DNA of 64,000 nucleotides from a virus (Duplodnaviria; Caudoviricetes). Where the stretch lies: positions 50 to 64,049 of IMG/VR virus record IMGVR_UViG_3300037502_002379; one strand, given 5' to 3'. Within the stretch, counting starts at the first letter, position 1, and every line of letters starts with the position of its first letter. Made by a program: the position numbers and the translations under genes. Under the pieces are notes generated by a model. It did no database searches and was not told the origin of the DNA. It worked only from the letters and a program-made list of their open reading frames with translations. This document shows, piece by piece, positions 1 through 64,000 of this stretch.

Positions 1-284
1 AAATTTAAGACCTGTATACTTACAATTGTGGGTCTAATCACACATCACCCCCCATCGCATAATCGCAGCCAAGTGATTTTTGCACTCCCCCCCGTCACGT
101 CCGCGCCTAAACAATCCATTAACCCAAACAAAAACAGACAGACAAACACCAAACCGAACGGACGCAAGGCAAACCGAAAGCGAAGCAGCATAGGCAAAAC
201 CGATTGAGCAGCGAACATTGCGAACAGAAGCGAATGTGTAAAATAATTTATACAGGTATAAAAAAAGTTAATACCTTTGTGGGT

Positions 285-785
285 ATGAATAACAGTATAG
301 CTATCAACCCGTTTCTGCAATCGTGGCGGCTAAGAGTATTGCAGATGAAACGCAAGCGAACAACGGCAGACACTCAACATATAAACGATAACGATGGGGT
401 TATACTCGAATACACAGAGGAAACAGTTACATACACAATAGAACAACAAGCTAAATGCAGCGTGTATAGACTGCCATATATTGATAATGTTCTATTTGGT
501 GAGATTGACAACTGCGCGAAAGCCTTATTCTTATATATCATTTACCACATACCGAAAGACAAAGATTATATTTCACTCAGTTCAAAGCGTGTGTGTTCAA
601 GTATGAATATTAGCAGACCAACACTTGTTAAGTCTATACGGCAACTGTGCGACATTGGTTTGCTATGCAAAAAGCCGTCTTTGTATGATTATTGGGTCAA
701 TCCTGAATACCTATTTAACGGAAATCGCATCAAATTTGCGCAAGGTGTAAAAAACGATATTGTAGAAATAGTTGAATTACAATGA
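285..785 (+). CDS. RepL-like winged-helix DNA-binding/replication protein
   Basis: ORF 204..785, with ATG at 285 the more likely start. HTH-like SKRVCSSMNISRPTLVKSIRQL followed by YWVNPEYLFNG, typical of RepL-type proteins. Confidence 0.55.
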   Translation: MNNSIAINPFLQSWRLRVLQMKRKRTTADTQHINDNDGVILEYTEETVTYTIEQQAKCSVYRLPYIDNVLFGEIDNCAKALFLYIIYHIPKDKDYISLSSKRVCSSMNISRPTLVKSIRQLCDIGLLCKKPSLYDYWVNPEYLFNGNRIKFAQGVKNDIVEIVELQ

Positions 786-1007
786 CTTATGCAAAATCGG
801 CACTGCTTATTATATATATACAACGCCACTTTTAAACAAATGACTGAAAATCAGCATTTTATGACATTGCGAATTTTACACCTTCAATTTTTTTGTAGTT
901 TTGTGGTGGCAAAGGAGGGGTAAACCACATCATCTACCCACTTTGCGAAACAACGCTATTAGCGAAAATTCGCTGTTAGTTATCTTATTGGAACATTAAC
1001 ATATCAT

Positions 1008-1538
1008 ATGCCGTACGGGAATAATGCACAGAGTAAGCAAATAAGGCGCAATAGAAGACAGTATTTTATTAAAGTAGCCATGAATACAAAGAACGTGGTT
1101 GACTTCCTTACATTCGATTTAAGCAGCTATTTCAGAGTTCAATACATAGTCATGTTTATTTTAAAAGGCATACCGTTTAATTTACGGGAGTTTTTATTGG
1201 CTACATACTATTTACAGATTAACGGTGAAATAGTGTATGCAAAGAAATTGCATGACATTTGTCCTCACATTAAAAAAACCACTTTGGCTAATATGCTGAA
1301 ATACGAATTAGTGTTGGACGATGGTCTAAAGGTAAGCGGTAAAGGAGGACCTAAAGTAAAATCTTTTGTGGTCCATCCTTACTATTACAACCAGATAGAA
1401 AGAGCTTTAAAAGAATGTGCGCACACGATACGCGACACTAACAGCAAGCGCAGAAAGAAAGAACAGAGCGCAAAAGATGCTGAAAATATGGGTGCTGATT
1501 CAATAGATTTTGGAAGTATTTTCGATGAATTAGAATAA
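1008..1538 (+). CDS. hypothetical protein (possible DNA-binding; true start may be 1152)
   Basis: ORF track; basic middle region and acidic C-terminus. Confidence 0.45.
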   Translation: MPYGNNAQSKQIRRNRRQYFIKVAMNTKNVVDFLTFDLSSYFRVQYIVMFILKGIPFNLREFLLATYYLQINGEIVYAKKLHDICPHIKKTTLANMLKYELVLDDGLKVSGKGGPKVKSFVVHPYYYNQIERALKECAHTIRDTNSKRRKKEQSAKDAENMGADSIDFGSIFDELE

Positions 1539-1664
1539 TTTACATTTTTTAACATTCTGCTAAAACGCTTGCTATATCTACGTCCTAGCCGTTCTAAAAT
1601 GATTTTTTGCTGATTAAGTGAAACTATTTTTGGTGTGCTCTTGTATATATGAATATATATTCAA

Positions 1665-1672
1665 TACATTTG
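1665..1672 (+). promoter_or_regulatory. Bacteroidetes sigma-A -7 promoter element (TACATTTG) for the early operon
   Basis: TAnnTTTG match about 30 nt upstream of the ORF at 1701, followed by an A-rich leader. Confidence 0.6.
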
Positions 1673-1700
1673 CACATCATTAATCAACAAAAACAATTTT

Positions 1701-2117
1701 ATGAAAAACAACACAGTAACAACTTTAGACAGTATTAAAGAACAAATTATTGACCGTTTGCAAGACTACAAAGGCGGCTTATATTATGGTTGCGACCTTG
1801 CTTACAAATTATTTGAGGGTGAAAATGCGAACGGTTCAGTATTTTGCAACACTTACAAAACAGTTGAGTTTATCAAAGAAAATTTCGATTTGTTTGGCGA
1901 CTTTGTTCAGCATTGGGATAATGCAACGGGTGAAACACTTAATCCATTTAGTGAGCCTGAAAAGTGTCATGTAATCTTTTTGCTAGAGGCTGCAAATTCA
2001 ATTCTATCTTCATGTGGCTATATTTCAGAAAATTGGGATAATCGCATAGAATTAACCGAAGATGTTATTGAAACGATAACAGAGCAGGTTAATGAGTTTG
2101 ATGGGGATTTATTCTAA
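1701..2117 (+). CDS. acidic early protein, hypothetical
   Basis: First gene after the early promoter; D/E-rich, 138 aa. Confidence 0.7.
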   Translation: MKNNTVTTLDSIKEQIIDRLQDYKGGLYYGCDLAYKLFEGENANGSVFCNTYKTVEFIKENFDLFGDFVQHWDNATGETLNPFSEPEKCHVIFLLEAANSILSSCGYISENWDNRIELTEDVIETITEQVNEFDGDLF

Positions 2118-2200
2118 CATTTCATTTTCGCGCTCGGTTAAGCCGTATGCCTCAAGAGCAGGCGCGAAAGCTATTTTTTAACAATCAAAAATCAATTTTT

Positions 2201-2416
2201 ATGAAAAATGTTTATGGTGTTTTATTAAATGGTTCACATGTAGATGTGTCAAAAACTGAAAAAGGCGCAAAAAACTTTGCAACTAGGAATGGTTATTTAA
2301 CCGTAACCGTAAGATATAACTGTGGATATATAGCGAGAGAAATAGCGCACAAATACAATGGCAAATGGAAAACCATAAAGCCAGAAAATTCACAAATAAG
2401 ATACAACACCAAATAG
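2201..2416 (+). CDS. small early hypothetical protein
   Basis: ORF 2147..2416; ATG at 2201 follows an A-rich leader (MKNVYG...). Confidence 0.55.
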   Translation: MKNVYGVLLNGSHVDVSKTEKGAKNFATRNGYLTVTVRYNCGYIAREIAHKYNGKWKTIKPENSQIRYNTK

Positions 2417-2425
2417 CCCAATACC

Positions 2426-2599
2426 ATGCAAAATACATTAAAAAACGCTTTACAGGTTTACATCAAACATTGCCAAACCATGCGAGACAACGCAAAGCAC
2501 ATTGATGAGGTATATCATTGGCAAGGCGAACAAAAGAACGCAAACCACGCTTTAATTGAAATTATAGCGGCACAACCTCAAACAGACTTGATTTTTTAA
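2426..2599 (+). CDS. small early hypothetical protein (57 aa, below ORF-track cutoff)
   Basis: Read by hand: MQNTLKNALQVYIKHCQ...; fills the gap in the early operon. Confidence 0.5.
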   Translation: MQNTLKNALQVYIKHCQTMRDNAKHIDEVYHWQGEQKNANHALIEIIAAQPQTDLIF

Positions 2600-2616
2600 C
2601 TAAACAACATAACAAC

Positions 2617-2817
2617 ATGAAAAACGCAACAAACAGCGCCATGATTCTGCTTGCATGTGCAACATTCGCACTGATAACAACGATTTACGCAAACATTCAC
2701 GACCAGCACAAAGCAAAGACACAACGCCAACGCTATTTAGATTGCGTAGAAAGCACGAACGGCACAGACGCGGAATGTGATTCATGTTTCTTTATTATTC
2801 ACCATGTAAAGCCGTAA
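2617..2817 (+). CDS. small membrane-anchored hypothetical protein
   Basis: N-terminal hydrophobic helix and C-terminal Cys motif. Confidence 0.55.
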   Translation: MKNATNSAMILLACATFALITTIYANIHDQHKAKTQRQRYLDCVESTNGTDAECDSCFFIIHHVKP

Positions 2818-2819
2818 AT

Positions 2820-3161
2820 ATGAAAGTAGAACAATTAACAAACGGACAATTGTATAAAACCAAAAAGGGGGCGCGTGTGAGTGCCTTTGAAAAAGAACGG
2901 CTGAACCGTTTTGCCGATAGCTTGTTGTGGATTCTGAATAACGAAAAAGCAGCAACCGCGAAACTATCCGGCACATTCAATTCTCAAAAAACCTATTTTG
3001 AGTTTCTCAATGCTTTCCGATTCGCGCAGCAAATACGCTTTTCCGTTGCGCAGGGGAATGAAATTGACATTAGCCAATACAAGGGCAGGGAAAAGCAATT
3101 TGAGGCTGTAATAGACCGTATTAAAGCCGAAGGGCAACAAACACGTATTTTTAATCATTAA
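2820..3161 (+). CDS. hypothetical early protein
   Basis: ORF 2784..3161, likely start MKVEQL at 2820. Confidence 0.55.
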   Translation: MKVEQLTNGQLYKTKKGARVSAFEKERLNRFADSLLWILNNEKAATAKLSGTFNSQKTYFEFLNAFRFAQQIRFSVAQGNEIDISQYKGREKQFEAVIDRIKAEGQQTRIFNH

Positions 3162-3174
3162 ACAATAAAACAAA

Positions 3175-3447
3175 ATGGAAGCAAAAACAAATTGGTACAC
3201 AAAAACCGAAAGCAATCAGCCGATAATAGCGGATGAGGAAACAGGCGACACTATTGCCGTAATTTACAATCAAAAAGACGGAAGCGAAAAGCAGATAGCA
3301 AACCTAATTGCAAGCGCGCCCGAACTTCTTGAAGCGCTTACCGATGTGCTAAGGATATTAAACCTTGAACCAACTTACGACAATTTGTACCAAAGGAACA
3401 AAATTGAAGCATTAATTAACAAAGCAAAAGGAAATACATCATGCTAA
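3175..3447 (+). CDS. hypothetical phage protein (ANLIASAPELLEAL family)
   Basis: Carries a motif common in small phage proteins. Confidence 0.65.
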   Translation: MEAKTNWYTKTESNQPIIADEETGDTIAVIYNQKDGSEKQIANLIASAPELLEALTDVLRILNLEPTYDNLYQRNKIEALINKAKGNTSC

Positions 3448-3632
3448 AAGCTACACTATTACTAAAAAGGAGGGCGAAAATTGCCATTCTAGGACGGCAA
3501 GCAGCCGAAGATGGGTATTTTCACAAGGTGATGCAGGCACATCATTTATTGCGCCAAATTGATGAACAATTATTAGGTTTGACTTCACAAAAACCGTTTT
3601 ATGCCGTACACAATAACCGAACCTTGTCTTAA
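3441..3632 (+). CDS. hypothetical protein
   Basis: ORF track; overlaps neighbours in an operon. Confidence 0.45.
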   Translation: MLKATLLLKRRAKIAILGRQAAEDGYFHKVMQAHHLLRQIDEQLLGLTSQKPFYAVHNNRTLS

Positions 3633-3792
3633 CGCTGTAATTCGCGCAGAAGCCAATTATCAAAATGCGGAACACTTTTACCTGTGTGCTTACCGTAAAG
3701 CTATGCAGCATCCAACATTTAATAACCAACACACGCTAATTAAAGCAGGTCAAATATGGTGGCTTGCATCAGCGAACCGAAATTTTAATTAA
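3601..3792 (+). CDS. hypothetical protein
   Basis: ORF track; operon context. Confidence 0.45.
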   Translation: MPYTITEPCLNAVIRAEANYQNAEHFYLCAYRKAMQHPTFNNQHTLIKAGQIWWLASANRNFN

Positions 3793-3804
3793 CAAATCAA
3801 ACCA

Positions 3805-3984
3805 ATGCAAAACAACAACACATTCCTGACCGCAAAACAATACGCTGAAAAGTACAACATTACTAAAAGGGAGGCGATACACCGTTGTACCCGTAACCGA
3901 GTGCATTACTACAAGGTGGGGCGCGAATATCGGATTGAGGATAAAGACCTCGTGAAGATTAAACCCGGACGCAAGACCAAATAG
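3805..3984 (+). CDS. excisionase-like HTH protein (59 aa)
   Basis: Read by hand: MQNNNTFLTAKQYAEKYNITKREAIHRCTRNRVHYYKVGREYRI...KPGRKTK, an HTH_17-type pattern. Confidence 0.6.
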   Translation: MQNNNTFLTAKQYAEKYNITKREAIHRCTRNRVHYYKVGREYRIEDKDLVKIKPGRKTK

Positions 3985-4000
3985 GCAGCAAACCGACAGC

Positions 4001-4028
4001 AAGCCGTTCCAATTGGGGCGGCTTTTTT
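4001..4028 (+). terminator. intrinsic terminator between the convergent early and replication operons
   Basis: AAGCCGTTCC-AATT-GGGGCGGCTT hairpin followed by a T tract. Confidence 0.75.
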
Positions 4029-4042
4029 GTTTGTGGGAAAAC

Positions 4043-5818
4043 CTAAAAAGGCGCTGGTTCTAAATCTGAATTGTTTTTACCGAAAATCTTTTGATAGTAT
4101 TGATACTGATTTTGCTCTAAAGGGTTCTGCCTGTTAAGAAAATACCTGTTTTTAGCCCTGTCAAATGTAAACACACAAGTACCGGGAATACCAACCAATT
4201 TCTGCTTCTTAACCTTTCTGACAATTACCTCAACCGTTGTGTTCATAGGGTCGGTTAAAATGTACGGGCGGTGTAAAACAATTATGTTGTCCATCTTGTT
4301 ACCCCACATAGCACCCCCTGCAATATCGTAAATATCAGGTACATCATAGTTTCCGTCCTTAGTCTTTTGCATCGTTTTAGGGTGAGCCGATATAACGTAA
4401 CGCAAATTATGTTCTACTGCAAACCGCTTTCTTTCGCGCAAAAAAGCCGATAGGAATTTATCATCCCGTTCAGAAGTATCTACCTCTAATTGATTAAACG
4501 GGTCAATAAACACCCCTTGTATGTTTTTGGTTTCAATCAGATGTAGAACGTTTGCATCTATTTCTGAAACCGTATGTTTATCGGGGTATATGTAGAAAAA
4601 ATGTTCTTTGATAAACTTATAGCCGTCCTCGTATTGCTCAAATGTCATTTGGTTGCGGTCATAGTACGGGTCGGTACTTTTCCCTACTAAGGCATGAATA
4701 AGGGTGTCTATAAATTCATCAACGGGATAGTTTTCGGGAGAGAATACTGCCCATTTCCATCCGTCAAAAACCGAACGCATAAGCATGAGTTGTAGCATAA
4801 ACTCTGTTTTGCCTGCGTTTGGTCGGGCTATTATCAAGGTTATTTCACCCTCTTTCCACTTAAAATTTATGTCAAATTCAGCAAAGTGTGTTGTTTCACC
4901 ACGCTTTTTGCCATGAAAAAATTGCTTTTTCATCTCCTCCCACACCCCATCCACTTCAATAATACCATCCGATTTTATCTGTACGGGCGTGTATTCATCA
5001 ACCGAAATAGGGTTGCGCTGCCCGTATTTAATACCGTTCTCTATGGTTTTTATAGCACCCTTTATGTCAGCTATATCCTTGTTGGCAATTTCTGCCTCCA
5101 ATATTCTTTTAGCCTCAAAGTAATCCACATAACCCGATGCAATGTAACCACCCATCAAGCGTGAGGCTTTTAACAAAACATTATGCTTTTCACCGTCAAC
5201 TGAATTGCGTATCATCTGTACGGCTATTTGTATCTTAGCGTAGTTTGTTTTGACTTGCGTATCTAAGTTGCCGCCAACGGGTGTTGTGTCAATCAGTTCC
5301 TCCATATCAGTAAACTCAACAGCATTTTTGTTGATGTATATGTCGGGGTCATAGCTTTCAAAACACACCCTGCTGATGTTAATTGAGGTGGCATCTAATT
5401 CGGGAAAGCGTTTTAACAGCGCCTTGTAATGCTTCCGATGGTTGTCTATTGAAGGGGGGATTTTTACCAATACTTTCAAACCATCTCCCGATGGGCTGAC
5501 AAACACCGAGTAAACGAACTCATTAGAAGCGATTTCAGCCTTTTTTTCGGGCAATTTGGCAATATGGTCAAAATCAAGCACACAAAGCCCGCTATGAGCC
5601 TCTATTGCGCTGTCCTTGCGTTCTGTAAACCTACCTGCAAAGATGATAGACGGCAACATCTTCTTTTTGTCGCGTCTTACAGCCTCGTCAGTTTCATTTC
5701 TGATTTCGTCTATTTGTTGTTTTATCTTGCCGTTTTTTATCCGGTCAAGAATAACATCAACCTGCACATAATACGGCTGCTTTGTTTCTAAAGCGTTTTT
5801 GTAAACTGTTACTATCAT
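4043..5818 (-). CDS. primase-helicase (BT4734/VirE-N-like primase domain plus SF4 DnaB/Twinkle-type helicase)
   Basis: N-terminal LDFDH, SPSGDGLK and SRVCFESYD motifs; Walker A ARPNAGKT; Walker B FIDP; AHP and DIAGGAMW motifs. Confidence 0.85.
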   Translation of the reverse strand: MIVTVYKNALETKQPYYVQVDVILDRIKNGKIKQQIDEIRNETDEAVRRDKKKMLPSIIFAGRFTERKDSAIEAHSGLCVLDFDHIAKLPEKKAEIASNEFVYSVFVSPSGDGLKVLVKIPPSIDNHRKHYKALLKRFPELDATSINISRVCFESYDPDIYINKNAVEFTDMEELIDTTPVGGNLDTQVKTNYAKIQIAVQMIRNSVDGEKHNVLLKASRLMGGYIASGYVDYFEAKRILEAEIANKDIADIKGAIKTIENGIKYGQRNPISVDEYTPVQIKSDGIIEVDGVWEEMKKQFFHGKKRGETTHFAEFDINFKWKEGEITLIIARPNAGKTEFMLQLMLMRSVFDGWKWAVFSPENYPVDEFIDTLIHALVGKSTDPYYDRNQMTFEQYEDGYKFIKEHFFYIYPDKHTVSEIDANVLHLIETKNIQGVFIDPFNQLEVDTSERDDKFLSAFLRERKRFAVEHNLRYVISAHPKTMQKTKDGNYDVPDIYDIAGGAMWGNKMDNIIVLHRPYILTDPMNTTVEVIVRKVKKQKLVGIPGTCVFTFDRAKNRYFLNRQNPLEQNQYQYYQKIFGKNNSDLEPAPF

Positions 5819-6111
5819 TTTGTAAGTTTTTCGTAATTCAAAATATGCAATCCGTCATTATACAAATCATAGTTAGCACCAACTTTGCTTTCGCTCCAAA
5901 TCAATCTATTTGACATGGTGAACTCTCCTATTTCTTCACCTCTTTTTCGGTCAAACCTTTTAAACTCCAACCCAAAATTCAACCCAGTTTTGCGATGTGT
6001 AATAATAAAATCTATCCGATATTTACCGCACTCACTCCATACTTCCTCGCTTATCATAAAATACTTTAATAGCCTATTGACGATTTTGCTTGAAAATTCT
6101 TTTTCTGTCAT
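5815..6111 (-). CDS. short PD-(D/E)xK nuclease-like protein, possibly truncated
   Basis: E...RIDF...LEFK motif in only 98 aa. Confidence 0.45.
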   Translation of the reverse strand: MTEKEFSSKIVNRLLKYFMISEEVWSECGKYRIDFIITHRKTGLNFGLEFKRFDRKRGEEIGEFTMSNRLIWSESKVGANYDLYNDGLHILNYEKLTK

Positions 6112-6929
6112 TAGCCAAACAAATCTGATGTTTTAATAAATGTTTTGTCTTTACTGCGTCTATACTCGTCTGTTAAAACGTGTTCGCCTTTTCTGTTTAG
6201 CCAATTTTGTAGTGTTAAACCTACATTAGTATTTTTCTTAACAGTATCTTTCCAATTCTCCATCTCCAATAAAACTTCCTCTATAAACTCACGTTTGTAT
6301 TTTTTCGATATGCTCTCCATTGTTTTTGAATCCATTTGCACTTCCATCCTTTTTAATCGCTTGCATTTTTTCTCAACTATAAACTGATTTATCCAATGGC
6401 TTCCTATTGCGTCAATTTCTTCTTTGTAATCATTCACCCAATTTTCTATGTTGGCTGAAACTATTTCATAATTATCCTCAATAACCTTTTTAACAGTAAC
6501 ATCGTTAGATGGTATGGCTATTGTTATTTTATCGTTTATATGTTTATTAGTTTCTAAGTTTAATTGTTTATATAAGTTCCCTTGCTGTTCCTTTTCTGTT
6601 CCTTCTTTATTCCCTCTTTGTTCCTTTATTATTCCCTCATTGTTCTCAAATTCAAGAATAAAAATCTTTGGTTTAGTTGTTGTGTTTTTAATGCCTTGAC
6701 TATAAACAATAAACCCCAAATCATTCAACCTTTGTATTGAAGAATAATAAGTATTTTTTGACACCTTAGATGTTTGGCATACAATATCCCAATGACACAC
6801 AAAAGGGTTTAGCCAATTTAACTTATTGCAATAATTTAAAAGGCTCATGTAAACCGAAATATCTATCCCAGATAATTCAGAAGATTCAGCTTTAGCCCAA
6901 AAGCCATTTATTTGTGTAAGGTAGTTCAA
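6111..6929 (-). CDS. replication initiator / replisome organiser (N-terminal wHTH)
   Basis: HTH-like N-terminus, low-complexity linker, position upstream of the helicase, TTG start. Confidence 0.65.
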   Translation of the reverse strand: MNYLTQINGFWAKAESSELSGIDISVYMSLLNYCNKLNWLNPFVCHWDIVCQTSKVSKNTYYSSIQRLNDLGFIVYSQGIKNTTTKPKIFILEFENNEGIIKEQRGNKEGTEKEQQGNLYKQLNLETNKHINDKITIAIPSNDVTVKKVIEDNYEIVSANIENWVNDYKEEIDAIGSHWINQFIVEKKCKRLKRMEVQMDSKTMESISKKYKREFIEEVLLEMENWKDTVKKNTNVGLTLQNWLNRKGEHVLTDEYRRSKDKTFIKTSDLFG

Positions 6930-7027
6930 AGCAAAACAGCGCAGCCCAAAGCATAATGGCTCACCCGTTGCGAAGTAATCGCTTTGGACATTACACTAAG
7001 GACTGCATTGTTTTTAAATGTTTTCAT
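6926..7027 (-). CDS. putative 33-aa leader peptide coupled to the initiator gene
   Basis: MKTFKNNAVLSVMSKAITSQRVSHYALGCAVLL*; its TGA overlaps the TTG start at 6929; promoter TATCTTTG at 7043-7050. Confidence 0.45.
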   Translation of the reverse strand: MKTFKNNAVLSVMSKAITSQRVSHYALGCAVLL

Positions 7028-7090
7028 AACGAGTGAGCAAGGCAAAGATAATGTTTTGTTTGATATTTTAAACATTTTTATGAAAAAAAA

Positions 7091-7231
7091 TTACTTTAAT
7101 ACCAACGTGTAAGTTCCTATCTTAATAGACTTATATTTGCCCCTTTTAATTCCTTGATATACTGCTTGTACAGTAATTCCTTTAAGTTGTGCAAAATCCT
7201 TTACAGGTATGCAATTTGCTTTTACATCCAT
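7091..7231 (-). CDS. small HTH (excisionase/Cro-like) protein, 46 aa
   Basis: Read by hand: MDVKANCIPVKDFAQLKGITVQAVYQGIKRGKYKSIKIGTYTLVLK. Confidence 0.6.
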   Translation of the reverse strand: MDVKANCIPVKDFAQLKGITVQAVYQGIKRGKYKSIKIGTYTLVLK

Positions 7232-7233
7232 TT

Positions 7234-7578
7234 TTATTGTTTGTTTTGTTTAAAAGTTAATCTTGTTGGCTCAATGCCGTTTGAGAATATAGAAAGGTCT
7301 ATTCTGTTTACCAACAACCAAAATTCGCCATTGGTATGTATTAAATTATTGCAAGCCTTCCTGCAATAAATCACGCTACTCGTTTTGAACGGATGCGCGA
7401 ACTCTTGCCCGATTTCTTTCAGCCCTAAGCGAGTATATCGCCAAAGAAAGAACATAATCAGATGCCGCGTTTTAACGAGCGCGTCCGTTCGTTTGGCTGT
7501 GTTCACATCTTTCCATTTAGTACCCATTGCATCGCAACAAGTATTTTTTATCAGTTTGATTTTCTGTTGTTTGGTCAT
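7234..7578 (-). CDS. DnaA C-terminal (domain IV)-like DNA-binding protein
   Basis: KRT..LVKTRHLIMFFL..YTRLGLKEIG..F....SSVIY pattern. Confidence 0.7.
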   Translation of the reverse strand: MTKQQKIKLIKNTCCDAMGTKWKDVNTAKRTDALVKTRHLIMFFLWRYTRLGLKEIGQEFAHPFKTSSVIYCRKACNNLIHTNGEFWLLVNRIDLSIFSNGIEPTRLTFKQNKQ

Positions 7579-7581
7579 GGC

Positions 7582-7989
7582 TTAAAATATTAATTTCAAC
7601 CTCATTTCAATACCGTTAATAGCTTGCGTAACGTCCTCATAAACGCCATATTCAACCTTCATTTTATCCCTTGCGTGTATGACTGTGCTATGGTCTTTGT
7701 GTTTGGCTTTGCCTTGCTTTTGACATCCAGTAAACAGCGAACCAATTGCTTTCAAATCTAATCCGCTATGCTTGCAAAGAATGTACATAGCTATTTGCCT
7801 GCGCTTCACAACTTCGCGTTTTCTTGTTGGGTTGCTTAGTTCCTCCCATGTGCAGCGGTAGTGTTCGCAAATCTGCTCTTGAATTAGCTTTGCCTTTTCG
7901 TGTGGAAAATAGGCTTTCTTAGTTATATGGTTTAACCCTGCGAACACATAAGGGTTAATCATTCTGTTTCTTGTTGTTGTTAGTTCCAT
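7582..7989 (-). CDS. DnaA C-terminal (domain IV)-like DNA-binding protein
   Basis: RKREVVKRRQIAMY...LKAIG..F...KDHSTVIHA matches the DnaA domain IV signature. Confidence 0.8.
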   Translation of the reverse strand: MELTTTRNRMINPYVFAGLNHITKKAYFPHEKAKLIQEQICEHYRCTWEELSNPTRKREVVKRRQIAMYILCKHSGLDLKAIGSLFTGCQKQGKAKHKDHSTVIHARDKMKVEYGVYEDVTQAINGIEMRLKLIF

Positions 7990-8648
7990 TTGATTTTGTC
8001 TTTAAGTATGTTCAAATAACTGCTTGCCTCCGTTGCCTTTTCGAGTATCAGCTTAATGTGTTCTTCATCGCGCTTAACTGGTATAATCTTGATGTGCAAC
8101 TTTTCATCAAATAGGCGGTCATCATAGCTAATAAAGTCGCAATTATCGCGCTCACACAAATACATATTAAGTTGCATTTGGCTGTAATATTCAGGCTTCA
8201 GGTCGCGCAAATCTTCGCCCGTATCGCAAAGCAAGTATTCAAGGTGGTTTTTACTTTCTGGGCATTTAATCTCGCAAATACGGTCAGCAAGTATAATATC
8301 AGGAGTACCGCCAACATTAAAGGCGTCGTCCCAAAAGAACACATAGCCACCAATAGAAGTGTAAATAAAATCTTTGGAGTTTATGTCAAGGTCAAAAGCA
8401 TTGGCATAGGCTAAAACGGCTTGCGGCTCAAGTTCATTGCCGCGCTGCATTTGGGCGTTGTAATAGTCGGGCGCTGGCGGTGCAATCATTTCGGCTAAAA
8501 TTTCTTTAACGTAGGTTTTAGCGCCAACACTTAGCCCCGTTCCGCTTTTAGCCTTAGCTAGTAAGCGGTTAATTTGTGAGGCTGTAAACAATCCGCGCCT
8601 AAATCCTTTCCAATCTTCTTCTGTTTCAAATACTTTGCGGTTAATCAT
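7980..8648 (-). CDS. YqaJ/lambda-exonuclease-family recombination nuclease
   Basis: W...R.G.FTAS, RGNELEP, GTPD, EIKCP and YYSQMQ motifs. Confidence 0.9.
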   Translation of the reverse strand: MINRKVFETEEDWKGFRRGLFTASQINRLLAKAKSGTGLSVGAKTYVKEILAEMIAPPAPDYYNAQMQRGNELEPQAVLAYANAFDLDINSKDFIYTSIGGYVFFWDDAFNVGGTPDIILADRICEIKCPESKNHLEYLLCDTGEDLRDLKPEYYSQMQLNMYLCERDNCDFISYDDRLFDEKLHIKIIPVKRDEEHIKLILEKATEASSYLNILKDKIKWN

Positions 8649-8920
8649 ATATCAATTTTTAAGTTTGAGATGTATTCTTGTTTGTCATTGGCATTTCCAT
8701 ACCCATGTTCACCTCTTTCACTACCGGCATCAAAAGCTTTTTCAATTTCAGGAATTAAAGGAGTTGATTGAGATAGAATTAATTTTAGTTCATTTATTTT
8801 AGCAAAAATTCTTGTATCATCTTGCTCGTCTAGTACTTCTTCTTTTCTCAGTTCTTCTATTCTTTTTTTAATAGCTGTTACATTGATGACAGCACATTCA
8901 TTTGCGCTTGTTTTACTCAT
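8645..8920 (-). CDS. hypothetical protein
   Basis: ORF track; overlapping operon junctions. Confidence 0.55.
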   Translation of the reverse strand: MSKTSANECAVINVTAIKKRIEELRKEEVLDEQDDTRIFAKINELKLILSQSTPLIPEIEKAFDAGSERGEHGYGNANDKQEYISNLKIDI

Positions 8921-9461
8921 TTCCTAGTTTCTCCTTATTACTTTTAGTGAAAGCCTCAAATAGATTTTTGTCAGGCGTAAATTCTACAATATCCTTTCGG
9001 TTAAGGTTAGCGCCAAACAAGTTGCCAAACATGTCCGCAGCGTCTTTTATAGCTACCGTTTTTGCAATCGGAAAAGCCATTGATAACGCTCCGTTGTTTA
9101 TGTTCACAAGGTCAGCAGGTGATGTTCCCTTAGCCGTTTGAAGCTGTGCCGCGCCAATCCCATCGTGGAAGCTCCATTCGCCCGTCAAAGGCGATTTAAA
9201 GTGAACGCGAACTGTAACCCATACCCCGTTAAAGGCTGTACCTTGCCCCGTAATCTCAATACGATACTCTTTGAATATCTTACGTAGCAACAATTCAATT
9301 TTGTCAATAGGCAGGTATTTATAGCCCTTAATGTATGGGTGTTCTTTCACCCATCGTTTCGGAGGTTGCGCGTTTAGCAATGCGTTTAGCGCATCATTTT
9401 TATAGGCTAGTTCAATGTCGCCAGTTAAATCAGCTAGCGTTGGCAGTTTGTTTTGTTCCAT
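8913..9461 (-). CDS. single-strand annealing protein (Rad52/Sak-like)
   Basis: YLPIDKIE and A.T.AIK.AA..FG.LFG..L motifs; lies next to the YqaJ exonuclease. Confidence 0.7.
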   Translation of the reverse strand: MEQNKLPTLADLTGDIELAYKNDALNALLNAQPPKRWVKEHPYIKGYKYLPIDKIELLLRKIFKEYRIEITGQGTAFNGVWVTVRVHFKSPLTGEWSFHDGIGAAQLQTAKGTSPADLVNINNGALSMAFPIAKTVAIKDAADMFGNLFGANLNRKDIVEFTPDKNLFEAFTKSNKEKLGNE

Positions 9462-9470
9462 TTTTATTGA

Positions 9471-9917
9471 TTAAAGATTTTCTAAAAGATTTGCGTTGCG
9501 GAGGATTTCGATTGCGTTTTCAGCGTGGGCTAAAAACTTGAATTTACTAGAGATTTCATCGAATGCGCGATAGTGGACTACGTATTGGTCTGCTTGTTTT
9601 ACAAGCACATAACCCACACCCCTATAATCCACCTCCTCATTGTAATAATCCGCAATGTTTTGCAGTGCGATTAGCGCCTGAATCCGCTTGCATTGGCGCT
9701 CGGTGGAGAGTTGCGAGTGGTACGCATCATCATCTTCTTTGTAATCGGTGCATATAATTTCATTTGCTTCATCTATGCACCATTTAGGCCTAACCTTATT
9801 AAACACCTCCTGCAATGTTGGAAGTGTCGGCTTTGTTTCTGGTTGCGGTTGCGGCTCAACTAATCTGATTTCGTAAGTCTTGCCGCCTAGTTCGATTGTT
9901 TTTGTTTCTGTGTTCAT
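9471..9917 (-). CDS. hypothetical protein
   Basis: ORF track, operon context. Confidence 0.6.
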   Translation of the reverse strand: MNTETKTIELGGKTYEIRLVEPQPQPETKPTLPTLQEVFNKVRPKWCIDEANEIICTDYKEDDDAYHSQLSTERQCKRIQALIALQNIADYYNEEVDYRGVGYVLVKQADQYVVHYRAFDEISSKFKFLAHAENAIEILRNANLLENL

Positions 9918-9918
9918 G

Positions 9919-10158
9919 TTATTGGTTTTGAATTGTGATAGGTTCGTTGTAGTCTGTAAAGAAATTCATATCCCAATTTTCAGAATAACTACCAACACTA
10001 TAATTATCCAAGCTGCCCGACTGAATAACTATTCCAATTTTCTCAGACAAAAAAAATACTATCCTATCTGAAGGATTTCTGCAAGTTGTAATCATCAGTT
10101 TAGGAAAAGGTTTTACTTCTTGCGTTTTTGCTTCGCCAAGCGTTACTTTGATTGCCAT
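9919..10158 (-). CDS. hypothetical protein
   Basis: ORF track, operon context. Confidence 0.6.
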   Translation of the reverse strand: MAIKVTLGEAKTQEVKPFPKLMITTCRNPSDRIVFFLSEKIGIVIQSGSLDNYSVGSYSENWDMNFFTDYNEPITIQNQ

Positions 10159-10319
10159 GTTATTGATTGTTTTGTAATGAATAAATCTGATTAAGTGTCA
10201 GTCTGCTAAGTATCAGCAAATGCCAACAGAATAGCATATTGCGCATATTCGGAAACAGTCCGCATTGTAAGCAGAATATCTTGACTTCGCGAGGTGAAAT
10301 GTTTGGTTTTGGTATCATT

Positions 10320-10802
10320 TTATCCGGTTATGTCTTTAATGAATGATAGGTCAAGCGGAGTAAGTTCGGGCTTTAGTTTTTGCATTTCGGCAGCTTCTTG
10401 TTGATGCCTTTTATCCATTTGTTCTTTTTTATCCAACCATTCAACATAGTCAGGATTGTAAAAAAAGAAGTAATTTGTTTTGCCTTTTAGCTGTTCTAAT
10501 GGTTGTGTTATTTCGGTTTGTGTTTTCCCGTTCTTTTCAAGGAGCAAGCCTCCATCTTTTCTAACCTGCAATAGTTTAACAATACTACCATCTGAATAAG
10601 ATTGTTTATGCAAGCACATAAACGGCTCAAATTCAACATTTGCCTTTATGTGTTCGTCAATAGCTTTGCGGCAATCTTTTAGGCTTTTGCGACCTTTTTT
10701 GCGCCAATTGTCTTCGATTAGAAGTTCAACCGTGAATTTATCAGTATCGGCATTGTACCAAATCTGATGTTCTCTGTAAGTTTCGACTAAGAATTTGTCC
10801 AT
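10320..10802 (-). CDS. hypothetical protein
   Basis: ORF 10320..10826; ATG at 10802 lies downstream of promoter TATATTTG at 10824-10831. Confidence 0.6.
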   Translation of the reverse strand: MDKFLVETYREHQIWYNADTDKFTVELLIEDNWRKKGRKSLKDCRKAIDEHIKANVEFEPFMCLHKQSYSDGSIVKLLQVRKDGGLLLEKNGKTQTEITQPLEQLKGKTNYFFFYNPDYVEWLDKKEQMDKRHQQEAAEMQKLKPELTPLDLSFIKDITG

Positions 10803-10876
10803 TTTTACTGTTTTAATTATGCGCAAATATATGCTTATTGTTTTGACATTTACAAATTATCCACAAAAAAGATTTG

Positions 10877-11305
10877 TTAATTATTTTCAGCGTCTTGTTT
10901 TTCTTGCCAAATAATATCTTTCAAACACTCCTCGCACACTAGAATATCCCCCATGCGCTTGTCAGCGTGATTAATCAGCAAATCTTCCTCAAAATAATTT
11001 CTACAGTCAAAACATTGCTCCGTTTCGATGTCCTCGATTTCGGGATAGCTTCTGTAATCGGGGCTAAACAACCAAAATATCATTAGCCCGTGCTGCGATA
11101 CCCTGCGCTGCGATTCCCGTTCGCGCTTGACAATCTCATCCATCACCGGCTGATAGTGCTTAAAGTGCGCATTAAAATCGGTGTGGTCGCCTTTGTACAA
11201 TGCAGCATCAATCGCTACTATCCAATCAGGGTAGTGCTTAGGCGTTACTTTGTCTTTTGTTTCGTAGTAAGTCGCTACGAAGTGGTCAATTGTTGTTTGG
11301 TTCAT
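10877..11305 (-). CDS. hypothetical protein with C-terminal Zn-finger
   Basis: CFDC...CEEC motif. Confidence 0.6.
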   Translation of the reverse strand: MNQTTIDHFVATYYETKDKVTPKHYPDWIVAIDAALYKGDHTDFNAHFKHYQPVMDEIVKRERESQRRVSQHGLMIFWLFSPDYRSYPEIEDIETEQCFDCRNYFEEDLLINHADKRMGDILVCEECLKDIIWQEKQDAENN

Positions 11306-11700
11306 ATATTCTTATACGGATTGTTTGGTAATGTTGTTGCGTCAATGGCTTCGTTGTCTTCGATTAGACCGAAAAGGTCAAAGCTGCGTGAGAGTAGGTA
11401 GGCAGCACCCATTGCTATTTCTAGCAACTTTAAAGGAAACAAATGACCTTTTATAATTTCATCTATAGTATCTATTCGGACTGAATCCGAATCTTCTATG
11501 CTATTAGGATTTACAAGTTTGTAAAACTCAAGCTTTTCTTCCTCTGTCATATCCGACAACGGGCGAAGGATTGGCTTGTGTGGATTGTCTGACTGTTTCC
11601 AATTTGAAGGAAAGTGTGACGGCTTTAACTCGTAAATCTGATTATTGTAATCCATACACTTGCAGCCTAAGTACAAATGCGCTACGTCTTTGAATTTCAT
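11302..11700 (-). CDS. conserved Bacteroidetes-phage hypothetical protein
   Basis: KPILRPLSDMT and FDLFGLI motifs. Confidence 0.65.
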   Translation of the reverse strand: MKFKDVAHLYLGCKCMDYNNQIYELKPSHFPSNWKQSDNPHKPILRPLSDMTEEEKLEFYKLVNPNSIEDSDSVRIDTIDEIIKGHLFPLKLLEIAMGAAYLLSRSFDLFGLIEDNEAIDATTLPNNPYKNI

Positions 11701-11801
11701 AATAAAAATATTGCTAGTGAAAAAATAATAATCCCTCCGAATAACAGCACGCAGCCCGAATAGAACAGCGCGGTGTCAAGTTGTTTGTAGTTGATGTTCA
11801 T
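11697..11801 (-). CDS. 34-aa membrane peptide
   Basis: MNINYKQLDTALFYSGCVLLFGGIIIFSLAIFLL*; ATGA overlap with the next gene. Confidence 0.45.
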   Translation of the reverse strand: MNINYKQLDTALFYSGCVLLFGGIIIFSLAIFLL

Positions 11802-11805
11802 GTTA

Positions 11806-12627
11806 TTAAATAATTATTTTCTTAATAGGGCTTGCAGTGCCTAAAATATCTACATCTGCTATCTTTATATACCCCGCAGTTGTATTTATATTTTTATGAC
11901 CTGCAATTTTTTGTACCGTTCTTAAATCAACGCCATCTATTACCATTTGAGTTAAACAACTGTGTCGTAAAGAGTGTGATGATATTTTCTTTTTAAAACC
12001 TAATTTATTTGCAATAGACTTAACAAGTGTCTGTATGCTTTTTTCTGAATACTTACCACCTTTAGCGCCCTCAAATAAATATGTTTTTGTTTGGTAAATT
12101 TTCCAATATTCCCTTAATAATTTTACAATGGCAGAATCAAGCATCACTATCCTGTCAACTTTTCCTTTCCCATTTTTTACTTGTATTTTATTATTAGAAG
12201 TATCTATGTCTCTAATTTTTAAATTTACAACCTCTCCTACTCTAAGGGCACATGAATACATTATACAAATAATAGCTTTATGCTTAATATTTTTTGTGTA
12301 ATTAACCATTCGCTGAAACTCATCAACTGACAATACATCTGGTTGCTTTTGCTCAATTTTAGGTCGAGGCAATATTTTATTATTAAAATTCTTATCTAAA
12401 CATAACCTGTAATAACACTTAAAGGCATTTATTACAGCCATTCTTGTTGATGCAGAATAATGAGTTTTACTTAGCAAGTACATACGCAAATCATTTTCGG
12501 ATATATCTTTAGCATCTTTATTAAAATGTTTTGAAACATTAGATACTATTGATAAATAACTCCTTGAAGTTTTGCCACTAAAGTTTTTTAGAAACATCAA
12601 TTCTTTAAAATCTTGCAATTTATCCAT
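11806..12627 (-). CDS. tyrosine recombinase, putative integron-like cassette integrase
   Basis: SAM-like N-terminal domain; catalytic R (LRVGE), K (GKGK), HxxR (HSLRH), H (GH) and Y (TTAGY) all present; lies 53 bp from the first cassette boundary. Confidence 0.9.
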   Translation of the reverse strand: MDKLQDFKELMFLKNFSGKTSRSYLSIVSNVSKHFNKDAKDISENDLRMYLLSKTHYSASTRMAVINAFKCYYRLCLDKNFNNKILPRPKIEQKQPDVLSVDEFQRMVNYTKNIKHKAIICIMYSCALRVGEVVNLKIRDIDTSNNKIQVKNGKGKVDRIVMLDSAIVKLLREYWKIYQTKTYLFEGAKGGKYSEKSIQTLVKSIANKLGFKKKISSHSLRHSCLTQMVIDGVDLRTVQKIAGHKNINTTAGYIKIADVDILGTASPIKKIII

Positions 12628-12639
12628 AATGCAAAGATG

Positions 12640-12688
12640 CTAATTATTTTTGATATACGCAATATTGGACTATATAATAGTTACCTGC
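12640..12688 (+). other. attI-like primary recombination site (TATATAATAG|TTACCTGC)
   Basis: First G|TT junction next to the integrase start; no attC hairpin precedes it. Confidence 0.65.
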
Positions 12689-12693
12689 AAGCA

Positions 12694-13656
12694 CTACGGA
12701 CGTTCTTCGATTAAGCATTTCGGTTCAGTTTTAAATAATTTTTTTTCCTCCACTTTTAAAAAAGAAAAGATATGTTCAACTATTCCAACAGTCCATCCAT
12801 CACCAATCAAATTGCCCGCCTGTGCCTTGTTTAAATTTCTTGTATATCCTTCGGGTATATTATGAAGCCTTTCAAGTTCCTTTTGTGTGCAATACCTCAC
12901 TCCCTTACTTTCGTCCATTGTTTCGTCTGTATAAATGATTGTAGTCATTCCAGTAGTTGCGTAACGGTGCAACATATATCTTTGGTTTGCATCTCGGCCA
13001 CAACTTGTATTTAAACAAGTATGTTTCTTTTTATCAGAATATCCGTATTCCAAAACATCATTTAACAGTATCTTTTTATCTCTCGGTTGTGGTATTGCAC
13101 ACTTTCTGTTTCCAAATAAATCAAAAGTTTCAGGCCCGATATTAGTCCAAAACAATCTATCTCTCAATGCACCACTCACTCTACTTCCACAAAGTCTTAC
13201 AGGTTCAGTTCCTAATAATTCAGATATTGTATTGTAGCCTAAATCATCCATTATCACATTTTCAAGCAAATAGTAATCGGGTTTAGTTTCTTCGAGTAAT
13301 CTTATGTATTCATAAAATAACATTGATTTCATTCCTTTTAATCCATCCCTTACGCTATTTGCCCTACTAAAATCTTGGCACGGGCTACCTCCAATCAATA
13401 AATGTATTTTTGGCAAATCTTGGCCTTTCACTTTTGTAACATCTCCAATCTGAATAGTATCAGGAAAATTATCCATTGTGCATTGTATGGCGTGTTTCTT
13501 TATTTCGGCTGCATAATATCGTGTAGGTTTCAATCCTACATTATTAAGGGCAATTTGTCCGCAACTCATACCATCAAATAATGATAATACGTTAAATTCT
13601 TCGGCAAAGCCGTTTTTGCCATCCCTCAAAAAATTATTTAAAACTGTTTCTTTCAT
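12694..13656 (-). CDS. C5-cytosine DNA methyltransferase (cassette 1 cargo)
   Basis: LSLFDG (motif I), GGSPCQ (motif IV), LENV (motif VI), R.RLFW and IGDGW. Confidence 0.9.
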   Translation of the reverse strand: MKETVLNNFLRDGKNGFAEEFNVLSLFDGMSCGQIALNNVGLKPTRYYAAEIKKHAIQCTMDNFPDTIQIGDVTKVKGQDLPKIHLLIGGSPCQDFSRANSVRDGLKGMKSMLFYEYIRLLEETKPDYYLLENVIMDDLGYNTISELLGTEPVRLCGSRVSGALRDRLFWTNIGPETFDLFGNRKCAIPQPRDKKILLNDVLEYGYSDKKKHTCLNTSCGRDANQRYMLHRYATTGMTTIIYTDETMDESKGVRYCTQKELERLHNIPEGYTRNLNKAQAGNLIGDGWTVGIVEHIFSFLKVEEKKLFKTEPKCLIEERP

Positions 13657-13689
13657 CTAATTAGCTTTATCGTTTAATAAACCGTGCCA

Positions 13690-13785
13690 GCAGGTAACAA
13701 GGTATTTGCAAAATTGCCCATCAACATTGTGCTTAATTTGAAGTATCTGCAAGGGCAACTTCGCAAATACCCAAACGTTATGCCC
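13690..13785 (+). repeat. attC-like site of cassette 1
   Basis: GCAGGTAAC ... GGTATTTGCAAAATTGCCC / GGGCAACTTCGCAAATACC stem ... GTTATGCCC. Confidence 0.85.
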
Positions 13786-13789
13786 AATG

Positions 13790-14185
13790 CTAAGACAGCG
13801 TTCTGCCAAAACATGTGACTTTTTGACCATCTTCAAAATGACTTGCTTTTTCTAAAAGTTCATTCATAATGTCATTGATATTAAAATTATGTGAGAAACC
13901 CATCTCAATTTCATAGTTACCGTTTCGGTCAATAACACAACCCATTGCTTTTTCAACGCTTTCGGTTAATAGTTCTCGATAAAAATCTTTATCTATATTC
14001 AAATCCTTTACAATAATGTGTGTTGTGAATTTTCTACTTTGTATTCCACACATTGAAACTTCTGATGGGTTTCCATTTCCTAATTGAAACTGACCAAACA
14101 TAAGCAAGTCATTATCATCACACCAATGGTAATCCTTTTCGTTTACATAACCTTTCGGTCTTGAATCTGCTACAAATACTTTCAT
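13790..14185 (-). CDS. hypothetical protein (cassette 2 cargo)
   Basis: Single ORF filling cassette 13777-14345. Confidence 0.75.
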   Translation of the reverse strand: MKVFVADSRPKGYVNEKDYHWCDDNDLLMFGQFQLGNGNPSEVSMCGIQSRKFTTHIIVKDLNIDKDFYRELLTESVEKAMGCVIDRNGNYEIEMGFSHNFNINDIMNELLEKASHFEDGQKVTCFGRTLS

Positions 14186-14218
14186 TTTTCTGTTTTAAAA
14201 TTGTTCAAAAAAAGCACT

Positions 14219-14354
14219 GGGCATAACACGTGTTTTGCGTTATGGTGGCTGACGTGCTGAAATCAACCGCAGTAATTCTATTTGGCTTTAGTGCTATGCC
14301 GACAGTTAGTGCTACTAATCCGCCACAAACGCAAAGCACCTGAACGTTAGGCAC
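14219..14354 (+). repeat. attC-like site of cassette 2
   Basis: GGGCATAAC ... GTGTTTTGCGTT / AACGCAAAGCAC stem ... GTTAGGCAC. Confidence 0.85.
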
Positions 14355-14670
14355 AATATGCTTTCCTGTATCGCTCAATTATGGTATCGTTTTCTGCAAA
14401 TGGTAATGCTATCGGGCATGGGTGGTCAAAGTCAAAAAAACTTTCCTCTCCACATTTACTACACTTGTAATGAACAACATTCCTTTCTTCAACATACACA
14501 TCTCTGATAAATGATAAGTTTTTTTGCCCTTCATCATCTGTATCGCCACACATTTCATTTTTACATTTGCAGTAAACGAATGTTCTTTGGTTCTTCTTCC
14601 TAATCCGCATACTGCTCCTAACATGGTATTTATGCCATGCCGTATTTAGTGCTTTAATCAAGTTTGTCAT
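14347..14670 (-). CDS. Cys-rich (Zn-ribbon) hypothetical protein (cassette 3 cargo)
   Basis: CKC...C and CSKC motifs; the TAA stop lies inside the GTTA junction; likely ATG at 14670. Confidence 0.65.
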   Translation of the reverse strand: MTNLIKALNTAWHKYHVRSSMRIRKKNQRTFVYCKCKNEMCGDTDDEGQKNLSFIRDVYVEERNVVHYKCSKCGEESFFDFDHPCPIALPFAENDTIIERYRKAYCA

Positions 14671-14738
14671 TCTATTTAGGTTTAAATTGTTAACCAACTT
14701 TTGTCTTTCAAATCGGCACGGACATAAATACTCGTCCC

Positions 14739-14953
14739 GTTATAAGCAAGTGGCTGTGGTTAAAGTTCAACATTCCGAACTCCTCCTGTGGTTATCGGAG
14801 GCAGTCTTTGAACTTTACCACTCCACAGCCACCAGACTTATAACATGGGCTAAAACGCAATAGGCACGGAGTACCTTTCAGCATTTGTGATAGCATTGAA
14901 CCACTTGTCCCGTTTAGTTCTGTATGCACACCTACTGCGTTTAGCCCAATTCC
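14739..14953. other. ORF-less hairpin cassette (cassette 4)
   Basis: GTTATAAGCAAGTGGCTGTGG pairs with CCACAGCCACCAGACTTATAAC; inner AAAGTTCAA/TTGAACTTT and TCCGA/TCGGA pairs. Confidence 0.75.
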
Positions 14954-14962
14954 GTTATGCTC
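14837..14962 (+). repeat. attC-like site of cassette 4
   Basis: CTTATAAC ... GGGCTAAAACGCAATAGG / CCTACTGCGTTTAGCCC ... GTTATGCTC. Confidence 0.85.
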
Positions 14963-15140
14963 CATTGCTACGTGTCTGCTTCGATTTGAAATTTGTGGAA
15001 GTTTTTTGTTCTTTTTTCTCCCCACGCACAAGAAAAATCAAATGGTCTTGAATAAAGTTTTTAAGGTCTTTATCTGCGTCAATAGCCATCTTCTTTAAGT
15101 CTTTGACTATTTCTTCGGGTATGTCAATTAGCTTTTTCAT
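14955..15140 (-). CDS. ribbon-helix-helix-like regulator (cassette 5)
   Basis: MKKLIDIPEEIVKDLKKMAI...LKNFIQDHL has the beta-alpha-alpha pattern. Confidence 0.65.
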   Translation of the reverse strand: MKKLIDIPEEIVKDLKKMAIDADKDLKNFIQDHLIFLVRGEKKEQKTSTNFKSKQTRSNGA

Positions 15141-15143
15141 AGA

Positions 15144-15248
15144 TTATTCAATACCCATACCATCGGATTTTTTGTAAATTATAATTCCAAAAATTACCCA
15201 AACTACTATTACAAATATAAGGGCTTGTCCTATTGTTATATCGCACAT
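15144..15248 (-). CDS. 34-aa single-TM peptide (cassette 5)
   Basis: Read by hand: MCDITIGQALIFVIVVWVIFGIIIYKKSDGMGIE*. Confidence 0.5.
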   Translation of the reverse strand: MCDITIGQALIFVIVVWVIFGIIIYKKSDGMGIE

Positions 15249-15484
15249 AATTTCCTTTTTGCTTCAAATAAATCAAACATTTGTTCACCAGTTAGCGATA
15301 ATGTAATTCTACCACCATCAGTGTAAGTGCCTGTAATTTCATCTTCTTCCATTGCATCATAAACTTTAGAAAGTATCATTGCAATAGTTTCTAATTCATC
15401 CGCAGTTAATTTTTGACTGCGTTTTTTTGGCTGAGCGTCTAATGTGCTGTTGCCAATATTTCTTTCGTTAATTCTATATCCCAT
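15236..15484 (-). CDS. hypothetical protein (cassette 5)
   Basis: ORF 15236..15538; ATG at 15484 lies downstream of the internal promoter TATATTTG at 15508-15515. Confidence 0.6.
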   Translation of the reverse strand: MGYRINERNIGNSTLDAQPKKRSQKLTADELETIAMILSKVYDAMEEDEITGTYTDGGRITLSLTGEQMFDLFEAKRKLCAI

Positions 15485-15626
15485 TTTATGTGGTTTTAAA
15501 TTATATGCAAATATATGCCGTATATATGACATACGCAAGAAAAAAGTAAAATATTTTTTGCCTACCCATAAAAAAAGAACAAAAACCTTGCTCCTATTGA
15601 AGTTTACTGCTAAAAATCCGCAACGA

Positions 15627-15726
15627 GAGCATAACAGCGGTTTTGCGTCAGGCGGGGTGCGGTGCTAACTTTGAACATTCGTGCTAATAAACCCGCCCGA
15701 ACGCAAAGCCGCAAAACGTTATGTGC
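15627..15726 (+). repeat. attC-like site of cassette 5
   Basis: GAGCATAAC ... GCGGTTTTGCGT.AGGCGGG / CCCGCCC..ACGCAAAGCCGC ... GTTATGTGC. Confidence 0.85.
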
Positions 15727-15745
15727 AATTTTCTTTTTCATTTTT

Positions 15746-16693
15746 TTAGCCAACGCTCAAATGATTTAATGATTTTTTGAATGGGTTATACTCATAATCT
15801 TCCCAACTGCACGAATTGAAGATTATCCTATTGTTTACATATCTTGTGTATGCTTTTTGATACCTATCATCTTTATTGTATGGCATTACAAAAGGCTTAC
15901 ATCCCAATTTCCTTAAAAATTCAACTCTGTAATAATCTTCTTCGGGAGAAGTATCAAACCCAATTAAAACAAAGAATTGCATATGTTCGCAAGGTATTCC
16001 CCATTTATTACAGCGTTCAATACCTCTAATTATTACCTTTTCATCTTTGAATTGGTCCCACGCAAATGTCAAGTATCGTTTGTTGAATTTTGAATTGTAA
16101 TACTTCACTTTTGCTAATGCTTCTGCTTGTCTATCTGAAATAATGCGAATATTCAAACCTTGAACAAAGCAAACTTTCAAATCAAGTTCTGCAATTCTAT
16201 TCAAATTAGCTTCCCAATTTGTGCCACCAAAAAAATCATTATCCAAAAGCATCAAGTTTTTACCGCCTGATGGGTTAGTGATAAGTTCGTCAATGGTATT
16301 GTAATTGTATGGTCTGCCTTCTTTTTTTGGCACACAACAAAAATCACATTTAAAACGGCATCCTTTCATTGAAAATCCATAATGAAAAGGAGTATTTGGA
16401 TAAATCTCCCAATCCATTGGAGCATTTTCAATTTCAGCAGGTAGTTTGTTATAAAAATCAATTCCAGTTCCACCAATCACCATATTTTCGGGTATTTGTG
16501 GCATTTCGCTAAAATTAAAAATCTTACTTGCATAAATCTTATCGTATTGACTTGCAAACAATATTCCTTCATACCATTCGACTGTATCGCCAATAGATTT
16601 ATGGTAAGCCGATATTTTCATAAGTGCAATATTTGGAAATTGTACTCCTTGATAATCCGTTCCATCAACTTGATATATTGCTATTCGTGCCAT
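15746..16693 (-). CDS. radical SAM protein (cassette 6 cargo)
   Basis: CxxxCxxC motif GCRFKCDFC; PNIALMKIS, GGTG and LLDNDF motifs. Confidence 0.85.
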   Translation of the reverse strand: MARIAIYQVDGTDYQGVQFPNIALMKISAYHKSIGDTVEWYEGILFASQYDKIYASKIFNFSEMPQIPENMVIGGTGIDFYNKLPAEIENAPMDWEIYPNTPFHYGFSMKGCRFKCDFCCVPKKEGRPYNYNTIDELITNPSGGKNLMLLDNDFFGGTNWEANLNRIAELDLKVCFVQGLNIRIISDRQAEALAKVKYYNSKFNKRYLTFAWDQFKDEKVIIRGIERCNKWGIPCEHMQFFVLIGFDTSPEEDYYRVEFLRKLGCKPFVMPYNKDDRYQKAYTRYVNNRIIFNSCSWEDYEYNPFKKSLNHLSVG

Positions 16694-16746
16694 AAATGAT
16701 TTAATGATTTAATTGCCCACGCACAAAAAATGAAAAAGAAAACAGA

Positions 16747-16879
16747 CACATAACAGCACATTGCCAAAAGTGGCGATGCGGTGCTAAAATCAAGTGTAGT
16801 GCTTCTAATTATCATTTGTGCTATATTCAAAATTTGTACTTCTAATTCGCCACCATCGGCAATCTGCAACCCGTTATAT
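16747..16879 (+). repeat. attC-like site of cassette 6 (distal end of the array)
   Basis: CACATAAC ... ATTGCC....GTGGCGA / TCGCCAC....GGCAAT ... GTTATAT; the G|TTA overlaps the stop of ORF 16874..17080. Confidence 0.8.
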
Positions 16880-17080
16880 CCCAAACAATTTATCAATATT
16901 CTGCTCGGTGCTTTCCGTTGCAAGTCCGTAGTTAATCGCGTTGTGGATAACAGGTCTGCTGCGAAATGTTTGCTCGGCTATCCAAACATAAGTACCGATA
17001 CTCGGTCTTAGCTTTTGCCACTTAGCCACTTTTTGCGGGTCAACTTGGCGAACCTTTTCAATGTACGTTGATTGTTTCAT
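16874..17080 (-). CDS. hypothetical protein
   Basis: ORF track; resident gene upstream of the array. Confidence 0.55.
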   Translation of the reverse strand: MKQSTYIEKVRQVDPQKVAKWQKLRPSIGTYVWIAEQTFRSRPVIHNAINYGLATESTEQNIDKLFGI

Positions 17081-17081
17081 T

Positions 17082-17399
17082 TTACTGTTTGATTTTTGCT
17101 AAAATATTCATTGCCATCAATACGCATTCATCAGAAGTATTATCGCTTTCAGTTACCTCCAATAGCGAATTTACTAGCAAATCGCGCTGAGAAAGCAATT
17201 CTGACGGCATCAGTCCGCATTTTTGCGCGGTGTTGCCTGCATCTGCAATTAAGCAGGCATTTTGTTTTGCAGCTATAATGCTTACATTATTGCTTGTTTG
17301 GGTAACACAAATTGTAGGTATTTTACCAAACTCTGCATTGCATACTACAGCCAATTCATTTTCAAAAGCAATTCTCCATTTCCCTTTTGTTATTTCCAT
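17082..17399 (-). CDS. hypothetical phage protein
   Basis: TKGKW and NACLIADA motifs. Confidence 0.65.
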   Translation of the reverse strand: MEITKGKWRIAFENELAVVCNAEFGKIPTICVTQTSNNVSIIAAKQNACLIADAGNTAQKCGLMPSELLSQRDLLVNSLLEVTESDNTSDECVLMAMNILAKIKQ

Positions 17400-17417
17400 T
17401 TGTTATTATTTACGCAG

Positions 17418-17425
17418 CAAAGGTA
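17418..17425 (-). promoter_or_regulatory. TAnnTTTG promoter (TACCTTTG) facing the cassette array
   Basis: Consensus match about 20 nt upstream of the ORF start at 17399. Confidence 0.65.
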
Positions 17426-17459
17426 CAAACTGTTTTGACAATTACAAAAAATAATTGTT

Positions 17460-17490
17460 AAAAGAAAAGGCAGCCTCATGACTGCCCCAA
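17460..17490 (-). terminator. intrinsic terminator
   Basis: GGCAGTCATGAGGCTGCC followed by TTTTCTTTT on the minus strand. Confidence 0.65.
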
Positions 17491-17534
17491 GCGATTGCGC
17501 TCCACCTCCGCTAGTTACGGATTGGTGCAAAAAT

Positions 17535-17563
17535 AAAAAAGCCCCTGAATAATCAGAGGCTTT
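17535..17563 (-). terminator. intrinsic terminator
   Basis: AAAGCCTCTGATTATTCAGGGGCTTTTTT on the minus strand. Confidence 0.75.
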
Positions 17564-17654
17564 CGCGTTAAACGCACCGGAAAATAAACGACCTCACCTA
17601 GTACGCGATAACTAAGCGCGTGAGGTACTATTGCTGCAAAGATATAAAACTTTT

Positions 17655-18269
17655 CTATTTCCCAAACACACGCCAATAAGCCCCAACCATGTGCGCTTGC
17701 CCTCGAATGTCATAGCCATAAAAGCCATTAAAGGACTTATACGAAACAGCAACGGAAGGAGCTGCAACAAAGTCTGTAGCGGTGTTGTTTACGCCTACAA
17801 TAGCGCCTATGTACACGCTAGGCAAAGGCTTTTTGACTTTGGTTATTATCTCTCTGATTTCGGGTTTTAGGTTCGCGTGTTGCAGCTTAAAATCTAACAG
17901 CGTGCCCAATACCGTAGTCGTGTAGATTATTTTGTAATTGTTAGCCTCGCGCAAGGTGTCTGAGTAAGTACAAGTGTCAGGCAGTTGCGTAACAATTTCT
18001 TTGGCTATTATTCGTATCGTATCGCATGGTATCGTATCAATTCGGCTAATCGCTTCTACTTTTGCTTTGTTCGGTTTTTTGCTGATTACTTTCGGATGTG
18101 TTACGGCTATTTGTTTAAGTGTGGTATCTCGGTAAATAGTATCATGTACAACACTCACTACTTCGCCACAATTGCGCTTGCCGTAATGATAGCCAGCGCA
18201 ACCGCCAACACATGAGAACAGCACCACAATAGCAGCGAATACAAGCAATAATATTTGGTTTGGTTTCAT
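17655..18269 (-). CDS. membrane/lipoprotein, candidate spanin
   Basis: N-terminal hydrophobic segment with Cys, DT-rich linker, beta-strand C-terminus; downstream of the lysis genes. Confidence 0.5.
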   Translation of the reverse strand: MKPNQILLLVFAAIVVLFSCVGGCAGYHYGKRNCGEVVSVVHDTIYRDTTLKQIAVTHPKVISKKPNKAKVEAISRIDTIPCDTIRIIAKEIVTQLPDTCTYSDTLREANNYKIIYTTTVLGTLLDFKLQHANLKPEIREIITKVKKPLPSVYIGAIVGVNNTATDFVAAPSVAVSYKSFNGFYGYDIRGQAHMVGAYWRVFGK

Positions 18270-18478
18270 TAGTTTTGATTGGTTTCTTCGTCTTCAAAGA
18301 TAATTTCTTCGTCTATTTCGATAGCCTCAACTAGCTTCAATGACTTTTTGAATAGTCCAGGCGCGTCAAGCTGCACAGCCTTAGTTAGCCCCTCATCGTA
18401 ATTTACAGCATACACGGTAATTTGCACCTCATTAGCGCTAATCGGTTCGGTGTATGCAAATGTTATCTGCCACATCAT
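18269..18478 (-). CDS. hypothetical protein
   Basis: ORF track. Confidence 0.5.
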   Translation of the reverse strand: MMWQITFAYTEPISANEVQITVYAVNYDEGLTKAVQLDAPGLFKKSLKLVEAIEIDEEIIFEDEETNQN

Positions 18479-18683
18479 ATTTTTCAATCATTTTATTTAG
18501 ATACCATTGTGCTTTTTTCAAGTCCTCTAGCCCGTTTTTTTGCTCACATCTCCAAATATACTTAATTATATTAGCCGTGCATACTGCCTGCAATCCCTTC
18601 TTTTCGGCTGTAGCTGCTTCTATCGCATCAATACACTCGATTTTGCCTTGCTTGTAATGCGAAGGGTTTATTTTATCGTTCAT
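18438..18683 (-). CDS. DUF3310 family protein
   Basis: NPSHY..GKIECIDAI, NIIKYIWR and EDLKKAQWYL motifs. Confidence 0.9.
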   Translation of the reverse strand: MNDKINPSHYKQGKIECIDAIEAATAEKKGLQAVCTANIIKYIWRCEQKNGLEDLKKAQWYLNKMIEKYDVADNICIHRTD

Positions 18684-18684
18684 T

Positions 18685-19683
18685 TTACAAGACTTTCCCG
18701 TTTGTTATCTGTAAATTCCTAACCTCAAAATCACCGTTGTTTTGAACTGTAATGTGCGCAAAACCAAGATTCCATTCGTTAAGAGAAAGATACTCTGGGT
18801 TAAGCTCACATAAGCAGCCTATAACCCAAGTTCCTTGCACACTGCGGCTGATATTAGTCTTAATCATGCTTTGCGTTTTATGTTTATCACCGCAAATAGT
18901 GCTTTCGCCTGCACGAAGCCACAATGTACGGGCTGCATTTATACCGCCTCCACCTTTGTATTCATTGCCATGTATAGCGTGCAACTTTCCTATTTTAATT
19001 ACCTGCGCGTTAGGTATCCATGTAACACCGCGCTCACGAAGTTTAAGGATAACGGGCAATCTAAACTCACTCATATCCAAAATAACGGGCGCTTTAACCC
19101 GTAAAAAACGCTCCCATCTTTTTTCGTGGTTGCCTTCTTTGTAGAATATTTTAGCCGTTGGGAAGTGCTTTGCCAGCACATCTAAAAACTGACGACAAAT
19201 TTCAAATTCATAGGCTAAGTCGCGTGCGCTAGGGTTTTGTTCGTGAAAACTAGCCTTATGAAAGTCCATAATATCACCAAGCAGTAGTATGGTGTTTATG
19301 TTGTGCTTTTTGCCATAGTCAAGCGCTAAAGTCAAAGCCTCGTTATTTTGGTAAGGCAAGTGAATATCGCTTAAAACAAGGATATTATTGTTAGCCTTTG
19401 GCATCACATAGGCAATGGGCTTTTTTTCATCTGATGGTGGCAATCCGTACGGATTATCAAAACTAAAATTTCCTTCCATTTTCATAGGCTCTTTTACTTT
19501 TTTACGCTGACCGTTACCGTGCGCCCCCGTGTGGTATCTTATTAACGTTCGCGCGTCTTCAATGTCCTTAAACAACAAAGGATTTTCTTTAAATAGCTTT
19601 TCGGCTAATGCATGCTTGCTTGCTTTCGGGAAACGAGTAATGTATTCTTTAACCTTTTCACCTTTGATGCTTGGTTTTGACAT
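18685..19683 (-). CDS. calcineurin-like metallophosphoesterase
   Basis: SDIH, GDIMD, GNHE, HG and GDKH motifs. Confidence 0.85.
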   Translation of the reverse strand: MSKPSIKGEKVKEYITRFPKASKHALAEKLFKENPLLFKDIEDARTLIRYHTGAHGNGQRKKVKEPMKMEGNFSFDNPYGLPPSDEKKPIAYVMPKANNNILVLSDIHLPYQNNEALTLALDYGKKHNINTILLLGDIMDFHKASFHEQNPSARDLAYEFEICRQFLDVLAKHFPTAKIFYKEGNHEKRWERFLRVKAPVILDMSEFRLPVILKLRERGVTWIPNAQVIKIGKLHAIHGNEYKGGGGINAARTLWLRAGESTICGDKHKTQSMIKTNISRSVQGTWVIGCLCELNPEYLSLNEWNLGFAHITVQNNGDFEVRNLQITNGKVL

Positions 19684-19687
19684 AAGC

Positions 19688-20257
19688 CTATTGTTTGCTT
19701 GCGTACTTGTTAAGTGTGTATGCTATTGCCTTTGCAATTCTAGTCTTTTCCGATTGATATTTCTCAATTTCTTCCTTGTTTGTAATAAAGCAAACTTCAA
19801 TCAACACATTTTCGCCCGTCAATCGCATCCAACCTAACTGCTTTCGTGCGCTTTCGCTTTCGCGCTTTACACCTGCCACGCGCAACTGACCGCTACGCAA
19901 CGGGCTATTAAGTATTTCGGAAATGTCCTCTGCGATATCTTTAGCCATATCGCGTTCAAAGTTAGTATAGGTATCTGGAATAAAACATTCTACCCCTTTC
20001 GCTTGCGGTGTGGCTGCATTGAAATGAATATCAAGCAATATGGCACTAGGATTAACAAGTGCCTTAAAAGTGTTTATTGTTTGTTGTAGCGCATTCTTAT
20101 CGTCATCTACAATTGGAGTAATCATGTGCGCTTTCAAAGCCGCTACAATTAAATCGCGCAATTCAGCCGCTAAGTCGCCCTCTTTGTAACCGTTGGCGCT
20201 TGCACCTGCATCCGTACCTTTGCGCGTATGCCCTGCGCTTATGAATATCTTTCTCAT
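19688..20257 (-). CDS. endolysin, N-acetylmuramoyl-L-alanine amidase (Amidase_3)
   Basis: SAGH, E, IHFNA and LIEVCFITN zinc-amidase motifs. Confidence 0.9.
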   Translation of the reverse strand: MRKIFISAGHTRKGTDAGASANGYKEGDLAAELRDLIVAALKAHMITPIVDDDKNALQQTINTFKALVNPSAILLDIHFNAATPQAKGVECFIPDTYTNFERDMAKDIAEDISEILNSPLRSGQLRVAGVKRESESARKQLGWMRLTGENVLIEVCFITNKEEIEKYQSEKTRIAKAIAYTLNKYASKQ

Positions 20258-20658
20258 TCCTGCTCTGATTTTTTAATTAAGATACGCTCTAAAGGCTTTA
20301 AAATATCTACACCCGTGATAGCTGTAATATTCTCCCGTACAGATTGAATTTCGGTTACTGCAATGATAGCCACAACAGCCTTAGTCATTGGAACTACATC
20401 TCCAAAATAGCCTTCTAAAACGTGTGCAATTAATATCCCTAGAAAGTAAGCCATAACAGCGTAAAACTTTCGTATCATTTTGCTGCTCTTTATTTCTTCG
20501 CCTTTGCTTTTAGCGCCTATTATCCCCGTAACAAAATCAATGACACTAATCATACCAACAAAGCACAATGTTGGCACTATTGGGTTAAGGAATGTGCATA
20601 GTGCCGCTAATGCCAAAAATGAATACTTTGCTAACCATTGCTCCAAACTTTCTCTCAT
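20254..20658 (-). CDS. holin
   Basis: Three TM helices; IDFVTG and EIQSVREN motifs; adjacent to the amidase; likely start MRESLE. Confidence 0.8.
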   Translation of the reverse strand: MRESLEQWLAKYSFLALAALCTFLNPIVPTLCFVGMISVIDFVTGIIGAKSKGEEIKSSKMIRKFYAVMAYFLGILIAHVLEGYFGDVVPMTKAVVAIIAVTEIQSVRENITAITGVDILKPLERILIKKSEQE

Positions 20659-20881
20659 ATCAATCTTTTCATTTTTTGTATGAAAGCAGAAATATAGCCA
20701 CAATAACACGTCTTGCATAAGGCAAAAGTGGTGTTTATTAAAGGCTACATTTCTACACTTTTCATCTGTTATTGAATTGCTTTTTCTTTGTTTTTAAGTT
20801 ACAACTATCTGATTTTAACGCCCTTGTCCGTTATATTCTTTTTTAGGTGTTCGCTTCTGTTTGCGCTTCACCGCTTTGCCT

Positions 20882-21154
20882 TTAACCTTCGTTCTCTTCT
20901 TGTACATCTTCTATTATTATTGGTTCATTAAACATTGTTTCGCTAATATTCAGCAAGATATAAATATCTTCACCCTCCGTTGGCTGCAAATCGGTTCTGT
21001 TTTTAAAGTTTTCGTCAAATGGTACAAACCATTTGTCCGCGTGTTCACCTTGCTTACATTGGATAGCGCCAACTGTTTCAGCGCTTGCGGGATAATAAAA
21101 ACTTTCCCCGTTGTAGTTGTCTCTGTATTTGTTTACGTGCTTCATAAATTCCAA
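20882..21154 (-). CDS. hypothetical protein
   Basis: ORF track. Confidence 0.5.
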   Translation of the reverse strand: MEFMKHVNKYRDNYNGESFYYPASAETVGAIQCKQGEHADKWFVPFDENFKNRTDLQPTEGEDIYILLNISETMFNEPIIIEDVQEENEG

Positions 21155-22011
21155 TAGTTTACAATGCCATTTCTTAAGTTTGGCGAAGGTTGTGAATTAA
21201 ATATTACAATCTCTTGTACATTACCTGTTAGTGGTGATGTGTTATTAGATAGCCTACCCAAAAAAAGATTTGTTGCTGCATTAGCCGTAGAAGTGCTAAA
21301 ATCTCTGACATTATCAGCAGTTCTATCATCCTTATTGATGTATGAATATGCTCTATTTGCTATTACAGCATCATTAGAATCGCCATATACAGTGTGTAGT
21401 ATTCTAAAGTTATTTGGCAAGCCAGAAACAATTGTTTCTGCCCCAATAACGCCAGCAGCCGACCTATATATTTGCAACCTTGATGAATTATTGTTGATAA
21501 CGTAATAAAATCCCGAGTTGGTTGTCGTAGTTATATTTGCTATCAATGCAGAATTAGGGTCGCCTCCAACATTATCTTTTTTGAAAACAGAAAAAATTGC
21601 GAATGGCGTTCCGTTGTGAATGAAATTAAACAAGGAAGTTGAAGCAGGTACACTCATAAATGTAGTTGCTGTTAATCTTATTGATGGCATACCGCCTTCA
21701 AGTATTAAAGCCCCTGCATTAACTATTTGAGGCTGATTGGCATTTGAGGTTTGCGTAAAATTTCTGTTGCCATATTGGTCATACCATATTGAAACGAACC
21801 CATTACCTGCTCCCACAAACAAAAGCAATGAAGCTGTGTCTAAATCTTGACCAACAAAGCCAATGTTTTGTGTTGCATTATCACTTGACCTTCTTACTTG
21901 TATAGCATTACCGGTATAACTTGGATTAACCCTACGCAAACTCCATCCGCTATAAGCGCCAACTATTGGTAATGCACCACCAAAAAAATTAAGCAAATCA
22001 CCTATAATCAT
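21142..22011 (-). CDS. ConA/LamG-like (arabinofuranosidase-B-like) virion protein
   Basis: AYS..SLRR...YTG.AIQVRRSSDN, WYDQ.GN and QEIVIF motifs. Confidence 0.7.
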   Translation of the reverse strand: MIIGDLLNFFGGALPIVGAYSGWSLRRVNPSYTGNAIQVRRSSDNATQNIGFVGQDLDTASLLLFVGAGNGFVSIWYDQYGNRNFTQTSNANQPQIVNAGALILEGGMPSIRLTATTFMSVPASTSLFNFIHNGTPFAIFSVFKKDNVGGDPNSALIANITTTTNSGFYYVINNNSSRLQIYRSAAGVIGAETIVSGLPNNFRILHTVYGDSNDAVIANRAYSYINKDDRTADNVRDFSTSTANAATNLFLGRLSNNTSPLTGNVQEIVIFNSQPSPNLRNGIVNYWNL

Positions 22012-22976
22012 GCTACACCAAGTATAGTTAAAACTGCTTTAGAATTACCAATAAAAGCCACACAAATTACATTGTTTTGTGAAGGTGTATAAGCTATTGA
22101 GCTAATGTTAGTCCAGCTAACGGGAAAACTTAATGTAGTGTCATTATGGTAAACAACCGCTACTAATAAATTTTGTGCATTTGTATAGCTAGTAAGTAAC
22201 GCGCCACTACGGGGAGATGCTGGGCTACCAAATTGCTTTGGGTTATCAAAGGTTATAGTGTTACTTGCTACTACCTCTCTACTTATTCTAGGTTCTATTG
22301 GACTTGTAACGCCTTTAACATAAGACAATTCAGTTAATGACGGATATGTTGCTGTTGAAAGCGTTTGTATGTTTTTGCTTGCATCGGTTGCAAGTATTTC
22401 GGACGCTGTTTTAGCGTCTAGCTTTACGCCATCGTAAAAGGTAGCATTTTGACCACCACCTGCACCAAACAAAGCAACATCGCTGCCGCTATTTGATTTT
22501 ATTTTAACACCTGCACTACTATCTGATTGAAGGGTGTCGCCTTTAAAAGTATCTGTTGTAAGTGTGTTTGTTGTTTTGTCGTATGTGAAGTCTGCATCAG
22601 CACCAAAATTACCTGCATCATTAAATTGAACTTGTTTATTTGAGCCTGCGGGAGCTGCACCTACCGTCCAATCCCTATTTTCTGATAAGTCTTTTGTGTC
22701 GCCATTAATTGTTATTGTTCGGGTTGTAGGTACTTTTTCATTAAGCAGATTATTTGTTTCTTGCGTAGAATAAGCACCTACATTTGACGCTGTTAAGTCC
22801 GTTGTACCGTTAGGGTTTGGGCGTTTGTTGTTTATTTGTTGTGCAGAACCGCTTACAATCCTATACCCTTGATTGAAAATGTATTTGTAGCCCGTATCTT
22901 GCGCGACATACGTGATGTTAGGTCGCCCGATTGTGGGAAAATTCTCAAAAGAAGGGTATGCTTTTTCGGCTGCCAC
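22008..22976 (-). CDS. tail fibre protein
   Basis: RTITING...DLS.NR.W, PAGSN.QVQFND and YPSLTELSYVKGVTS fibre repeats. Confidence 0.7.
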   Translation of the reverse strand: MAAEKAYPSFENFPTIGRPNITYVAQDTGYKYIFNQGYRIVSGSAQQINNKRPNPNGTTDLTASNVGAYSTQETNNLLNEKVPTTRTITINGDTKDLSENRDWTVGAAPAGSNKQVQFNDAGNFGADADFTYDKTTNTLTTDTFKGDTLQSDSSAGVKIKSNSGSDVALFGAGGGQNATFYDGVKLDAKTASEILATDASKNIQTLSTATYPSLTELSYVKGVTSPIEPRISREVVASNTITFDNPKQFGSPASPRSGALLTSYTNAQNLLVAVVYHNDTTLSFPVSWTNISSIAYTPSQNNVICVAFIGNSKAVLTILGVA

Positions 22977-22988
22977 ACTATATCGCTA

Positions 22989-23300
22989 TTATTCTAAATC
23001 AACTAATTCAACCGTAAACCCTGCATTTTCAAATTGCTTTTTAAAAGCATTGTGAGCATCGGTTAAGTTTGAAGTTTTAACCTTAGTTATGCTTGCCTCT
23101 TTCGGTATAATCGGTATAATATCGCCCTTTTTTGTTTTCTTGTAGTTGTCGTAGTGTTCTCTGGTGGCAAATGGAGCTATCATAGCCGTTTCTTCACCAA
23201 AAACATTATTACTGCAATACACTCTGTAATAGGCGGCATCTAAGGTTATACCTGTGCCTTTCATTTCAAACCCTTTTTCTTTTGTAACTAATAAAGCCAT
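22989..23300 (-). CDS. hypothetical protein (possible fibre chaperone)
   Basis: Position between fibre-like genes. Confidence 0.5.
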   Translation of the reverse strand: MALLVTKEKGFEMKGTGITLDAAYYRVYCSNNVFGEETAMIAPFATREHYDNYKKTKKGDIIPIIPKEASITKVKTSNLTDAHNAFKKQFENAGFTVELVDLE

Positions 23301-23312
23301 GATTTTTTGTTT

Positions 23313-24044
23313 TTATGTTAATCTAATTTTTAATGCTCCATTGTAGTGATAGAAGTTATTTAAGCCAACACCTCCTGCTGCCGCTGCTGCGTCATTTACA
23401 AAATTCAAAGGCGCTAAACTTTCAGAACCTATTTGTCCGTTATAGTCAACATTGAAATAAGCATCTCCGTCAACATCAATTGCATATCCTGAATCGCTAA
23501 TAGTCATAGCCATCAAGTCGCCCGTGCTGCTGTGATAGTACCTGCCCCTTACAAAATCACCGTATGCTGCAAAAAAGTTTCGACTATTGTTATCAAAGTC
23601 GGAAGCCATACAAATCATGCCGTATCCAACTCCCGTTGCTTTGTTGTAAGAGGCTGCGCATCTTCCTTTTTGGTCTAATCCATCCGCAGGATATGCAGAA
23701 AGACTTGACACGTTTACATCGCCTATTTGCGTTGCAGAAATAACCGTTTCTGGATTTTCTCTAGTTCCGTGAGAACCCATAAAAATACCGTCACCATTTG
23801 CGTGAACATTAAACTCGTCTTCTGCAAACAATCCTATAATATCCCAACTTGCCAACATCCCAATAGCTGCAAATCCCAAGTTTGTCAAATCGCCTATGGC
23901 AATGCCTTCATCACCAATAGCATCACCAAATTGAAGATATTTCCCATTTAAACTAACTGTTCTGTCTTGCGTTAAAATCCCATCAGTGTTGTAGATATTC
24001 AAAGAAGCTCCACCACCGCTTCCTCCCATGTACATTTTACCCAT
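23313..24044 (-). CDS. tail spike/fibre-like protein
   Basis: NIYNTDG.LT..RTV.L N-terminus and NDAAAAAGGV....Y C-terminus. Confidence 0.6.
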   Translation of the reverse strand: MGKMYMGGSGGGASLNIYNTDGILTQDRTVSLNGKYLQFGDAIGDEGIAIGDLTNLGFAAIGMLASWDIIGLFAEDEFNVHANGDGIFMGSHGTRENPETVISATQIGDVNVSSLSAYPADGLDQKGRCAASYNKATGVGYGMICMASDFDNNSRNFFAAYGDFVRGRYYHSSTGDLMAMTISDSGYAIDVDGDAYFNVDYNGQIGSESLAPLNFVNDAAAAAGGVGLNNFYHYNGALKIRLT

Positions 24045-24045
24045 C

Positions 24046-24528
24046 TTACTTCGTTTCTATGATTAACAATTCAGTACCCGTTCCGTCCACTACCTTAGCC
24101 GCTTTTTGTGGTGTTTGCGGTGAATATTCTTCATTGATTGCAACCGTAGCAGAAACATCTACTCCGTCATACATTCCATCCACGCTGCCTTGATTAACAA
24201 GCGAATACGAAATCAAATCAGCCGTTACCACATAAGCTGTTTCAGCCGCTAAAGGAGTTGTAAATGCGCTATCCAACTGCACGTTGAAGCTACCTGCCGC
24301 AATCGGATATACACCTGTTACCTTTCGCACTTCTTCGTTTGCAATAGAGAATACATACAGATTATCTGAATGTTTGTAGTTCGCACCAAACACATCTTCG
24401 GGCGTTTCATTTGTTCCCGAATAGTTTAAAACTGTGTCCACATCGCTATCGGTTGTGAACGTACCCGTTTTGGTTTGATACGCAGGGATAGTGCTTAATC
24501 CCGTTACTAATCTTGTTGTTGTTGCCAT
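24046..24528 (-). CDS. putative structural protein
   Basis: T/S/V-rich; preceded by TAATTTTG 4 nt upstream of the ATG. Confidence 0.6.
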   Translation of the reverse strand: MATTTRLVTGLSTIPAYQTKTGTFTTDSDVDTVLNYSGTNETPEDVFGANYKHSDNLYVFSIANEEVRKVTGVYPIAAGSFNVQLDSAFTTPLAAETAYVVTADLISYSLVNQGSVDGMYDGVDVSATVAINEEYSPQTPQKAAKVVDGTGTELLIIETK

Positions 24529-24558
24529 ACCGCAAAATTAAGAATTTTTGTGAATTTA

Positions 24559-27500
24559 TTAGTCTGTTAGTTCGGTTGGTTTATTAGTTTCTTTAGCTTT
24601 ATTTTCTACTGCCGCTTTTATATCATAATAAGAAGGAAGCCCACCACCCATAGTCATAAGTAAAATGTGAAGCGCATTTACTCCCGTATTAGCTATTTGC
24701 CATAACTCCTTTTCTTCATCGGTTACATTTTCGCCATTGGCAACTTTTTTTGATATGTCGGCTATATCCATAACCGTACCACTTGCATTAGTAACACCTT
24801 CTGAAATTACACCCAAAGCAGGTATTAAATCTGCTTCGTATTTCTTAATAGCTTCATTTGCAGCAAACTTATTTTTACTTGTAATTTTATCAATATCAGG
24901 CGACAACCCATAAAAGTTCTCCTTGGCAATATCTCTTATTTTCTTTTTAACTGCCTCGTCTTTTGTGTTGTAAGCAGCAATCGCCAATGCTGATTTTGAT
25001 ATTGTACTGCCTATTGCTCCATACTTAGCAGAAGCGATGTTTATTGCTTGCCCCGCTACCGTTTTTGATAAACCTTCTGTCGTAAACTTATCTTCAAGTT
25101 GCTTCTCTTGTTTCTTTTCTTCTTCCTCTCCTTTTATTTGTGCAGCAATAGTTCTAACCACTTGCCCCATGTAAGCATACACAAGCATATTTATTGATAC
25201 CGCCAAAGGCTTTCTCAAAGAACGCAATGCGCCTATACCCTCACCTTCTTTCCATCGTTCTGCAACCTCCTTAAATCCGTTCCAAAATTCTTTTTGCTCT
25301 CTGTATGGATAACCACCCATGAACGATATTATCTGCCCAGTAGGCGTATCAGCGTCTATGTTTTTAATATCCTTGCCAAATAAAGGAATTGTTTTACCGC
25401 TAAAGGGAATTTTAATCTCTCGCCTTGCGCCAAATCTACTCCCGCTACCTATAATTTTCTGCACTTCGTTTGACGCAACTGCATTAGCATCTTTTATGGC
25501 TTGCAAATTATCTGAACGATATTTCTCATCACTTCTAAACTTACTTATATCAAAATCATTCCCTGTTGCAGCCTTAAATTCATCTCTGAAAATAGGCATA
25601 TAAACAGTTTTCATCATTGTCATTTCGGGAGTACCTCCAAGATAATAAGCCGCTTTTTGCATAGGCGACATCGACTTAATTTCACCTTCTGTTAATTGGA
25701 ACTGTTGGTTTACATTAAGTCTTTCTGCAAGTGGGCTACCCGTAAATTCAAGAATATCCTTCATGCCACCACGCTTAAACAATTCTATATATCCCAATGG
25801 TTCACCACCTCTTGTTGGCATAGATGATAATGTTGCAACAAATTCTTTAACAGTCTTTAGTGGGTTTAGCTGTACTAATGTAGAACGCAAATTTTGCAGC
25901 TTTCTTATCGGGTCTGATTTTAAAGTATTGCCGTACTGCCTAACCAATGATTCCTTTACATCTTTAGCCACAACAGCCATCACATCGCTTGTTTTCTTAT
26001 TCGTTGCGGCATTGATAGTTCGGTTAACTTCCTGCATTGCCTTAGTCAATTCGTAATCTCTATTGGCATTTGAAATAGCTTTTTCAGCAGTTTCAACAAT
26101 ATCATAATTCAATGCTTCGACTTCTTGACTTGTTCTTGATTCTCCAAACGGGCTTTTAATAGAAATTCTATTTGTTTTGCTATCAATAGCCACATCATAA
26201 GTATCGTCATCAATAGTGGCATCTCCATCCCTTCTTATTCTTGGGGCATAAAATGGCTGTGCATTAAATTCTTTACCACGCATTTCGTTTGACGCTTTTT
26301 GCTTATCGGCATTAACATCTTCTGCGTACTTAAACCACTTAGCAAGTGCAGCACCTTCCTCTTTTGTAAGATACTTGCCATCGTTTGCCATAAAACTATC
26401 GTACAACTCTTTTGGAGAAAGTGATTTACCCGATTCTAATTTATCACCTACCAATGATTCCCACGCCTTTAATACTTCTTTAGCTTCTTTTTCGTCTTTA
26501 AATCTTGACTGCAACTTTTTATCAAACACATCTTTAACCCAATCTCTATTCCCAATATTTTCAACCTTTGAAAATTTAGGATTGTATTGCGCCATATACT
26601 CTTGTAGCATATTCGCCACTATACCCATACGCAAACGACTTTGTTTGTTCTGATTGCCAAATATGCTTTTCAACTCATTTACTCCTAACTGTGTTTGCCT
26701 ATTAGCTTTTTCAATAGCTGAAATTAAAGGGTCGTAAATATACTTAGTCAAAGCCCCCGCTTTCTTTCTACCAAGTCCTAATTCACCCTCCCTAAAAGCA
26801 ACTTCTTCTTTTGCAAGTTCATTTAGTTTGGCATTTACATTTTCAACAGAAGGAGATTTAGCTTCAACTTGCCTTGCAACAGCTTCTGCATTTCGTAAAG
26901 CATTGGCTTCGCTAACTATATCTCTAAGCCTATAATGGTCAACAAATCCATCTGCTACGTTCTGTAAAATATCAGCTAAATCGGAAAGCATTTCAGGTGG
27001 CAACCTCTTTAAATCAGCAGGTTTAATAGCCGAAAATTCAAACAGCAATTCTTTGTCCGTAGGAGATTTTATATCCGCAACTGCATCTTTGTATTCTTGT
27101 GTTGATTGTACCGCCAAAGCATCCTTAATCAAGTCAGTCTTTAACCTATCCACATCAGCACCAAACTTAGCATCAAATGCTTTTCTATCTTTTGCCAAAG
27201 CATCAAGCAAATCATTTCTTTCTTGCTCAGTTATAGTGCCATCTTCAAACAACTGATTAACACGCTTATTAAAAGCACGAATGTTTTTAAGCAATTCCTT
27301 GTAATCTTCAATGGTATCAATTTTCGTTGATAATGCTTTTTTCAAAGCATCTTCTGCTTCATTAAATGTTTTTACGTTTTCAAATGGTTTTGGCTGCCTT
27401 TTAAACTGCGTAATGTCATAAAACATTTCTTGCATCTTCTTGTAATTCGGCACACCATTAGCTAAGTCATTTAACGCTGCTATATAATCAGGCAATTTAT

Positions 27501-30500
27501 CGGAAGGTATATCTTCGGGCTTTATAGTAGCAAACTCTTTTACCGCGCTATTAAATGATGTGTGATTTCTGCGCCTTGCTCTTTTCTGCAAGTCAGACAC
27601 CTTCTGCATTTCCTCCACAAAATTCGCATCATCAATTACTTTTTGCGCGTAGTCTAAAAACTTATCTAATTGCGCCTCATTTTTTACCGAAGCTGCACGA
27701 TTTATTAATGCTTTTATCTGTGTAGGCTTTAGCGTTTTTGCTATCTTGTTGTTATCAAGAAAATCTTTAATGCGTTGAGCAAACTCAAATTGTTCTTTTT
27801 TCGCACCCCTAAAACCCTCCCTTGCCGCTTTGACTTCAAGGCGAATTTGGTCTTTAAGGGCAGCTTTTTCATCAACTTCAACCTTTTTTCTTTCGGGCTT
27901 GAACGATTTATCCACTTCTCTTTTAGAAACAGATTTGCCACGTTCTGCATTATATTCACTTTGCGCTTCACTAAAAACTTCTACCAACGCAACATCATCG
28001 GCAGCAACATTAAATCGCTTGTTAAATCGTTCTTTAAATTCTTGAAAATTTAATCCACCTTCTTCTGCTTCAAACTGTCTTTTAGCATAATCTTTCCACT
28101 TGCTAAAGTTTTCTGTTTCTTTTTTAACATTTGCATTAGCTGCATCCCATGCTTTTTTTATAGCATATGTTAATTCTTCGCCTATCTCTTTAGCAAAATC
28201 AGCCGCATTTTTTACACCTTTTCGTATATATAAATATGCCAACTCTGTGTATAAATCAAGATTTTCAAAGTCTAAGCCGCTATAAAGTTTACCCTTTTTT
28301 CTTTCTTTTAGTTCAGCCAATTTTTTCGCTATCCTATCATCAATAGTTTCTGCACTCTCTACTACGGGTTCTTGCTTTGCTTTTTCTGCTGCTCGCTCTG
28401 CTTCTTGCTGTCTTGCATCACGCTCTTGAATAGCTTTACGGTTAGCATCCTCCGCGCCTTCCACAACTTGTTCTCCTTCGATTGCGGCTTTTGCAAGCTC
28501 TCTTTTTCTTTGTTCATCTGTTAAATTGTTTAAGTATTCATCGTATTCTTTAGCTAAAGCATCCGCATCTTTATCTGATATAGGCTTTACATTTATATCA
28601 TCAATAGCTTCTTGCAAATTTTTGGATTCTTGGTAGAATCGCTCCATCCCTTCTTCATCAAGTTCATATCCAAGTATAGCCTCTGCATCTGCTAATAATT
28701 CCGCACGCCTTGAAGCTGTATTGTTTTCACCGTAAAAAGTACCTTCTTTTTTTGTTTTTCCCAAACCAACACCATTAGGATATTTAACAATAAAATCATA
28801 AATATCTTGTTCTGTTATTTCAATGCCTACAAGGTCGCTCATTTCCTTTGCAAGCTGGTCTATGGTTGTTTTTATTTTAGCATTAGCTTTAGCAAAATAT
28901 GATTTCCTAATTGAATCATTTACATAGTTCCTATCACCAACCGCATTGAAACTTTCTTCTGTTATTCTGCCCATGTTATCAGCAATAACAGATTCTTTGT
29001 AATCAGAAACATTATCAGCAAACTCGCCTTTCACCATATCGGCTTGCATCAACTTTTCAGACGCTCGCCTAATTCTTACTTCTTCATCGGCAAGTGTTTG
29101 TTTTAATACTTCATCTTTAGTGGCATCAATTTGTTCTTGCTTAATTGTAACAATCGGAGGCGCGGTTATACTTGGTGCTTCTATGGGTTGTTTAGCTACT
29201 ACTTCTCCCCCTTCCGCTTGAAGTATTCCACCACCGCTAACCTCTGTTGCGCTTCCTTCTTGGATAGGTTCGACTTGGATAGGTTCTTGCCTTGTTCCGA
29301 CTTCACTTGATACCCCTGACTTGTTTTGACTATCATTTTGTTTATTTAAAAGTTCCTCTACCGCTTTTACTAATTCAGGATTACTGCCGTCTGCTTTGGC
29401 TTTATGGTAGGCTTCGGAGATAGCTTTACTATTTTTTGATTGTGGTATATACGTTGACCTTTCAACAACAACTTCTCCATTTGAATTTCTATATGAATTT
29501 TCAAATAAGTCAGAGGCATCCCTTGTAGCCAATTTAGCTGTTTCTGTTCCTAAGTGCTTAGAGTTAAATAATTTTACGGCAGAAGGATTGTTTTCAAATT
29601 CGTTTTTATCATTTCTAAAGTATTGTTGTAGCTCTATTTCAGTATTACCTTTTTTGTCTATTTTTCTTTCAACTACCCAATACTCGTCTTCATTTACAAC
29701 TATCCTATCGCCCGTCTGAGCGTTTGCAATTAACCATTCGCCTAATGCTTTAGGAGATTGTTCAGTTTTACTTTGTTCGCCAGCTTTATTAAAACCTTCT
29801 GATATTTTTTGTGTAATACCTAATGTTTCAGATGTAACGTCTGTACCTTCTACAATTTCTTCGCCAATTACTTTAGTTTTAGTTTCTGTGGCTGCTGTTT
29901 TTTTCTTTTTTGTTAGCTCATCCAACGCCTTAGCCGTTGCTTCTACGTTTGCTAATGCAGGATTTTGTTCAGGTATAACTTGACTTTCGGGTTGTGTTTG
30001 TAAAGGTGTGGCTTGATTTTCTACATCGGCAACGGTTGCTTCTGCCCCAACTCCACTATCCTCAACAACACTTTCTGATACTGTTTCTGCAACTCCTTCT
30101 TCTGCTTTTGTGGTTGCTTCTGTTGCAGTCTGTTGTATAGGTTCTCCAACTGCTGTTGTAGTTGCTGCATCGGTTTCTTTTTTCGGTTCTACTTCAAATG
30201 TTCGCGGTGCTTCTAAGAACTGTTTCTGTGCTGCATCCCACATTCTAACATCGCCTTTACGAGTAATGTACAACTGCCCGTCTTTTAATTCAGATGTATT
30301 CTCCCCTGCGCTGTCCATGTATTTCGGTGGGAGTGGAATAGCTATTGACTTGTCTAATTGGTCAATCTGCATCTGCACAATAGGCTTAACGGCATCGCTA
30401 ACTTTTTCCATTTCGGATTCAAGTTTCTGACGCTGTTCAATGATTTCAGCCATATCGTTCTGCTCGTCCAAAGTCATATTACTTGGCATAGCATTTAAGG

Positions 30501-31647
30501 CTTTCTTTCTGTTGATAACATCTTGTGTTATTTCGGCTGCCTCTTGTTCGGTTATTGCGCCTTGCTTAACGGCTTCTTGGGCTGCGGCTTGCGACACCTC
30601 AATAGGTTGTGTAGCGGCAATAGTAACTGCATCTTTTTTATCGGCTTTGTCAACGCCTTTCGTGTATAGTTTGCCTATCGTGCTTTTGGATATGTAATTA
30701 ATAACGGGTTGCGATGCTTGTGTGCCTGCTGTAAATAATAATTCGCCTGCAACATTCTCCGCAACACCACTTGTCAACTCACGTTTCAATCCTTGCTTTT
30801 GCGCTTCTACGTTGGTTGCTAACTGCGCACCACCTGCCGTTCCTGCATCTATTGTAGCATCCAACGCAAACTCAATACCTTTCTTTAGCAACTTACTACC
30901 CGACTTAAACGGTATGCTTGCTACTCTTGTTATTGGTAACGCACCCATTGCGCCCTCTGCCACACCGCCTATGCCGCCAGTTTGCGCTACTTGCTGTGCT
31001 ATGTCAATGGCTTGGTCGGGTGTTTTGCCTTCTTCAATGGCTTGGTAATACGCTTCTTTAAACGCACCCGTAAATCCTTGTCGGTATCCATCTCCCATAG
31101 CCACGCCCGTTGCAGCTACAACACTCGCAATAGGTGATGCAGGTGCGGCTGCTATACCCGCACCGATTGACTTTAACATACCTATGCCACTACCTCCTAT
31201 AATCTCTGCTCCCGTTTGAAATATGTTTTGTTCTTGCTGTGGTAATTGCTCCGACCGTCTTTTTTCAAGCAATTCAATCTTGCGTTCTTTCGGAACGTTT
31301 GATGCCAAAATATCGTAGTCAATGCTATTGTCAGTGTATGATTTAATACCACGCATAAAAGCTGATTTGACCTTTGTTGCTTCGGACGGCTTTTCACCAA
31401 CAACCTCTACTTCTTTCACCATGTACCCTTCGGGCGTAGGCGTTACTATCTTTTCGTCAACAGTTGTCGTAGGTGTCGCAGAAGGCTCTGTACGCTGCTG
31501 CAAAGGCTGCGATTGTTCGTTGCCACCATTTTTTTTTTCAATGGCTACTCCTCCAAACTCTGCAAACGGGTCGTCTGTTTGTTGTGTAGGTTTTGTTTCT
31601 ATTGCACTACCTCCAAATTCCGCAAATGGGTCTTTATCTTCTTGCAT
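24559..31647 (-). CDS. large (2362 aa) ejection/internal virion protein
   Basis: N-terminal DPFAEFGG repeats, A/G-rich hydrophobic segment, long helical body; third gene of a podovirus-type ejection block. Confidence 0.7.
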   Translation of the reverse strand: MQEDKDPFAEFGGSAIETKPTQQTDDPFAEFGGVAIEKKNGGNEQSQPLQQRTEPSATPTTTVDEKIVTPTPEGYMVKEVEVVGEKPSEATKVKSAFMRGIKSYTDNSIDYDILASNVPKERKIELLEKRRSEQLPQQEQNIFQTGAEIIGGSGIGMLKSIGAGIAAAPASPIASVVAATGVAMGDGYRQGFTGAFKEAYYQAIEEGKTPDQAIDIAQQVAQTGGIGGVAEGAMGALPITRVASIPFKSGSKLLKKGIEFALDATIDAGTAGGAQLATNVEAQKQGLKRELTSGVAENVAGELLFTAGTQASQPVINYISKSTIGKLYTKGVDKADKKDAVTIAATQPIEVSQAAAQEAVKQGAITEQEAAEITQDVINRKKALNAMPSNMTLDEQNDMAEIIEQRQKLESEMEKVSDAVKPIVQMQIDQLDKSIAIPLPPKYMDSAGENTSELKDGQLYITRKGDVRMWDAAQKQFLEAPRTFEVEPKKETDAATTTAVGEPIQQTATEATTKAEEGVAETVSESVVEDSGVGAEATVADVENQATPLQTQPESQVIPEQNPALANVEATAKALDELTKKKKTAATETKTKVIGEEIVEGTDVTSETLGITQKISEGFNKAGEQSKTEQSPKALGEWLIANAQTGDRIVVNEDEYWVVERKIDKKGNTEIELQQYFRNDKNEFENNPSAVKLFNSKHLGTETAKLATRDASDLFENSYRNSNGEVVVERSTYIPQSKNSKAISEAYHKAKADGSNPELVKAVEELLNKQNDSQNKSGVSSEVGTRQEPIQVEPIQEGSATEVSGGGILQAEGGEVVAKQPIEAPSITAPPIVTIKQEQIDATKDEVLKQTLADEEVRIRRASEKLMQADMVKGEFADNVSDYKESVIADNMGRITEESFNAVGDRNYVNDSIRKSYFAKANAKIKTTIDQLAKEMSDLVGIEITEQDIYDFIVKYPNGVGLGKTKKEGTFYGENNTASRRAELLADAEAILGYELDEEGMERFYQESKNLQEAIDDINVKPISDKDADALAKEYDEYLNNLTDEQRKRELAKAAIEGEQVVEGAEDANRKAIQERDARQQEAERAAEKAKQEPVVESAETIDDRIAKKLAELKERKKGKLYSGLDFENLDLYTELAYLYIRKGVKNAADFAKEIGEELTYAIKKAWDAANANVKKETENFSKWKDYAKRQFEAEEGGLNFQEFKERFNKRFNVAADDVALVEVFSEAQSEYNAERGKSVSKREVDKSFKPERKKVEVDEKAALKDQIRLEVKAAREGFRGAKKEQFEFAQRIKDFLDNNKIAKTLKPTQIKALINRAASVKNEAQLDKFLDYAQKVIDDANFVEEMQKVSDLQKRARRRNHTSFNSAVKEFATIKPEDIPSDKLPDYIAALNDLANGVPNYKKMQEMFYDITQFKRQPKPFENVKTFNEAEDALKKALSTKIDTIEDYKELLKNIRAFNKRVNQLFEDGTITEQERNDLLDALAKDRKAFDAKFGADVDRLKTDLIKDALAVQSTQEYKDAVADIKSPTDKELLFEFSAIKPADLKRLPPEMLSDLADILQNVADGFVDHYRLRDIVSEANALRNAEAVARQVEAKSPSVENVNAKLNELAKEEVAFREGELGLGRKKAGALTKYIYDPLISAIEKANRQTQLGVNELKSIFGNQNKQSRLRMGIVANMLQEYMAQYNPKFSKVENIGNRDWVKDVFDKKLQSRFKDEKEAKEVLKAWESLVGDKLESGKSLSPKELYDSFMANDGKYLTKEEGAALAKWFKYAEDVNADKQKASNEMRGKEFNAQPFYAPRIRRDGDATIDDDTYDVAIDSKTNRISIKSPFGESRTSQEVEALNYDIVETAEKAISNANRDYELTKAMQEVNRTINAATNKKTSDVMAVVAKDVKESLVRQYGNTLKSDPIRKLQNLRSTLVQLNPLKTVKEFVATLSSMPTRGGEPLGYIELFKRGGMKDILEFTGSPLAERLNVNQQFQLTEGEIKSMSPMQKAAYYLGGTPEMTMMKTVYMPIFRDEFKAATGNDFDISKFRSDEKYRSDNLQAIKDANAVASNEVQKIIGSGSRFGARREIKIPFSGKTIPLFGKDIKNIDADTPTGQIISFMGGYPYREQKEFWNGFKEVAERWKEGEGIGALRSLRKPLAVSINMLVYAYMGQVVRTIAAQIKGEEEEKKQEKQLEDKFTTEGLSKTVAGQAINIASAKYGAIGSTISKSALAIAAYNTKDEAVKKKIRDIAKENFYGLSPDIDKITSKNKFAANEAIKKYEADLIPALGVISEGVTNASGTVMDIADISKKVANGENVTDEEKELWQIANTGVNALHILLMTMGGGLPSYYDIKAAVENKAKETNKPTELTD

Positions 31648-33320
31648 TACTTACGTTTTGCTTGTGGGTATTTCTTTAAAAAATCAGCTAATTTATCTTC
31701 GGGGATTTGTCCTTCTTTCCCATTCAATACAACCGTTATCATTTTTGGCTGCGCTTGCTTTTCAGGTTCGGTTTTGGGTTGTGGTGTTTGCTGCTGCTGA
31801 ACACTTGGCGGCACTACACCTTGCTTTTCTGTTACAACAAAAGGTTTATCCACTTTCGCATTGAACTTAGCAATGTCGCTTTCTGTGGTCTTGTAAATTT
31901 TACTGTAATCAATCTTGCCGTCTTTACCCAAAAACTTCTTAATGGCTTCGTTTTTAGATGCAATTAGTTTGTCTGAATCCTTGCCTTTGCCTTGCAAGTA
32001 AACATCTGTTAATTGTTCTGGTGTTGTTGGAATAAACGGACTATCTCTTAATTTTCTTCTGTAAGCGTCAATAGTTTCGGTTGTAGCGTATTTCATAATT
32101 CCGTCCTTGCCTACGGTAACAAATTCAATCTTGTTTTCCGTAACAATAGGTTCACCGCTTTTATCTAATTGATTTGCAACAGTACCGTCATCTTGCGGAA
32201 TTTTTGGTGTGTAGTTGCCTATTGGCGCACCAACTTTCTGCCCTAAATAAAATCGCTTTTCTTTTGTTCTTGGGTCAACAAATTGCACACCTGCTAATTC
32301 CCTTGAATCTTTTTGGTATATCTTGGTCATTCTTGCCAAAAAGCCCAACGCATCTTCCGCTTCTTTTGCGCCTTTAAAATCTTCAAAACGCATTTTATTG
32401 CGCAACTTCAATTCTTCTTTATCGGCTTCACTCATTTTAAGTTCTTTATAGGCTTTCTCATTTGTCTGCCTATTCATAAACTCTTGCATAACATAAAAAG
32501 CTGCCATCTCATTAGGGTCTTGAACATCAAACCCCATTGTCTTGGCTTCTTCCATATCAGATGCAGCTGTGCCATTTTCAATAGCCATCTTGTACACCTT
32601 AGTAGCGGAATTTCTTATGTTCTTAGTGTTATCCCTAAATGCTGACCTTGCAAAAGCCTTTGCTTGGTCTGGTGTTACATTTACCATTTCCGATACTTCA
32701 TAATCCCTTCCATCTATTTTCTCAATAGAAGGCTTACCAACTTGCCTTTCTGCAAATGCACCTTTTTCAGTTGTAAATATTTCTCCTACCGCTTCTTGCA
32801 ATGTAGGCTGTTTCTTTATCTTAAATAGTTCGGGTCTTAATGCGCCTCTTTGGTCAATAGGTGTTGTGCGAAGTTTTGCTGCCTTAGCCTTTAAATCGTC
32901 TATGTCGTCATCTTCTTTGATGCCTTTAAACATTTCATCAAGCGCATCCTTATCTTGCTTAGAGGCGTTAAAAATGGTCTTATATTCCATCTCTGCCGCC
33001 TTTGCAGCGTCTAATGCTTCTTTGGCTTCTTGTGAGTTTGGTCTTGTTGATAAAATTTGATATGCTCTGCTTCTTGCTTTTACGGCATTGTTAAAGGTAT
33101 TTTTTATCGCTTCTGAATCTTCGGGTAAATAACCCGTATCTGCTTTCAAATCACCTATCAACGCTTTGGCTTGTTCGGCTTTGGCTGCTTGTTCTTTTGC
33201 GGCACGTAGCTGTTCGCGCTCAATCCTATTAAGCGCGTCTTGTTGGGCTTCGTAAATCCCTGCGTCATACGGGTCTGCAACGCCTATCCCCGAAGTAGAT
33301 GAAATATATCCTGCTGCCAT
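31647..33320 (-). CDS. putative ejection/internal virion protein
   Basis: Helical, A/K/E-rich; position in the block. Confidence 0.6.
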   Translation of the reverse strand: MAAGYISSTSGIGVADPYDAGIYEAQQDALNRIEREQLRAAKEQAAKAEQAKALIGDLKADTGYLPEDSEAIKNTFNNAVKARSRAYQILSTRPNSQEAKEALDAAKAAEMEYKTIFNASKQDKDALDEMFKGIKEDDDIDDLKAKAAKLRTTPIDQRGALRPELFKIKKQPTLQEAVGEIFTTEKGAFAERQVGKPSIEKIDGRDYEVSEMVNVTPDQAKAFARSAFRDNTKNIRNSATKVYKMAIENGTAASDMEEAKTMGFDVQDPNEMAAFYVMQEFMNRQTNEKAYKELKMSEADKEELKLRNKMRFEDFKGAKEAEDALGFLARMTKIYQKDSRELAGVQFVDPRTKEKRFYLGQKVGAPIGNYTPKIPQDDGTVANQLDKSGEPIVTENKIEFVTVGKDGIMKYATTETIDAYRRKLRDSPFIPTTPEQLTDVYLQGKGKDSDKLIASKNEAIKKFLGKDGKIDYSKIYKTTESDIAKFNAKVDKPFVVTEKQGVVPPSVQQQQTPQPKTEPEKQAQPKMITVVLNGKEGQIPEDKLADFLKKYPQAKRK

Positions 33321-34312
33321 TATTTTTTATAAAAACTGTTTATTTGATTTAGAAAATTCGGGTCTTTAAGCATTTTTAAAATTTCATTATCTGTTGCATT
33401 TTTATCTGCAATTCCCATTTTTCTAACAAGAAATATATTTGAAATATCTTTAGTGGATAAAGATTTTGTATCAACTTCCTCGTCCTTAAATACCCTTTTC
33501 AAAAAGTCCTCTCGGCTTTCTTTTGGGGTGTATGGCGTATCTTCATCGCTTGATACTATGTCAATCGGCATTGGTTTAAAATCCTCGCCTTTATCGCTAC
33601 TACTTGGCAGTACAGAAGATGATTTATTGCCAAATAAGCTAGTGGTCAATGCAGAAGTAAAAGCATCTCCTTTTGTTGGAATATATCCTTCTTTAGCTTG
33701 TTTTTGTTGATTAGAAAAATCTATTGCTGCGCTAATGCCAGCATCTAATCCACCGCCTAGCGAAGTTAAAGCTCCCGTTGCTGATTTTAAAAACTGCCCT
33801 TCTGCTGCTTCGGTGCGCTTTAATGCGCTATCCTCTAAAGCCATAGCCCTACGCTGCAATGCTTCGCGTCTTTCGCGTTGTTCAATTTCCAAATCGCGTT
33901 CCTTTTCACCAACTTGCCACAAAGTATTCAATGCTTGCCTTGCGCCTTGTGTTCTAAACTCTGCATCACGCGCTGCCAACTCTTGCGTTGCCTTGTTTTT
34001 AGCACCGATTGTTGAGGCTATTGCCGCACTTGCAACCGCACCGCTTGGGGAACTTTGTTGTATCGCTTTTAAGTTGTTTGCTGCGTCTGCATCCAACATC
34101 TTTTGTGCTGTGAATGTAGATGCCAAACCTTGTGTAGCCATCATATCAGCACCACGCCTTGCTTGCTCAAACTCCTTTCGCAAAGGTGTTTTCTTTATCT
34201 GCTTTGATTCTGCAATCAATTCAGAAGCCCTTGCGCGTTGCTTCCCTGCTCTGTTGGCATCAATACCTAGTTTTAATGCTGATGTTGCTAATCCGAAAAT
34301 GTTTTGTAGCAT
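33320..34312 (-). CDS. putative ejection (pilot) protein
   Basis: A/G/Q-rich helical protein directly after the tail stabilisation gene. Confidence 0.6.
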   Translation of the reverse strand: MLQNIFGLATSALKLGIDANRAGKQRARASELIAESKQIKKTPLRKEFEQARRGADMMATQGLASTFTAQKMLDADAANNLKAIQQSSPSGAVASAAIASTIGAKNKATQELAARDAEFRTQGARQALNTLWQVGEKERDLEIEQRERREALQRRAMALEDSALKRTEAAEGQFLKSATGALTSLGGGLDAGISAAIDFSNQQKQAKEGYIPTKGDAFTSALTTSLFGNKSSSVLPSSSDKGEDFKPMPIDIVSSDEDTPYTPKESREDFLKRVFKDEEVDTKSLSTKDISNIFLVRKMGIADKNATDNEILKMLKDPNFLNQINSFYKK

Positions 34313-34336
34313 AACGCAAAGATATTTAAAGTTTAG

Positions 34337-37300
34337 TTAAAAAGTTATTCTTTCTGAAACTTGATATGCTGTTACTATTCCTTTCAATGTTTCTAAATCG
34401 TTGCCATCGTTGCGCATTTTAACAACAATCATGTTTGACCTCATTGCCCGCCCGTTGATAATAGGATTAGATACCGCTACCGTATTCAAGTCGCGCTTAA
34501 ATGAACTGTGCCAATATGCTTCTTTTTTGACAAAACTTGACTTGTCAATTCTTGACAACTGACCGTTATCATTGCTTATTTCGTATATCGTCCAATTGTT
34601 CGTATTAGCAGTATTCAGTATCTCTAAATACATTGCTTGCCATACTTTAGGCGCAATGTTTTCAGTATTGACAATATACCACAATTCCGATACCGCTTGC
34701 ACTCCGTAAAAGTTATTGTACGTTGCGCTTCTGTCATGCAGCCATATTCTGCCCGATACAAACGAAACTATATTGTTACCCGATTGTCCGTATGCTTCGG
34801 GCGTGAATGAGTAAAATGTAGTCCATCTGTTTTTAGGCTCAAAGAAAGCAATGGTCTTTGCAGGTGTACCGCCTATCAAAGTAAATACCGCTTCGTTTTT
34901 GTACTCGTCAAATTGACCTATAATACTTGTTCTGCCAACCAATTCAGATTTGAACAATGACTTTGCCTTGTAATCGCTTATTGCATTTAGCCCGTCATTA
35001 GCCCTTCTCCATACCAATGTCATACGTTGGTCTGCGCCATAAATGTAGCCATTCCAAAAGAACACACTCTCTGCGTGTTGCGTTCCCCAATCTTGCATAT
35101 ACGGATTGTCCGTTCCAAAAAACTCCTCTGCCGATGCAACTAAAGACGATGCTTGTTCCGCGTCTATTAACAACTGACGCTTTAAATAACTCGACACAAT
35201 CTTCTTGCTATGAATAGATATTAACGTATTTTCTACGGGTACAAGTCTAAATAACTCACCATAAGATAGGCTTAACTCTTTTTCGTTTGCAGGTTCAAAG
35301 TTTGACAACCCATTGATTTGTGTATTAGGCAAATACAAGTTTGAGTGCTGCAATAATGTTGGTCTGAATATCTGATTAAGGCTATCCGTTACTAACCCCG
35401 TTCTGCCTATATCTTCATCTTCACTTTCGTAAAAGTCTGATATGGTTTTACACTCAAATATATCAACATAGTATTTAGATGCTGACCCTGCTTCAAATAC
35501 AGGCACTTTGCGGTATCTAAAATAACTATCGCCACCTTCAAATGTTCCACTTGTAACGCTATGCTGCCCGTTTACTACATCGTAGCACTCACCTATCTCA
35601 TACCATGTTTCTTCTTCTGTTTCCGCACCTAGCAAGCTGTTGTATATCTCAATCATACAGCCGCTTTCTATTTCTACATTAACTCCGTTGTTGCGAAGTA
35701 TTACGGTCTGTGTTGTGGTTTCATAATTGACAATCTCAAAGTCTATCAGTTGCTCATAGCGAACCCCGTTCTTATCGGCAACCAATCTTAACCTATCACC
35801 TGCATCAAATTCGTATGTAACAAGGCTGCTATTATTCAGTCTGTAATAATCAACAATATTGGTAATAGATACTTTTATGCTTGTATAGCCACCTGCTTCA
35901 AACGAAGTAAGTATTTCAGGCAATTCTGTTGTGCCATCTACATCGTATGACGTTAAAGCAAGATACTGAACATCAGAACATATCCACGACAACTGCTTGC
36001 CATATATTCTATCCTTTGTTCGCATCCATTGGTATGTGCTTGCAAACGATGGCGCTGCCGATTGTAATGTCCAACTGATATTTGCTGCTCCATCTTTAAA
36101 TACACCAATCTGACCGATTGCGTCTAACGGCTCTGTTATGAAAGGTATGTAAATATCTGCAACGGGTATTACGGTTGTATAGCGTCCTGCTTCATCGCTG
36201 TATCGCAACCCAAACCTTTTAAAGCTACCACGCTTTTCGGACTTGGTAATTATGTTGCCGCTATCAGTTGCGATAACTGTACCAACATCAAACTTAGCTG
36301 TGGGAGAAAACGGAGGCGGTGTAGTTGTGGCGTTAGTACCAAACTCCGTAAACTGTATGTTTTCTATTGCACCGTTGTCATAAACAATTGTACAAAAATC
36401 AGTACCGCCAAATATCAGATTATCAAAAATTCGGTTGTTGCTGTTGATATACCCATTTTGCCATCTGCTACCCCATGCAATTAATCTGAAATTGCCCAAG
36501 TTATCTTGCGTTGCTAATCTTCCGTTGGTGTAAACAAGGTTAGCAAATACGGGTTCTCCGTTTGCATCAACTACTCTACCCGTAATTACACTTGAACAAG
36601 TAAGCCTTGCCAATGTGTTGGTTACGGGTATAATTAAGTCATTGAAATCATCGCTAATAAATATGGTGTTATTCCATATCGTTGCAGAAGAAGCAGAATA
36701 AGGAGTAAGTGTTCCATTTTTTAAAGCCCACAAAGCCGATGTTTGCGTATCTCTGTAAATAACATCTCCACCCTGCCTAAGTGCTGTTGGTGCGTTTGGC
36801 GTTGCGCTTACTTGGTCTGCTAAAATTCTAATGGATTGCGTATCGTAATCGCTTGTAAAGAAGTATCCGTTATGGTCTGTAACGCATCTATTGTATTCAA
36901 TATTTGGTGCGCTATCAAATGTAACAAGCGACCTTTCAACAGATATTGCCGATTGCAAATCTTCTACACCAACTGCTCCGTTTGCATCGTATAGGTATCC
37001 CGTTGCAACTTTAAAATACCCATCTCCGCTATTATTGGGCAATTGCCGCCAAAGCACCATGTCTTGCACAACAAACTCTCCAATGTAAACATCTGAATTT
37101 GTTACTTCTACAACTATTTCGCCAACACCTCCTTTCCATGCACCACCAATGGGGCTATCATCTACTCCGTAAACATTGGTTGATGTCTGCTGATAGCTTC
37201 TACCTGACCTTAAATCATATATGCCACCTTTGCCCAATACATCGCCAAAACTGCACCAATGCGAAGCAAGCCTTATGACGTGCCTTCCTGCGGGCAACTC

Positions 37301-39172
37301 CAACTCAAAAAAACTAAGCAGGTCTAAATCTTGGTCAGAAGGATTGGCTATTTTATCTTGCAAAAAATCTCTATACCTATCCCTGCCTGCCGTAGATGAA
37401 AAGTCAATAATGCCGTTATCAAGCTGCGACAACTGCGCCCTGCTTATTTGTTTCGACACCGCAAATGTGTCTGTACCTGCTGCGTAAGCAACAAACCCTC
37501 CTTCTGGCAAGTATTGCTGCATGATAACAGCAACTTGTGTTGGGCTTAAAGTTTGTGTGCCTGGATTGTTTTCTATGTAAATATCACCACCTGCAACAAT
37601 TACTCCACCAAACATAGGAATATTGCTTTGTGGGTCTTCGGGGTCATCCTCGTTTATCGTGGCGTTCTGTATCTGCCAAATCGGAGCGTTTGCTTTTGAC
37701 GAAGGGTTTATTGTTTTTGACATTCCAAATGTAACGGCAGGACTATTCATTAAGGTTGGCTGATAAATTCTTACACCGCCCGTTACCTTATACAATTTCT
37801 TTTTTTCTAAATCATCAACATTAACTGTCAAGTTAGCATCAACACAATCGGGTGCGTCATACCCTTGCAATGCGCCACCCGTTACCAATCTGCCTTGTGT
37901 AAATGTTAAAGCATTAGCCTTGCGCGGAACGTTGTCAAACGGCACACTAACCAAACTATCCGATACGGCTGCGGTTATTTGGTCGTTGTAAAAGTCATAT
38001 TCGGCTGATACATTAACACCGTCTGTTGTATAAAAATCGCATGGTTCAAGAGTTACCACATCGCGCCACAATCCTTCGTTTCCTATACGATACAGCACCC
38101 GTACTGATTTTAACACTACCCAATTATTTGTGTTAATAACATCTGAATTGTTAAAATCAACTTTGATGTAATTAAACAACTCGTAGTTTTGGTCGTTGCA
38201 GCTAATGTTGTTCAGCCCGATATTGCTGATAGGCGACAACTTACTTTCTTCGTTATTGTCATAGATATACTGCAACCTAAATTGCCATACGTTGTTTTTA
38301 ACAAAGTTAGATTGCCTTTCGCTGTCTTTACGCCATTCGTAGGTCGGCTGAAATGCAGGTATCCACTTAATTAAATCAAAGTATCTGTCAATCAAATTCA
38401 GCCCGTACCAATTATCTGCAACTACTTTATAGTTGCTGTTACCTGCAAAATCAAAATAGACTTGATTAGTTCCCGTTTCGGTAACATTCAAATCGCATCC
38501 GCAACTTTCGGCTGTCAGATAGTTTTGTGAAGCATTGATGTCGTTGGCTATTTGCTCAAATGCTTGTTCGCGTGTCAAGTTACCAACAAATGAGAACACC
38601 CCTGCAAACACTTGGTTGCCGTCCATATCGTATATGTTCCAACCCCATGACTGAAACGGCTGCACATAGTTCTTAGGAAGATATACTTTCCATGATTTTT
38701 GCTTTTCGGTAATGTTGCCTTTAACCACGTTTATCATACGCGGCTTTACGCTGTCTGTCCAATACAGCAACTTAGCATCTACCAACTCTACACCCGTAAT
38801 GTGTTCTTCATCGCTCCAGCCGAAATCGAATGTGATTATCTCTTGTATCGTTCCGTACGGATAGGCATTGCTTGTTTTACTTGGATAGTAGCGCAGTATC
38901 TTATGCTGCCCTTGACTGTTATAGACAAAGTATATGGTTGTGTTTTCGCCTCTGTCAAAATATGTTCCTATGCACTTGTTAATACCGCTTGGCAAAGTGT
39001 AGTTATCAATCAGCACATTGCCTTTGATATTGGTAACAACACCAAACTGCTTTTCATATCCTACGCTGTTGCTTATGTTAAGCGCATATCTGTAATCTTC
39101 GGGCGCTAATAGTCTGTTTTCGCTGTCGCTGTCTATGCCACCAATAGGACGATTTTCGGTTTGTTTGTGCAT
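34337..39172 (-). CDS. tail stabilisation/nozzle protein (P22 gp10-like, crAss-type muzzle)
   Basis: N-terminal GGIDSD...YRYALN, LYWTD..PR.IN, and C-terminal W.TFYSF.PE, NNFYG and F.KKE motifs. Confidence 0.8.
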   Translation of the reverse strand: MHKQTENRPIGGIDSDSENRLLAPEDYRYALNISNSVGYEKQFGVVTNIKGNVLIDNYTLPSGINKCIGTYFDRGENTTIYFVYNSQGQHKILRYYPSKTSNAYPYGTIQEIITFDFGWSDEEHITGVELVDAKLLYWTDSVKPRMINVVKGNITEKQKSWKVYLPKNYVQPFQSWGWNIYDMDGNQVFAGVFSFVGNLTREQAFEQIANDINASQNYLTAESCGCDLNVTETGTNQVYFDFAGNSNYKVVADNWYGLNLIDRYFDLIKWIPAFQPTYEWRKDSERQSNFVKNNVWQFRLQYIYDNNEESKLSPISNIGLNNISCNDQNYELFNYIKVDFNNSDVINTNNWVVLKSVRVLYRIGNEGLWRDVVTLEPCDFYTTDGVNVSAEYDFYNDQITAAVSDSLVSVPFDNVPRKANALTFTQGRLVTGGALQGYDAPDCVDANLTVNVDDLEKKKLYKVTGGVRIYQPTLMNSPAVTFGMSKTINPSSKANAPIWQIQNATINEDDPEDPQSNIPMFGGVIVAGGDIYIENNPGTQTLSPTQVAVIMQQYLPEGGFVAYAAGTDTFAVSKQISRAQLSQLDNGIIDFSSTAGRDRYRDFLQDKIANPSDQDLDLLSFFELELPAGRHVIRLASHWCSFGDVLGKGGIYDLRSGRSYQQTSTNVYGVDDSPIGGAWKGGVGEIVVEVTNSDVYIGEFVVQDMVLWRQLPNNSGDGYFKVATGYLYDANGAVGVEDLQSAISVERSLVTFDSAPNIEYNRCVTDHNGYFFTSDYDTQSIRILADQVSATPNAPTALRQGGDVIYRDTQTSALWALKNGTLTPYSASSATIWNNTIFISDDFNDLIIPVTNTLARLTCSSVITGRVVDANGEPVFANLVYTNGRLATQDNLGNFRLIAWGSRWQNGYINSNNRIFDNLIFGGTDFCTIVYDNGAIENIQFTEFGTNATTTPPPFSPTAKFDVGTVIATDSGNIITKSEKRGSFKRFGLRYSDEAGRYTTVIPVADIYIPFITEPLDAIGQIGVFKDGAANISWTLQSAAPSFASTYQWMRTKDRIYGKQLSWICSDVQYLALTSYDVDGTTELPEILTSFEAGGYTSIKVSITNIVDYYRLNNSSLVTYEFDAGDRLRLVADKNGVRYEQLIDFEIVNYETTTQTVILRNNGVNVEIESGCMIEIYNSLLGAETEEETWYEIGECYDVVNGQHSVTSGTFEGGDSYFRYRKVPVFEAGSASKYYVDIFECKTISDFYESEDEDIGRTGLVTDSLNQIFRPTLLQHSNLYLPNTQINGLSNFEPANEKELSLSYGELFRLVPVENTLISIHSKKIVSSYLKRQLLIDAEQASSLVASAEEFFGTDNPYMQDWGTQHAESVFFWNGYIYGADQRMTLVWRRANDGLNAISDYKAKSLFKSELVGRTSIIGQFDEYKNEAVFTLIGGTPAKTIAFFEPKNRWTTFYSFTPEAYGQSGNNIVSFVSGRIWLHDRSATYNNFYGVQAVSELWYIVNTENIAPKVWQAMYLEILNTANTNNWTIYEISNDNGQLSRIDKSSFVKKEAYWHSSFKRDLNTVAVSNPIINGRAMRSNMIVVKMRNDGNDLETLKGIVTAYQVSERITF

Positions 39173-39206
39173 GGCAGCAAAGTTAAAAAATGTGAATGAC
39201 TATATT

Positions 39207-39998
39207 CTATCTTTTTGGCGATTGGCTGAATGTTGCCAAATATGTTTGTTTCCAATCAAATGCGGTCATGGCTGCACTTCTTGCTCTAAAGCCTTTTAAC
39301 GCTTGCGTGTAGTCTTGGTAGTATGGTTGCAAACTCAAACGTGTTGATAGGTTCGGGTTGTGTTTTTGTGCGCGGTAATGTACTGCGGCTTGCAATACGG
39401 GGATTGCACTTTCGGGTACTAATGTGCTATCGCCTTCCAATCCATCACTTTGATATTCCATGATAACTTGTTGGCTTCTTATCCAACTGTCAAAGGCTAT
39501 AATACGCTGCTTTAAATCAATTTTAAAGCCCCCACGATATACATTACCACCGTAGCCGTAAAAGCCTCCGTAAAACGTACCGTCAAGCCATGTAGGATAG
39601 CTGTACCACCACAAGCCCCAACCAAAACCACCTGCATTGTCTAAGTTGCCATTGCAGCCACATAGCATTTCTTGTTGTGCTTGCTGCGAAGGACAATCGC
39701 ACCCTGCACTGTTTAAATTGATATTTCCTAAAATACGTTCGTTATATGATAGGTTCATAAACACTCCGTTGCAATTCACACCGACCTTAATAAAGTCAAT
39801 GTAATCATCAGGCAGATACGCAATGTTGTTTTCGTTTATTTCAAGTATGGTAGTTGTGTTGCTGATAGGTAGCAATCCCGATAAACGTAGCTGTCTGTAT
39901 TCGTCAATAGCATACTTGACAAACTTGCGGTACAGCGACATATCCTCTGCGCCTATATCCGCTAAACACGATTTTGCTATGTATCCTATGTTCTTCAT
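39207..39998 (-). CDS. tail ring/tubular protein
   Basis: LPDDYIDF.KVG and MEYQSDG motifs; position in the tail block. Confidence 0.65.
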   Translation of the reverse strand: MKNIGYIAKSCLADIGAEDMSLYRKFVKYAIDEYRQLRLSGLLPISNTTTILEINENNIAYLPDDYIDFIKVGVNCNGVFMNLSYNERILGNINLNSAGCDCPSQQAQQEMLCGCNGNLDNAGGFGWGLWWYSYPTWLDGTFYGGFYGYGGNVYRGGFKIDLKQRIIAFDSWIRSQQVIMEYQSDGLEGDSTLVPESAIPVLQAAVHYRAQKHNPNLSTRLSLQPYYQDYTQALKGFRARSAAMTAFDWKQTYLATFSQSPKR

Positions 39999-40588
39999 TA
40001 GCTTATGCTTTGTCTGCCGTCATTTGTTTTATCTTCCGCTATCTGCCCACCTAACAACAACTGCGAAACACGCCTTACCAATTCAGCCGTTTGCTCGTTT
40101 GATAATGGCAATCTGTCTGTATCGCTCATACCATTAATAGACGGTATCGCTACCACCAATACTTCGCTCACAAACCACTCCAAATTCAAAAAGTACATTC
40201 TGTTGTTTTCTATCCAATATGTAGGCTGACTTACATTGCCTGCTTCCAAATCGGAATAGATACCAACATCCCCTGCCTTAGCCATAAAAAACGGATTAAA
40301 GCGGTCTTGTGTCTTACTAACCGATATTAAACTGTTAGAGGATTGTACGCTTTCTAATGCGTTTTCTAATGGTATATATTTCAGATTAAGTGTGGCATCT
40401 TTCTTAACGGCAACAATAGACGATATGGCAAAGTCTGATTTGCTGTAACCTGCCTTTGTCCATTCAAGCATCAATTCACCAAAAACAGTATCGCACGTCC
40501 ACGCTATCTGCTGTGGCTGAAACTTTCTGTCTTGGGAGTTTTGCCCTAAATTCAATAAGATACCATCAACTATTTCGTACTTTGTCAT
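39998..40588 (-). CDS. tail ring/tubular protein
   Basis: Position; YWIENNRMYF motif. Confidence 0.55.
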   Translation of the reverse strand: MTKYEIVDGILLNLGQNSQDRKFQPQQIAWTCDTVFGELMLEWTKAGYSKSDFAISSIVAVKKDATLNLKYIPLENALESVQSSNSLISVSKTQDRFNPFFMAKAGDVGIYSDLEAGNVSQPTYWIENNRMYFLNLEWFVSEVLVVAIPSINGMSDTDRLPLSNEQTAELVRRVSQLLLGGQIAEDKTNDGRQSIS

Positions 40589-41304
40589 TAGTTGCCTTGT
40601 GTTCTTCTTTGTTCAACCATCTGATATAGCATTTCTTCGCGTATGTTAATGCTCAAATACTTCAACACCCGTATGCAGAAATCTACAAACATGGTATCTG
40701 GAAACTCTATATCAACACTTGTATTCGGGTCGTAAATGGCTTGGTCGCCTTGCATGGTATATCCCCAAACGGGTGTAATAGGGTATCGCACATAAGTCAA
40801 TTCGCCAACACTAATATCTTCGGGAAAAGCCTTGATACCATACGAATAAAACGCCATAATCGGGTATCGGTATGATGGTCGCAGCACTGTGTTGTTTAAC
40901 CTAACGCTTAACTCCGCATCGGTTACATATTCAAAAGTAGTTACTTCCTTAATGTTGGTTGCGGGCTTTTTGCACTTTGCGCTTTTGCTTTCGGTGTAAA
41001 GAAACCGCATTGACGAAAATGCCGCATAATCATTAGGAATAGGAAAGTAACCATCATTATTTGTTGTCAGTTTTTGTTTGACGATAAATTTACGCAAATC
41101 GTCTGTTATCTTTTGCGTAATCTGATAGGTTACTCTAGGCTGCGGATTGCCAACTTGGTATTCTTCGGGCAGTCCAATACGCTCTTTAAGCAAGTCATAA
41201 TTGACCGCTTTGCATGATACGTTAAATTCATCGGGGCTAATACTGCCACTCTGACTTTTGTTTCCCAAATACATTATGAACTCAAAAACATCATTAATGT
41301 TCAT
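40588..41304 (-). CDS. tail ring/head-tail adaptor protein
   Basis: NK.QSG.ISP.EFN, P.DY and YVRYP..P.WGY motifs typical of crAss-like ring proteins. Confidence 0.7.
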   Translation of the reverse strand: MNINDVFEFIMYLGNKSQSGSISPDEFNVSCKAVNYDLLKERIGLPEEYQVGNPQPRVTYQITQKITDDLRKFIVKQKLTTNNDGYFPIPNDYAAFSSMRFLYTESKSAKCKKPATNIKEVTTFEYVTDAELSVRLNNTVLRPSYRYPIMAFYSYGIKAFPEDISVGELTYVRYPITPVWGYTMQGDQAIYDPNTSVDIEFPDTMFVDFCIRVLKYLSINIREEMLYQMVEQRRTQGN

Positions 41305-41365
41305 TGCGCAAAATTAATTAATTTTTTTATTCTAAATTTTTTATATTTGTTTCAAATTGTAGTCA

Positions 41366-42283
41366 ATGCGAAGATATACTGAAGAGCAAATTAACAGTAG
41401 TGAAGTTTGCAATATGTACAAAAAAGGATTTACATCTAGGCAAATAGCTAAACATTTTAATTGTGACAAAGGGTGTATTTTAAAAAGATTAAAAGAAAAT
41501 AATATTACGGCAAGAGGAAATGAATTAGCTAACAGAAAGCATTTTTTTAATTACAGATACTTAGAAAAAATTGATTCCGAAGAAAAGGCTTACATTCTTG
41601 GATTTATAATGGCTGACGGTTGTGTTGATAGGCTAATGACAAGATTGATTATAAATTTAGCTCATATAGATATTGACGTGCTAAAATTTATATCAAAGTG
41701 TTTTTCTTATGATAGCTCTTTGGTTTTTAAAAAATCAGTCTTAAACAGAATGCCGCAATATTCGTTAAGTTTAAATAGCAAAGAGTTATGTATTGATTTG
41801 AAAAATCATGGAGTTTTGCCTATGAAATCATATAATGCAACCTATCCCAAAACAATACCTAAACATCTAAACAAAGATTTTATAAGTGGGCTGTTTGATG
41901 GCGATGGTAGCGTTTCTCACAATCCATCTAAAAAAACAACTAATTGCTCTATTGCTGGAACTCCTGAAATAATTATAGAATGTCAAAAAATATTATTAGA
42001 ACAATATAACTTTTCAACATCTATTGAATATAAAAAAACAAAAAATTCTACAACTGCTATTTTAAGATTTGGTGGAAGAAGAAAATCTTTAGTGTTTTAT
42101 GAAACTATTTACAAAAGCCAATTTTTTAGATTAACAAGGAAAAACGATAAGTTTATACAATCTATGAGTGCAGATGTAAACCCGTATGGAATAAAAAAAT
42201 GTAAGATTTGCGATTTAAAACACGAATCAAAAGGTTATTGTAGAAAGCATTTATATCAATACCAAAAAAGCATTCGCAAATAA
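41366..42283 (+). CDS. free-standing double-motif LAGLIDADG homing endonuclease with N-terminal HTH
   Basis: AYILGFIMADG and FISGLFDGDG motifs; AT-rich; opposite strand to its neighbours. Confidence 0.85.
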   Translation: MRRYTEEQINSSEVCNMYKKGFTSRQIAKHFNCDKGCILKRLKENNITARGNELANRKHFFNYRYLEKIDSEEKAYILGFIMADGCVDRLMTRLIINLAHIDIDVLKFISKCFSYDSSLVFKKSVLNRMPQYSLSLNSKELCIDLKNHGVLPMKSYNATYPKTIPKHLNKDFISGLFDGDGSVSHNPSKKTTNCSIAGTPEIIIECQKILLEQYNFSTSIEYKKTKNSTTAILRFGGRRKSLVFYETIYKSQFFRLTRKNDKFIQSMSADVNPYGIKKCKICDLKHESKGYCRKHLYQYQKSIRK

Positions 42284-42303
42284 AAATACCTCGTTTATGT
42301 TCA

Positions 42304-43494
42304 TTAGCTGCGTTCTACTACTACACTAATTAATGCCCTGCCACCTGCTGTTGTCTTTGCTGTGGTGAAACTTAATACATCACCTGCCACAAATGTGTTA
42401 TTCGCTGTTGGTGTTGTGGTCTGCGCTGTGTTTAATGCAGCACTTGCGCTAAATGTTACAACACCGCTTGTCATTGTTGTGCCGCCTTGATTTTTCGGTG
42501 TTATCGTTGCGCTATCCGTAGCTGCAATTGCTTTTACAACCGTAGCGTAAATAGTAACAACCGACCCTGCATATGGCATCAATATCTTGTTATCGCATTG
42601 CTCACCTGCCTCAAAGCTAACCGTAAAGTTTAGCACTTCGGTTCTTGCTTCTTGTGTCAATGTGCTTGGGGTCAATGTATCTGCTGTTACGTCTGCCGCA
42701 ACAAGCAAGCCTACACTTGGTGTACCTGCCGCGTATTTCTGCAACCCCGTTGCTGCGCTGTTATCCAATCCCGTACCACCCCTGCTTACATTCAACGCTG
42801 CCTCGCTTGACATTACTCCGCTACCATCGTTTATCAACACATGGTTTGCTGTGCCGCTTGCAAGTTTGGTGCGAGCAATGGCTGCTGCTGCTGCAACTTT
42901 AGCATTTGTAATTACATTGTTTGCAATTGTGAATGTTAATTGGTCTGATACTGCACTCCATGTTATTTCTGATGTTCCGCTTGCTTGTGCGCCAACAATA
43001 TTTGTTCCGTTGTTTATCGGTATCTCTTGGCTTCCAATCGGTATGTATTGCAATACTCCACTACCGTCTGTTGCTACAATTTCATTTGTACCTGCACCGC
43101 TTAATTTATCCAACGCAACGCTATTGTCCAATAATTCAGTACCGTCAATAGAATCTGATTGCAATGCTGCCGTTTGAACAAACGAATACCATGCCCCTGC
43201 GCCTGCACTCCATCGGAAATACACACGCACTTTCTTTAATGATAAATATGCAGGTATTGACTGCCCTAGTATTGTAAAAGTAAACGCCCCGTTGGTTATC
43301 GTGCCGGGCAAGTCAAAGCAAATTGTCTGCCCTTCAAACGGTGTTCCACTAAGCGAAAATGTTAGGTTAGCCGCAAGCGATACGCTGCCACTTGTTTCTA
43401 CAACATAGCGGCTAAATAAGTCTGTTGCGTTTATAGTTACAGTACCCGTTGCGGCTGCTACCGTAATATATCTTGTTGTAGGTGCTACTGACAT
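42304..43494 (-). CDS. virion fibre/structural protein
   Basis: A/T/G/S-rich; IT.AKV and L.VSRGGTG fibre repeats. Confidence 0.65.
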   Translation of the reverse strand: MSVAPTTRYITVAAATGTVTINATDLFSRYVVETSGSVSLAANLTFSLSGTPFEGQTICFDLPGTITNGAFTFTILGQSIPAYLSLKKVRVYFRWSAGAGAWYSFVQTAALQSDSIDGTELLDNSVALDKLSGAGTNEIVATDGSGVLQYIPIGSQEIPINNGTNIVGAQASGTSEITWSAVSDQLTFTIANNVITNAKVAAAAAIARTKLASGTANHVLINDGSGVMSSEAALNVSRGGTGLDNSAATGLQKYAAGTPSVGLLVAADVTADTLTPSTLTQEARTEVLNFTVSFEAGEQCDNKILMPYAGSVVTIYATVVKAIAATDSATITPKNQGGTTMTSGVVTFSASAALNTAQTTTPTANNTFVAGDVLSFTTAKTTAGGRALISVVVERS

Positions 43495-43500
43495 CGTTTT

Positions 43501-44064
43501 TTATAAGTTGATTACGTAATATGTTACAATAACTTTAATATCGCTATCCCCTGCTGTTGGATTCGATGTGGCAGTTGTTAAAACCATATTGGCATTTGAT
43601 ACAAAATTAGAGCCAGATATACTGTATCCAGATGCTATATATCTATTGGAAAAAAAATTAGATGTGGCTGACAACACCCCATTTTCCGTACCAACTTGCT
43701 GTAAAGAGATAAACGCCCTCAATATTGTATCTGTTGCATATGGAGTTGTGGCATAAGTCATAACAAAATTTAATGCTACGGGAACAATTACGGTGTTTGC
43801 ACCTTGTGCTGGAACTAAAACTACGGGAGATGTATTAATGTTTTTAATCTGCGCGGATGTTATAGTTACTGTTGATTGCTGCAATAAACCACTTCCCGCA
43901 CCACTTGCCTGCCACGTAGCCACTCCGTTTGCATCAGAGGTAAGCACATACCCATTTGTTGCCCCATCCTCAATGGATAGCTGACACCCCGATTTTACTG
44001 TTAATGATTCAGTTGTTTCAACTTGGCCTTCAAACCTATAATCTTGCTCTTGTATAATTGGCAT
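43501..44064 (-). CDS. virion fibre/structural protein
   Basis: GYVLTSDANG.ATW fibre motif. Confidence 0.6.
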   Translation of the reverse strand: MPIIQEQDYRFEGQVETTESLTVKSGCQLSIEDGATNGYVLTSDANGVATWQASGAGSGLLQQSTVTITSAQIKNINTSPVVLVPAQGANTVIVPVALNFVMTYATTPYATDTILRAFISLQQVGTENGVLSATSNFFSNRYIASGYSISGSNFVSNANMVLTTATSNPTAGDSDIKVIVTYYVINL

Positions 44065-44075
44065 TTCTGTATTTT

Positions 44076-45956
44076 TTAGATGTAATCAAAGTTTACTGTT
44101 GAACCCGCTGCGGTTGTAAATGCAAATGTTATGGTGTCAATTCCGTTATTGTACGACCAATCAGATGTTTGCAGCAATATACCGTCAAGATAAACTCTCA
44201 ATAATGTTTTGCCAGTAGAGCCAATTATGCCTGTGTAAACATTTGTTGGCGTTGTTGTAAATGGAGTTCCGTATAGCACGTTATTGCTTTGAGGTATTGT
44301 CAAGTTACCTATTTTTTTACTTGTTACTATAAAGTATGGTACACTAACCGCGCCTATGTTAGAGGCCGTACAGTTCAATACAATCGGTATTGTTGACGCG
44401 AAGTTCAGCCCCGTTACGGTCATGTTTTCAACATTTGAAAATACAACATCGCCTATTGTGAATGTGCTTACAGAAGAAAAGGTTGCGTAAATACCACTTG
44501 TGAATTTGTGCTGCACCAATACGCTGTTTGAATTGTACTTGCTGTACGTTAGTTTGCCGCTTACAAATTGAGTGGAGCGAACATCTAATTCAAGTCTGTT
44601 ATTAGGGAATGGTGGATTTTTTTCAAATGGAGGCAATGTTACTACACCGCCAAAAGATATTGTCGCTATTGCTGTTCCTGCGGAAATACTTATCTGATAT
44701 TCTACTTCAACAATATCCCCATCGGATTGAAACGTATTGGCAGGCAATGATTCCGTGAACAAATCTTCTGATGCCGTTGTAGCGTTTTGGATAACGGTTG
44801 TTTGTGCTACGGCAGGCTCATTGAATAATACCGTTGTACCGTTTTGCCCAACAATAGCGTTTATATCCAATAGGTTTGTCCATGTAACACCGTTGTCGTA
44901 ACTTACTTGTATATATCCACCGCTAACCTGCAAAAGTGGGCTGATACCGTCTGTACCGTCCGCACCGTCCGCACCGTTTATAATTGTGGTCGCAAGTATC
45001 GGTGTAGGTGTTTCGCCATCACATCCGCAATCGCAGGCATCGTCAATACCTATGACCTCGTATATCTTGTCAATGTATTGCTGTATTTGGCTTGATGATT
45101 TACCGCATAACTGCGCTTGATAGGCTGCTGCGTATTCATCCCAAACAAAATTGTAATCGTTCCATTCTTGTTGTGTTACCGCCCTTGCAGCCAATTTCTT
45201 TAGGAATTGTCCGCGATATTTCAGCAACACGCAAAGCAATTTGCAGAAGTTGGTATCGCATACCACGACTTGTTCGCCTTCGCCCGTAACCTCTACAATG
45301 ATTGTGGTGTTGTTACCAACGGCATAAGTAAGCGTGCTTTCAATTAGCCAACTCCATGTTCCCGTATATGGTATACCACTATTATACACAAGTACGGTTT
45401 GGTTGCCCGTTTGTGTTGGCTGATTGCTTAACGGAGGCGGTATCAAACTATGTACTCTTGTCAAACTCGAATACGCCCCGTATGCTGTGGTGTCCGTGTT
45501 TTTAATGATTGCCGTGTTGCAATTAAACTCAAACGTAGAAGTACATTCGCTTGGGAACGGCTGACACAAATTGCCGCTATCTAACTTTGTTACGATGTTT
45601 GTAGGCAAGTTAGTTGTGCCAAAATCCTCAATGACTTGTACCTTGTAATTCACGGTGTACGTGCCGAACAGATAACCACCGCCCGTTGCTGTTGGTATAG
45701 TAATTACCTTTGTAAAATCACTTGCGTTTATATCAACATCGGGTGAACTGAAATCGTCCAACACATATCCGCTATTGATGTAAACCACCGTTCCGTTTGG
45801 GTCAATCACTTGAAACAAGCCGTATATTCTGTAAGGACTTGCAAGCGTCAAAGCACCTGCGTAGTTAGATATATCGGTTAAAGTCAGATTGCCCGTAGTC
45901 AAATCAAACTGCTTGCTAACTACTATAACTGATTGGATTTGCGCTGCTGTTGCCAT
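44076..45956 (-). CDS. structural protein (tail hub/fibre-like)
   Basis: Cys clusters, short GxD repeats, IQVSYDNG.TW motif. Confidence 0.6.
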   Translation of the reverse strand: MATAAQIQSVIVVSKQFDLTTGNLTLTDISNYAGALTLASPYRIYGLFQVIDPNGTVVYINSGYVLDDFSSPDVDINASDFTKVITIPTATGGGYLFGTYTVNYKVQVIEDFGTTNLPTNIVTKLDSGNLCQPFPSECTSTFEFNCNTAIIKNTDTTAYGAYSSLTRVHSLIPPPLSNQPTQTGNQTVLVYNSGIPYTGTWSWLIESTLTYAVGNNTTIIVEVTGEGEQVVVCDTNFCKLLCVLLKYRGQFLKKLAARAVTQQEWNDYNFVWDEYAAAYQAQLCGKSSSQIQQYIDKIYEVIGIDDACDCGCDGETPTPILATTIINGADGADGTDGISPLLQVSGGYIQVSYDNGVTWTNLLDINAIVGQNGTTVLFNEPAVAQTTVIQNATTASEDLFTESLPANTFQSDGDIVEVEYQISISAGTAIATISFGGVVTLPPFEKNPPFPNNRLELDVRSTQFVSGKLTYSKYNSNSVLVQHKFTSGIYATFSSVSTFTIGDVVFSNVENMTVTGLNFASTIPIVLNCTASNIGAVSVPYFIVTSKKIGNLTIPQSNNVLYGTPFTTTPTNVYTGIIGSTGKTLLRVYLDGILLQTSDWSYNNGIDTITFAFTTAAGSTVNFDYI

Positions 45957-46011
45957 TGAAAATACTTATGGCGCAAAAATAACATTTTTTCACATTCAAA
46001 AAGAAACAAAT

Positions 46012-46047
46012 AAAAAAGCCCTCACATTTCTGCAAGGGCTTTCTTTT
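46012..46047 (-). terminator. intrinsic terminator
   Basis: AAAAAAGCCCT...AGGGCTTTCTTTT hairpin. Confidence 0.75.
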
Positions 46048-46061
46048 ATCGGTTAGGTTTG

Positions 46062-47153
46062 TTACGCCTTAGCTTCTTTGTTGCTTTTTAAAGCAAGCAA
46101 TTGTTCTACCGTTATACCTAATTCGATTGCGGCTTTTTCTAACACGCTATCTTCTTTTTGCTCAACAATCCCTGCTGTGGCTTTTTGAATTAAGTCTTGG
46201 ATAGATGATATGGTTGCCGTATCTGCCTTCTCAACAAGTTTCGCGGCTACAACTTCGTGTTTGTTGCCATCTACTCCTTTAGGTAATTGCATGATAGGCT
46301 GTGCTTTGCCTTTGTTATAGTAAGGTGTTTCCTTACCCCACTTCACCCTTTGTTCGCTAAATGTCAAAATACCCAAATCAAAAGCGGTTTTAATCTGCGC
46401 TGACAATCGGTATGATTGCGAAGTCAAGTCTTTCAAGAACTTGTCAGGGTTTTCTTTTGCCTTGTTAGACAACCATACTCTGATTTTCTTGATTGGCGAC
46501 TTAGCTGCGTTCTGCATACCATAAGATGTTGCCATATCCAATGCGTGTTCGTCTGACAACTTAGTCTTGTCATAGCACAACGCTTGTGCCTGTACCGCCC
46601 TTGCTGATTCGTAGTAGTCTGTTTCAGCTTCCAACTTAGGCTTCAATTCGTAAATCAAAAATCCTCCGTTCTGTGGTTTGTACAATGGCTCACCATCGTT
46701 ATTCATCATCCACTTGTGGTTGGTCTGATTGCGCTCACTCATACGTAAGAACAATAACACATCTTCTTGACCGGGATATACGGTGTAATTTCCGTCCTCA
46801 AACTGCAATCTGTCGCTGCCATTATACAGATAGATAGTGGTGTCGTCTTTTACCGTTTCGGTTGTGTACAATACAACATTTTCAGAAATAGGCACGTTAC
46901 CTTCATCAATAAAAGTGTTGTTGGCGTGTATCTGAAATCCGAATGTTTTTGCGTATCGTGGTTTGTAAAACACCGAATTATCTCTCGGTGATACCATTGG
47001 TACTAATTGTTTGTACCCTGCGCTTTGCCAAAATACTATTGGCTCTTTGATTTGTACTTCTGAATTGTCTGCGCTTTTAGGCAATCCTAATGTTACCTTT
47101 AATCTGTCGTACACCTCTTGGGTGCTTAATAACTTACCGTTAATTTTTAGCAT
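46062..47153 (-). CDS. conserved protein downstream of the capsid gene
   Basis: 363-aa ORF; position only. Confidence 0.6.
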   Translation of the reverse strand: MLKINGKLLSTQEVYDRLKVTLGLPKSADNSEVQIKEPIVFWQSAGYKQLVPMVSPRDNSVFYKPRYAKTFGFQIHANNTFIDEGNVPISENVVLYTTETVKDDTTIYLYNGSDRLQFEDGNYTVYPGQEDVLLFLRMSERNQTNHKWMMNNDGEPLYKPQNGGFLIYELKPKLEAETDYYESARAVQAQALCYDKTKLSDEHALDMATSYGMQNAAKSPIKKIRVWLSNKAKENPDKFLKDLTSQSYRLSAQIKTAFDLGILTFSEQRVKWGKETPYYNKGKAQPIMQLPKGVDGNKHEVVAAKLVEKADTATISSIQDLIQKATAGIVEQKEDSVLEKAAIELGITVEQLLALKSNKEAKA

Positions 47154-47176
47154 GGTTAATTGTTTTGTTAATGATT

Positions 47177-47211
47177 AAAAAAGCAAAGGGGTGTATTTCA
47201 ACCCCTCTGCT
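47177..47211 (-). terminator. intrinsic terminator after the major capsid gene
   Basis: AGCAGAGGGG...CCCCTTTGCTTTTTT on the minus strand. Confidence 0.7.
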
Positions 47212-47223
47212 AAAAGTTAAATA

Positions 47224-48603
47224 TTATCCGTTCAGAACGAAAAACTTATTGAGCGCCTTGAAACGAATACCTGTTCTTGTCAGATAGTTTACGTTCAAGT
47301 TGTCAATTTGGTCGGTAGGTACGGGAGCGTTTGCACCTGTCTTCCAAATCTTCATTTCTGTTCCTGCTCCACCTTGTCCGATAACATCCAAGTATGTCAA
47401 TTCCACATACCCTTTGATACCGCTTTGTCCTGTTCCTGCAAGTGGGTCAAGTGGCATGATAACACCCAAGTTAGGAGTAGTAAAGCCTGCTGCACCGTAG
47501 GTTTCAGGGTCGTTCAATTCCTGTATCTTAGCCAAGTGGAAGAAGTAGTTACCTTTAGAAAATCCGCGCACGTTGTAGTTTGCGAAGATGCTATCAGTAC
47601 GAACCGCTTGCTCGTTTACAACAGGGTTAGATACGCCTGTAAGTGTCTTAGAGAACACAATAGGGTTTTGAGTAAATGTGTTTACCACACCGTTCTCAAT
47701 ATCTTGGTACAAGCTACCACCTGCTACGATTAGGTTGTTCAAGCATCCTACTTCTGCATCGAACACACGAACGATGTAGTCCATATCGGGAATACCGAAA
47801 GAACCCGGAGTTGTAGTTGTGCTGTTACCGTTTGCCAATACCGCAGGAACCATACCGAATACGTTTTGCTCGCCAGGCTCTGTCAATGCGTTTGCGTTGG
47901 TTACAACTTGGTCGAACATCAAACCACCACCAATCATACGCTGAATACGCATTTCTTCTTCAATCTGTGGCATGATAGCGAATACTCCACCCGGAATAGG
48001 CTGTCCACCGTATTGAGTTGTCCACGCATCTACGCTCAAAGCTGTACCTGTTGCGGTTGCAGTGCCTTTGATGATTTTGTTGTAGTATTGGTACAACTCA
48101 GGTTGAGTAAAGGTGCTTTGTGGCTGACCTGTACCTTCACCGCTTCTACGAGAGAAGTTGATAATTGGTGTACCTGCTGCAATGTTGTTGAACGGTACGT
48201 TATCTGCTTCGATTGTAAGAACGGGTGCAGAAGGAATAGACACGTCAATTGCTGTAATCTTACCGCGAACCTTGTCGGTTGTCATCACCTGCATACCAAC
48301 TTGTGGGTAGAAAGTGTTGTCCGAATTAACATCGGCTACGGAAAGGGTTACTGAAATGCTCAAACCGCCTGTTACGTTAGTACGAGGGCTGAATGATTTG
48401 ATAATACGAGGCTGCTCATTGGTGAAGTTGGTGATTTGTGTTACACGCTGCTTCATACCCAAAAGTTGCAATAATGAATACAAGGTCAAACCGTTGTATT
48501 TATACTTCTGAACGTACAGATTTTGCACGTCAGGTTTCAACAAGTAGTTGAAGGTTGATAAGAGTACCTCACTCGCGGGTGCGGTAAATGATGTAGTTGC
48601 CAT
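47224..48603 (-). CDS. major capsid protein
   Basis: 459 aa; follows portal and scaffold; high-expression codon bias; EGT.QP motif; terminator downstream. Confidence 0.8.
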   Translation of the reverse strand: MATTSFTAPASEVLLSTFNYLLKPDVQNLYVQKYKYNGLTLYSLLQLLGMKQRVTQITNFTNEQPRIIKSFSPRTNVTGGLSISVTLSVADVNSDNTFYPQVGMQVMTTDKVRGKITAIDVSIPSAPVLTIEADNVPFNNIAAGTPIINFSRRSGEGTGQPQSTFTQPELYQYYNKIIKGTATATGTALSVDAWTTQYGGQPIPGGVFAIMPQIEEEMRIQRMIGGGLMFDQVVTNANALTEPGEQNVFGMVPAVLANGNSTTTTPGSFGIPDMDYIVRVFDAEVGCLNNLIVAGGSLYQDIENGVVNTFTQNPIVFSKTLTGVSNPVVNEQAVRTDSIFANYNVRGFSKGNYFFHLAKIQELNDPETYGAAGFTTPNLGVIMPLDPLAGTGQSGIKGYVELTYLDVIGQGGAGTEMKIWKTGANAPVPTDQIDNLNVNYLTRTGIRFKALNKFFVLNG

Positions 48604-48635
48604 TTGTTGACTGTTTTGTTTGTTTTAAAATTGGT

Positions 48636-49733
48636 TTAAAGAATACCCATCTGTTGCGCAATCTTCACTTCTATTTCTTGCGCTGTCAATGGTTTTTGCT
48701 GTGTTACAGCACCGCCTTTCGGGTCGGCATTGTGATAATCTTGTACTTCCTTCTTAATCTGATTACTTTGCAGTTGTGTGGCAACATGATTTATAATGTG
48801 CTGAAAGTTATTCACCTTATACAAGGCTGCCGCTATCTCATGCACATTTTGCTCATTTGGCTCAAAACCTCCGTTAATCATCGCTGCTGCGACATCTGCC
48901 TTAATTTGCTCTACCGCCTTAGTATCTACCACGAAATCCGCGACATCTACTTTGTCAGTTTTAAGGCTGATGGTCTTGAAGTTTTTAAGACTATCGTTTG
49001 TTAATTGATTGTATTTTGCTACCGTCTTTTCCCTGTCAATGCTTGCTAAATCAGCTTGTGCTTTAGCAGGGTTGGTTGATAGCGTCTTGGTTTTTAGGTC
49101 AAGAATATTCTTTTTGGCTTCGAGGCTGTCAATTGTTAATTGCGCCTCACCTGCCAATCTTTCATCGTCCGTTGCAAGTTCGCTTAATCCGTAACGCTTG
49201 TTGATAAGCGCCTCGATTTGAGTGTCTGATAGCGAAGGGTATTTCAGTTTAAGGTCAAATGAAACAAGTTCCTTTGGTTGAAGCTGTGTTTCATCCAAAG
49301 CCATAAACTCGGCAATCTTACCCAACACTTTAGGTTGTTCTGCTGCCGATACACCTTCGAGCAAACTGTCCAATGTTTCCGCAACCGATGTTTTGTATTT
49401 CGGCTGTGATTTTATTTGATTCAGTTCGTTTTGCAGTTGCTCAAACGCTGTAAATCTTTCTTTGATAGTCTGAACGTCTTTCGTTCCAAACTCTTTTTCA
49501 ATGAACGCTGTGTAGTCAATTTGCGGTTCGGCTTGTGGCGCTGCCGCAGGTTGTTCTACTGCCGCAGGTGTTTCTACCGTTGGCGTTGTTGGTTGTTCAA
49601 CTGTTGGCGCAGGCGGTGCTTGTTGCTGTTCGGGGATTAATCCGTGTTGCTTTAAAGCCTCTGTCATCATTTGTTGTTCCAATGATGGTGTTGGCGCAGC
49701 TTGCGTTTCTGTTGTAGTTAATTGGTCTGACAT
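48636..49733 (-). CDS. putative capsid scaffolding protein
   Basis: P/Q/T/E-rich N-terminus and helical body; between portal and capsid; likely ATG at 49733. Confidence 0.65.
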   Translation of the reverse strand: MSDQLTTTETQAAPTPSLEQQMMTEALKQHGLIPEQQQAPPAPTVEQPTTPTVETPAAVEQPAAAPQAEPQIDYTAFIEKEFGTKDVQTIKERFTAFEQLQNELNQIKSQPKYKTSVAETLDSLLEGVSAAEQPKVLGKIAEFMALDETQLQPKELVSFDLKLKYPSLSDTQIEALINKRYGLSELATDDERLAGEAQLTIDSLEAKKNILDLKTKTLSTNPAKAQADLASIDREKTVAKYNQLTNDSLKNFKTISLKTDKVDVADFVVDTKAVEQIKADVAAAMINGGFEPNEQNVHEIAAALYKVNNFQHIINHVATQLQSNQIKKEVQDYHNADPKGGAVTQQKPLTAQEIEVKIAQQMGIL

Positions 49734-49828
49734 TGTTAATATTTGTTGCAAAGAAAGTTAATATTCTACAAAGTGCAAAAATATCTTAAAAAAATCTTGC
49801 AAGCGTTATTGTGTAGTATGTTTGCGGA

Positions 49829-49999
49829 ATGAAATCTAACCTGCGCCAATGTATAGCAATAGATAGCGGTGTGCCGTATCTATTCCATACATGGATTAGA
49901 AAAACTAATTCAAACGGAGAAATACTTGTAGCCGTTGTAGAAGATACTTTCGGCTTGCTGCATGAAGTAATTTCGAGTAATCTAAAATTTATAGACTAG
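49829..49999 (+). CDS. 56-aa hypothetical protein with its own promoter
   Basis: MKSNLRQCIAIDSGVPYLFHTW...NLKFID*; TATGTTTG at 49817-49824. Confidence 0.55.
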   Translation: MKSNLRQCIAIDSGVPYLFHTWIRKTNSNGEILVAVVEDTFGLLHEVISSNLKFID

Positions 50000-52284
50000 C
50001 CACCGTAAATAGCTTTAACCTGCGCTTCGGTAGCCTTTTCGTCTTTCTTCAATTCAGACTTAACCGCACTTTGCTCAATCTTAGACGCGCCCGTTGCTTG
50101 CATCTTGCGTATATCTTCGTTGGTCTTGTGCGTGTATAATGCCATTTCGCGCTCCATTGACTTATTAGCCATTTCATCGGCAAGCATTAACTCTTGCTGT
50201 TTCGCTTGTGCTTGCGCTTCTGCTTGTGCAACACCAATACGCTCCGCATCGGCTGCCTTTTGTCGTCTGCGCTTATTCACAACCATCGTTACATATTGCT
50301 GCGTAAACTTGATACTTTGGCTTGTTTCGATAATGTTCTTCAAGAAAAAGAAATCATCGGGGTCAAGCGGTGAACTTGGTTCTTTGGTAACATCAATCAG
50401 ATAATTCAACAAAAACTCTTTCTCTTGCTGCAATGGCTGCCTTACTACCTTTATGCCCAATTGCGTCAAACTAAAGTCATTCTCAAACTCTATCCACTTG
50501 CCTATCTTTTGGTTGTACAGTTTTTGCAGCCCGTACATCGTAGCCCGTTGCAACTTACCTGCTATATCAATAACGGTCTTTTCATGCAGCCATATCATTC
50601 CGTCAATAATATCGCTAAACCCGTTTAATGCGCTTTCTGTGCTTAGTTTTGCTACCGTTGCGGCTGTGCTTGCCATAGGTGTTGTGGCATCCATAAACTC
50701 ATTAACACCAATAACAGCATTTACTAATTGAATGTTGTTCTGTATATCTTTCATATACTGTTCAGCCTCAATACCCCATCCGCTTTCTCTCGATTCGATT
50801 GGCTTGCCACCGCCTTCGGGTATCATGCTATCTTCGCTACGATATAAAAACAAGCCAGTCTGTACCGCCAAATTCAATATCTGTTTAACGGTCATTTCCT
50901 TGTTATCCACAACCAATTTTTCGATAGCGGACAAATCAACCGTAATGCCACTAGGAATAGCCCTTGCTTTTCTGTCTTGTAGCTTGTACCATGAAATGCT
51001 AATTGCATCAATAAAAGGAATAGCGCGTTCTGTACGACCTTGCTCCGATACCTTGTAGATAGACAATGGCAACATACATTCGCGCTTGTTTAATTGGTCG
51101 CGGCTGAATGAATTTACTTTGCCGTAGTTATACACATAGTCAGTACCGATTATCCACGAACATTCGTGTACGGTCTGTTTGTACATATCGCCCGATTCTA
51201 CAATTATCTTGCGTCCGTCCTTTGTTATCTTTTCTTCTCTGCCTTTAGCCTTTTCGTACCCGCTTTTGTAATACGTTTCCGCACCGTTTTTGGTTACTTT
51301 TTTGTATCGTACAACATCGGTGCTAAACCAATACATCCTAACACGATACACGTTATATCCTTTCCATGAAGAATAGTTATTGCCGTATAGTGAGTTGTAT
51401 TGCTGAAACTGCGGATTGCCTAATGTTTGGTCGTAACGCTTGGCTATCTCTTTGTATTGGTCTGGTGTAAATTGGTCGCCTGCTTCTCTGTACACATCAT
51501 ACACACTCATAGGTTCACATACCCCTGCTATCCATACCTTTTCGCCCGTCTTGCCCGTATAATTCGGCAATATGACATTAGTCATGTTATATGACTTAAC
51601 TTCTATTGCTTGGCTGTAATTGTTGATTCGCTTTTCAATACAAGCCATACCGTTGTCAAAGAAATTCTCCAACATTATACGTCTTACCACATCCCACTCG
51701 TTTTCGGATAATACCGCTTCCGTTCCTACTTCGGCTTGTATTTCTTCTTTCAGCTTTAAATAAAGATTGGCTAATAGTTCGTATTCTGGCAATTCATCGG
51801 GAACCCATGATAGGTCTTGTTGCGCTTCCAATGGCATATTGGTAACGCCCATCATATCCATAAACTTCTTAGCTTCTGACAGCATTTCTTTTTCTGCCCA
51901 CATATCCCATTTAAGTTGCTCCTTTTTAGCAACAGCATCGGGGTTTATGGCAGCGCATTGTACGCTGAAATCAACTTTGCTTAGGTACCCTATGACTATA
52001 TCACGAACCTTTGGCAGAATAGATACTTGCCGCCAATTTATGTCCATGTAGTTTTCCTCCGCGTTTTGGCATAGTGCTTTTATATACCTTTCGATAGGCT
52101 GTTTGCCTTGCGCGTACAGTTCATTCAATATCCATTGATTGTACTTGCCGTTGTAATAGGCGTTGTTGTACATAGCGTAGTACCCCGCTTGCACATATTG
52201 TCTATGCCACTTTTCATCCTTCTCGTCAGGATTGATAAAATCATCGGGAAATAGTACGAGATTGGGTACTCCGAAAATAAACAT
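49996..52284 (-). CDS. portal protein
   Basis: 762 aa; YAQGKQ....Y and ILPK..DIV.G motifs; C-terminal coiled coil; crAss-like gene order. Confidence 0.85.
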   Translation of the reverse strand: MFIFGVPNLVLFPDDFINPDEKDEKWHRQYVQAGYYAMYNNAYYNGKYNQWILNELYAQGKQPIERYIKALCQNAEENYMDINWRQVSILPKVRDIVIGYLSKVDFSVQCAAINPDAVAKKEQLKWDMWAEKEMLSEAKKFMDMMGVTNMPLEAQQDLSWVPDELPEYELLANLYLKLKEEIQAEVGTEAVLSENEWDVVRRIMLENFFDNGMACIEKRINNYSQAIEVKSYNMTNVILPNYTGKTGEKVWIAGVCEPMSVYDVYREAGDQFTPDQYKEIAKRYDQTLGNPQFQQYNSLYGNNYSSWKGYNVYRVRMYWFSTDVVRYKKVTKNGAETYYKSGYEKAKGREEKITKDGRKIIVESGDMYKQTVHECSWIIGTDYVYNYGKVNSFSRDQLNKRECMLPLSIYKVSEQGRTERAIPFIDAISISWYKLQDRKARAIPSGITVDLSAIEKLVVDNKEMTVKQILNLAVQTGLFLYRSEDSMIPEGGGKPIESRESGWGIEAEQYMKDIQNNIQLVNAVIGVNEFMDATTPMASTAATVAKLSTESALNGFSDIIDGMIWLHEKTVIDIAGKLQRATMYGLQKLYNQKIGKWIEFENDFSLTQLGIKVVRQPLQQEKEFLLNYLIDVTKEPSSPLDPDDFFFLKNIIETSQSIKFTQQYVTMVVNKRRRQKAADAERIGVAQAEAQAQAKQQELMLADEMANKSMEREMALYTHKTNEDIRKMQATGASKIEQSAVKSELKKDEKATEAQVKAIYGG

Positions 52285-52327
52285 TCATGCTATTTTGCGC
52301 AAATGTAATACTTTTTGCAAAAGAATG

Positions 52328-53407
52328 TTAATCTGCTAAAAGTGAAATGTGTTCTTGCCAATATTGTCGAGGTCTTATATTTATCAAATATAAGTTTGTA
52401 GCCTTTTTACAACATGCAACATAGTCTTTTGTTAAAGTGGTATGCTTATGCAGTCTATCTACATACTCCCCTCTTACACTTAGCCTATGCTTGTACACTC
52501 TATTTGTAGCCTTAACGGGTAGTTGACCATGAATAACCACATTGAACTCATACGGCTCATGCTCGAATACAATCTCGAAATCTTGGTCGGTTTGGTGGCG
52601 TAACTGATTTACGTCAAATCCTTCGGGTACGATAAAAGTAATAAACGGGCGTGTGCATACGTCAAAATCATGTCGCCATATTGTACGCGGCTCTGTCCAA
52701 CTTGAACCCGATAGGTGCGTAACGTAATCGGCTACATTAAACCCGTCAACCTTATAACCTAAATCTTGCGCTGCCATCATAGACAACACACAAGGCGAAC
52801 CGTCATTGCAGAATATCGCAGGGTGGTAATGTCCGTTTACCAACTTAACTTGTACGTTCTGCAACTGCAAGTATATGTCGCGGTTGTAAAACGAGAATGA
52901 AGGGTGCGCGTATGGCAATACATCGGTTTCATCCAATGGTGCGCCATTTGCATAGTTTTTTCTTGAAGTCAGCATCAGCGTTCCATAGCCGAACATATCG
53001 TCTGTTAATTGTGATATGGCTTGTTCTAAAAACCCACCGCGCTCAATGATAACATCGCTATCCATTGCCAACACCCACTTTGTCGTAATGTGTTCGGTTA
53101 TGGCTTTGTGCATGGTTATACCATGACTTGTTTTGCCGCCACTTGGGTTAGGTTTTGTCCACACACACAAGTTGCTGTGCTTGGTCTGCATAAACGCCAA
53201 ATACTCCGAACTATCGTCTTGGCTATCACCGTCCACAACCAATACGGGAATGTCGGGGTAAAATCGAAACAGACTTTCAAGGCACAATTGAATAAGGTCT
53301 TTTGTTTTACGTTGGCATATTAGCACCGTTACGTTCTTTTTCGCCCATTCTTCTTTGTGCTTTTGCGTGTTAATTCCGTATGGTCTGTCTAATTGTGTTT
53401 CAATCAT
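52328..53407 (-). CDS. glycosyltransferase, family 2-like
   Basis: VLVVDGDSQDDS and MDSD (DxD) motifs. Confidence 0.8.
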   Translation of the reverse strand: MIETQLDRPYGINTQKHKEEWAKKNVTVLICQRKTKDLIQLCLESLFRFYPDIPVLVVDGDSQDDSSEYLAFMQTKHSNLCVWTKPNPSGGKTSHGITMHKAITEHITTKWVLAMDSDVIIERGGFLEQAISQLTDDMFGYGTLMLTSRKNYANGAPLDETDVLPYAHPSFSFYNRDIYLQLQNVQVKLVNGHYHPAIFCNDGSPCVLSMMAAQDLGYKVDGFNVADYVTHLSGSSWTEPRTIWRHDFDVCTRPFITFIVPEGFDVNQLRHQTDQDFEIVFEHEPYEFNVVIHGQLPVKATNRVYKHRLSVRGEYVDRLHKHTTLTKDYVACCKKATNLYLINIRPRQYWQEHISLLAD

Positions 53408-53450
53408 GGTTTATGTTGTTGATTATCAATATACATTCGCAAAGTATCAT

Positions 53451-54317
53451 GTTATACGCAAGGGCTACATTCCGTCTCCGTTTGACAATTTCGTGTTCAA
53501 AAAAAAACAAAAAATTTCCCCACGCTTCTAAAATAATGTAGTTTGCATTTGTTCATTCTCTAATCGTTTTAATCCTGCCAAATAATATTCCTCTACTAAT
53601 TCACACCCAACAAGGCTAAACTTCTCCCTATGGCAAGCAATCGCAATCGAAGCACTTCCCAAGTGAGTATCTAAAATCAAATCGCCTTCCTTTGCATAGT
53701 TTTGTAATATCCATTGGTATAGTTGTATTGGCTTTTCTGTCGGGTGTATGCGTTCTTGCTTGTTGCCCATATTTTGCTGTATAAATCCGTGCCAAGTCCA
53801 TTTAAAAGTCCTTACAGCAGTATCAAAAGAAGTCCAAGCAAGTTCAGCATCAGCAAAATATCCGCCTACTTTGTTTTTATCCCAAACAAGCCAACAACTA
53901 CTATTTTTATTTATCCGTTCAATAAAGTGGTTTGCCCCCCAAATGATTTGATTTTTAGATACTCTCATTAGTTCGTCAAAATAAGCCTTGTCAGGTGCTT
54001 TTTTATCCCAATCGTATTTAGTGTATTGCTTTGCCTTTCCTGCTCCGTCAATACCTATTTTACCGCCATCCATATCAATTCCGTATGGTGGGTCAACTAT
54101 TGCTAAATCAAAATGTTTGTCAGGGTATTTAGCCATAAGTTCCATATTGTCGCAATTAAATAATTCTATTTTCCCTTCGCTCATTTTTTGTTTTTTTTGT
54201 TTGTGCTACTAATTAAGTTCCTACTAAATAACCGCCCCAGCGTATAACACGGGTTTGGCGCAATTTTCCCAACGCACAAGCCGACACACAACTGCGCCAA
54301 GCCCGAAAACGTTATCT
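53451..54317. mobile_element. solitary gene cassette with attC-like site (54240-54317)
   Basis: Starts GTTATACGC; ends GCGTATAAC, then CGGGTTTGGCGCA / TGCGCCAAGCCCG stem, then GTTATCT. Confidence 0.85.
53528..54184 (-). CDS. N6-adenine/N4-cytosine DNA methyltransferase, beta class (cassette cargo)
   Basis: DPPY, HPTEKP and DTHLGSAS motifs. Confidence 0.9.
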   Translation of the reverse strand: MSEGKIELFNCDNMELMAKYPDKHFDLAIVDPPYGIDMDGGKIGIDGAGKAKQYTKYDWDKKAPDKAYFDELMRVSKNQIIWGANHFIERINKNSSCWLVWDKNKVGGYFADAELAWTSFDTAVRTFKWTWHGFIQQNMGNKQERIHPTEKPIQLYQWILQNYAKEGDLILDTHLGSASIAIACHREKFSLVGCELVEEYYLAGLKRLENEQMQTTLF

Positions 54318-55223
54318 CATTTCAGTTAAATACCAATCAATCGTTTTTTGCAGCCCTTGTTCAAATGTATGCTTTGACTTCCATCCTAATTCGGTCTGAA
54401 TTTTAATGCTGTCAATCGAGCGCCTGTCAATGTTGTCAATGCTGCGTTTTGCAATATGTTCTTGCGATACAAATTTTTCTAAAAGAGTTTGTAATAAAGC
54501 CACTATATGCACAACGCTTAATTCTTGCATCGCTGATACATTGTATATTCCAATTGCTTTCTTCTCTATTGCTAATACTACGGCATCACACACATCTTCT
54601 ACATAGGTGAAATCGCGTGTTTGTCTGCCACTTCCAATTATTTCAACATCTTCACCAACTACTGCTTTGTGTACCATCTTCCCAATCACTCCGCAATACG
54701 GGTTTGTGTGGCGCTGATTGATACCGTACACATTTGACAAGCGCAATATACAAGTGTTTTTTTCGTTCATAAAAATATGTTCTGCCAACCACTTTGTTTC
54801 TGCATAGATGTTTGTCAGTTTGATTGGCGCTGTTTCGGGTGTGGGTAGAATATCAGCATTGCCGTAAACGCTTGTTGTGCTGATATAAATAACGCGCTTA
54901 CCTGCTTTTATCAACTTACCAAACACATCAACGGTTGAATGATAGTTATTGTCAATCGTTTCTTTTCGGTGAGTTTGAGCGTAGATAATATTGCTTGTGG
55001 CGCAATGAATAATTACATCGCAAGACATCATTTCTTCCAACTGTGTGTTAAAGTTGGCTATCTTCCAATCAACACTAACAAGCAAGTCCAATGACTTTAA
55101 ATTCTCAATAGTGCCGAATGACAAATTATCGCAGCCGTACACACACCAACCTTCGTCAATCATTCGCTTGGCAATGTTTGACCCTACGAAGCCCATAAGA
55201 CCTGTTATATAGCATTTTTTCAT
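54312..55223 (-). CDS. NAD-dependent sugar epimerase/dehydratase
   Basis: ITGLMGFVG, YAETK, NVYG and RDFTYVED motifs. Confidence 0.9.
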   Translation of the reverse strand: MKKCYITGLMGFVGSNIAKRMIDEGWCVYGCDNLSFGTIENLKSLDLLVSVDWKIANFNTQLEEMMSCDVIIHCATSNIIYAQTHRKETIDNNYHSTVDVFGKLIKAGKRVIYISTTSVYGNADILPTPETAPIKLTNIYAETKWLAEHIFMNEKNTCILRLSNVYGINQRHTNPYCGVIGKMVHKAVVGEDVEIIGSGRQTRDFTYVEDVCDAVVLAIEKKAIGIYNVSAMQELSVVHIVALLQTLLEKFVSQEHIAKRSIDNIDRRSIDSIKIQTELGWKSKHTFEQGLQKTIDWYLTEMR

Positions 55224-55990
55224 GGCTTAACCCCTTTTACTTTAATCAAATAATCAGCAAAACTTACTTGCTCTTTTGGCTTTTCAAACACCACATAGTT
55301 TTTCCATTCGCGGTACAAAGTGCTATTTTCGGTGTGTTCCACGTAGAAGTCTTTGAGTATGCACCATCCCCAACGCCCTGCCATTCTCTGATACGAAGCG
55401 TGTTCCAACCATCCGTATATGCTGTTACCTCCATTCGGTACGGGTACACCGCCTATCTCATTCAAAAAGTCCATGTTAAAGCCGCCTTGTGCCCAATTGC
55501 TGCAACCATTAACCGAATACACATCATGTCCGTATTTAACCTTGTGGTGCAGCAAACCACCGTTCTGTGCTAACTTCTCGTGCGCGTCCGTATTCAATGA
55601 CACCCATGCCATTTTAGGCTGCGCTTCAAACACATCTGCAATAGCTTTAACCCATCCTTTTGTTTTTGTGCGTTCATCGGGGTCGGCACAAATAACACAA
55701 CCACTTTCAATTTGGCTGTGCATTATCACTTGATTCCAATTCTGACTAACGCCAATATTGTCAATCTTAACGTACTCCGAACCGAACTTTTTAGCAAGCC
55801 CTTGTAGTAATACGCTGTTTGTTTCTTGCGCTTCTGATACGCTTTTAGGCAATCCGTCAAAAAATATAGGGAAGCCAACATCAGCGATAATGTGCTTATC
55901 AAACTGACCGCCACATTGCTCGTACAAGTCTTGCGTGGCTTTTTCTACTTCCGTAAATAGGTTAAAAGCTAATGTGTGAACTAATATCAT
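55220..55990 (-). CDS. glycosyltransferase-like protein
   Basis: NIGVSQNWN and DPD (DxD) GT-A features. Confidence 0.6.
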   Translation of the reverse strand: MILVHTLAFNLFTEVEKATQDLYEQCGGQFDKHIIADVGFPIFFDGLPKSVSEAQETNSVLLQGLAKKFGSEYVKIDNIGVSQNWNQVIMHSQIESGCVICADPDERTKTKGWVKAIADVFEAQPKMAWVSLNTDAHEKLAQNGGLLHHKVKYGHDVYSVNGCSNWAQGGFNMDFLNEIGGVPVPNGGNSIYGWLEHASYQRMAGRWGWCILKDFYVEHTENSTLYREWKNYVVFEKPKEQVSFADYLIKVKGVKP

Positions 55991-56031
55991 TTATATGTAG
56001 TTGGTTTTAATTTGTATTTGCGAAGTGTCGT

Positions 56032-56268
56032 GTTATGTGGCATTAAGTAAACCATTGAATATAATACCCATCAAAACCTTTTACTATTTTACCACATTTA
56101 ATCCAACCTTCAAAAGGTTCATACTTCCAAGCATACCCGTTTTCTATCTGTATCATTTTTTAAATTTTAACGGCACATAACAATGGTGTTGCATAATAAC
56201 CCCATCAAGTGTCGTGGTTAATTTTAAGTTTATACTAAGAACTACTACACAAAGCCATAAGCCATTAA
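56032..56268. mobile_element. degenerate solitary cassette with a 37-aa ORF and a decayed attC-like site
   Basis: GTTATGTGGCATTAA pairs with TTAACGGCACATAAC; the downstream sequence is homologous to the attC at 13690; the terminal GTT reads ATT. Confidence 0.65.
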
Positions 56269-57773
56269 ACAAAATACGGTGTTTTTTCATAGTCAATAAA
56301 TATGTTGCTCATTATGTTCATGTTGTGAACTTCTTTGCATAGCCACATCTCCGCTTCATGTCGGCTTTTCTGATTAAGCGTTTTAACAGACGGCAATCGG
56401 TTTATATGTTCAGCATACGCCCACCAAAAGTTACCGCTATAATGACGCGGAAAGCCGCTGCTTTCATCAATGTACTTCACTCCACAGCTATCATACCCGT
56501 CCGCAATTGCCTCTAAACACTTTTGCCACAATGTTAAATTAAAGTGGTTCATGTATGCCCTCCAATGGCTTGCGCTGCTTAGTGTTACACCTTTAGTGTG
56601 TATGTAGCATATCGCATCTTCTCTGAAATGCTTGGCGTGGTTTTCAAGCAATTCCAATGTGATAAATTCGTAACGCTCAATGTTTTCTGAATACGCGCCA
56701 ATGTTAATCTTGTGGTACTTATTCAACATCTTATTCAAGCGCATCTTTTCGGCTTTGTTGCCAACACACCCGATTGTTATTTTATCCGCGTTGTCATACA
56801 AGCCGCTCATGTGAATGATTGCCAACTGTTCTTCAACCACGCGCTCCCAATTACCCATTAGCGCGACATGGTAAAACACCGCTATGTTATGGTTGCCTTT
56901 TCGCTTCTTAGGTGTGGCAAGCGCGTTTTTAGGTCGGTAGAATGTTTTGTCATTCATCCCTAACTTCTTAGCAAAGTATTCAGACCATTCGTTGTAGTAT
57001 CTCACTACCCGTTGGCTTTCTACTTTACTCCCTGCAATAGATATTCCATAGTAATTATCAATGGTGTGGTGCAGCCCTTCAAAGTTTATAAATGGCAGAT
57101 AGATTGGTATGTATGGCTTTGTTCTGTATGCAGATTTAGGAAGATAATGAGTTATTGTGTTTTTTGAACTCTGATTTGTTATTTTTAATATATCCCAATC
57201 ATCATTACTTCTAAATTGAAGAATAGACATGGCTATATCAATGCACACTTCATCGGGTATTTCCCCTCTAAAATAATTTACCTTAAACTTTTCATTCTTT
57301 ATGTCAATGTAAATTTCTCTTGCCTTCTCAAATATAACATCCGACATTTTACTGCCATCGCAATATATCCAACTTGTATTTTGGCGCACATATTCATTAA
57401 ATCCGTACAACTTCTTTACCTCGTCATGGTTGCACCAATCGGGGTATTTTATGCTTTTATGCAGCACAATTGCTTCAAACGGGTACAGCTTGGTATGGTC
57501 AATAGGTTTGGTTACAATCGTATCTGCATCTAAAAACAATATCGGTTTACCATTTCCATACTCGTCAATGTGCAATTTGTTAATCATTGCCGTTTCCAAA
57601 TCGGTTTCGCCAACATATATCGGGCTTACTATCTCCGTAAACAACTCTGCTTTTCTGCCTTGTACATCTTGGTCTGTAACCAACATTATATCGTGCTTGC
57701 CGTAAACGCTTGCAGCTAATGTGCAAGCCATGTTGAGGTAGCTTTCGCCAACGGCTATTGTTAATATCTTCAT
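56265..57773 (-). CDS. two-domain glycosyltransferase-like protein
   Basis: LFLDADT (GT8-like DxD) N-terminal domain; YIHTKG and HYSGNFWW C-terminal domain. Confidence 0.7.
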   Translation of the reverse strand: MKILTIAVGESYLNMACTLAASVYGKHDIMLVTDQDVQGRKAELFTEIVSPIYVGETDLETAMINKLHIDEYGNGKPILFLDADTIVTKPIDHTKLYPFEAIVLHKSIKYPDWCNHDEVKKLYGFNEYVRQNTSWIYCDGSKMSDVIFEKAREIYIDIKNEKFKVNYFRGEIPDEVCIDIAMSILQFRSNDDWDILKITNQSSKNTITHYLPKSAYRTKPYIPIYLPFINFEGLHHTIDNYYGISIAGSKVESQRVVRYYNEWSEYFAKKLGMNDKTFYRPKNALATPKKRKGNHNIAVFYHVALMGNWERVVEEQLAIIHMSGLYDNADKITIGCVGNKAEKMRLNKMLNKYHKINIGAYSENIERYEFITLELLENHAKHFREDAICYIHTKGVTLSSASHWRAYMNHFNLTLWQKCLEAIADGYDSCGVKYIDESSGFPRHYSGNFWWAYAEHINRLPSVKTLNQKSRHEAEMWLCKEVHNMNIMSNIFIDYEKTPYFV

Positions 57774-57821
57774 TGGGCTACAAAAGTATATTTGTTATTC
57801 AATCTGTATTGACAATAAAAG

Positions 57822-59984
57822 TTAATATATCTGCGGCTTGTACGTTGGAAAATCGGGCTGCTTGTCTTTTTGTACGGGTCGAACTTGAACAATAGGCTTT
57901 TTCGTAATCATATTGGCATTTATCCTTGCCAATGCAGCACCAACAAAGGCATCATACGGCTGCAAATCTTCGTACTCCACCTCTTTCAACTGATTAAGCA
58001 ATCTTGTAAACTTGCAATGGTCAACACAATAGTTCACATACCAATCCATTTCGTTGAACATCTTACCTTTGAGCGCTTCGTTTCCTGCGTTGTAAACACC
58101 GGGCGTTGATTTTTCTTCCACATACACACGCTTGCTATCTCTCTTTGCTTGCAGTTCGTATTTTAAAAATCCTTCATAACCCCTTTCCAAAAAGTATTTC
58201 AGATATGCTTCGGTAGCGTTTTTCTCTATGTACGCCTTGCTATTGGTGTACACACATTGCAGTATAATGTCCTCAAAAAATTCTTCTTGGCTTAGTGGTC
58301 GGTTAATGTACTCTATGGTAAAATCGTCCGTCAGCCAATCTTCGTGTTCTTTGCCTTTGTCAACTTCTTCGTTGTACTCTGTCCATGTGTATATCGCACC
58401 CATTGAGCCTTTCGCGTCTATGGTCTTGGCAAATCGGTAAGGGTCAACTCCTGTATAGTTGCCATTGTGTTCGGGGTGTCTTTGCTGTCCTTTCCACCGC
58501 CACTTGTTTGACTTGTCTTGCGACTGCAAATAGCCTACCAACCACCTTCCGTTATCGTCCTCTCTGAATATGACTGTGGTATCAGGTTTGTTATCCAACC
58601 ACTCGAAATTGCCGCGCCTTAGTATGTACGGACTTCCGAACACAAACTTTTCCAACTGCGCTTCAATCTTTGACAAATTGAAATGACAGCTTTTAAATGA
58701 AGATATAAACCCTTCGCGTATGGTTACGGGGTGCTTACGGGTGTATGCTATCCTTTGCCAACTATCTTTTATCTCTTGCTTTTCAAGTTCAATCTTTTCC
58801 TTGCCGCCAATATGTGATAGTCTTTTTGCAATGTCGTCTGTATAGCCTTTTTTCTTGTAGAAACCATACAGATACTTTTGCTGTTGTTCTGTTGGGGTGT
58901 TTACAATACTATCTCCATAAGCATCGGTTATCAGCGCTTCATAAGCAGGTATAAAGTACGGCACTAATCCGCTTACTGTTTCGCCTAACTCATTTAGATT
59001 TTTAGTGTTGCTGTTATCCCATATCAACTTGTACTCCATACCGCCATTTCTCTCTAACTCCTCAATGGTTGTAATTAGGTGTGCTTTGCCATTACTTGTT
59101 CGCAAGGCATATTTTAATCTATCCCACAATTTAACAACAGATACATTAGTATATTTACCCGGTTCATCAACCGTAACCCTGTGCAATGTTTCACTATCAT
59201 AAGAAGCTGATGTTAATGCTTTTATGTCAATCTTACTTTCAAGAGGTTCTTCATCATAATTAAAATCAGCATCAGCACCTTTTTTACTAGGATAAGTAAA
59301 GTTGATTTCTTCCTTTGGTGCGGTGTTACCATCAAATATCGGCTGAAAAAACCATACTAACTTTCTTCTAGGAAGGGTAATATATTTTCTAAAAAACTCC
59401 CTAGCCGATATTTCGTCTTTTGATAAAATCCCACAATGGCAACTTGCGGTTCGAGTAACATATTCCAATTCCTCACCACCTGCCATAGATGATTTTCCTA
59501 CCTGCCTTGTGGTGAACATCAGACTGCCCCATACAGAAGGATTGTTGCACACCACAAAGTTCCTAAACCAAAAGTATTTTAAATTATACACCCTAAAATC
59601 GGGTAACTGCCCATGCGGTAGGTAGTAGAAATTCAAATACCACCAAAAATTGCCCGGTATGTAGTAAGGCTTTCCGTTGATAAACTGCCATTCACCCTCC
59701 GCCCGTTTACGCCAACACATCCGTACAAACTGCGCTATTTCGGGGTTCTTTTGGCATATCGCCCTCGCTTCATCCCTTGTTACCAAATTCAGCTTTCTTA
59801 CGTTTGGCGGTATGTATAATCGCTTAAAAAACTGTTGTTCTTTCGGCAGCTTAAAATTGGTGATGTCCTCCATTTTCGGAGGTTCGGGCAAGTCAATATA
59901 ATACGGATTGATGTCTTGAATACCATCAAGTAAAACAATAAACCTTTCGGGTTCTTCTAAGTGCGCGTATTTAGGTAGTAGCAT
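57822..59984 (-). CDS. terL: terminase large subunit
   Basis: Walker A RQVGKS, Walker B TVDEPGK, nuclease GVDPY, IEKN and YD motifs. Confidence 0.9.
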   Translation of the reverse strand: MLLPKYAHLEEPERFIVLLDGIQDINPYYIDLPEPPKMEDITNFKLPKEQQFFKRLYIPPNVRKLNLVTRDEARAICQKNPEIAQFVRMCWRKRAEGEWQFINGKPYYIPGNFWWYLNFYYLPHGQLPDFRVYNLKYFWFRNFVVCNNPSVWGSLMFTTRQVGKSSMAGGEELEYVTRTASCHCGILSKDEISAREFFRKYITLPRRKLVWFFQPIFDGNTAPKEEINFTYPSKKGADADFNYDEEPLESKIDIKALTSASYDSETLHRVTVDEPGKYTNVSVVKLWDRLKYALRTSNGKAHLITTIEELERNGGMEYKLIWDNSNTKNLNELGETVSGLVPYFIPAYEALITDAYGDSIVNTPTEQQQKYLYGFYKKKGYTDDIAKRLSHIGGKEKIELEKQEIKDSWQRIAYTRKHPVTIREGFISSFKSCHFNLSKIEAQLEKFVFGSPYILRRGNFEWLDNKPDTTVIFREDDNGRWLVGYLQSQDKSNKWRWKGQQRHPEHNGNYTGVDPYRFAKTIDAKGSMGAIYTWTEYNEEVDKGKEHEDWLTDDFTIEYINRPLSQEEFFEDIILQCVYTNSKAYIEKNATEAYLKYFLERGYEGFLKYELQAKRDSKRVYVEEKSTPGVYNAGNEALKGKMFNEMDWYVNYCVDHCKFTRLLNQLKEVEYEDLQPYDAFVGAALARINANMITKKPIVQVRPVQKDKQPDFPTYKPQIY

Positions 59985-60411
59985 TTAGCTGATATACTCT
60001 TAGTTCAATTCGTGGTTTATTGCCGTAGATTTTCTTGCTTGCAACCTCACATATACGCGAATCATTGACAAACACAATCCCTTCCAAAGCATCAAAAACG
60101 CCTTTCATCAAGTTATCATGTAAGTCAGGCTTCGTGTCTTTATAGAATATCGCCCCTTCTTTAATCGCTTGCTTCTGCTTCTTAGTAAATGTTTCTTTTA
60201 TCGGAAACACAAATAAAACTTCAACCCCTATCGGTTCGTCAAACGGCTTGAAACACATCGGCAACTGACTTTTAACATCGTATGCTATGTTGCGTTCATT
60301 TTCTACCACTTCTTTCTTCTGAAAGGAAAATACCTTGTTGCCTTTAGCGTAGAATCGTGCTGATTGTTTCGGCTTTGGCGTTCCTAATATCGTTAGTTTT
60401 AGTTCGCGCAT
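59971..60411 (-). CDS. rusA: RusA-family Holliday junction resolvase
   Basis: PKPKQSAR, KPDLHDNLMK...DAL and NDSRI motifs. Confidence 0.9.
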   Translation of the reverse strand: MRELKLTILGTPKPKQSARFYAKGNKVFSFQKKEVVENERNIAYDVKSQLPMCFKPFDEPIGVEVLFVFPIKETFTKKQKQAIKEGAIFYKDTKPDLHDNLMKGVFDALEGIVFVNDSRICEVASKKIYGNKPRIELRVYQLNATT

Positions 60412-61016
60412 AATCCGATAATATGGTCAACATTCACATACACGTATTTTTCTTTCAGCGTTCTTTCCAATGACGCTTCAACGTACCTTTCGCAAGCAGT
60501 ATCTAATACCACCGTACTGCCAACGGGTACATCAAAGCCATTAGGAGCATAGTGTATAACCGCCCGTTTATGCTTTTTGTGGTCTTTTTTAAGTTCTGCT
60601 ACAATCAATCCGCTTTCGGTTTTTTTGCCGCTTATGTTGCCGTAACCCTCAACAAACTCTGTTTCCTTATCCTCGTCCATAACACATAGCACCCATGTAG
60701 GGTTCATCGTTATGTTGTGGTCTTTATCCATGTAGAAATACACATCCTCCTCCAATATCTTCATGTATCGCATACCCTCATGTGTAAACAGCGCCTTGCC
60801 GTTTTGCTCTGACTGCGCGTTCCTAAAACACATCTGATGAAAATAGGCTATCTTGCCTTTGTGTTCGCCCTCTGCCACCTCTGCAAATCTTGCGTTGGTG
60901 TACATATCATCGTGGATAACGGGCAAGTAAATCTTAACACCCCCTGCTTCGTAATAGCCCCTTTCGTCCAATGTTTCGGGCAGCAGTAATAATACACTTC
61001 CTTTTGTAGTTCTCAT
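60399..61016 (-). CDS. GroES-like co-chaperonin (tandem domains)
   Basis: GGVKIYLP and KTESGLIV mobile-loop-like motifs in a duplicated beta fold. Confidence 0.55.
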   Translation of the reverse strand: MRTTKGSVLLLLPETLDERGYYEAGGVKIYLPVIHDDMYTNARFAEVAEGEHKGKIAYFHQMCFRNAQSEQNGKALFTHEGMRYMKILEEDVYFYMDKDHNITMNPTWVLCVMDEDKETEFVEGYGNISGKKTESGLIVAELKKDHKKHKRAVIHYAPNGFDVPVGSTVVLDTACERYVEASLERTLKEKYVYVNVDHIIGLCAN

Positions 61017-61063
61017 TACGGTTAATTAGTTAATTTTGCGCAAAGATAATTAACTTCATTAAC

Positions 61064-61657
61064 ATGGCATTAGATTTTTCTAAAATGAAATATACTATTG
61101 ATACCAAGCCGTACAAGGATATTGAATCACTCAAAAAAGTATTTGAGCAGTTTTTATACCAAACAGATGCTATGAATACCGAACAGATAGTAAAGTACAT
61201 TGTGTTCTGCTATCATAAGTTCTCTCCGTTTGTGATGAACACCGAATCGCTTATTGACCGCAAACGCGAAATACTCGATTACATCGGTGTGAAAAAAACC
61301 AAGCATGGTTACTATACAGACGATGTGCAGAAGATTATCAAAAACCAAGATGCTGATGTTTCCCGTGCGGCTTGCCTTTTCCTTCGATACGAGAACAATA
61401 TCAAATACTACTCATTTGTTCAAACCTTAGAGGCGTTCTACTCACTTAACGACCAACTTGCAATTGGTGCATCTTCCGCTAAAGAAGGTAAGGACGTTGC
61501 TGATATTGCTATCAAACTTGAAAAGGTTGAAGATAGGTTAGAGAAACTAAAGCGCGAACTTGCCGAAGGTGATACGGCTTTGTGCGACCATATAGGTTCG
61601 CTTGAAAAGGATATTGAAAAAGGGTTAAAGTTGTTTCCCGAAGATTACGCTAGATAA
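61064..61657 (+). CDS. hypothetical protein (candidate terminase small subunit)
   Basis: Helical 197-aa protein near terL; the candidate role is inferred from position only. Confidence 0.5.
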   Translation: MALDFSKMKYTIDTKPYKDIESLKKVFEQFLYQTDAMNTEQIVKYIVFCYHKFSPFVMNTESLIDRKREILDYIGVKKTKHGYYTDDVQKIIKNQDADVSRAACLFLRYENNIKYYSFVQTLEAFYSLNDQLAIGASSAKEGKDVADIAIKLEKVEDRLEKLKRELAEGDTALCDHIGSLEKDIEKGLKLFPEDYAR

Positions 61658-61692
61658 AAAAACGCGGCTGCATATTTCTACACAACCGCGCC
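61656..61692 (-). terminator. intrinsic terminator
   Basis: CGCGGTTGTG...GCAGCCGCG followed by a T tract on the minus strand. Confidence 0.6.
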
Positions 61693-61714
61693 TCTCTGAA
61701 ACTATGGGAAATTC

Positions 61715-62218
61715 TTATTGGTAAATCGCTTCGTATTCTTGCTGCGATACGCTTGCAGTACCCGTTACGGTGAATATTTGCTTATCTACGGCATTACCCA
61801 AATCAACATAAATCTTTGTGGTTGTATTTGCAGGGTCAAGCACTTTTGTTTGTACGTGTGCTGCACCCAAAATCAATGCTGTTGGAGGTATTTTGTCGCG
61901 CAAGTTAAACGCTACCCACTCGTCATATAGCTCGAACAAGTCAGCAGGTACAAGTGCGTTCAATGCTGTGAAGAAAGCCGAAAACGTGTCTTGAGGAATA
62001 AAGTCGTACACATCGTATTGCTGCGGACGGGTTTTATTTGCTACCCATACCTTATAACTGTTTACCACCGTACCATCTTCCAATGTGCAGGTAGAAGGAA
62101 AAGCGCACAAAATCTTGTTTGCTTGCAAATCGCCAATGCTTGTGAAATTATTATCTCTGCCGTTGATTTGATAGGTCAGCCAATACGGGTAAAAACTTGC
62201 AGATAGGTTGTTTGCCAT
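61715..62218 (-). CDS. hypothetical, possibly structural protein
   Basis: ORF track; own TATTTTTG promoter at 62236-62243. Confidence 0.6.
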   Translation of the reverse strand: MANNLSASFYPYWLTYQINGRDNNFTSIGDLQANKILCAFPSTCTLEDGTVVNSYKVWVANKTRPQQYDVYDFIPQDTFSAFFTALNALVPADLFELYDEWVAFNLRDKIPPTALILGAAHVQTKVLDPANTTTKIYVDLGNAVDKQIFTVTGTASVSQQEYEAIYQ

Positions 62219-62282
62219 TTCTAATTATTTGCAAGCAAAAATAACAAATTTTTAGAAACGCAAACTTTTTTTTGATTAAGGG

Positions 62283-62969
62283 CTATTTTGTTGTTAATTT
62301 ATTTGGAAGATATATACCTCTTGAATATTTTGCTATTTTTAGATTTTTAGGGTTGTATATTATTTTTCTAACTCCATTATACGGAAATTGGCAAAATCTT
62401 CTTATTCTATCATTATCTTGAAACCACTCACCCTTAGTATTGTATTCTTCAAATATCTTGTGCATACGCTTTTCAAGATTTCCTAAGTCTAAAAATACAT
62501 ATCCAAAGTAATCTGACGGGAAAGCTGTACTCATTGAATCAAATCGTTTTTTATAATCCTTAGACCTTCCGATTTTAACCCTGCCATCAACAAAGACTAT
62601 ATACATATCATCTTCACCTTTTACAGCATTAAGTATAGCGTAATCTTCTGCAACGGTGTTAATTTTTGACTTCATTTTTTGCACATCGTATGAATCTAAA
62701 AACCTTGTCATATTTCTTGATTCATATATACTTCTTGACTTGTATTTTGAAATGCAAAATTCTGCATACTCAAGCAACTCAATATGATTATTAAATTGCT
62801 TCAACTTTTTTATTTCAAAGTCATAAATCATAAATCCAAGTTTGAAAATATCAAATACGCCATTTATTCTGTATGTATGGTCTAATTCGACAACTTCCGC
62901 TTTTATGCTTCTCATGCGCCTAATAACGTTTATCAACTCGCCTCGTATATCGTATTTATAAAAATCCAT
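62283..62969 (-). CDS. GIY-YIG superfamily (T5orf172/MUG113-like) domain protein
   Basis: VKIGRS....R, LEKRMH..F and GEWF motifs. Confidence 0.75.
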   Translation of the reverse strand: MDFYKYDIRGELINVIRRMRSIKAEVVELDHTYRINGVFDIFKLGFMIYDFEIKKLKQFNNHIELLEYAEFCISKYKSRSIYESRNMTRFLDSYDVQKMKSKINTVAEDYAILNAVKGEDDMYIVFVDGRVKIGRSKDYKKRFDSMSTAFPSDYFGYVFLDLGNLEKRMHKIFEEYNTKGEWFQDNDRIRRFCQFPYNGVRKIIYNPKNLKIAKYSRGIYLPNKLTTK

Positions 62970-63430
62970 TATTGATTAATTTTTACTCTTTTAAAATCCC
63001 CGTTAGGCAATTGCACCATTTCATACATAGTCGCTTCTTTTTCCAATCTTAATCGTTGTCTTTCTTTTTGCTGCTTTGCTTTGTTTTTACTATGTTGGCT
63101 TTCTCCTTTCTTTATTTTCAATTTAGCCCATTTTGAAAACGACTTCAATGAATAAGTTTCAGCCTCGCTGTTTTTTATTCTAATAACACTATATCCCAGT
63201 TTATTTAAGAAGGCTGTTCTTTTTTCATCGTATTCTTCGCGACCATCATGCGAACTACCATCTAGTTCTATAATTGTTTTACCAATCAAAAAATCAACTA
63301 TGTAGGGCTGAATTATTTTTTGAGTTTGAAACGGGATTTTTTTATCAATAAGTCTATTTTTAAATATTAATTCAGCTTTTGTTGGATTCTGAATCATTCT
63401 TTTAGACCTACTTAGTAATACTTTATACAT
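62969..63430 (-). CDS. DUF559 (Vsr-like) endonuclease
   Basis: PTKAE, YIVDF, IELDGSSH and R..FL...GY.VIR motifs. Confidence 0.85.
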   Translation of the reverse strand: MYKVLLSRSKRMIQNPTKAELIFKNRLIDKKIPFQTQKIIQPYIVDFLIGKTIIELDGSSHDGREEYDEKRTAFLNKLGYSVIRIKNSEAETYSLKSFSKWAKLKIKKGESQHSKNKAKQQKERQRLRLEKEATMYEMVQLPNGDFKRVKINQ

Positions 63431-63726
63431 AATTGCTTTTGGAGGAGTTAACCGTTGATGTGAGAAAGCCCCGTCAAAGTTTTACCTTTGTTGGTGCTTT
63501 CACTAATTGCTTTATGGAGCCAGCCACCGCATTAGTGTTTCAAGGTTCACTGATAGCCTTGAAATTGGTATCAACTGTGGAACGTATTCAGTCGCCCCCT
63601 GCATCTTACGGCTTTTACCTCTTAAGCCCACCGTTTCGCTTCGTGCAGTCGCCTTGTAGCGTTTAGAAAATCAGCGCAAGTGTATTTAGCCCCCCTTCTG
63701 AATTTCGATTTTATTTTTTCGGGAAT

Positions 63727-63760
63727 AAAAAAACCCCAAGTGTAAGAGCCTTGAGGTTTA
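63727..63760 (-). terminator. terminator/attenuator hairpin
   Basis: AAACCTCAAG...CTTGGGGTTTTTTT on the minus strand. Confidence 0.6.
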
Positions 63761-63858
63761 GTGAGTGGAAAAATGGAAGTAAACCACTCACAGTATTTTG
63801 TTGCAAATCTCTTACCCTTGCATCGCAAAAATAAGGACTTTTCGGAATATGCAAAATT

Positions 63859-64000
63859 TTAATCTAACTTTTTTGCAAGTCTGTTTATTTTAATCTGTTT
63901 GATACCTTCAATCAGCACATCAGCATTAAGCATTAGGCGCAGTTGTGCAAGCATAATCTCCACATCGGCTATTTCTTCACACAATGCAGACAAACCCTCT
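63859..64000 (-). CDS. MazG-like nucleotide pyrophosphohydrolase, 3' fragment
   Basis: Read by hand: ...LCEEIADVEIMLAQL...KINRL; runs off the window edge. Confidence 0.7.
   Translation of the reverse strand, partial: EGLSALCEEIADVEIMLAQLRLMLNADVLIEGIKQIKINRLAKKLD

Follow-up and report, generated by a model that had tools for sequence, protein, structure and literature searches.

In canonical integrons, the open reading frames (ORFs) of the gene cassettes read away from attI and are expressed from Pc, each ORF being followed by its own attC, a site with extrahelical bases, and the true IntI proteins carry an I2 segment. Arrays without an integrase (CALINs) are common among true integrons. In systems of the CTX-phi type, single-stranded DNA folded into a hairpin is joined to a double-stranded site through a single strand exchange, catalysed by a Xer enzyme that has no IntI insertion. 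The ancestor of IntI has itself been modelled as a Xer-like enzyme without I2 (2016, PMC4792948; 2020, PMC7790495), and classical integrons are described as rare in Bacteroidetes (PMC9024848). In virulent phages, attC sites have been called as CALINs, including a methyltransferase-bearing one in phage P12002L, and class 1 IntI1 is described as having recombined five of six phage attC sites, one of them from P12002L (Qi et al. 2023, PMC9892861). Going by these calls as described there, existing attC models may catch some of the hairpin sites reported below.

Here we describe a locus within 64,000 nucleotides of viral DNA (hereafter the window) that, with a probability of about 0.8, is the gene-cassette platform of a large tailed phage, organised like an integron, with an attI-like site but a Xer-type recombinase that lacks I2. 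Relatives of this phage carry entirely different sets of cassettes at the corresponding locus, which points to a system of gene swapping in phages that has gone unrecognised. Portal, terminase and primase genes are present in the window, itself part of an IMG/VR virus record, in agreement with the phage-borne nature given in the original prediction. The assignment to Bacteroidetes made there gains indirect backing: the terminase has relatives in Flavobacteriia phages only, similar hairpins occur in Polaribacter phage P12002L, and a promoter-like TTTG, or TAnnTTTG-like, element stands immediately before the integrase ATG, the TAnnTTTG consensus being one that we take as a Bacteroidota-type sign. 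Together these sequence features suggest a Bacteroidota link for the phage.

The recombinase (11806-12627, minus strand, 273 aa) is a Xer-type tyrosine recombinase (Pfam PF00589 at 1.5e-39, and PF13495). Its catalytic set R-K-H-R-H-Y is complete (R129, K154, H218, R221, H244 and Y253) and unvarying across 25 homologues, as befits the intact enzyme that had been proposed. The top NCBIfam match is XerA_Arch, at 187.9 bits against a cut-off of 220, and the best match among solved structures (PDB) is archaeal XerA; the XerC (151 against 335) and XerD (151 against 330) equivalog cut-offs are also not reached. Only a weak match, or none, to IntI models had been anticipated, and TIGR02249 gives 142.4 bits against a cut-off of 265, with NF011946 at 90.5 against 435. 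TIGR02249 aligns in two pieces (model positions 2-179 and 238-314), leaving positions 180-237 unmatched. In the alignment with IntI4 (PDB 2A3V), query residues 7-174 correspond to chain residues 9-180 and query residues 194-270 to chain residues 243-319; 19 residues here face 62 of IntI4 (chain 181-242 skipped), an IntI-specific segment of about 43 aa being missing, and the C-terminal tail aligns with that of IntI4. Judged by these alignments, the integrase is not an IntI and the I2 helix region is absent, as the original prediction held. A search of one prokaryote genome per species (185,579 species) returned no relative of more than 32% identity, the best match being of partial length. As prophage-type relatives above that identity are lacking from these genomes, a role as the lysogeny integrase of a temperate phage is unsupported.

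Between integrase and array lies the attI-like site (12628-12690), with a conserved left part running to TAG|TT, a putative G|TT crossover at 12680, 52 nt from the integrase ATG, and then a variable R box, GTTACCTGCAA. The integrase gene points away from the array. The window and a relative whose integrase is 92% identical (L027) are alike through ATAG|TT and diverge beyond it, while AAC| followed by the conserved block is found at 19 integrase loci, directly ahead of the integrase start. In 10 of 11 loci, complementarity links the R box with the first hairpin of the array. The site forms no hairpin in the DNA fold, and a comparison with dif-like two-arm sites, made by eye, shows only weak dyad symmetry in the region. 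At the other edge of the array, the junction with the phage backbone (16873-17080, minus strand), G|TTATATCC overlaps the stop codon of a conserved 68-aa ORF (16874-17080); homology to L027 and a further relative, L003, picks up again here, and the adjoining hairpins are dissimilar.

Six cassettes, all on the plus strand, follow the attI-like site, each ending in an imperfect hairpin of the form TAAC...GTTA; their ORFs lie on the minus strand. Cassette 1 (12681-13777) encodes a C5 cytosine DNA methyltransferase (ORF 12694-13656; PF00145, TIGR00675) and ends in attC1 (13690-13785; covariance model match, E 2.3e-12), its R' at 12680 and R'' at 13690 agreeing at 9/9 positions. Cassette 2 (13778-14346) encodes a DUF7715 protein (ORF 13790-14185; PF24831, 4.7e-11) and ends in attC2 (14219-14354; E 2.8e-4; R'/R'' 13777/14219, 9/9). 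The ORF of cassette 3 (14347-14739), a cysteine-rich protein (14347-14697; phrog_4005 at 2e-6), has its probable start within the loop of attC3 (14614-14747), a hairpin found by the hairpin scanner and by the model (E about 1.3e-5 to 1.7e-5). The R'' of attC3 reads GCTCCTAAC where GTGCCTAAC is expected, a 7/9 match. Cassette 4 (14740-14954) has no ORF, its content being a near-perfect hairpin (14739-14845) whose fold (14734-14850) is the sole thermodynamic outlier, at z -6.2; its attC4 (14837-14962; R'/R'' 14739/14837, 8/8; fold z -2.0) went undetected by the model at E<=1. Cassette 5 (14955-15718) holds two ORFs, of 61 aa (14955-15140) and 100 aa (15236-15538), neither with a family match in Pfam, NCBIfam or PHROG searches, and ends in attC5 (15627-15726; E 2.5e-11; R'/R'' 14954/15627, 9/9). 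Cassette 6 (15719-16873) encodes a radical-SAM-domain protein (ORF 15746-16693; phrog_9298 at 3.1e-71, the Pfam Radical_SAM match being weak and under cut-off) and ends in attC6 (16747-16881; E 0.006; R'/R'' 15718/16747, 8/8).

Two further cassettes stand alone in the window. One, at a secondary site (53452-54319, plus strand), encodes an N6/N4 DNA methyltransferase (53528-54184, minus strand; PF01555, 5.7e-17) that is 40-47% identical to the first cassette of another array (L014), with identical R boxes; its hairpin (54240-54319) matches the model at E 3e-10, and GTTATACGC at 53451 is the reverse complement of R'' at 54240. The other (56033-56274, plus strand) is decayed: it opens with GTTATGTG at 56032 and contains a small ORF and a degenerate hairpin (56171-56274; E 1.5e-4) that closes with ATTA in place of GTTA and has no stable fold. 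In all 33 of the 33 cassettes tested, the longest ORF has the sense of the integrase and reads towards attI, antisense to the canonical integron orientation. This inversion of all cassette ORFs had been overlooked in the original prediction.

The complementarity between the first bases of a cassette and the start of its own hairpin had been proposed for five of the six units. All ten motifs were found in place and the five pairs are exact reverse complements, matching at 23 of 23 variable positions; the proposal fell short in passing over the sixth unit (14347-14739), which has its own hairpin as described above, and in the length of the pairs, given as 8-9 nt where complementarity read off the sequence commonly extends to 13-15 nt. 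Four of the five longer pair words occur once or twice in the window, and a chance origin of these pairs is excluded. Between neighbouring hairpins in 10 arrays, 20 of 30 pairs agree at all six variable bases; for random pairs the figure is 16 of 1414 (1.1%), and for comparisons within one hairpin 2 of 40. Consecutive pairs with fewer than four matches include two, in the window (14612 to 15625) and in L034 (3362 to 2040), that each span a hairpin missed by the model (attC4 in the window), and one in L019 (6728 to 4042) that spans 2.5 kb. The window is a metagenome-assembled virus record, and one might ask whether chance or an assembly artefact produced the pattern; the same architecture recurs in independent assemblies (IMG/VR, several metagenome sources and a cultured phage) and the numbers obtained greatly exceed those of the shuffled and random controls, leaving this explanation a negligible likelihood and, on this evidence, excluding it.

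The hairpins of the window are visible as inverted repeats and in DNA folds, and share a layout of TAAC, 1-2 nt, stem, loop, stem, 5-6 nt and GTTA over roughly 70-140 nt. The covariance model (R1) picks out 46 hairpins in 16 sources. Except for the two solo sites of the window, every one of them lies upstream of the integrase and on the other strand from it; 44 of the 46 copies have TAAC and 42 have GTTA. At the inner stem, both sides have changed in all eight pairs, and pairing holds in 93.7% of cells, as against 28-39% when the partners are slid; these counts come from an alignment that had been fitted to the structure of the model itself. Single hairpins are thermodynamically ordinary (z against shuffled sequences of -1.00, -1.08, -2.03, -0.84 and +0.28), and the structural support therefore rests on covariation across the 46 copies. 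By this alignment, it is the shape of the hairpin rather than its sequence that is conserved, the stem sequence varying freely. Rfam 15 gave no match at gathering score, and noise alone at E<=10. The hairpins presumably recombine as folded single-stranded DNA. As to which strand folds, two clues conflict: a T.G pair, present at one position of the stem in 18 of the 46 copies, points to the plus strand, whereas cleavage polarity and predicted stability (38 of 46) point to the ORF-sense strand.

Stem-loops may also be regulatory. T4-type phages have promoter stem-loop cassettes for which exchange by ordinary homologous recombination has been proposed, and the hairpins here could be promoters or terminators between phage genes, with a mosaic arising in the same way wherever hairpins resemble one another. 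Arm sequences such as GGTTTTGC/GCAAAGCC recur in many of them, as do loop motifs like TTTGTGC, some cassette ORFs start within the loop, and assemblies break at the hairpins, all of which would fit. An exchange within the arms, however, would not pair the variable bases after GTTA with those before the next TAAC, as is seen in the 20 of 30 pairs; the left edge of the array is a site without a hairpin; stem sequences diverge widely while pairing is kept; and the T.G position would be a C.A mismatch in mRNA. We regard this regulatory reading as very unlikely.

Cassette turnover among relatives is consistent with the integron-like reading; identical arrays, which the original prediction named as evidence against it, were not seen. 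L003 and L027 share the flanking backbone of the window and have no cassette in common with it, their arrays being wholly different, and homology stops at 12690 and 16872, breaking at the two G|TT boundaries of the array. Single cassettes of the window recur at 90-99% identity with other flanks in contigs of four other metagenome studies (X2, X4, X6 and X19). These sequences break or switch flank at 12678/12680, 14954, 15718 and 16876, positions to be read with the tendency of contigs to break at repeats in mind. Cassette 1 recurs in X4, starting at 12678; an X2 contig spans 13785-14245 in cassette 2; in X4 the flanks differ on either side of the hairpin of cassette 4 (14739-14845); X2 and X6 hold a variant of cassette 5 in which 379 nt are swapped for 540 nt; and cassette 6 lies in contigs of X2, X4 and X19 whose left ends are at 15702 or 15718 and whose right ends are at 16745 or 16876. 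The GTTA of the cassette-6 hairpin has a different spacer ahead of it in X6, and the crossover is therefore fixed only within about 10 nt. No circle or excision junction was observed.

Within 94 kb around integrases at least 46% identical to that of the window lie 29 of 31 hairpin matches, as against two weak matches in 378 kb around distant integrases. Counting distinct loci with at least 400 nt upstream (n=15), hairpins lie upstream of the integrase in 11 of 15 loci of the clade; the other four (L017, L018, L041 and L043) gave no model match. The cultured phages Freya, Leef and Ingeline, with integrases of 31-35% identity, have no convincing hairpins. Arrays also occur without the integrase: G001, a close backbone relative, has an array and a partial attI without an integrase, and P12002L carries a row of at least three cassettes (Mom-like gp53, methyltransferase gp54 and gp55), with the same hairpin architecture and R'/R'' hallmark, and no annotated integrase. 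The integrase is therefore unneeded for upkeep of an array, and another enzyme could act. The cassettes might then be truly mobile and moved by a host IntI or Xer, or by the enzyme of another phage, while the Xer-like gene has a function for the phage itself, such as resolving multimers or integration, which would suit its best scores being to Xer models. Integrase-less arrays are also common among true integrons, however; the attI-like site precedes the integrase start at 19 loci, its conserved half travelling with the gene; hairpins are nearly absent near distant integrases; and the clade is missing from the 185,579 species genomes. The recombination of P12002L and other phage sites by IntI1 (five of six, as described in PMC9892861) favours a foreign enzyme, and the rarity reported for classical integrons in Bacteroidetes (PMC9024848) speaks against one. 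On balance we consider a foreign enzyme improbable; from the co-location of gene, attI-like site and hairpins, we infer that the integrase catalyses cassette exchange.

On the integron-like reading, a cassette consists of one small gene or none together with its imperfect hairpin site of roughly 70-140 nt, and the attI-like site would act as the double-stranded partner beside the Xer-type recombinase. Cassettes would leave as circles and enter at attI or at another hairpin through one crossover at G|TT, and such a crossover would account for the complementarity of a cassette's first bases with the opening of its hairpin. Cassette genes point towards attI, and thus the hairpin of each gene precedes rather than follows it; their reading direction is that of the other phage genes. 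The pool is large, and as it includes orphan DNA methyltransferases, its likely benefit is the quick exchange of accessory and anti-restriction genes between co-infecting phages. The wider proposition, that a Xer-type lineage which never acquired I2, or lost it, performs integron-style recombination of folded single-stranded hairpins and keeps up an extensive common pool of inverted cassettes, bearing promoters, that pass between Bacteroidota phages, we hold as slightly better than an even bet.

The likeness to bacterial integrons is extensive. In both, the gene for the recombinase is directed away from an adjacent attI, G|TT is the crossover point, imperfect palindromes running from TAAC to GTTA close the cassettes, R'' is complementary to the first bases of its own cassette, cassettes are small and mostly of a single ORF, array content differs in close relatives, solo cassettes lie at secondary GTT sites, and some arrays lack an integrase. 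Unlike those integrons, the locus has a recombinase that lacks the IntI segment and scores as a Xer; its cassette ORFs are inverted, the gene following its own hairpin and being transcribed towards attI and the integrase; the unpaired spacer is strongly lopsided (1-2 against 5-6 nt), which differs from the extrahelical bases of canonical attC; and the carrier is a phage, the clade being absent from the prokaryote genomes searched (185,579 species). Compared with Xer recombinases, the enzyme is nearest XerA in sequence, but it is phage-encoded, falls below the XerA equivalog cut-off (188 against 220) and is tied to an array of many cassettes, not to dif. The CTX-phi case offers the very mechanism proposed here for the hairpin cassettes. 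The phage CALINs of PMC9892861 are described, in the account given there, as stray integron parts with no partner recombinase named, whereas the hairpins reported here are tied, across a phage family, to an integrase that is dedicated to them, is no IntI and has an attI; the two attC sites of that study in P12002L may be among the hairpins found here. The integrase of the window has the form proposed for the IntI ancestor in the models as described (PMC4792948, PMC7790495), yet is associated with hairpin cassette sites. Activity, if confirmed, would come as a surprise to those who credit I2 with having made single-strand recombination possible. Under the wider proposition above, the system would represent a second, phage-borne solution to the integron problem, which could have been invented independently or could descend from kin of the ancestor that preceded IntI.

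The intergenic elements of the array, which runs from the integrase gene on the minus strand (11806-12627) through an attI-like site with its G|TT at 12680 and six cassettes to 16873, are inverted repeats that fold as hairpins (attC1 to attC6, each closing one cassette). The original prediction held that ten motifs form complementary pairs; all ten were located at the positions given for them, and within every pair the two motifs are exact reverse complements. It had restricted the hairpin pattern to five of the six units and, while the five exact pairs stand, the restriction does not, as the sixth unit also has a hairpin, at 14614-14747. A scanner for AAC...GTT plus a 12-bp stem returned 14 sites in the window versus two to five per shuffle in five shuffles, recovering the known elements and the hairpin of this 'odd' unit, as well as a solo hairpin at 54240-54319. 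Hairpins were also sought left of the integrase (11700-11830) and at attI, and none was found at either place. Taken singly, the hairpins fold no more stably than shuffled sequence (z from -0.84 to -2.0, one +0.28); the sole window hairpin to reach z -6.2 is the ORF-less one at 14739-14845. This near-perfect 107-nt hairpin is the content of cassette 4, which is without an ORF. In metagenome run X4 the sequence to either side of it is different, and it may thus be an independent mobile unit or a small RNA gene.

A covariance model of the hairpins (R1), built from 12 of them, found 46 copies at E<=0.5 in 16 sources; all but two, the solo sites of the window, lie upstream of an integrase and on the strand opposite to it. 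When 86 sources were searched, 29 of 31 matches fell in the 94 kb of sequence that surround integrases at least 46% identical, and the 378 kb around distant integrases gave two weak matches only, both at locus L093. Matches occur at 11 of the 15 distinct loci having at least 400 nt upstream and are absent at L017, L018, L041 and L043. The layout is uniform: C(A/T)GC-nnn-TAAC-A, one or two unpaired nucleotides, stem, loop, stem, five or six unpaired nucleotides ending in C, and GTTA-nnn-GCAA. Both-side changes occur at eight of eight inner-stem pairs, and 93.7% of cells are paired versus 28-39% for slid partners, counts that come from an alignment fitted to the structure of R1 itself. No Rfam family matches these hairpins. 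Loop lengths fall into three classes of about 40, 56 and 92 nt, the loops have the motifs TTTGTGC and TTCTAATT in common (for example at 14250-14330 and 16780-16850 of the window, and at 5992-6134 and 6891-7030 of the relative L027), and attC6 contains a 30-nt internal direct repeat. The loops may hold promoters or protein-binding sites.

The integron hallmark, complementarity between neighbouring hairpins, was tested in 10 arrays by comparing the six bases that follow GTT in one hairpin with the six before AAC of the next. The count excludes loci with a single hairpin, the duplicates L016/L033, both solo sites and two weak matches. Six-of-six agreement was found in 20 of 30 neighbouring pairs, against 16 of 1414 random between-locus pairs and 2 of 40 comparisons of R' with R'' (the complementary boxes) within a single hairpin. 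Most of the failing pairs bridge a missed hairpin or a long gap; the model missed attC4 of the window, for instance, which means that 14612 and 15625 are not genuine neighbours. L027 has one R'' that is complementary at 13 of 13 positions, and the hairpin after it is truncated, a sign of a deletion in that array.

Comparison with two backbone relatives that carry different cassettes, L003 and L027, defines the cassette unit. L027, whose integrase is 92% identical, resembles the window in both flanks (17096-16872 and 12690-11695), and between these the common sequence consists of only 40 nt of hairpin arm. At the left boundary both read TTTTTGATATACGCAA.ATT.GACT.TAT.ATAG|TT and then diverge. 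At the right boundary the homology of the window, L003 and L027 restarts at G|TTA.A.CCCAAACAATTTATCAAT, which overlaps the stop codon of a conserved 68-aa ORF, while the neighbouring hairpins differ among the three. These two breaks in homology therefore define the unit as TT, gene, hairpin and G on the plus strand. The opposite, minus-strand reading would put the crossover at the opposite hairpin end; it is excluded, as the hairpin adjoining the right backbone differs among the three phages and the left boundary is free of hairpins. At 19 loci, a conserved block (TAwTrTATAG...TTGCGTATAT or an alternative form) lies before the integrase start and has AAC| immediately ahead of it, and the variable bases of attI are complementary to the first hairpin at 10 of 11 loci. 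In the window (12628-12650) and at 18 loci, the integrase ATG is preceded, at a distance of a few to 25 nt, by a TAnnTTTG-like element (for example TATATTTG). This element resembles the Bacteroidota -7 promoter box, which gives a hint of the host phylum and of a promoter for the integrase within attI.

Tyrosine recombinases cleave at the junction of the 5' arm and the spacer (5'-arm|spacer), which, combined with the mapped crossover, points to the ORF-sense strand as the one that would fold. Predicted folding is more stable on that strand in 38 of 46 copies (mean difference 1.5 kcal/mol, Wilcoxon p 1.3e-6). Against ORF-sense folding stands one fixed stem position at which 18 of the 46 copies have T.G on the other strand, equivalent to a C.A mismatch on the ORF-sense strand. 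This position, which corresponds to columns 19/186 of alignment A5 in the inner stem (GGTTTTGC / GCAAAGCC), may be a signal for strand choice or may reflect shared ancestry.

Cassettes of the window also occur in other contexts. Each of 19 sequencing runs, drawn from 14 other studies, contains 12-18% of the words sampled from 11700-17100; the evidence here comes from four of them (X2, X4, X6 and X19), mapped through their contigs, which speak to presence and context, not absence. Cassettes 1, 2, 5 and 6 are present in these contigs at 90-99% identity; the matches open at 12678, 14954, 15702 and, in two runs, 15718, and close at 16745 and 16876, and beyond these limits the loose ends are other hairpin arms or other cassette starts. 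As the spacer before GTTA differs in X6, the crossover is placed only within about 10 nt. There is mosaicism inside cassette 5, the interior of which (15141-15519, 379 nt) is replaced in X2 and X6 by 540 nt with both cassette ends kept. Within the window itself, a solo methyltransferase cassette (53452-54319) is found among structural genes, and a decayed solo cassette occupies 56033-56274. The former and the first cassette of array L014 have identical R boxes, and their proteins are 40-47% identical; the methyltransferase cassette is the exception in an all-against-all comparison of 19 array regions, nucleotide and translated, which otherwise found almost no cassette in common. The cassette pool is either very diverse or thinly sampled. 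The secondary sites (53408-53451 and 56000-56032) have a common left flank, TTyGCrAAGTrTCrTG|TTAT, which resembles a 3' hairpin arm lacking its 5' arm and may be a preferred secondary target.

The tyrosine recombinase (11806-12627, 273 aa) has PF00589 and PF13495 domains, and its catalytic residues are invariant among 25 homologues. Its top NCBIfam model is archaeal XerA, at 188 bits and under the cut-off of 220, and its closest solved structures are XerA 5HXY and 4A8E (E ~1e-31), aligned end to end. TIGR02249, the model of the integron integrase IntI, scores 142 bits (cut-off 265), split over two stretches that cover model positions 2-179 and 238-314 only; no IntI scored above the cut-off in the control genomes. 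The IntI4 structure (2A3V) likewise aligns in two pieces, skipping chain residues 181-242 opposite 19 residues of the query, and the IntI-specific segment I2 is therefore absent, as had been claimed from the sequence. The family comprises 212 proteins at E<=1e-20 among 619 candidates, most of 273-277 aa. A search of one genome each for 185,579 prokaryote species found no relative above 32% identity, which argues against a role as a lysogeny integrase. As a single-protein query against viral contigs the integrase gave no match, and the 359-aa neighbour and the terminase gave no usable relatives in the same collection.

Arrays and integrases do not always go together. In G001, the record that L003 belongs to, each contig end carries hairpins, which means that the array wraps round, and about 300 nt encoding a small unrelated protein replace the integrase gene (L118 800-1110), while the array and a partial attI (the first ~12 nt) are retained. 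In Polaribacter phage P12002L, at least three cassettes follow one another (Mom-like gp53, methyltransferase gp54 and gp55) with the same hairpin type and complementarity hallmark, and the annotation of this phage includes no integrase. Conversely, the 60-kb record of L017 (G002), which has terminal repeats, lacks R1 matches although an integrase is present, and Leef_1 and Ingeline_1 have only weak matches (E 0.18 or worse). The 11 Freya isolates range from 43,978 to 48,920 nt in genome length; compared with Freya_1 (L013), Polaribacter phage Freya_10 (L012 1-4150) has ten additional small ORFs that lie directly upstream of a 34%-identical integrase and share its orientation. Neither the scanner nor R1 found a hairpin of this type upstream of that integrase in the Freya phages, and the length-variable region may be a different flavour of the integron-like idea.

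The IMG/VR record behind the window (64,049 nt, estimated by CheckV as 55% complete) bears almost all of the window's long ORFs on the minus strand. PHROG matches include a primase/helicase, portal, large terminase and virion proteins, and a tRNA gene search of the window found none. Relatives of the terminase in the phage collection, at 26-28% identity, are from Flavobacteriia phages only (hosts Cellulophaga, Flavobacterium, Tenacibaculum and Maribacter) plus one unassigned record, and a near-identity DNA search of that collection with 9000-20000 gave zero matches. Two giant ORFs are also present: one of 2362 aa (24559-31647) without a PHROG match, and one of 1611 aa (34337-39172) whose match to a virion structural protein is confined to the last quarter.

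The identifiable cassettes encode DNA methyltransferases, namely a C5 enzyme (cassette 1), an N6/N4 enzyme (the solo cassette) and a weak Eco57I-like match (L003). As orphan enzymes, these suggest a cargo of anti-restriction and other counter-defence functions. Further cargo comprises a radical-SAM-domain protein, a DUF7715 protein and a cysteine-rich protein; most remaining cassette proteins lack a family match, and of ten more compared with Pfam two could be named, one of them under the cut-off. If the interpretation is true, phage mosaicism has site-specific cassette exchange as one more source, which would account for hypervariable accessory regions in the genomes of environmental phages and for some of the breaks in their assemblies, and the arrays would flag a large reservoir of small genes in phages.

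The available part of Qi et al. 2023 (PMC9892861) describes a screen of 10,705 phage genomes with IntegronFinder and HattCI that yielded 17 attC clusters without an integron integrase, among them a P12002L cluster with two methyltransferases; five of six tested phage sites were recombined by IntI1. A non-IntI partner is not named in that part, and the terms Xer, Bacteroid, Flavobacter, Cellulophaga and crAss are absent from the text. According to the part of the IntegronFinder 2.0 paper at hand (PMC9024848), one complete integron belongs to Bacteroidetes proper, that of Salinibacter ruber, the others being in Chlorobi and Ignavibacteriae. Tools that require IntI would at best label arrays such as the present one as orphan attC clusters. 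The full-text literature searched, a limited collection, yielded no account of a phage cassette array linked to a Xer-like recombinase.

These results support the essentials of the original prediction, an integron-like phage array with a non-IntI recombinase. The system is integron-like in its working, with putative catalysis by the recombinase and a putative single-strand mechanism. Integrons are defined by IntI, and I2 is held to have allowed recombination of folded single-stranded attC sites (PMC4792948 and PMC7790495, as far as the accessible portions go). A recombinase without I2 beside a cassette array makes the origin of integron recombination directly testable, and raises the question of whether I2 is truly required for hairpin substrates or whether there is an alternative route. 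The system departs from integrons in two respects, the identity of the integrase and the polarity of its cassettes. In 33 of 33 cassettes the longest ORF lies opposite the hairpin strand, in the sense of the integrase and reading towards attI, so that each gene is preceded by its own hairpin, and in some the start codon is inside the hairpin loop; in canonical integron cassettes, by contrast, the gene has the opposite orientation.

Follow-up and report, generated by a model that had tools for sequence, protein, structure and literature searches.

In integrons each cassette carries its ORF followed by its attC site, the cargo is encoded by the top strand and Pc drives its transcription away from intI, attC recombines in the folded form of its bottom strand with extrahelical bases deciding the choice of strand, and the R boxes have the consensus RYYYAAC/GTTRRRY. 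The "inverted" integrons of Spirochaetes, Chlorobi and Planctomycetes have co-directional integrase gene and cassettes; they encode a true IntI from a gene turned round with respect to attI, and attC still lies 3' of each gene. Xer recombination of CTX phage at dif uses a hairpin formed by a single strand of the phage, and in the dif modules of Acinetobacter plasmids inverted repeats flank the cargo; both use host XerC/XerD and chromosomal dif, and whole phages or plasmid modules are moved. The relevant part of PMC7790495 credits the single-strand recombination of integron integrases to one acquired helix, I2, and so far as the respective accounts go, integrons also insert at secondary sites (10.1101/2022.09.11.507474), are rare in Bacteroidota (10.1101/2022.02.28.482270) and bank anti-phage defences (10.1101/2024.07.02.601686). 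Qi et al. (2023, PMC9892861) described CALINs (attC clusters without an integrase) in virulent phages, among them Polaribacter phage P12002L; the passages of that paper that concern them regard them as integron attC sites, bacterial in origin, tie them to no phage recombinase, and remark on "divergent directions" without assigning sites to genes.

The window studied here (64,000 nt of viral DNA, IMGVR_UViG_3300037502_002379:50-64049) resembles integrons in several respects: an insertion site directly precedes the start of a tyrosine recombinase gene, the cassettes, which are poor in promoters, are arrayed on one side only, and the imperfect hairpin sites have AAC/GTT cores and the same polarity relative to the recombinase gene. 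It differs in its recombinase, which is without the IntI insert and closer to XerA, XerC and XerD, in that each hairpin moves together with the ORF downstream of it, in having no outward-directed Pc that would serve the cargo, and in its host, a Bacteroidota phage. Co-directionality is shared with the "inverted" integrons, but the recombinase gene and attI are placed here as in canonical integrons, and it is the cargo that is flipped. CTX phage and dif modules likewise employ Xer-type enzymes without the IntI insert; only the present phage has a cassette array beside a dedicated recombinase gene. Like the CALINs, the hairpin sites lie amid small genes and orphan methylases in marine Flavobacteriia phages. 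We consider it probable that the locus is a phage gene-cassette platform, integron-like in its working and driven by a simple Xer-family tyrosine recombinase; our literature search found no paper describing such a system.

Layout of the array

Table 1. Features of the recombinase locus and of the cassettes in the window. Array cassettes are numbered from the recombinase gene; hairpins read TAAC...GTTA on the plus strand.
Feature	Position	Strand	Remarks
Xer-like tyrosine recombinase gene, 273 aa	11806..12627	-	Pfam Phage_integrase 1.5e-39, SAM-like N-domain
attI-like site	12628..12680	-	crossover core AAC (G12680/T12681 on plus strand), TAnTATAT box, promoter-like CATCTTTG
Cassette 1: C5 DNA methyltransferase 12694-13656, hairpin 13695-13780 ahead	12681..13777	-	PF00145 1.2e-28
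Cassette 2: DUF7715/glyoxalase-like protein 13790-14185, hairpin 14224-14349	13778..14346	-	contig of run X2 covers 13785-14245
Cassette 3: 87-aa Cys-rich ORF 14347-14610, hairpin 14619-14742	14347..14739	-	stop = junction TAA
Cassette 4: hairpin-only, hairpin site 14841-14957	14740..14954	-	cargo = 106-nt perfect-ended hairpin 14739-14844
Cassette 5: ORFs of 83 aa (15236-15487), 34 aa (15144-15248) and 61 aa (14955-15140), hairpin 15632-15721	14955..15718	-	
Cassette 6: radical-SAM-domain protein 15746-16693, hairpin 16751-16876	15719..16873	-	phrog_9298 3e-71
Backbone 68-aa gene	16874..17080	-	TAA stop = distal junction of array; conserved in L045 (6453-6659)
TACCTTTG, Bacteroidota-type -7 promoter motif	17418..17425	-	nearest upstream of array
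Two terminator-like hairpins	17467..17564	-	close upstream transcription units
Single cassette: N6/N4 DNA methyltransferase 53528-54184, hairpin 54245-54314	53452..54311	-	
Degenerate single cassette: 37-aa ORF 56043-56156, weak hairpin	56033..56264	-	end repeats 56032-56041, 56172-56181

The array (12681-16873) consists of six cassettes delimited by G/TTA junctions, each made of a hairpin, including one in cassette 3 that was absent from the earlier note, and cargo that is closed by its own inverted repeat (in cassette 1 the end repeats match at 9 of 9 positions); cassette 4 contains no ORF. An ORF map agrees with the statement of that note that all cargo ORFs and the integrase gene are on the minus strand, and the cargo points toward attI as it said, whereas the recombinase gene is directed away from attI. 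The layout as a whole is integron-like.

The junction TTA had been claimed to be the TAA stop of the gene to its right at five places, and all five are correct: at the G/TTA junctions 14346, 14954, 16873 and 54311 and the A/TTA junction 56264 it ends the minus-strand ORFs on the right, whose lowest coordinates are 14347, 14955, 16874, 54312 and 56265, respectively. At the remaining four junctions (12680, 13777, 14739 and 15718) TTA is not a stop. The stop of the L045 copy of the 68-aa backbone gene is again the TAA of the first TAAC. The idea that stop codons are targeted fits the window, where three of three backbone junctions fall on a TAA stop, but only 6 of 25 related arrays start on one, and selection against gene-disrupting insertions could yield the identical picture. 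The hairpin is on the upstream side in both single cassettes. The methylase cassette follows the TAA stop of an epimerase gene (54312-55223), has end repeats GTTATACGC / GCGTATAAC, and encodes an enzyme 40% identical to an array-cassette methylase of the related locus L010; the junction of the degenerate cassette is the stop of a 502-aa gene. A search for relatives with an empty site found none for either.

A survey of homologous arrays for random cargo orientation left the claim of inverted cargo standing: in 25 arrays the longest ORF (≥60 aa) runs in the recombinase sense in 58 of 78 cassettes and in the opposite sense in three, so that 58 of the 61 oriented cargo ORFs head toward the recombinase gene, unlike those of integrons. 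This supports a cargo strand opposite to that of canonical integrons, whether judged relative to attI, hairpin polarity or the recombinase gene.

Recombinase gene and attI-like site

The recombinase scores best with the NCBIfam XerA model (188 bits, cutoff 220), ahead of XerC (151, cutoff 335) and XerD (151, cutoff 330), and is below every curated cutoff; its nearest solved structures are the XerA chains 5hxy and 4a8e. The integron-integrase models gave 142 bits in two stretches (TIGR02249, cutoff 265) and 90 bits (PRK15417, cutoff 435), and in an alignment to IntI4 (2a3v) recombinase residues 175-193 (19) stand opposite chain residues 181-242 (62), with about 43 residues absent at the site of the IntI4-specific insert. 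Membership in the IntI family was rejected on these sub-cutoff scores and the lack of the insert (I2 helix), and the earlier label "integron integrase" is replaced by that of an Xer-like enzyme.

The same scores and missing residues, together with a cargo strand and hairpin-gene order that are reversed with respect to integron cassettes, make it most improbable that a canonical integron (IntI, attI, attC) simply chances to lie in a phage and has had its cargo strand misread, even though the TAAC/GTTA cores agree with the integron R boxes. Other points in favor of that explanation come from P12002L, where at least one site like those described here separates two methylase genes, and from the sections of PMC9892861 in which IntegronFinder-type searches call attC clusters in phages, P12002L among them, and in which, of six phage attC sites tested, five were recombined by IntI1, one of them from P12002L. 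The P12002L site at 30008-30056 shows, with respect to its genes, the spacer asymmetry of the present sites, and the CALIN sites of that phage and those described here probably form one site family.

The attI-like site adjoins the recombinase gene upstream, and arrays occur on that side only. Its AAC and TAnTATAT box are conserved in 13 related loci with unrelated backbones, invariably 50-90 nt before the recombinase ATG. The promoter-like CATCTTTG (12632-12639) is 5 nt ahead of the ATG, and on the plus strand the site contains the candidate promoter motifs TATTTTTG (12645-12652) and TTGATA-17-TATAAT (12650-12678). The core common to the junctions is AAC, mostly TAA/C; comparison of the junctions places the cut no more closely than within AAC, and the exact bond is suggested by analogy. 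In 21 of 25 arrays the final GTTA repeat is matched at 8-9 of 9 positions (9/9 in 18) by a sequence that ends in AAC 20-200 nt before the recombinase gene, the attI-side partner being taken as the best such match per array; the scan found no later sense-polarity hairpin.

Hairpin sites

A scan of the whole window found seven strong sites of one polarity, six of them inside the array, and when 114 kb of related sequence was shuffled by mononucleotide, no site of that polarity appeared. The sites are of uniform polarity and linked to the recombinase gene: upstream of it, 79 of 93 (32 loci) are oriented one way and five the other, and their density there is about 18 times that downstream (56 in 114,013 nt versus 5 in 188,496 nt; 24 loci). 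Compensatory changes affect 15 of 21 stem pairs and the G.T pairs are invariant; since the site detector favors stems, there is some circularity in the percentage of paired cells. The hairpin has a 4-nt bulge on one side, fixed G.T pairs and 15-nt end repeats, features in which it differs from integron sites. Pairing of the end repeats extends over 15 nt, position 11 being G.T in 47 of 60, and such pairing of the two ends of each cassette is expected of an integrated circle, as in integrons. For recombination through a folded strand, as at attC, the covariation, the fixed G.T pairs and a strand asymmetry in hairpin stability give indirect evidence.

The hairpins could instead be regulatory stem-loops among which short-homology recombination shuffles modules, as proposed for the PeSLs of T4-type phages, with the recombinase an unrelated lysogeny integrase or dimer-resolution enzyme. 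In PeSLs, too, small accessory genes lie between repeated stem-loops and are gained or lost as units among close relatives; the PeSL papers, in the parts that bear on this, describe promoter-terminator motifs and presumed homology recombination, unlike the present locus with its dedicated recombinase, invariant core and attI-like site (PMC2839356, PMC4122927). Of 103 sites detected on either strand, 88 have their more stable fold on the coding strand (strand asymmetry 88:13), and because this is also the transcribed sense strand, the G.T pairs, which RNA tolerates, are compatible with an RNA role; some hairpins are followed by T-rich runs. The arms form sequence families that could allow homologous exchange, but the stems covary, which leaves little homology between sites, and breakpoints fall at the invariant 3-4 nt core rather than throughout shared arms. 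This same core is in the conserved box beside the recombinase gene at the 13 loci with unrelated backbones, and the 18-fold one-sided clustering is likewise difficult to reconcile with stem-loops that are unrelated to that gene. The recombinase could work in lysogeny or dimer resolution, and Bartlau et al. (PMC8776804), where they treat such genes, take them as temperate-lifestyle markers; in a Mesonia prophage, however, the gene is deep within the predicted prophage (whose boundaries are approximate) and not at its end. We regard regulatory stem-loops as an unlikely explanation.

Double-stranded Xer-type recombination, as in Acinetobacter dif modules, is quite unlikely as well. TAAC plus one arm would then be a duplex site, hairpin bodies and cargo would alternate between inverted sites, and no folded DNA would be needed. 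Inverted repeats do flank the cargo as in dif modules, and the enzyme is Xer-like without the helix to which single-strand recombination by IntI has been credited in the part of PMC7790495 cited above. Inverted duplex sites ought to flip cargo, yet its orientation is 58:3; the arms diverge widely between sites yet keep their pairing, which fits recognition of structure and not of duplex sequence; and conserved G.T pairs and the strand asymmetry would be meaningless in duplex DNA.

Cassette turnover in relatives

The claim of the earlier note that each hairpin lies ahead of, and belongs to, the downstream gene was upheld by near-identical cassettes elsewhere (L010/L035 and contigs from two other metagenomes) that break at TAAC and have the hairpin on the 5' side of the ORF. 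L010 and L035 have two units in common (98.6-99.5% identity) in different order; these begin directly after TAAC, span hairpin and ORF, and stop at the next TAAC, except that one terminates at GTT and not AAC. A contig of run X2 parts from the window just left of 12680, at cassette 1, and X2 also has the radical-SAM cargo preceded by a hairpin (15702-16876), while in X4 that cargo begins at 15718 and is preceded by 499 unlike letters. Cassette 5 in X2 has identical ends and a different middle (540 nt versus 379), and in L010 a hairpin resembling the cassette 4 cargo adjoins attI. In X2 and X3 cargo resembling cassettes 1 and 5 is followed by different hairpins, so cargo and hairpin are not invariably co-inherited; this variety suits the regulatory stem-loop alternative, and breaks on either side of hairpins in other metagenomes suit the duplex one.

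L045, whose recombinase is 92% identical, is syntenic on both flanks; homology ends at window positions 16872 and about 12690, and its array has nothing in common with that of the window. Among cultured isolates of Polaribacter phages the site varies from empty, in Freya_1, to filled with as much as 4.9 kb of inserted blocks, and every insertion lies at the AAC that precedes the recombinase gene by 48 nt. In the Freya phages the boundaries are AAC, with no TAAC...GTTA hairpins at the detection threshold used. These comparisons show cassette turnover between relatives as well as the structure and boundaries of the cassettes.

Proposed mechanism

On the coding (minus) strand a cassette starts with C, G and about 3 nt, then a 16-19 bp stem with its loop, and continues with T, GTTA, an end repeat of about 11 nt, the cargo, the matching end repeat and TAA. 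Cassettes would be cut and joined inside the AAC of TAAC, their entry point being the attI-like core 50-60 nt ahead of the recombinase start codon; occasional entry at other TAAC sites would, in a tightly packed phage, chiefly involve TAA stop codons, and the upstream gene would retain its stop because insertion restores TAAC on both sides. Recombinase gene, attI and hairpin polarity are arranged as in canonical integrons, with the cargo on the other strand, the one with the more stable hairpin, and therefore running toward the recombinase gene. We infer that the present recombinase performs the cutting, that it acts on the coding strand as folded single-stranded DNA, and that new cassettes enter beside the recombinase gene; the cargo would presumably ride the phage operon starting at 17418-17425 or supply its own promoter.

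We give even chances to the broader proposition that this is a second integron class, deeply diverged or independently evolved, in which an Xer-type enzyme without the IntI helix acts on folded single-stranded hairpins and which serves Bacteroidota phages as a bank where anti-restriction and anti-defence genes can be exchanged, with cargo on the recombinogenic strand riding phage operons and new cassettes promoter-distal. If so, it would be another route to a hairpin cassette system without the I2 helix, and a natural comparison for it. It would also be a viral counterpart of defence-banking integrons and a source of unknown anti-defence genes, and its flipped cargo would probe the standard view that the newest cassettes are the best expressed, since in this arrangement they would occupy the end of the operon. 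The cultured Polaribacter Freya phages, which differ from one another only in such an array, would offer a bench model.

Cargo content and expression

The window cargo includes two methylases, and among 53 cargo proteins of relatives there are eight clear DNA methylases, one weak methyltransferase match, an RNA ligase, YopX and a Tad8 Thoeris inhibitor; 41 of the 53 had no match in a Pfam search. This content suggests that the cassettes store genes against restriction and other defences.

The earlier note had placed the operon promoter at the far end of the array. TACCTTTG is indeed a consensus motif, located 19 nt ahead of the ATG of a 105-aa gene and just past the two terminator-like hairpins, and 16 of the 46 minus-strand promoter motifs are within the non-coding 6.6% of the window; cassette 5 (with TATATTTG at 15508-15515) and the recombinase gene bear motifs of their own. 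The motifs, taken by themselves, partly support a distal promoter. A boundary motif of the PeSL type (promoter plus terminator stem-loop) was considered and rejected: TAnnTTTG is in the leader of one of the six array cassettes, and the only terminator-like calls within array hairpins are two weak, 6-pair ones (cassettes 2 and 4). Overall, cassette contents are mainly DNA methylases and small genes without known function.

The Cassette Array and Two Single Cassettes

Six units lie to the right of the Xer-like recombinase gene, with G/TTA boundaries at window positions 12680, 13777, 14346, 14739, 14954, 15718 and 16873. Each unit consists of minus-strand cargo between inverted repeats that agree at 7 to 9 of 9 positions in the window, and then a hairpin, which on the + strand reads TAAC...GTTA with 0–1 nt behind the TAAC and 4–5 nt ahead of the GTTA. 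Such sites were detected by a scan for TAAC...GTTA combined with duplex energy, and the array holds a sixth hairpin beyond the five listed in an earlier note on this DNA that was made from the sequence alone. Two single cassettes built like the array units are present elsewhere in the window (Table). We conclude from the evidence below that the array is a real, recurrent and mobile cassette system that is integron-like in function and site geometry, is outside the integron family by its enzyme, and has its cargo orientation reversed; the structural reading in the earlier note was right.

Features of the window discussed in the text
Feature	Position	Strand	Description
Recombinase gene	11806-12627	-	Xer-like tyrosine recombinase, 273 aa
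attI-like site	12628-12680		just upstream of recombinase ATG
TATTTTTG	12645-12652	+	inside attI, pointing into array, antisense to cargo
TTGATA-17-TATAAT	12650-12678	+	sigma-70-like, inside attI, antisense to cargo
Sixth array hairpin	14619-14742
Hairpin of cassette 4	14739-14844		106 nt, the only cargo
Cassette 4	14740-14954		no ORF
Cassette 5	14955-15718		small operon with own promoter motif: 83-aa protein, 34-aa hydrophobic peptide, 61-aa protein
Leader motif, cassette 5	15508-15515
Cassette 6 cargo	15746-16693	-	radical-SAM-domain protein
TACCTTTG	17418-17425		consensus promoter motif
Two ORF-less units	17467-17644	-	about 90 and 60 nt
TAnnTTTG of ORF-less units	17637-17644, 17528-17535	-
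Hairpins of ORF-less units	17564-17537, 17488-17467	-	strong, terminator-like
Very large ORF	24559-31647		2362 aa
Very large ORF	34337-39172		1611 aa
Endonuclease gene (phrog_4645)	41366-42283	+	alone on + strand within minus-strand virion module
Motifs before structural genes	24533, 34317, 39178, 41309, 57781	-	just 5-8 nt before ATG
Single cassette	53452-54311	-	N6/N4 methylase; between terminase and portal genes
Single cassette, degenerate	56033-56264	-	37-aa ORF; between terminase and portal genes

Tblastn with the 359-aa and 502-aa neighbours of the single cassettes against 50,697 phage records gave no usable empty-site relative of either, and their insertion is argued from structure only. 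An Rfam search of 11500–18500 returned just two sub-threshold, chance-level matches. The arms of the hairpin-only cassette 4 resemble those of a hairpin-only unit adjoining attI in a related locus (L010:9821-9921) whose recombinase is just 37% identical.

Assignment of Hairpins to Genes

Sequence symmetry alone cannot assign a hairpin to a gene, because both readings place matched repeats on the two sides of the cargo. The earlier note had placed the hairpin with the downstream gene, and four independent lines (array ends, single cassettes, shared cassettes and metagenome contigs) favour this. The array begins with a hairpin right behind the stop of a backbone 68-aa gene and ends with cargo, repeat and attI, without a hairpin. 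The repeat of the last hairpin has a partner ending in AAC 20–200 nt before the recombinase gene that matches at 9/9 positions in 18 of 25 related arrays and at 8/9 in 3 more, where the partner is the best such match chosen by script and no later sense-polarity hairpin was found. In both single cassettes the hairpin is on the upstream side of the cargo. Two related loci, L010 and L035, have two units in common (98.6–99.5% identity) whose order and neighbours differ, and each common stretch starts directly behind a TAAC, spans hairpin plus ORF, and stops at the following TAAC. Among contigs from unrelated metagenomes, one from X2 has the radical-SAM cargo and the hairpin before it (15702-16876, 35 differences) but diverges past the GTTA at 16876 and retains just 16 nt of the hairpin behind the cargo; one from X4 matches the same cargo from 15718 on, preceded by 499 unlike letters; and a second X2 contig has both cassette 5 ends in common and departs from the window no more than 1 nt to the left of 14954.

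The opposite assignment, in which the upstream gene owns the hairpin and the cassettes would be canonical with a distal attI, draws on an analogy with integron extrahelical bases; how the arrays end, the build of the single cassettes and the breakpoints of shared cassettes led us to reject it. Ownership by the downstream gene is nonetheless not a strict rule: cargo like that of cassettes 1 and 5 stands beside different hairpins in X2 and X3, and a third L010/L035 unit ends at a GTT ahead of a flipped hairpin, so hairpin-cargo pairs are sometimes reassorted. In another metagenome the middle of cassette 5 is swapped for 540 unrelated bases, with both ends retained.

Spread, Orientation and Turnover among Relatives

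Of 619 candidates, 217 are related to the recombinase at E up to 0.001, most of them 273–275 aa long. A 91% identical recombinase is encoded on a 66,950-base contig. Within 9 kb upstream of the recombinase gene at 32 non-redundant loci there are 93 hairpin sites, of which 79 share one polarity, 5 have the reverse and 9 are unclear. At the 24 loci with both flanks the site density upstream of the gene is 18 times that downstream, and a mononucleotide shuffle gave no sites of the dominant polarity. The 25 related arrays comprise 78 cassette intervals, whose flanking 9-mers match at 9/9 positions in 51 and at 7 or more in 67; 16 intervals have no ORF of at least 35 aa and 17 none of at least 60 aa. 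The longest ORF of at least 60 aa runs in the recombinase's sense in 58 intervals and in the opposite sense in 3, and cargo ORFs of at least 100 aa divide 33 to 0 in favour of the recombinase's sense. Cargo orientation in homologous arrays is thus non-random, and the random orientation that the earlier note had set as one refuting outcome was not seen. Five further phages that encode a member of this recombinase family have nothing matching the window's terminase, and the module therefore occupies unrelated phage backbones. In the genome collection just two loci were relevant, and each duplicated a viral locus in the set.

Locus L045, whose recombinase is 92% identical, is syntenic with the window from ~22979 down to 2851, except that the alignment breaks at 16872 and ~12690 and seven different cassettes lie between; its 68-aa gene also terminates in the TAA of the first TAAC. 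The clearest case of turnover is that of the cultured Polaribacter Freya phages, whose recombinase is just 34% identical to the window's. Freya_1 has a bare site, TTGTTTACAAC followed directly by ACCCC..., 48 nt before the recombinase gene. In Freya_2, _6, _8 and _10 inserts of 842 to 4942 bases with small co-directional genes sit at precisely this AAC, made up of blocks of 842, 902, 472 and 3198 bases that each have a TTGTTnnnAAC end. In this comparison of five isolates (one with an empty site) the block common to all filled isolates is farthest from the recombinase gene and the variable blocks adjoin the gene, an order that fits entry at the recombinase-proximal site, although deletions could yield the same pattern. 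Lengths of the ten co-isolated Freya genomes (GenBank MT732463-MT732472) differ by whole blocks at one AAC before the recombinase gene. Where Bartlau et al. discuss this gene, they take it solely to indicate a temperate lifestyle (PMC8776804). Contigs of one metatranscriptome (X16) include pieces of cassette 6 and of hairpins; they give neither strand nor starts, and DNA carry-over is possible.

Properties of the Hairpin Site

In 44 aligned sites of the common ~126-nt class, TAAC and GTT are invariant, the final A is present in 39, a G stands behind TAAC in 41, a T precedes GTTA, and one G.T pair within the stem is invariant. Compensatory changes occur in 15 of the 21 predicted stem pairs. Paired cells amount to 89.6%, compared with 66% in shuffles and ~40% when the partner is slid, a difference that is partly circular since the sites were chosen for their stem; no such circularity applies to the fixed register, the length class or the invariance of the G.T pairs. 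The cassette-end repeats also pair past the 9 positions used for selection, with Watson-Crick pairs at positions 12–15 in 43–52 of 60 and a G.T pair at position 11 in 47 of 60. Because the conserved G.T pairs are all on the coding strand and in 88 of 103 sites the coding-strand hairpin has the greater stability (DNA parameters, detection on either strand), the data point to the folded coding strand as the active form; a role as RNA would suit them equally.

Comparison with Integrons

In canonical integrons, according to what MacDonald in 2006 and Bouvier in 2005 reportedly found, the hairpins have a defined polarity and crossover is at G/TT on the strand opposite the recombinase gene. Relative to the recombinase gene and attI, hairpin polarity and crossover in the window array agree with this, and only the cargo strand is flipped. 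A full-text literature search found no description of an Xer-like recombinase with such arrays, or of flipped cargo.

The best family matches of the recombinase are Xer models, all under cutoff; the integron-integrase model scores lower and matches in two pieces, and the closest solved relatives are XerA chains. In alignment with IntI4, 19 recombinase residues face 62 that include the IntI-specific insert, and because the insert is absent the enzyme is not an integron integrase by that family-defining feature. Descent from IntI is possible, since what Smyshlyaev et al. say of their integron-like subgroup is that the insert is not fully conserved within it (PMC8138268). According to Qi et al., some virulent phages, Polaribacter phage P12002L among them, contain attC clusters that lack an integrase, and in their assays IntI1 recombined 5 of 6 tested phage attC sites, one from P12002L (PMC9892861). 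In P12002L two methylase genes enclose at least one site of the window's type, and no recombinase is annotated.

Cassette Cargo

The window's cargo includes a C5 methylase, an N6/N4 methylase, the radical-SAM protein, a DUF7715 protein and small ORFs. Pfam matches were obtained for 12 of 53 cargo proteins of the relatives: six N6/N4 methylases, one Dam, one C5 methylase, a weak Methyltransf_11, an RNA ligase, YopX and a Tad8 Thoeris inhibitor. Judged from these names, the cargo is consistent with a reservoir of genes against restriction and other defences. The cassette adjoining attI in one relative (L058:1021-1260) encodes a Tad8 homologue (Pfam 4e-19); Tad8 is known to inhibit type II Thoeris defence.

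Promoters and Stop Codons

At 13 loci attI is a variable repeat ending in AAC, then TAnTATAT, 50–90 nt before the start codon. A promoter-like motif is present just ahead of the recombinase ATG (CATCTTTG in the window, the full consensus in related loci L002 and L007), and its 5-nt spacing from the ATG is the same as in several structural genes of the window phage, so the recombinase probably has its own promoter, with cassettes entering just upstream. The nearest consensus motif upstream of the cargo is TACCTTTG, at the distal position claimed in the earlier note, and two terminator-like hairpins precede it; the sole leader motif inside the array is that of cassette 5. The two + strand motifs inside attI overlap its conserved box and may be fortuitous, or possibly mark an antisense start. 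Just upstream of the array's operon promoter are two ORF-less units, each a TAnnTTTG followed by a terminator-like hairpin, which may be small RNAs; Rfam gave only a sub-threshold match for them.

The five junctions that the earlier note took to be TAA stops of the genes to their right are indeed such stops, and the other four (12680, 13777, 14739 and 15718) are not. TAA is the stop of 38 of the 56 backbone minus-strand genes, and TAAC stands at the end of 10; two of these ten TAAC ends are occupied, and a third junction is TAA-T beside a decayed hairpin. The first array TAAC is a stop codon in 6 of 25 related arrays (L045 has the window's site in common), an ORF ends within 40 nt before it in 8 more, and many arrays run off the contig; 11 of 58 cargo ORFs stop at the TAA of the next TAAC. 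We take the requirement to be an AAC core, which a TAA stop plus C supplies at a harmless place, with cassette insertion restoring the stop codon of the upstream gene. The stop-codon pattern could reflect either targeting or survivorship, which sequence cannot separate. The mechanisms proposed in the earlier note, stop-codon targeting and an effect of promoter distance, are plausible but unproven.

The Phage and Its Probable Host

The window is nearly the whole of a 64,049-base viral contig with a completeness rating of ~55%. Almost every gene is on the minus strand, including those for a primase/helicase, endolysin, holin, portal, large terminase and very large virion proteins. Neither the recombinase nor the portal protein, scanned singly against viral contigs, found a close relative. 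The Bacteroidota-type promoter motif TAnnTTTG has 46 minus-strand copies in the window, 16 of them in the 6.6% that is non-coding, mostly 5–26 nt before a start codon. The named records with recombinase relatives are Polaribacter and Cellulophaga phages, a Mesonia genome and a Bacteroidales MAG, and the host is thus likely a member of the Bacteroidota.

The motifs close to the ATG of several structural genes (Table) suggest leaderless or near-leaderless transcripts. The + strand endonuclease gene may be a homing-type insertion. Of the two very large ORFs, the 1611-aa one has matches to virion structural protein families that are confined to its last 400 residues.

Follow-up and report, generated by a model that had tools for sequence, protein, structure and literature searches.

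Paired inverted arms and a C-rich motif around exchangeable cargo in phage-borne, integron-like gene cassettes

The phage contig analyzed here (64,000 nucleotides, the whole of which we refer to as the window) harbors mobile gene cassettes in an integron-like array. Our analysis supports the presence, in a subset of these cassettes, of a reusable frame with exchangeable cargo. On balance, we favor the reading that these are extended split-hairpin cassettes in a phage-borne, integron-like system with an Xer-like recombinase, in which inverted arms near the cassette ends are the distal stem. The original prediction described the cassettes as long hairpins with cargo lying between two copies of a C-rich motif; this observation is confirmed by our analysis, in which the hairpins extend from R′ to R″, and the interpretation attached to it is partly supported.

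The cassette array and its recombinase

Using profile and structure comparison, we identified the presumed cassette integrase as an Xer-like tyrosine recombinase of 273 aa, encoded on the minus strand at 11806–12627. It matches the Pfam family Phage_integrase at 1.5e-39, and its best NCBIfam match is XerA (NF040815) with 188 bits, short of the 220-bit cut-off; with the integron-integrase model TIGR02249 the score is 142, also below the cut-off of that model (265). Only 19 recombinase residues lie opposite the 62-residue IntI-insertion region of VchIntIA (2a3v), so this insertion is absent, and the C-terminal tail aligns with the IntI tail. The best-matching solved structures are those of XerA (PDB 5hxy and 4a8e), and 212 homologues, mostly of 273–275 aa, were found at E ≤ 1e-20. 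The integron-like system appears to be run by this Xer-like enzyme, and not by a canonical integron integrase. The phage also encodes a YqaJ-like exonuclease.

An attI-like junction is present at 12628–12683 on the plus strand, with a G|TTA crossover at 12680; a hairpin was looked for to the left of this junction and none is present. Homology to four related loci (L015, L017, L018 and L019) ends here, at 12683–12690. L015 encodes a recombinase that is 92% identical and has both array flanks in common with the window, with 0 of 6 cassettes in common. The recombinase gene also has a cassette array upstream of it in L002, L004, L007, L015, L017, L022, L026, L028 and L033. Cassettes enter at the G|TTA crossover beside the recombinase gene, with occasional insertions at secondary GTTA sites. 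The window contains seven attC-like cores, all on one strand and with asymmetric spacers (1–2 nt after R″ and 5–6 nt before R′), and the core lies upstream of the cassette's own minus-strand ORF, i.e., the canonical order is reversed.

Six attC-bounded cassettes make up the array by the recombinase gene (12681–16873), and a solo cassette lies between structural genes at 53452–54311; all cassettes are described on the plus strand. Cassette 1 (12681–13777) comprises an R′ extension, a left module, arms (12726–12744 and 13628–13646), motifs (12747–12753 and 13619–13627), a right module and an attC core (13695–13780), and its cargo is a C5 methyltransferase ORF on the minus strand (12694–13656). 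Cassette 5 (14955–15718) contains a left module, two small ORFs, a right module and an attC core (15632–15721), with arms at 15001–15017 and 15571–15587 and motifs at 15021–15029 and 15561–15569. Cassette 6 (15719–16873) contains a minus-strand radical-SAM ORF (15746–16693), arms (15729–15746 and 16725–16742), motifs (15750–15758 and 16716–16724), a 17-nt direct repeat (15759–15775 and 16694–16710) and an attC core (16751–16876). The solo cassette carries a minus-strand N6/N4 methyltransferase ORF (53528–54184), arms at 53500–53515 and 54183–54198, motifs at 53519–53527 and 54174–54182, and an attC core (54245–54314) with a motif in its loop (54269–54277).

Cassette 2 (13778–14346; DUF7715 ORF at 13790–14185, minus strand) contains no long arms, its pairing being the R-box extension only (13777–13791 with 14213–14227, 15 nt, 93%) and its inner repeat 12 nt at most. 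Cassette 3 (14347–14739) has a 71-aa ORF (14409–14624, minus strand) and an attC core (14619–14742). Cassette 4 (14740–14954) is ORF-less, with a 107-nt hairpin predicted by folding at 14739–14845, followed by an attC core (14841–14957). In addition, a small R′-to-R″ hairpin unit at 56032–56181 on the plus strand contains a 38-codon ORF, read by eye, and no long inner arms.

As in integron cassettes (class 1 and the Vibrio VCR), the attC sites are imperfect inverted repeats (R″-L″...L′-R′) with a variable centre, the crossover falls at G|TT in R′, the initial bases of each cassette pair with the R″ of that cassette, attI adjoins the recombinase gene, arrays vary among close relatives and secondary GTT insertions occur. 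In contrast to integrons, the phage recombinase lacks the IntI-specific insertion, the R duplex is 12–15 bp, whereas the canonical R box is 7 bp, the ORFs run opposite to the canonical orientation, which places attC upstream of its ORF, and the units reassort at R″ too. Furthermore, a subset of phage cassettes extends the hairpin by modules, 14–23-bp distal arms and a boundary motif, and therefore has conserved sequence on both sides of the cargo. Xer recombinases at dif-type sites (XerA, XerC/D) are similar in that XerA is the best match by both sequence and solved structure, but the phage enzyme falls below the XerA family cut-off, has an IntI-like C-terminal tail and is encoded beside a variable phage cassette array. 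A 2023 study (PMC9892861) reported phage-borne attC sites with methyltransferase cargo, including those of Polaribacter phage P12002L; its abstract, section 3.4 and the passages located by term mention neither an Xer-like recombinase (“Xer” has 0 occurrences) nor a boundary motif, nor arms lying beyond the R boxes, and its supplementary tables may give relevant boundaries.

Inverted arms and the predicted hairpin

Terminal inverted arms of 30–80 nt had been described in four cassettes, and we found such ends in cassettes 1, 5 and 6 and the solo cassette: including R-box pairing they span ~30 nt in cassette 6 and ~66 nt in the other three, with perfect, A/T-rich arms of 15–19 nt. The arm pairs of cassette 1 (19 nt), cassette 6 (18 nt) and the solo cassette (16 nt) are 100% complementary, and that of cassette 5 is exact over 15 nt (15003–15017 and 15571–15585), or 17 nt if a one-base register slip is allowed; the second string originally given for cassette 1 was mistyped, the sequence being AAAAAATTATTTAAAACTG. 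We tabulated 19 arm-bearing cassettes in the window and related loci, with exact arms of 14–23 nt. Module-type cassettes have ~35–50 unpaired nt between the R duplex and the arms, and arms run straight on from the R duplex in L015, P12002L gp54 and cassette 6, the last of these across a 3 × 4-nt internal loop.

As a control for chance, we used the 26 unique attC-bounded cassettes of the window and related loci, and excluded the first 12 nt (the R-box extension). The longest cognate inverted repeats were 19, 17, 16 and 15 nt in four cassettes, and 0 of 586 non-cognate pairs of left and right ends exceeded 12 nt. The remaining 22 of the 26 had repeats of ≤12 nt, i.e., arms are confined to a subset; since only 4 of these 26 unbiased cassettes carry them, the system can work without arms.

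Cassettes were also circularized in silico, and the structure of the circular junction was predicted on both strands. In these predicted folds the arms form the basal stem of an extended attC of 200–240 nt, with arm–arm pairs at 16–19 of 16–19 positions in all four cassettes and on both strands (for example, 19 of 19 in cassette 1). The predicted folds are steadier on the minus strand (−38.6 to −45.6 vs −31.7 to −39.8 kcal/mol), and lose ~3–10 kcal/mol when one arm is shuffled. Between cassette 1 and L067_2, whose proteins share 31% identity over 131 aligned residues, 3 of the 19 arm positions differ, with each pair still fully complementary; between the solo cassette and L002a (25% identity), 9 of the 18 arm positions differ, and each pair is again fully complementary. 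Judged from these sequence comparisons, the arms vary among relatives yet remain complementary, which is covariation, and the evidence for arm structure consists of this covariation and of prediction.

In the split-hairpin reading, the arms are not a separate element; they form the outermost stem of a predicted, extended hairpin of the cassette. From the centre outward, this hairpin consists of the attC core, the R″/R′ duplex (12–15 bp) with the cleavage site, in some families two conserved modules of ~35–50 nt that do not pair mutually, and outermost a perfectly complementary A/T-rich stem of 14–23 bp. Since integration at G|TT splits the hairpin, its halves stand at opposite ends of the cargo. 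In single-stranded DNA, most likely of the minus (bottom) strand, the arms would zip, loop the cargo out and keep the R-box halves and both flanking attC cores together, and this pairing would favor correct folding and the excision or insertion of exactly that cassette. Counting against this reading are the low share of arm-bearing cassettes among the 26, the unpaired ~35–50 nt of module-type cassettes, the frequent position of arms and motifs inside the ORF, and two L019 cassettes with arms but no motif.

It is conceivable, but in our view unlikely, that complementarity is kept for RNA and not for DNA recombination, with each reversed cassette supplying a promoter or leader and a 3′ end for itself, and with the arms pairing in read-through transcripts, e.g., as processing or stabilizing stems. 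The ORFs being antisense to the canonical integron orientation, an attI-side promoter would be unusable; both arms lie inside the ORF in cassette 1 and L067_2; and on the coding strand of many cassettes a conserved A/T-rich stretch, TTAATTTGAAAAATTAAAA, comes after the upstream motif, ends 5–10 nt before the ATG and, in our view, resembles the Bacteroidota −7 box. However, this stretch is absent from the window's cassettes (0 matches at ≤3 mismatches), and the start codon lies from +32 to ~−40 nt from the arm/motif, so that the motif is no fixed promoter element. Neither would an RNA role predict the direct continuation of the R duplex by the arms, and the exact arm cores contain Watson–Crick pairs only and no G-T pairs, as the search was built to require. 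Arms and motifs are frequently within the ORF, and so encode N- and C-terminal peptides; as originally noted, the solo ORF starts with MSEGK at the arm/motif edge and the cassette 6 ORF ends in its arm with LSVG and a stop. Given these peptides, the arms and motifs may have an RNA- or protein-level role.

The frame, its boundary motif and its cargo

In related phage contigs and in P12002L, the order of the frame is R box, optional conserved modules, arm and C-rich motif, and unrelated cargo occurs in a common frame: C5 methyltransferase, N6/N4 methyltransferase, radical SAM protein, small ORFs and a two-gene unit. The frame is ~90–100% similar between cassettes and the cargo proteins are 25–32% identical, with the drop occurring within a few codons of the motif; BLASTN between cassettes shows similarity only at cassette ends. 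For example, L071 and L078a are 32% identical overall, with their last 21 residues identical. In the cultured phage P12002L, the same frame surrounds the methyltransferase gp38 (arms 31364–31379 and 32158–32173, motif CCCTCGCTC), and gp54 is likewise flanked by arms. Cargo homology to non-cassette relatives ends at the motif/arm edge. Where the cargo is a methyltransferase, the enzyme's last native codons overlap with the downstream motif, and these residues still align with native enzymes. We infer that the C-rich motif, which reads as G-rich on the coding strand, is the edge between conserved frame and variable cargo.

All nine motif coordinates of the original prediction (9 of 9) proved correct. 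The strict motif GWGCGTKGG occurs 4 times in the 64 kb, compared to 1.12 expected occurrences; all 4 are on the minus strand, 3 of which abut an arm and 1 of which is in the attC loop at 54269. Among independent arm/cargo junctions, 7 of 18 carry the motif at ≤1 mismatch (0.76% of background windows) and 13 of 18 at ≤2 mismatches (6.7% of background). Direct motif copies lie on both sides of the cargo; CCTCCAC at 12747 is a weak, 7-nt match; left copies are degenerate (CCTCCC, CCCACCTTT), and two arm-bearing cassettes in L019 lack the motif. Chance matches in low-complexity, A/T-rich DNA would fit with homopolymer-rich arms and with the loose motif GWGSGWNGG occurring at its expected frequency window-wide (6 matches vs 5.29). 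However, all 6 loose and all 4 strict matches are inside cassettes and on one strand, and the non-cognate-pair control and the junction enrichment at independent loci rule out a chance origin of arms and motif, to which we give practically no credence.

The original prediction also proposed that cargo is loaded at a loop motif of an empty hairpin cassette by a second recombination step. In the form considered here, a motif-specific recombination joins an ORF-less hairpin, with the motif in its loop, to a cargo circle that carries this motif too, leaving a motif on each side, which we regard as possible but doubtful. Direct motif copies at both arm/cargo edges of independent cassettes, unrelated cargo in one frame and the steep drop in conservation beside the motif favor it; in addition, the two motif copies of L029 have 13 identical bases in common, ORF-less hairpin units occur (window 14739–14845, L081 5655–5772 and L005 9525–9631), and one metagenome contig (X2) tracks the left arm of cassette 6 to 15746, continues with CCCACCGCAC and then has different sequence. 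One type of attC core, whose loop contains the motif, also recurs: it is found at 54269 and at a loose end of X2. However, the motif is in 0 of 3 ORF-less units, the IMG/VR scan contained no empty family-A frame, and the proteins scanned included no candidate for a second recombinase. Degenerate left copies and native-aligning residues encoded by the downstream motif also argue against motif loading, as does direct duplication flanking the cargo, which is not general across cassettes and stands out only in cassette 6 (17 nt) and L029 (13 nt). The copy at 54269 is in an attC apical loop, as described, but is isolated: it is the only exact match in the 40 attC cores examined, which show no motif enrichment in their loops (3 top-strand vs 3 bottom-strand matches at ≤1 mismatch), and it sits at the dumbbell end opposite the cargo, therefore in a different topological position. 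Neither a single-motif empty hairpin nor, among the proteins scanned, a second recombinase was found.

Left arms or left modules of these cassettes recur in contigs of other metagenomes, where they lead into different sequence. Matches to cassette 6 begin exactly at 15718 in X4 and X13 and stop at 16876 in X2 and X13, the cassette 4 hairpin occurs with both flanks different (loose ends at 14739 and 14845), and the interior of cassette 5 (15141–15519) is swapped for 540 other bases in one contig. With breakpoints at 15718, 16876, 13699, 16750/1, 14739 and 14845, cassette units reassort between metagenomes, also at R″, as seen in short assembled contigs in which repeats can cause breaks or mis-joins. 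Cargo may alternatively be exchanged through homologous recombination in the conserved frame; the phage encodes a YqaJ-like exonuclease. In the split-hairpin reading, cargo would be exchanged at the motif or within a few codons of it, by such recombination or by a motif-directed step.

A reading that we consider quite improbable gives the frame no dedicated function, with the frame as a remnant of an ancestral methyltransferase cassette, homogenized by homologous recombination or gene conversion, and with arms and motif as passengers. This would fit with the YqaJ-like exonuclease, with the methyltransferase cargo of the majority of frame-bearing cassettes, with the identical arms of L078a and L078c in one array, and with the frame-encoded C-terminal tail, which starts within the native methyltransferase end (RI..A.E aligns with a non-cassette enzyme). 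However, hitch-hiking leaves unexplained the perfect within-cassette complementarity of arms that differ between families, and the presence of arms and motif where the cargo is not a methyltransferase (cassettes 5 and 6, L007_1-4 and L029).

Other modular systems and cassette construction

In T4-type phages, promoter/stem-loop regulatory cassettes flank shuffled ORFs, with modular exchange of diverse small genes, and the phage cassettes likewise place short conserved units around diverse small phage genes; we know of no attC-type site, tyrosine recombinase or split long-range stem in the T4-type cassettes. The sites of HUH enzymes (rolling-circle Rep origins and IS200/IS605 ends) consist of a hairpin and an adjacent motif, similar to the arrangement observed here, in which a conserved 9-mer stands 0–3 nt beyond the stem on one strand, but the phage stem halves are 0.3–3 kb apart, and no HUH protein is present among the proteins scanned. 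The reusable frame of paired arms and motif is a concrete handle on how gene cassettes are built.

An attC array beside a Xer-like recombinase gene

The window comprises nearly the whole of the 64,049-base viral record (estimated completeness about 55%) and encodes a portal protein, a large terminase and a primase/helicase, with nearly all of its long ORFs on the minus strand. Two ORFs are very large, one of 2362 aa (24559-31647), with no family match in NCBIfam or PHROGs, and one of 1611 aa (34337-39172), and the presence of a YqaJ-like exonuclease gene (7980-8648) suggests a phage-encoded homologous recombination system. We identified seven attC-like hairpins, all on the plus strand, with six located within 13695-16876 and one at 54245-54314; the minus strand gave a single stray hit. 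The attC sites escaped strict RYYYAAC/GTTRRRY and first-and-last-base-pair filters, Rfam gave no match in the window, and megablast with the array found nothing in the phage collection. The seven share one layout (...TAAC, 1-2 nt, stem, variable loop, stem, 5-6 nt, GTTA...), and the predicted fold was better on the minus strand in 5 of 6 cores. Imperfect R''-L''...L'-R' palindromes with ...AAC/GTT... ends and a variable centre, as expected of integron attC sites, are thus present, and the total over the loci is 40 distinct cores. The loops of the cores at 14224-14349, 15632-15721 and 16751-16876 contain direct repeats of GTGCTAA-like units, and shorter versions of these loops occur in contigs from other metagenomes (joints 15656>15692, 16767>16832 and 16775>16849).

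No hairpin is present to the left of the junction at 12680, and a solo cassette (53452-54311) has its sole attC core at its right end, which together place the crossover in the right-hand box, G|TTA; for the same reasons we rejected a cassette definition with crossover in the left box and attC downstream of the ORF. This is the G|TT crossover of R' seen in integrons, with the first bases of a cassette pairing with its own R''. On this definition six cassettes follow one another: cassette 1 (12681-13777, C5 methyltransferase), cassette 2 (13778-14346, DUF7715 protein), cassette 3 (14347-14739, a 71-aa ORF), cassette 4 (14740-14954, no ORF), cassette 5 (14955-15718, two small ORFs) and cassette 6 (15719-16873, radical SAM protein). 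Since all of their ORFs are on the minus strand, each attC core is upstream of its ORF, the reverse of the canonical integron arrangement, in which ORFs are co-oriented with the attC top strand and expressed from an attI-side promoter. A scan for sigma-70 promoters and terminators returned promoters no better than those in shuffled sequence. We found no uninterrupted site for the solo cassette, with one weak locus as the sole candidate. A further R'-to-R'' hairpin unit, with a 38-codon ORF, is present between structural genes at 56032-56181; by eye, the direct repeat AGTGTCGTG occurs on both sides of it, and no clear attC core is present at its right.

The attI region (12628-12683) is located beside the gene encoding a 273-aa tyrosine recombinase (11806-12627, minus strand), and cassette content varies between relatives. 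For example, in locus L015, where the recombinase is 92% identical, the flanks on both the attI side and the distal side match those of the window but none of the six cassettes is present, and attI homology with three other loci (L017, L018 and L019) ends at 12683. Nine related loci have arrays of the same kind, located upstream of the recombinase gene. An R'-like element, ATACGCAA, is also present by eye in the attI region, as a direct copy about 25 nt left of the crossover, and this copy is kept in L002, L019 and L029.

The recombinase itself was matched best by the archaeal-type XerA family (188 bits, below the equivalog cut-off of 220), and scored below the cut-offs of XerC/XerD (151 bits against 335 and 330) and of the integron-integrase model TIGR02249 (142 bits, in two stretches, against 265). 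When compared with VchIntIA, the Vibrio integron integrase of solved structure 2a3v, residues 7-174 and 194-270 match, and the 19 residues between them (175-193) are opposite 62 residues of the 2a3v chain (181-242) that include the IntI-specific insertion. Together with the family scores, this identifies a Xer-like enzyme that does not carry the extra domain specific to the IntI family, with a C-terminal tail that is IntI-like despite the missing insertion. The array is a case of integron behaviour without an integron integrase. Metagenomes contain 212 homologues at E<=1e-20, most of 273-275 aa. This one protein sequence, used as the query, recovered no related loci, and a recombinase alignment was required. 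The closest relatives in cultured phages, about 31-35% identical, are from phages of Polaribacter and Cellulophaga, which suggests that the host belongs to the Flavobacteriia. The ten genomes of Polaribacter phage Freya (MT732463-MT732472) vary in length from 43,978 to 48,920 bases, and the position of their integrase gene moves between 71 and 4168, a hint that content upstream of this 34%-identical recombinase is variable.

Arms and boundary motif in a subset of cassettes

The original prediction was that certain cassettes are long hairpins, with inverted arms at their ends and a C-rich motif where the arms meet the cargo. As an observation this was confirmed, and the arms are present as described, with small corrections. 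Beyond the first 12 nt, four of 26 unique attC-bounded cassettes have cognate inverted repeats of up to 19, 17, 16 and 15 nt, and all 586 non-cognate end pairs stay at 12 nt or below; the other 22 cassettes are at chance level, so the arms are a property of a subset. In nearly every cassette the R-box pairing is itself longer than 7 bp, with 12-13 of the first 14 bases paired with the bases preceding the cassette's own R''. By eye, the consensus is GTTAnnnGCAAK paired with CYAGCnnnTAAC, which includes a conserved two-base mismatch (T-T and G-T on the minus strand). In cassette 6 a 3x4-nt internal loop separates this duplex from an 18-bp arm, a layout that recurs in an L015 cassette and around gp54 of Polaribacter phage P12002L. 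In cassettes 1 and 5 and the solo cassette, a "bubble" of about 35-50 nt per side lies between duplex and arm, and it consists of conserved left and right modules common to cassettes in six related loci (L002, L007, L029, L067, L071 and L078). By eye, the left and right modules (12694-12725 and 13647-13690, and in L071, L002, L029 and L067) contain the same short element, approximately TCTCCGAATAGAG / TCTCCGATTGAG; the bubble is unpaired because this element is in direct orientation on both sides, and it might be a protein-binding site.

When cassettes were circularized in silico, the arms formed the basal stem of a predicted hairpin of 200-240 nt, with 16-19 of 16-19 arm positions paired in all four cassettes on either strand, the minus strand being the more stable, and with a loss of about 3-10 kcal/mol when one arm was shuffled. 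On these predicted folds the arms are the outer, distal part of an extended attC, which the G|TT crossover splits in two. A role of arms and motif in RNA or expression is suggested by an A/T-rich leader that is conserved behind the upstream motif in many cassettes, but it fits poorly with the variable position of the start codon and with arms continuing the R duplex, and we regard such a role as quite improbable. Pure hitch-hiking of arms and motif fits this evidence worse than an expression role and is very improbable; that the arms and motif are chance matches, also a worse fit than an expression role, is hardly credible at all.

The motif was examined in nine arm-bearing cassettes that had not been chosen by motif (L002a, L002b, L007_1-4, L029 and L019_1-2). 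CCNWCSCWC was enriched at their arm/cargo junctions, occurring with at most one mismatch in 7 of 18 junctions (16-nt junction window) against 0.76% of background windows, and with at most two mismatches in 13 of 18 against 6.7%; the binomial tail of about 5e-11 is overstated because several of the cassettes share contigs. L019_1-2 have arms and no motif at their junctions. The commonest right-end motif is CCACCGCAC, with left copies weaker. The sequence TTAATTTGAAAAATTAAAA does not occur in the window. On the coding strand, GWGCGTKGG has 4 matches in the window against 1.12 expected, of which three adjoin arms and one is in an attC loop at 54269. That loop copy had been put forward alongside the junction motifs and is not a general attC feature (exact match in 1 of 40 cores), with a second core of this type in one contig from another metagenome run (X2). 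A scan of genomes with the motif pattern gave at least 120 matches, with no attC-like core beside any of the matches listed; we read these as chance matches, and they are not evidence that the cassettes are absent from bacteria. Nor is the organization that of a transposon, whose terminal inverted repeats would have identical direct repeats on their outer side: here the motif copies are inside the arms, on the cargo side, and are alike across cassettes and not identical within one cassette.

Conserved frames with changing cargo

Related loci were collected by recombinase alignment and, separately, by the right-end motif pattern, which gave 28 loci, 14 of them judged from their flanks to be cassette ends; a matching left arm was present in 9 of these 14. 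Across the 19 arm-bearing cassettes tabulated, exact arms are 14-23 nt long, and arm sequences group in families with perfect complementarity retained inside each cassette. For example, cassette 1 and L067_2, both encoding C5 methyltransferases (31% identity over 131 aligned residues), differ at 3 of 19 arm positions, and the solo cassette and L002a, both encoding N6 methyltransferases (25% identity), differ at 9 of 18, with every difference compensated. The arms have therefore stayed complementary despite long divergence, which points to either selection on pairing or a copying process. P12002L has a pair of arms like those of one such family (family A) around gp38 and another pair around gp54; the gp38 unit was missed by our detector because its boxes are GTTGT/ACAAC and not GTTA/TAAC. 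The arm-bearing methyltransferase cassettes of this phage are at 31326-32173 and 38098-38870, and no integrase is annotated in its genome.

BLASTN similarity between cassettes is confined to their ends, i.e., to a frame of R box, modules, arm and motif. Between L071 and L078 the left 117 nt are 91% and the right 160 nt 89% identical, and the cargo proteins of frame-sharing cassettes are 25-32% identical. In L071 and L078a, protein identity jumps from about 30% to 100% at ...RIKKAWEEKRKEKDLTQKTLF, where A-W-E is encoded by the motif and the subsequent Lys/Glu run by the arm. Alignments of L078a with non-cassette methyltransferases of unrelated phages end at residues 242-257 of 266 (best 25 rows), and similarity to the Klebsiella phage Roth93 methyltransferase fades at RI..A.E, which is the motif position. 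For the radical SAM protein encoded by cassette 6, the match to its phage family covers residues 13-304 of 315, and the last 11 codons are part of the frame. Cargo homology thus ends at the motif/arm edge and does not run through the arms. Arms and modules are nevertheless often translated: 8 of the 19 tabulated cassettes have an ORF that extends 44-63 nt past the left arm's inner edge, and most such ORFs share a conserved TAG stop located about 14 nt from the crossover. In cassette 5, with small ORFs at 14955-15140 and 15236-15538, the 61-aa ORF spans the motif, the arm and the left module and ends with a stop inside the R' box, and only the upstream ORF is replaced in another metagenome.

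Nineteen further runs (wastewater, lake and other aquatic) contained near-identical matches to about one-fifth of the 5-kb stretch, and we compared contigs from four of them; these are short assembled contigs in which single joins may be assembly errors. Cassette 6 recurs at about 97% identity, with the match starting exactly at 15718 (runs X4 and X13) and ending at 16876 (X2 and X13), and with unlike sequence outside. Cassette-1-like contigs in X2, X4 and X13 match until 13699, just past R'', and continue with a different core, and in X4 other units precede the core 16751-16876, and the sequences on both sides of the ORF-less hairpin 14739-14845 differ from those in the window. Other breaks are internal: one X2 contig matches the left arm of cassette 6 to 15746, followed by CCCACCGCAC and then different sequence; X13 contigs match the left module of cassette 5 to 15007, followed by a different arm and a CCACCACAC motif; and another X2 contig has cassette 5 with 540 bases in place of 15141-15519. 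These breakpoints indicate that both boxes are sites at which R'-to-R'' units and attC cores reassort, the breaks at R'' (13699 and 16750/1) being additional to what is canonical for integrons, and that cargo changes within a retained frame.

Probable pairing of the arms and the origin of cassettes

In the reading that we favour, with somewhat better than even confidence, the arms would pair in single-stranded DNA, looping out the cargo and closing the base of the R duplex; this would favour correct folding and the excision or insertion of single cassettes by the Xer-like recombinase, and the motif would be the frame/cargo edge at which exchange occurred in the past. The original prediction went further, with cargo loaded at a loop motif of an empty hairpin by a second recombination step. 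Its reusable frame with changing cargo, the enrichment of the motif and the end of cargo homology at the edge all stood, but its key prediction, empty motif-bearing hairpins, is missing. The three ORF-less units lack the motif, IMG/VR had no match to an empty family-A frame for loop lengths of 5-35 nt, and no second recombinase was seen among the neighbouring genes of the phage. Duplications flanking the cargo are also not general: an exact 17-nt direct repeat, AAATGATTTAATGATTT (15759-15775 and 16694-16710), flanks the radical SAM cargo of cassette 6 just inside both motif copies, and L029 has one of 13 nt, which are the sole stand-outs, non-cognate pairs reaching 13 nt at most. We therefore consider motif-directed loading possible but rather unlikely. 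It is likewise doubtful, and slightly more so, that an extended attC with paired arms at its end serves as a reusable ORF-less hairpin frame for building cassettes, with genes captured at the 9-12-nt motif by directed strand transfer or recombination.

Phage attC sites have been shown to recombine with IntI1 (Qi et al., PMC9892861); that article does not use the word "Xer", its available part describes neither outer arms nor a boundary motif, and in the accessible portions of the literature we found no description of arms outside the R boxes or of such a motif. The formation of integron cassettes is described as largely unknown in the part of PMC5371416 available, and the corresponding part of PMC8352920 treats their genesis in general terms only. 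Conserved sequence on both sides of the cargo, with edges formed by a short motif and co-varying arms, makes cassette genesis a testable question, with a cultured carrier of the same frame in P12002L, and we consider a phage cassette system with split hairpin arms to be of real interest for the question of cassette origin. If true, capture on an ORF-less frame would be the first cassette-building pathway seen for any integron-like system, and a Xer-like enzyme that lacks the integron-integrase domain would run it. Cassette arrays of attC type may be run by such a recombinase, and virulent phages in many freshwater and wastewater samples appear to swap methyltransferase and other accessory genes as cassettes.
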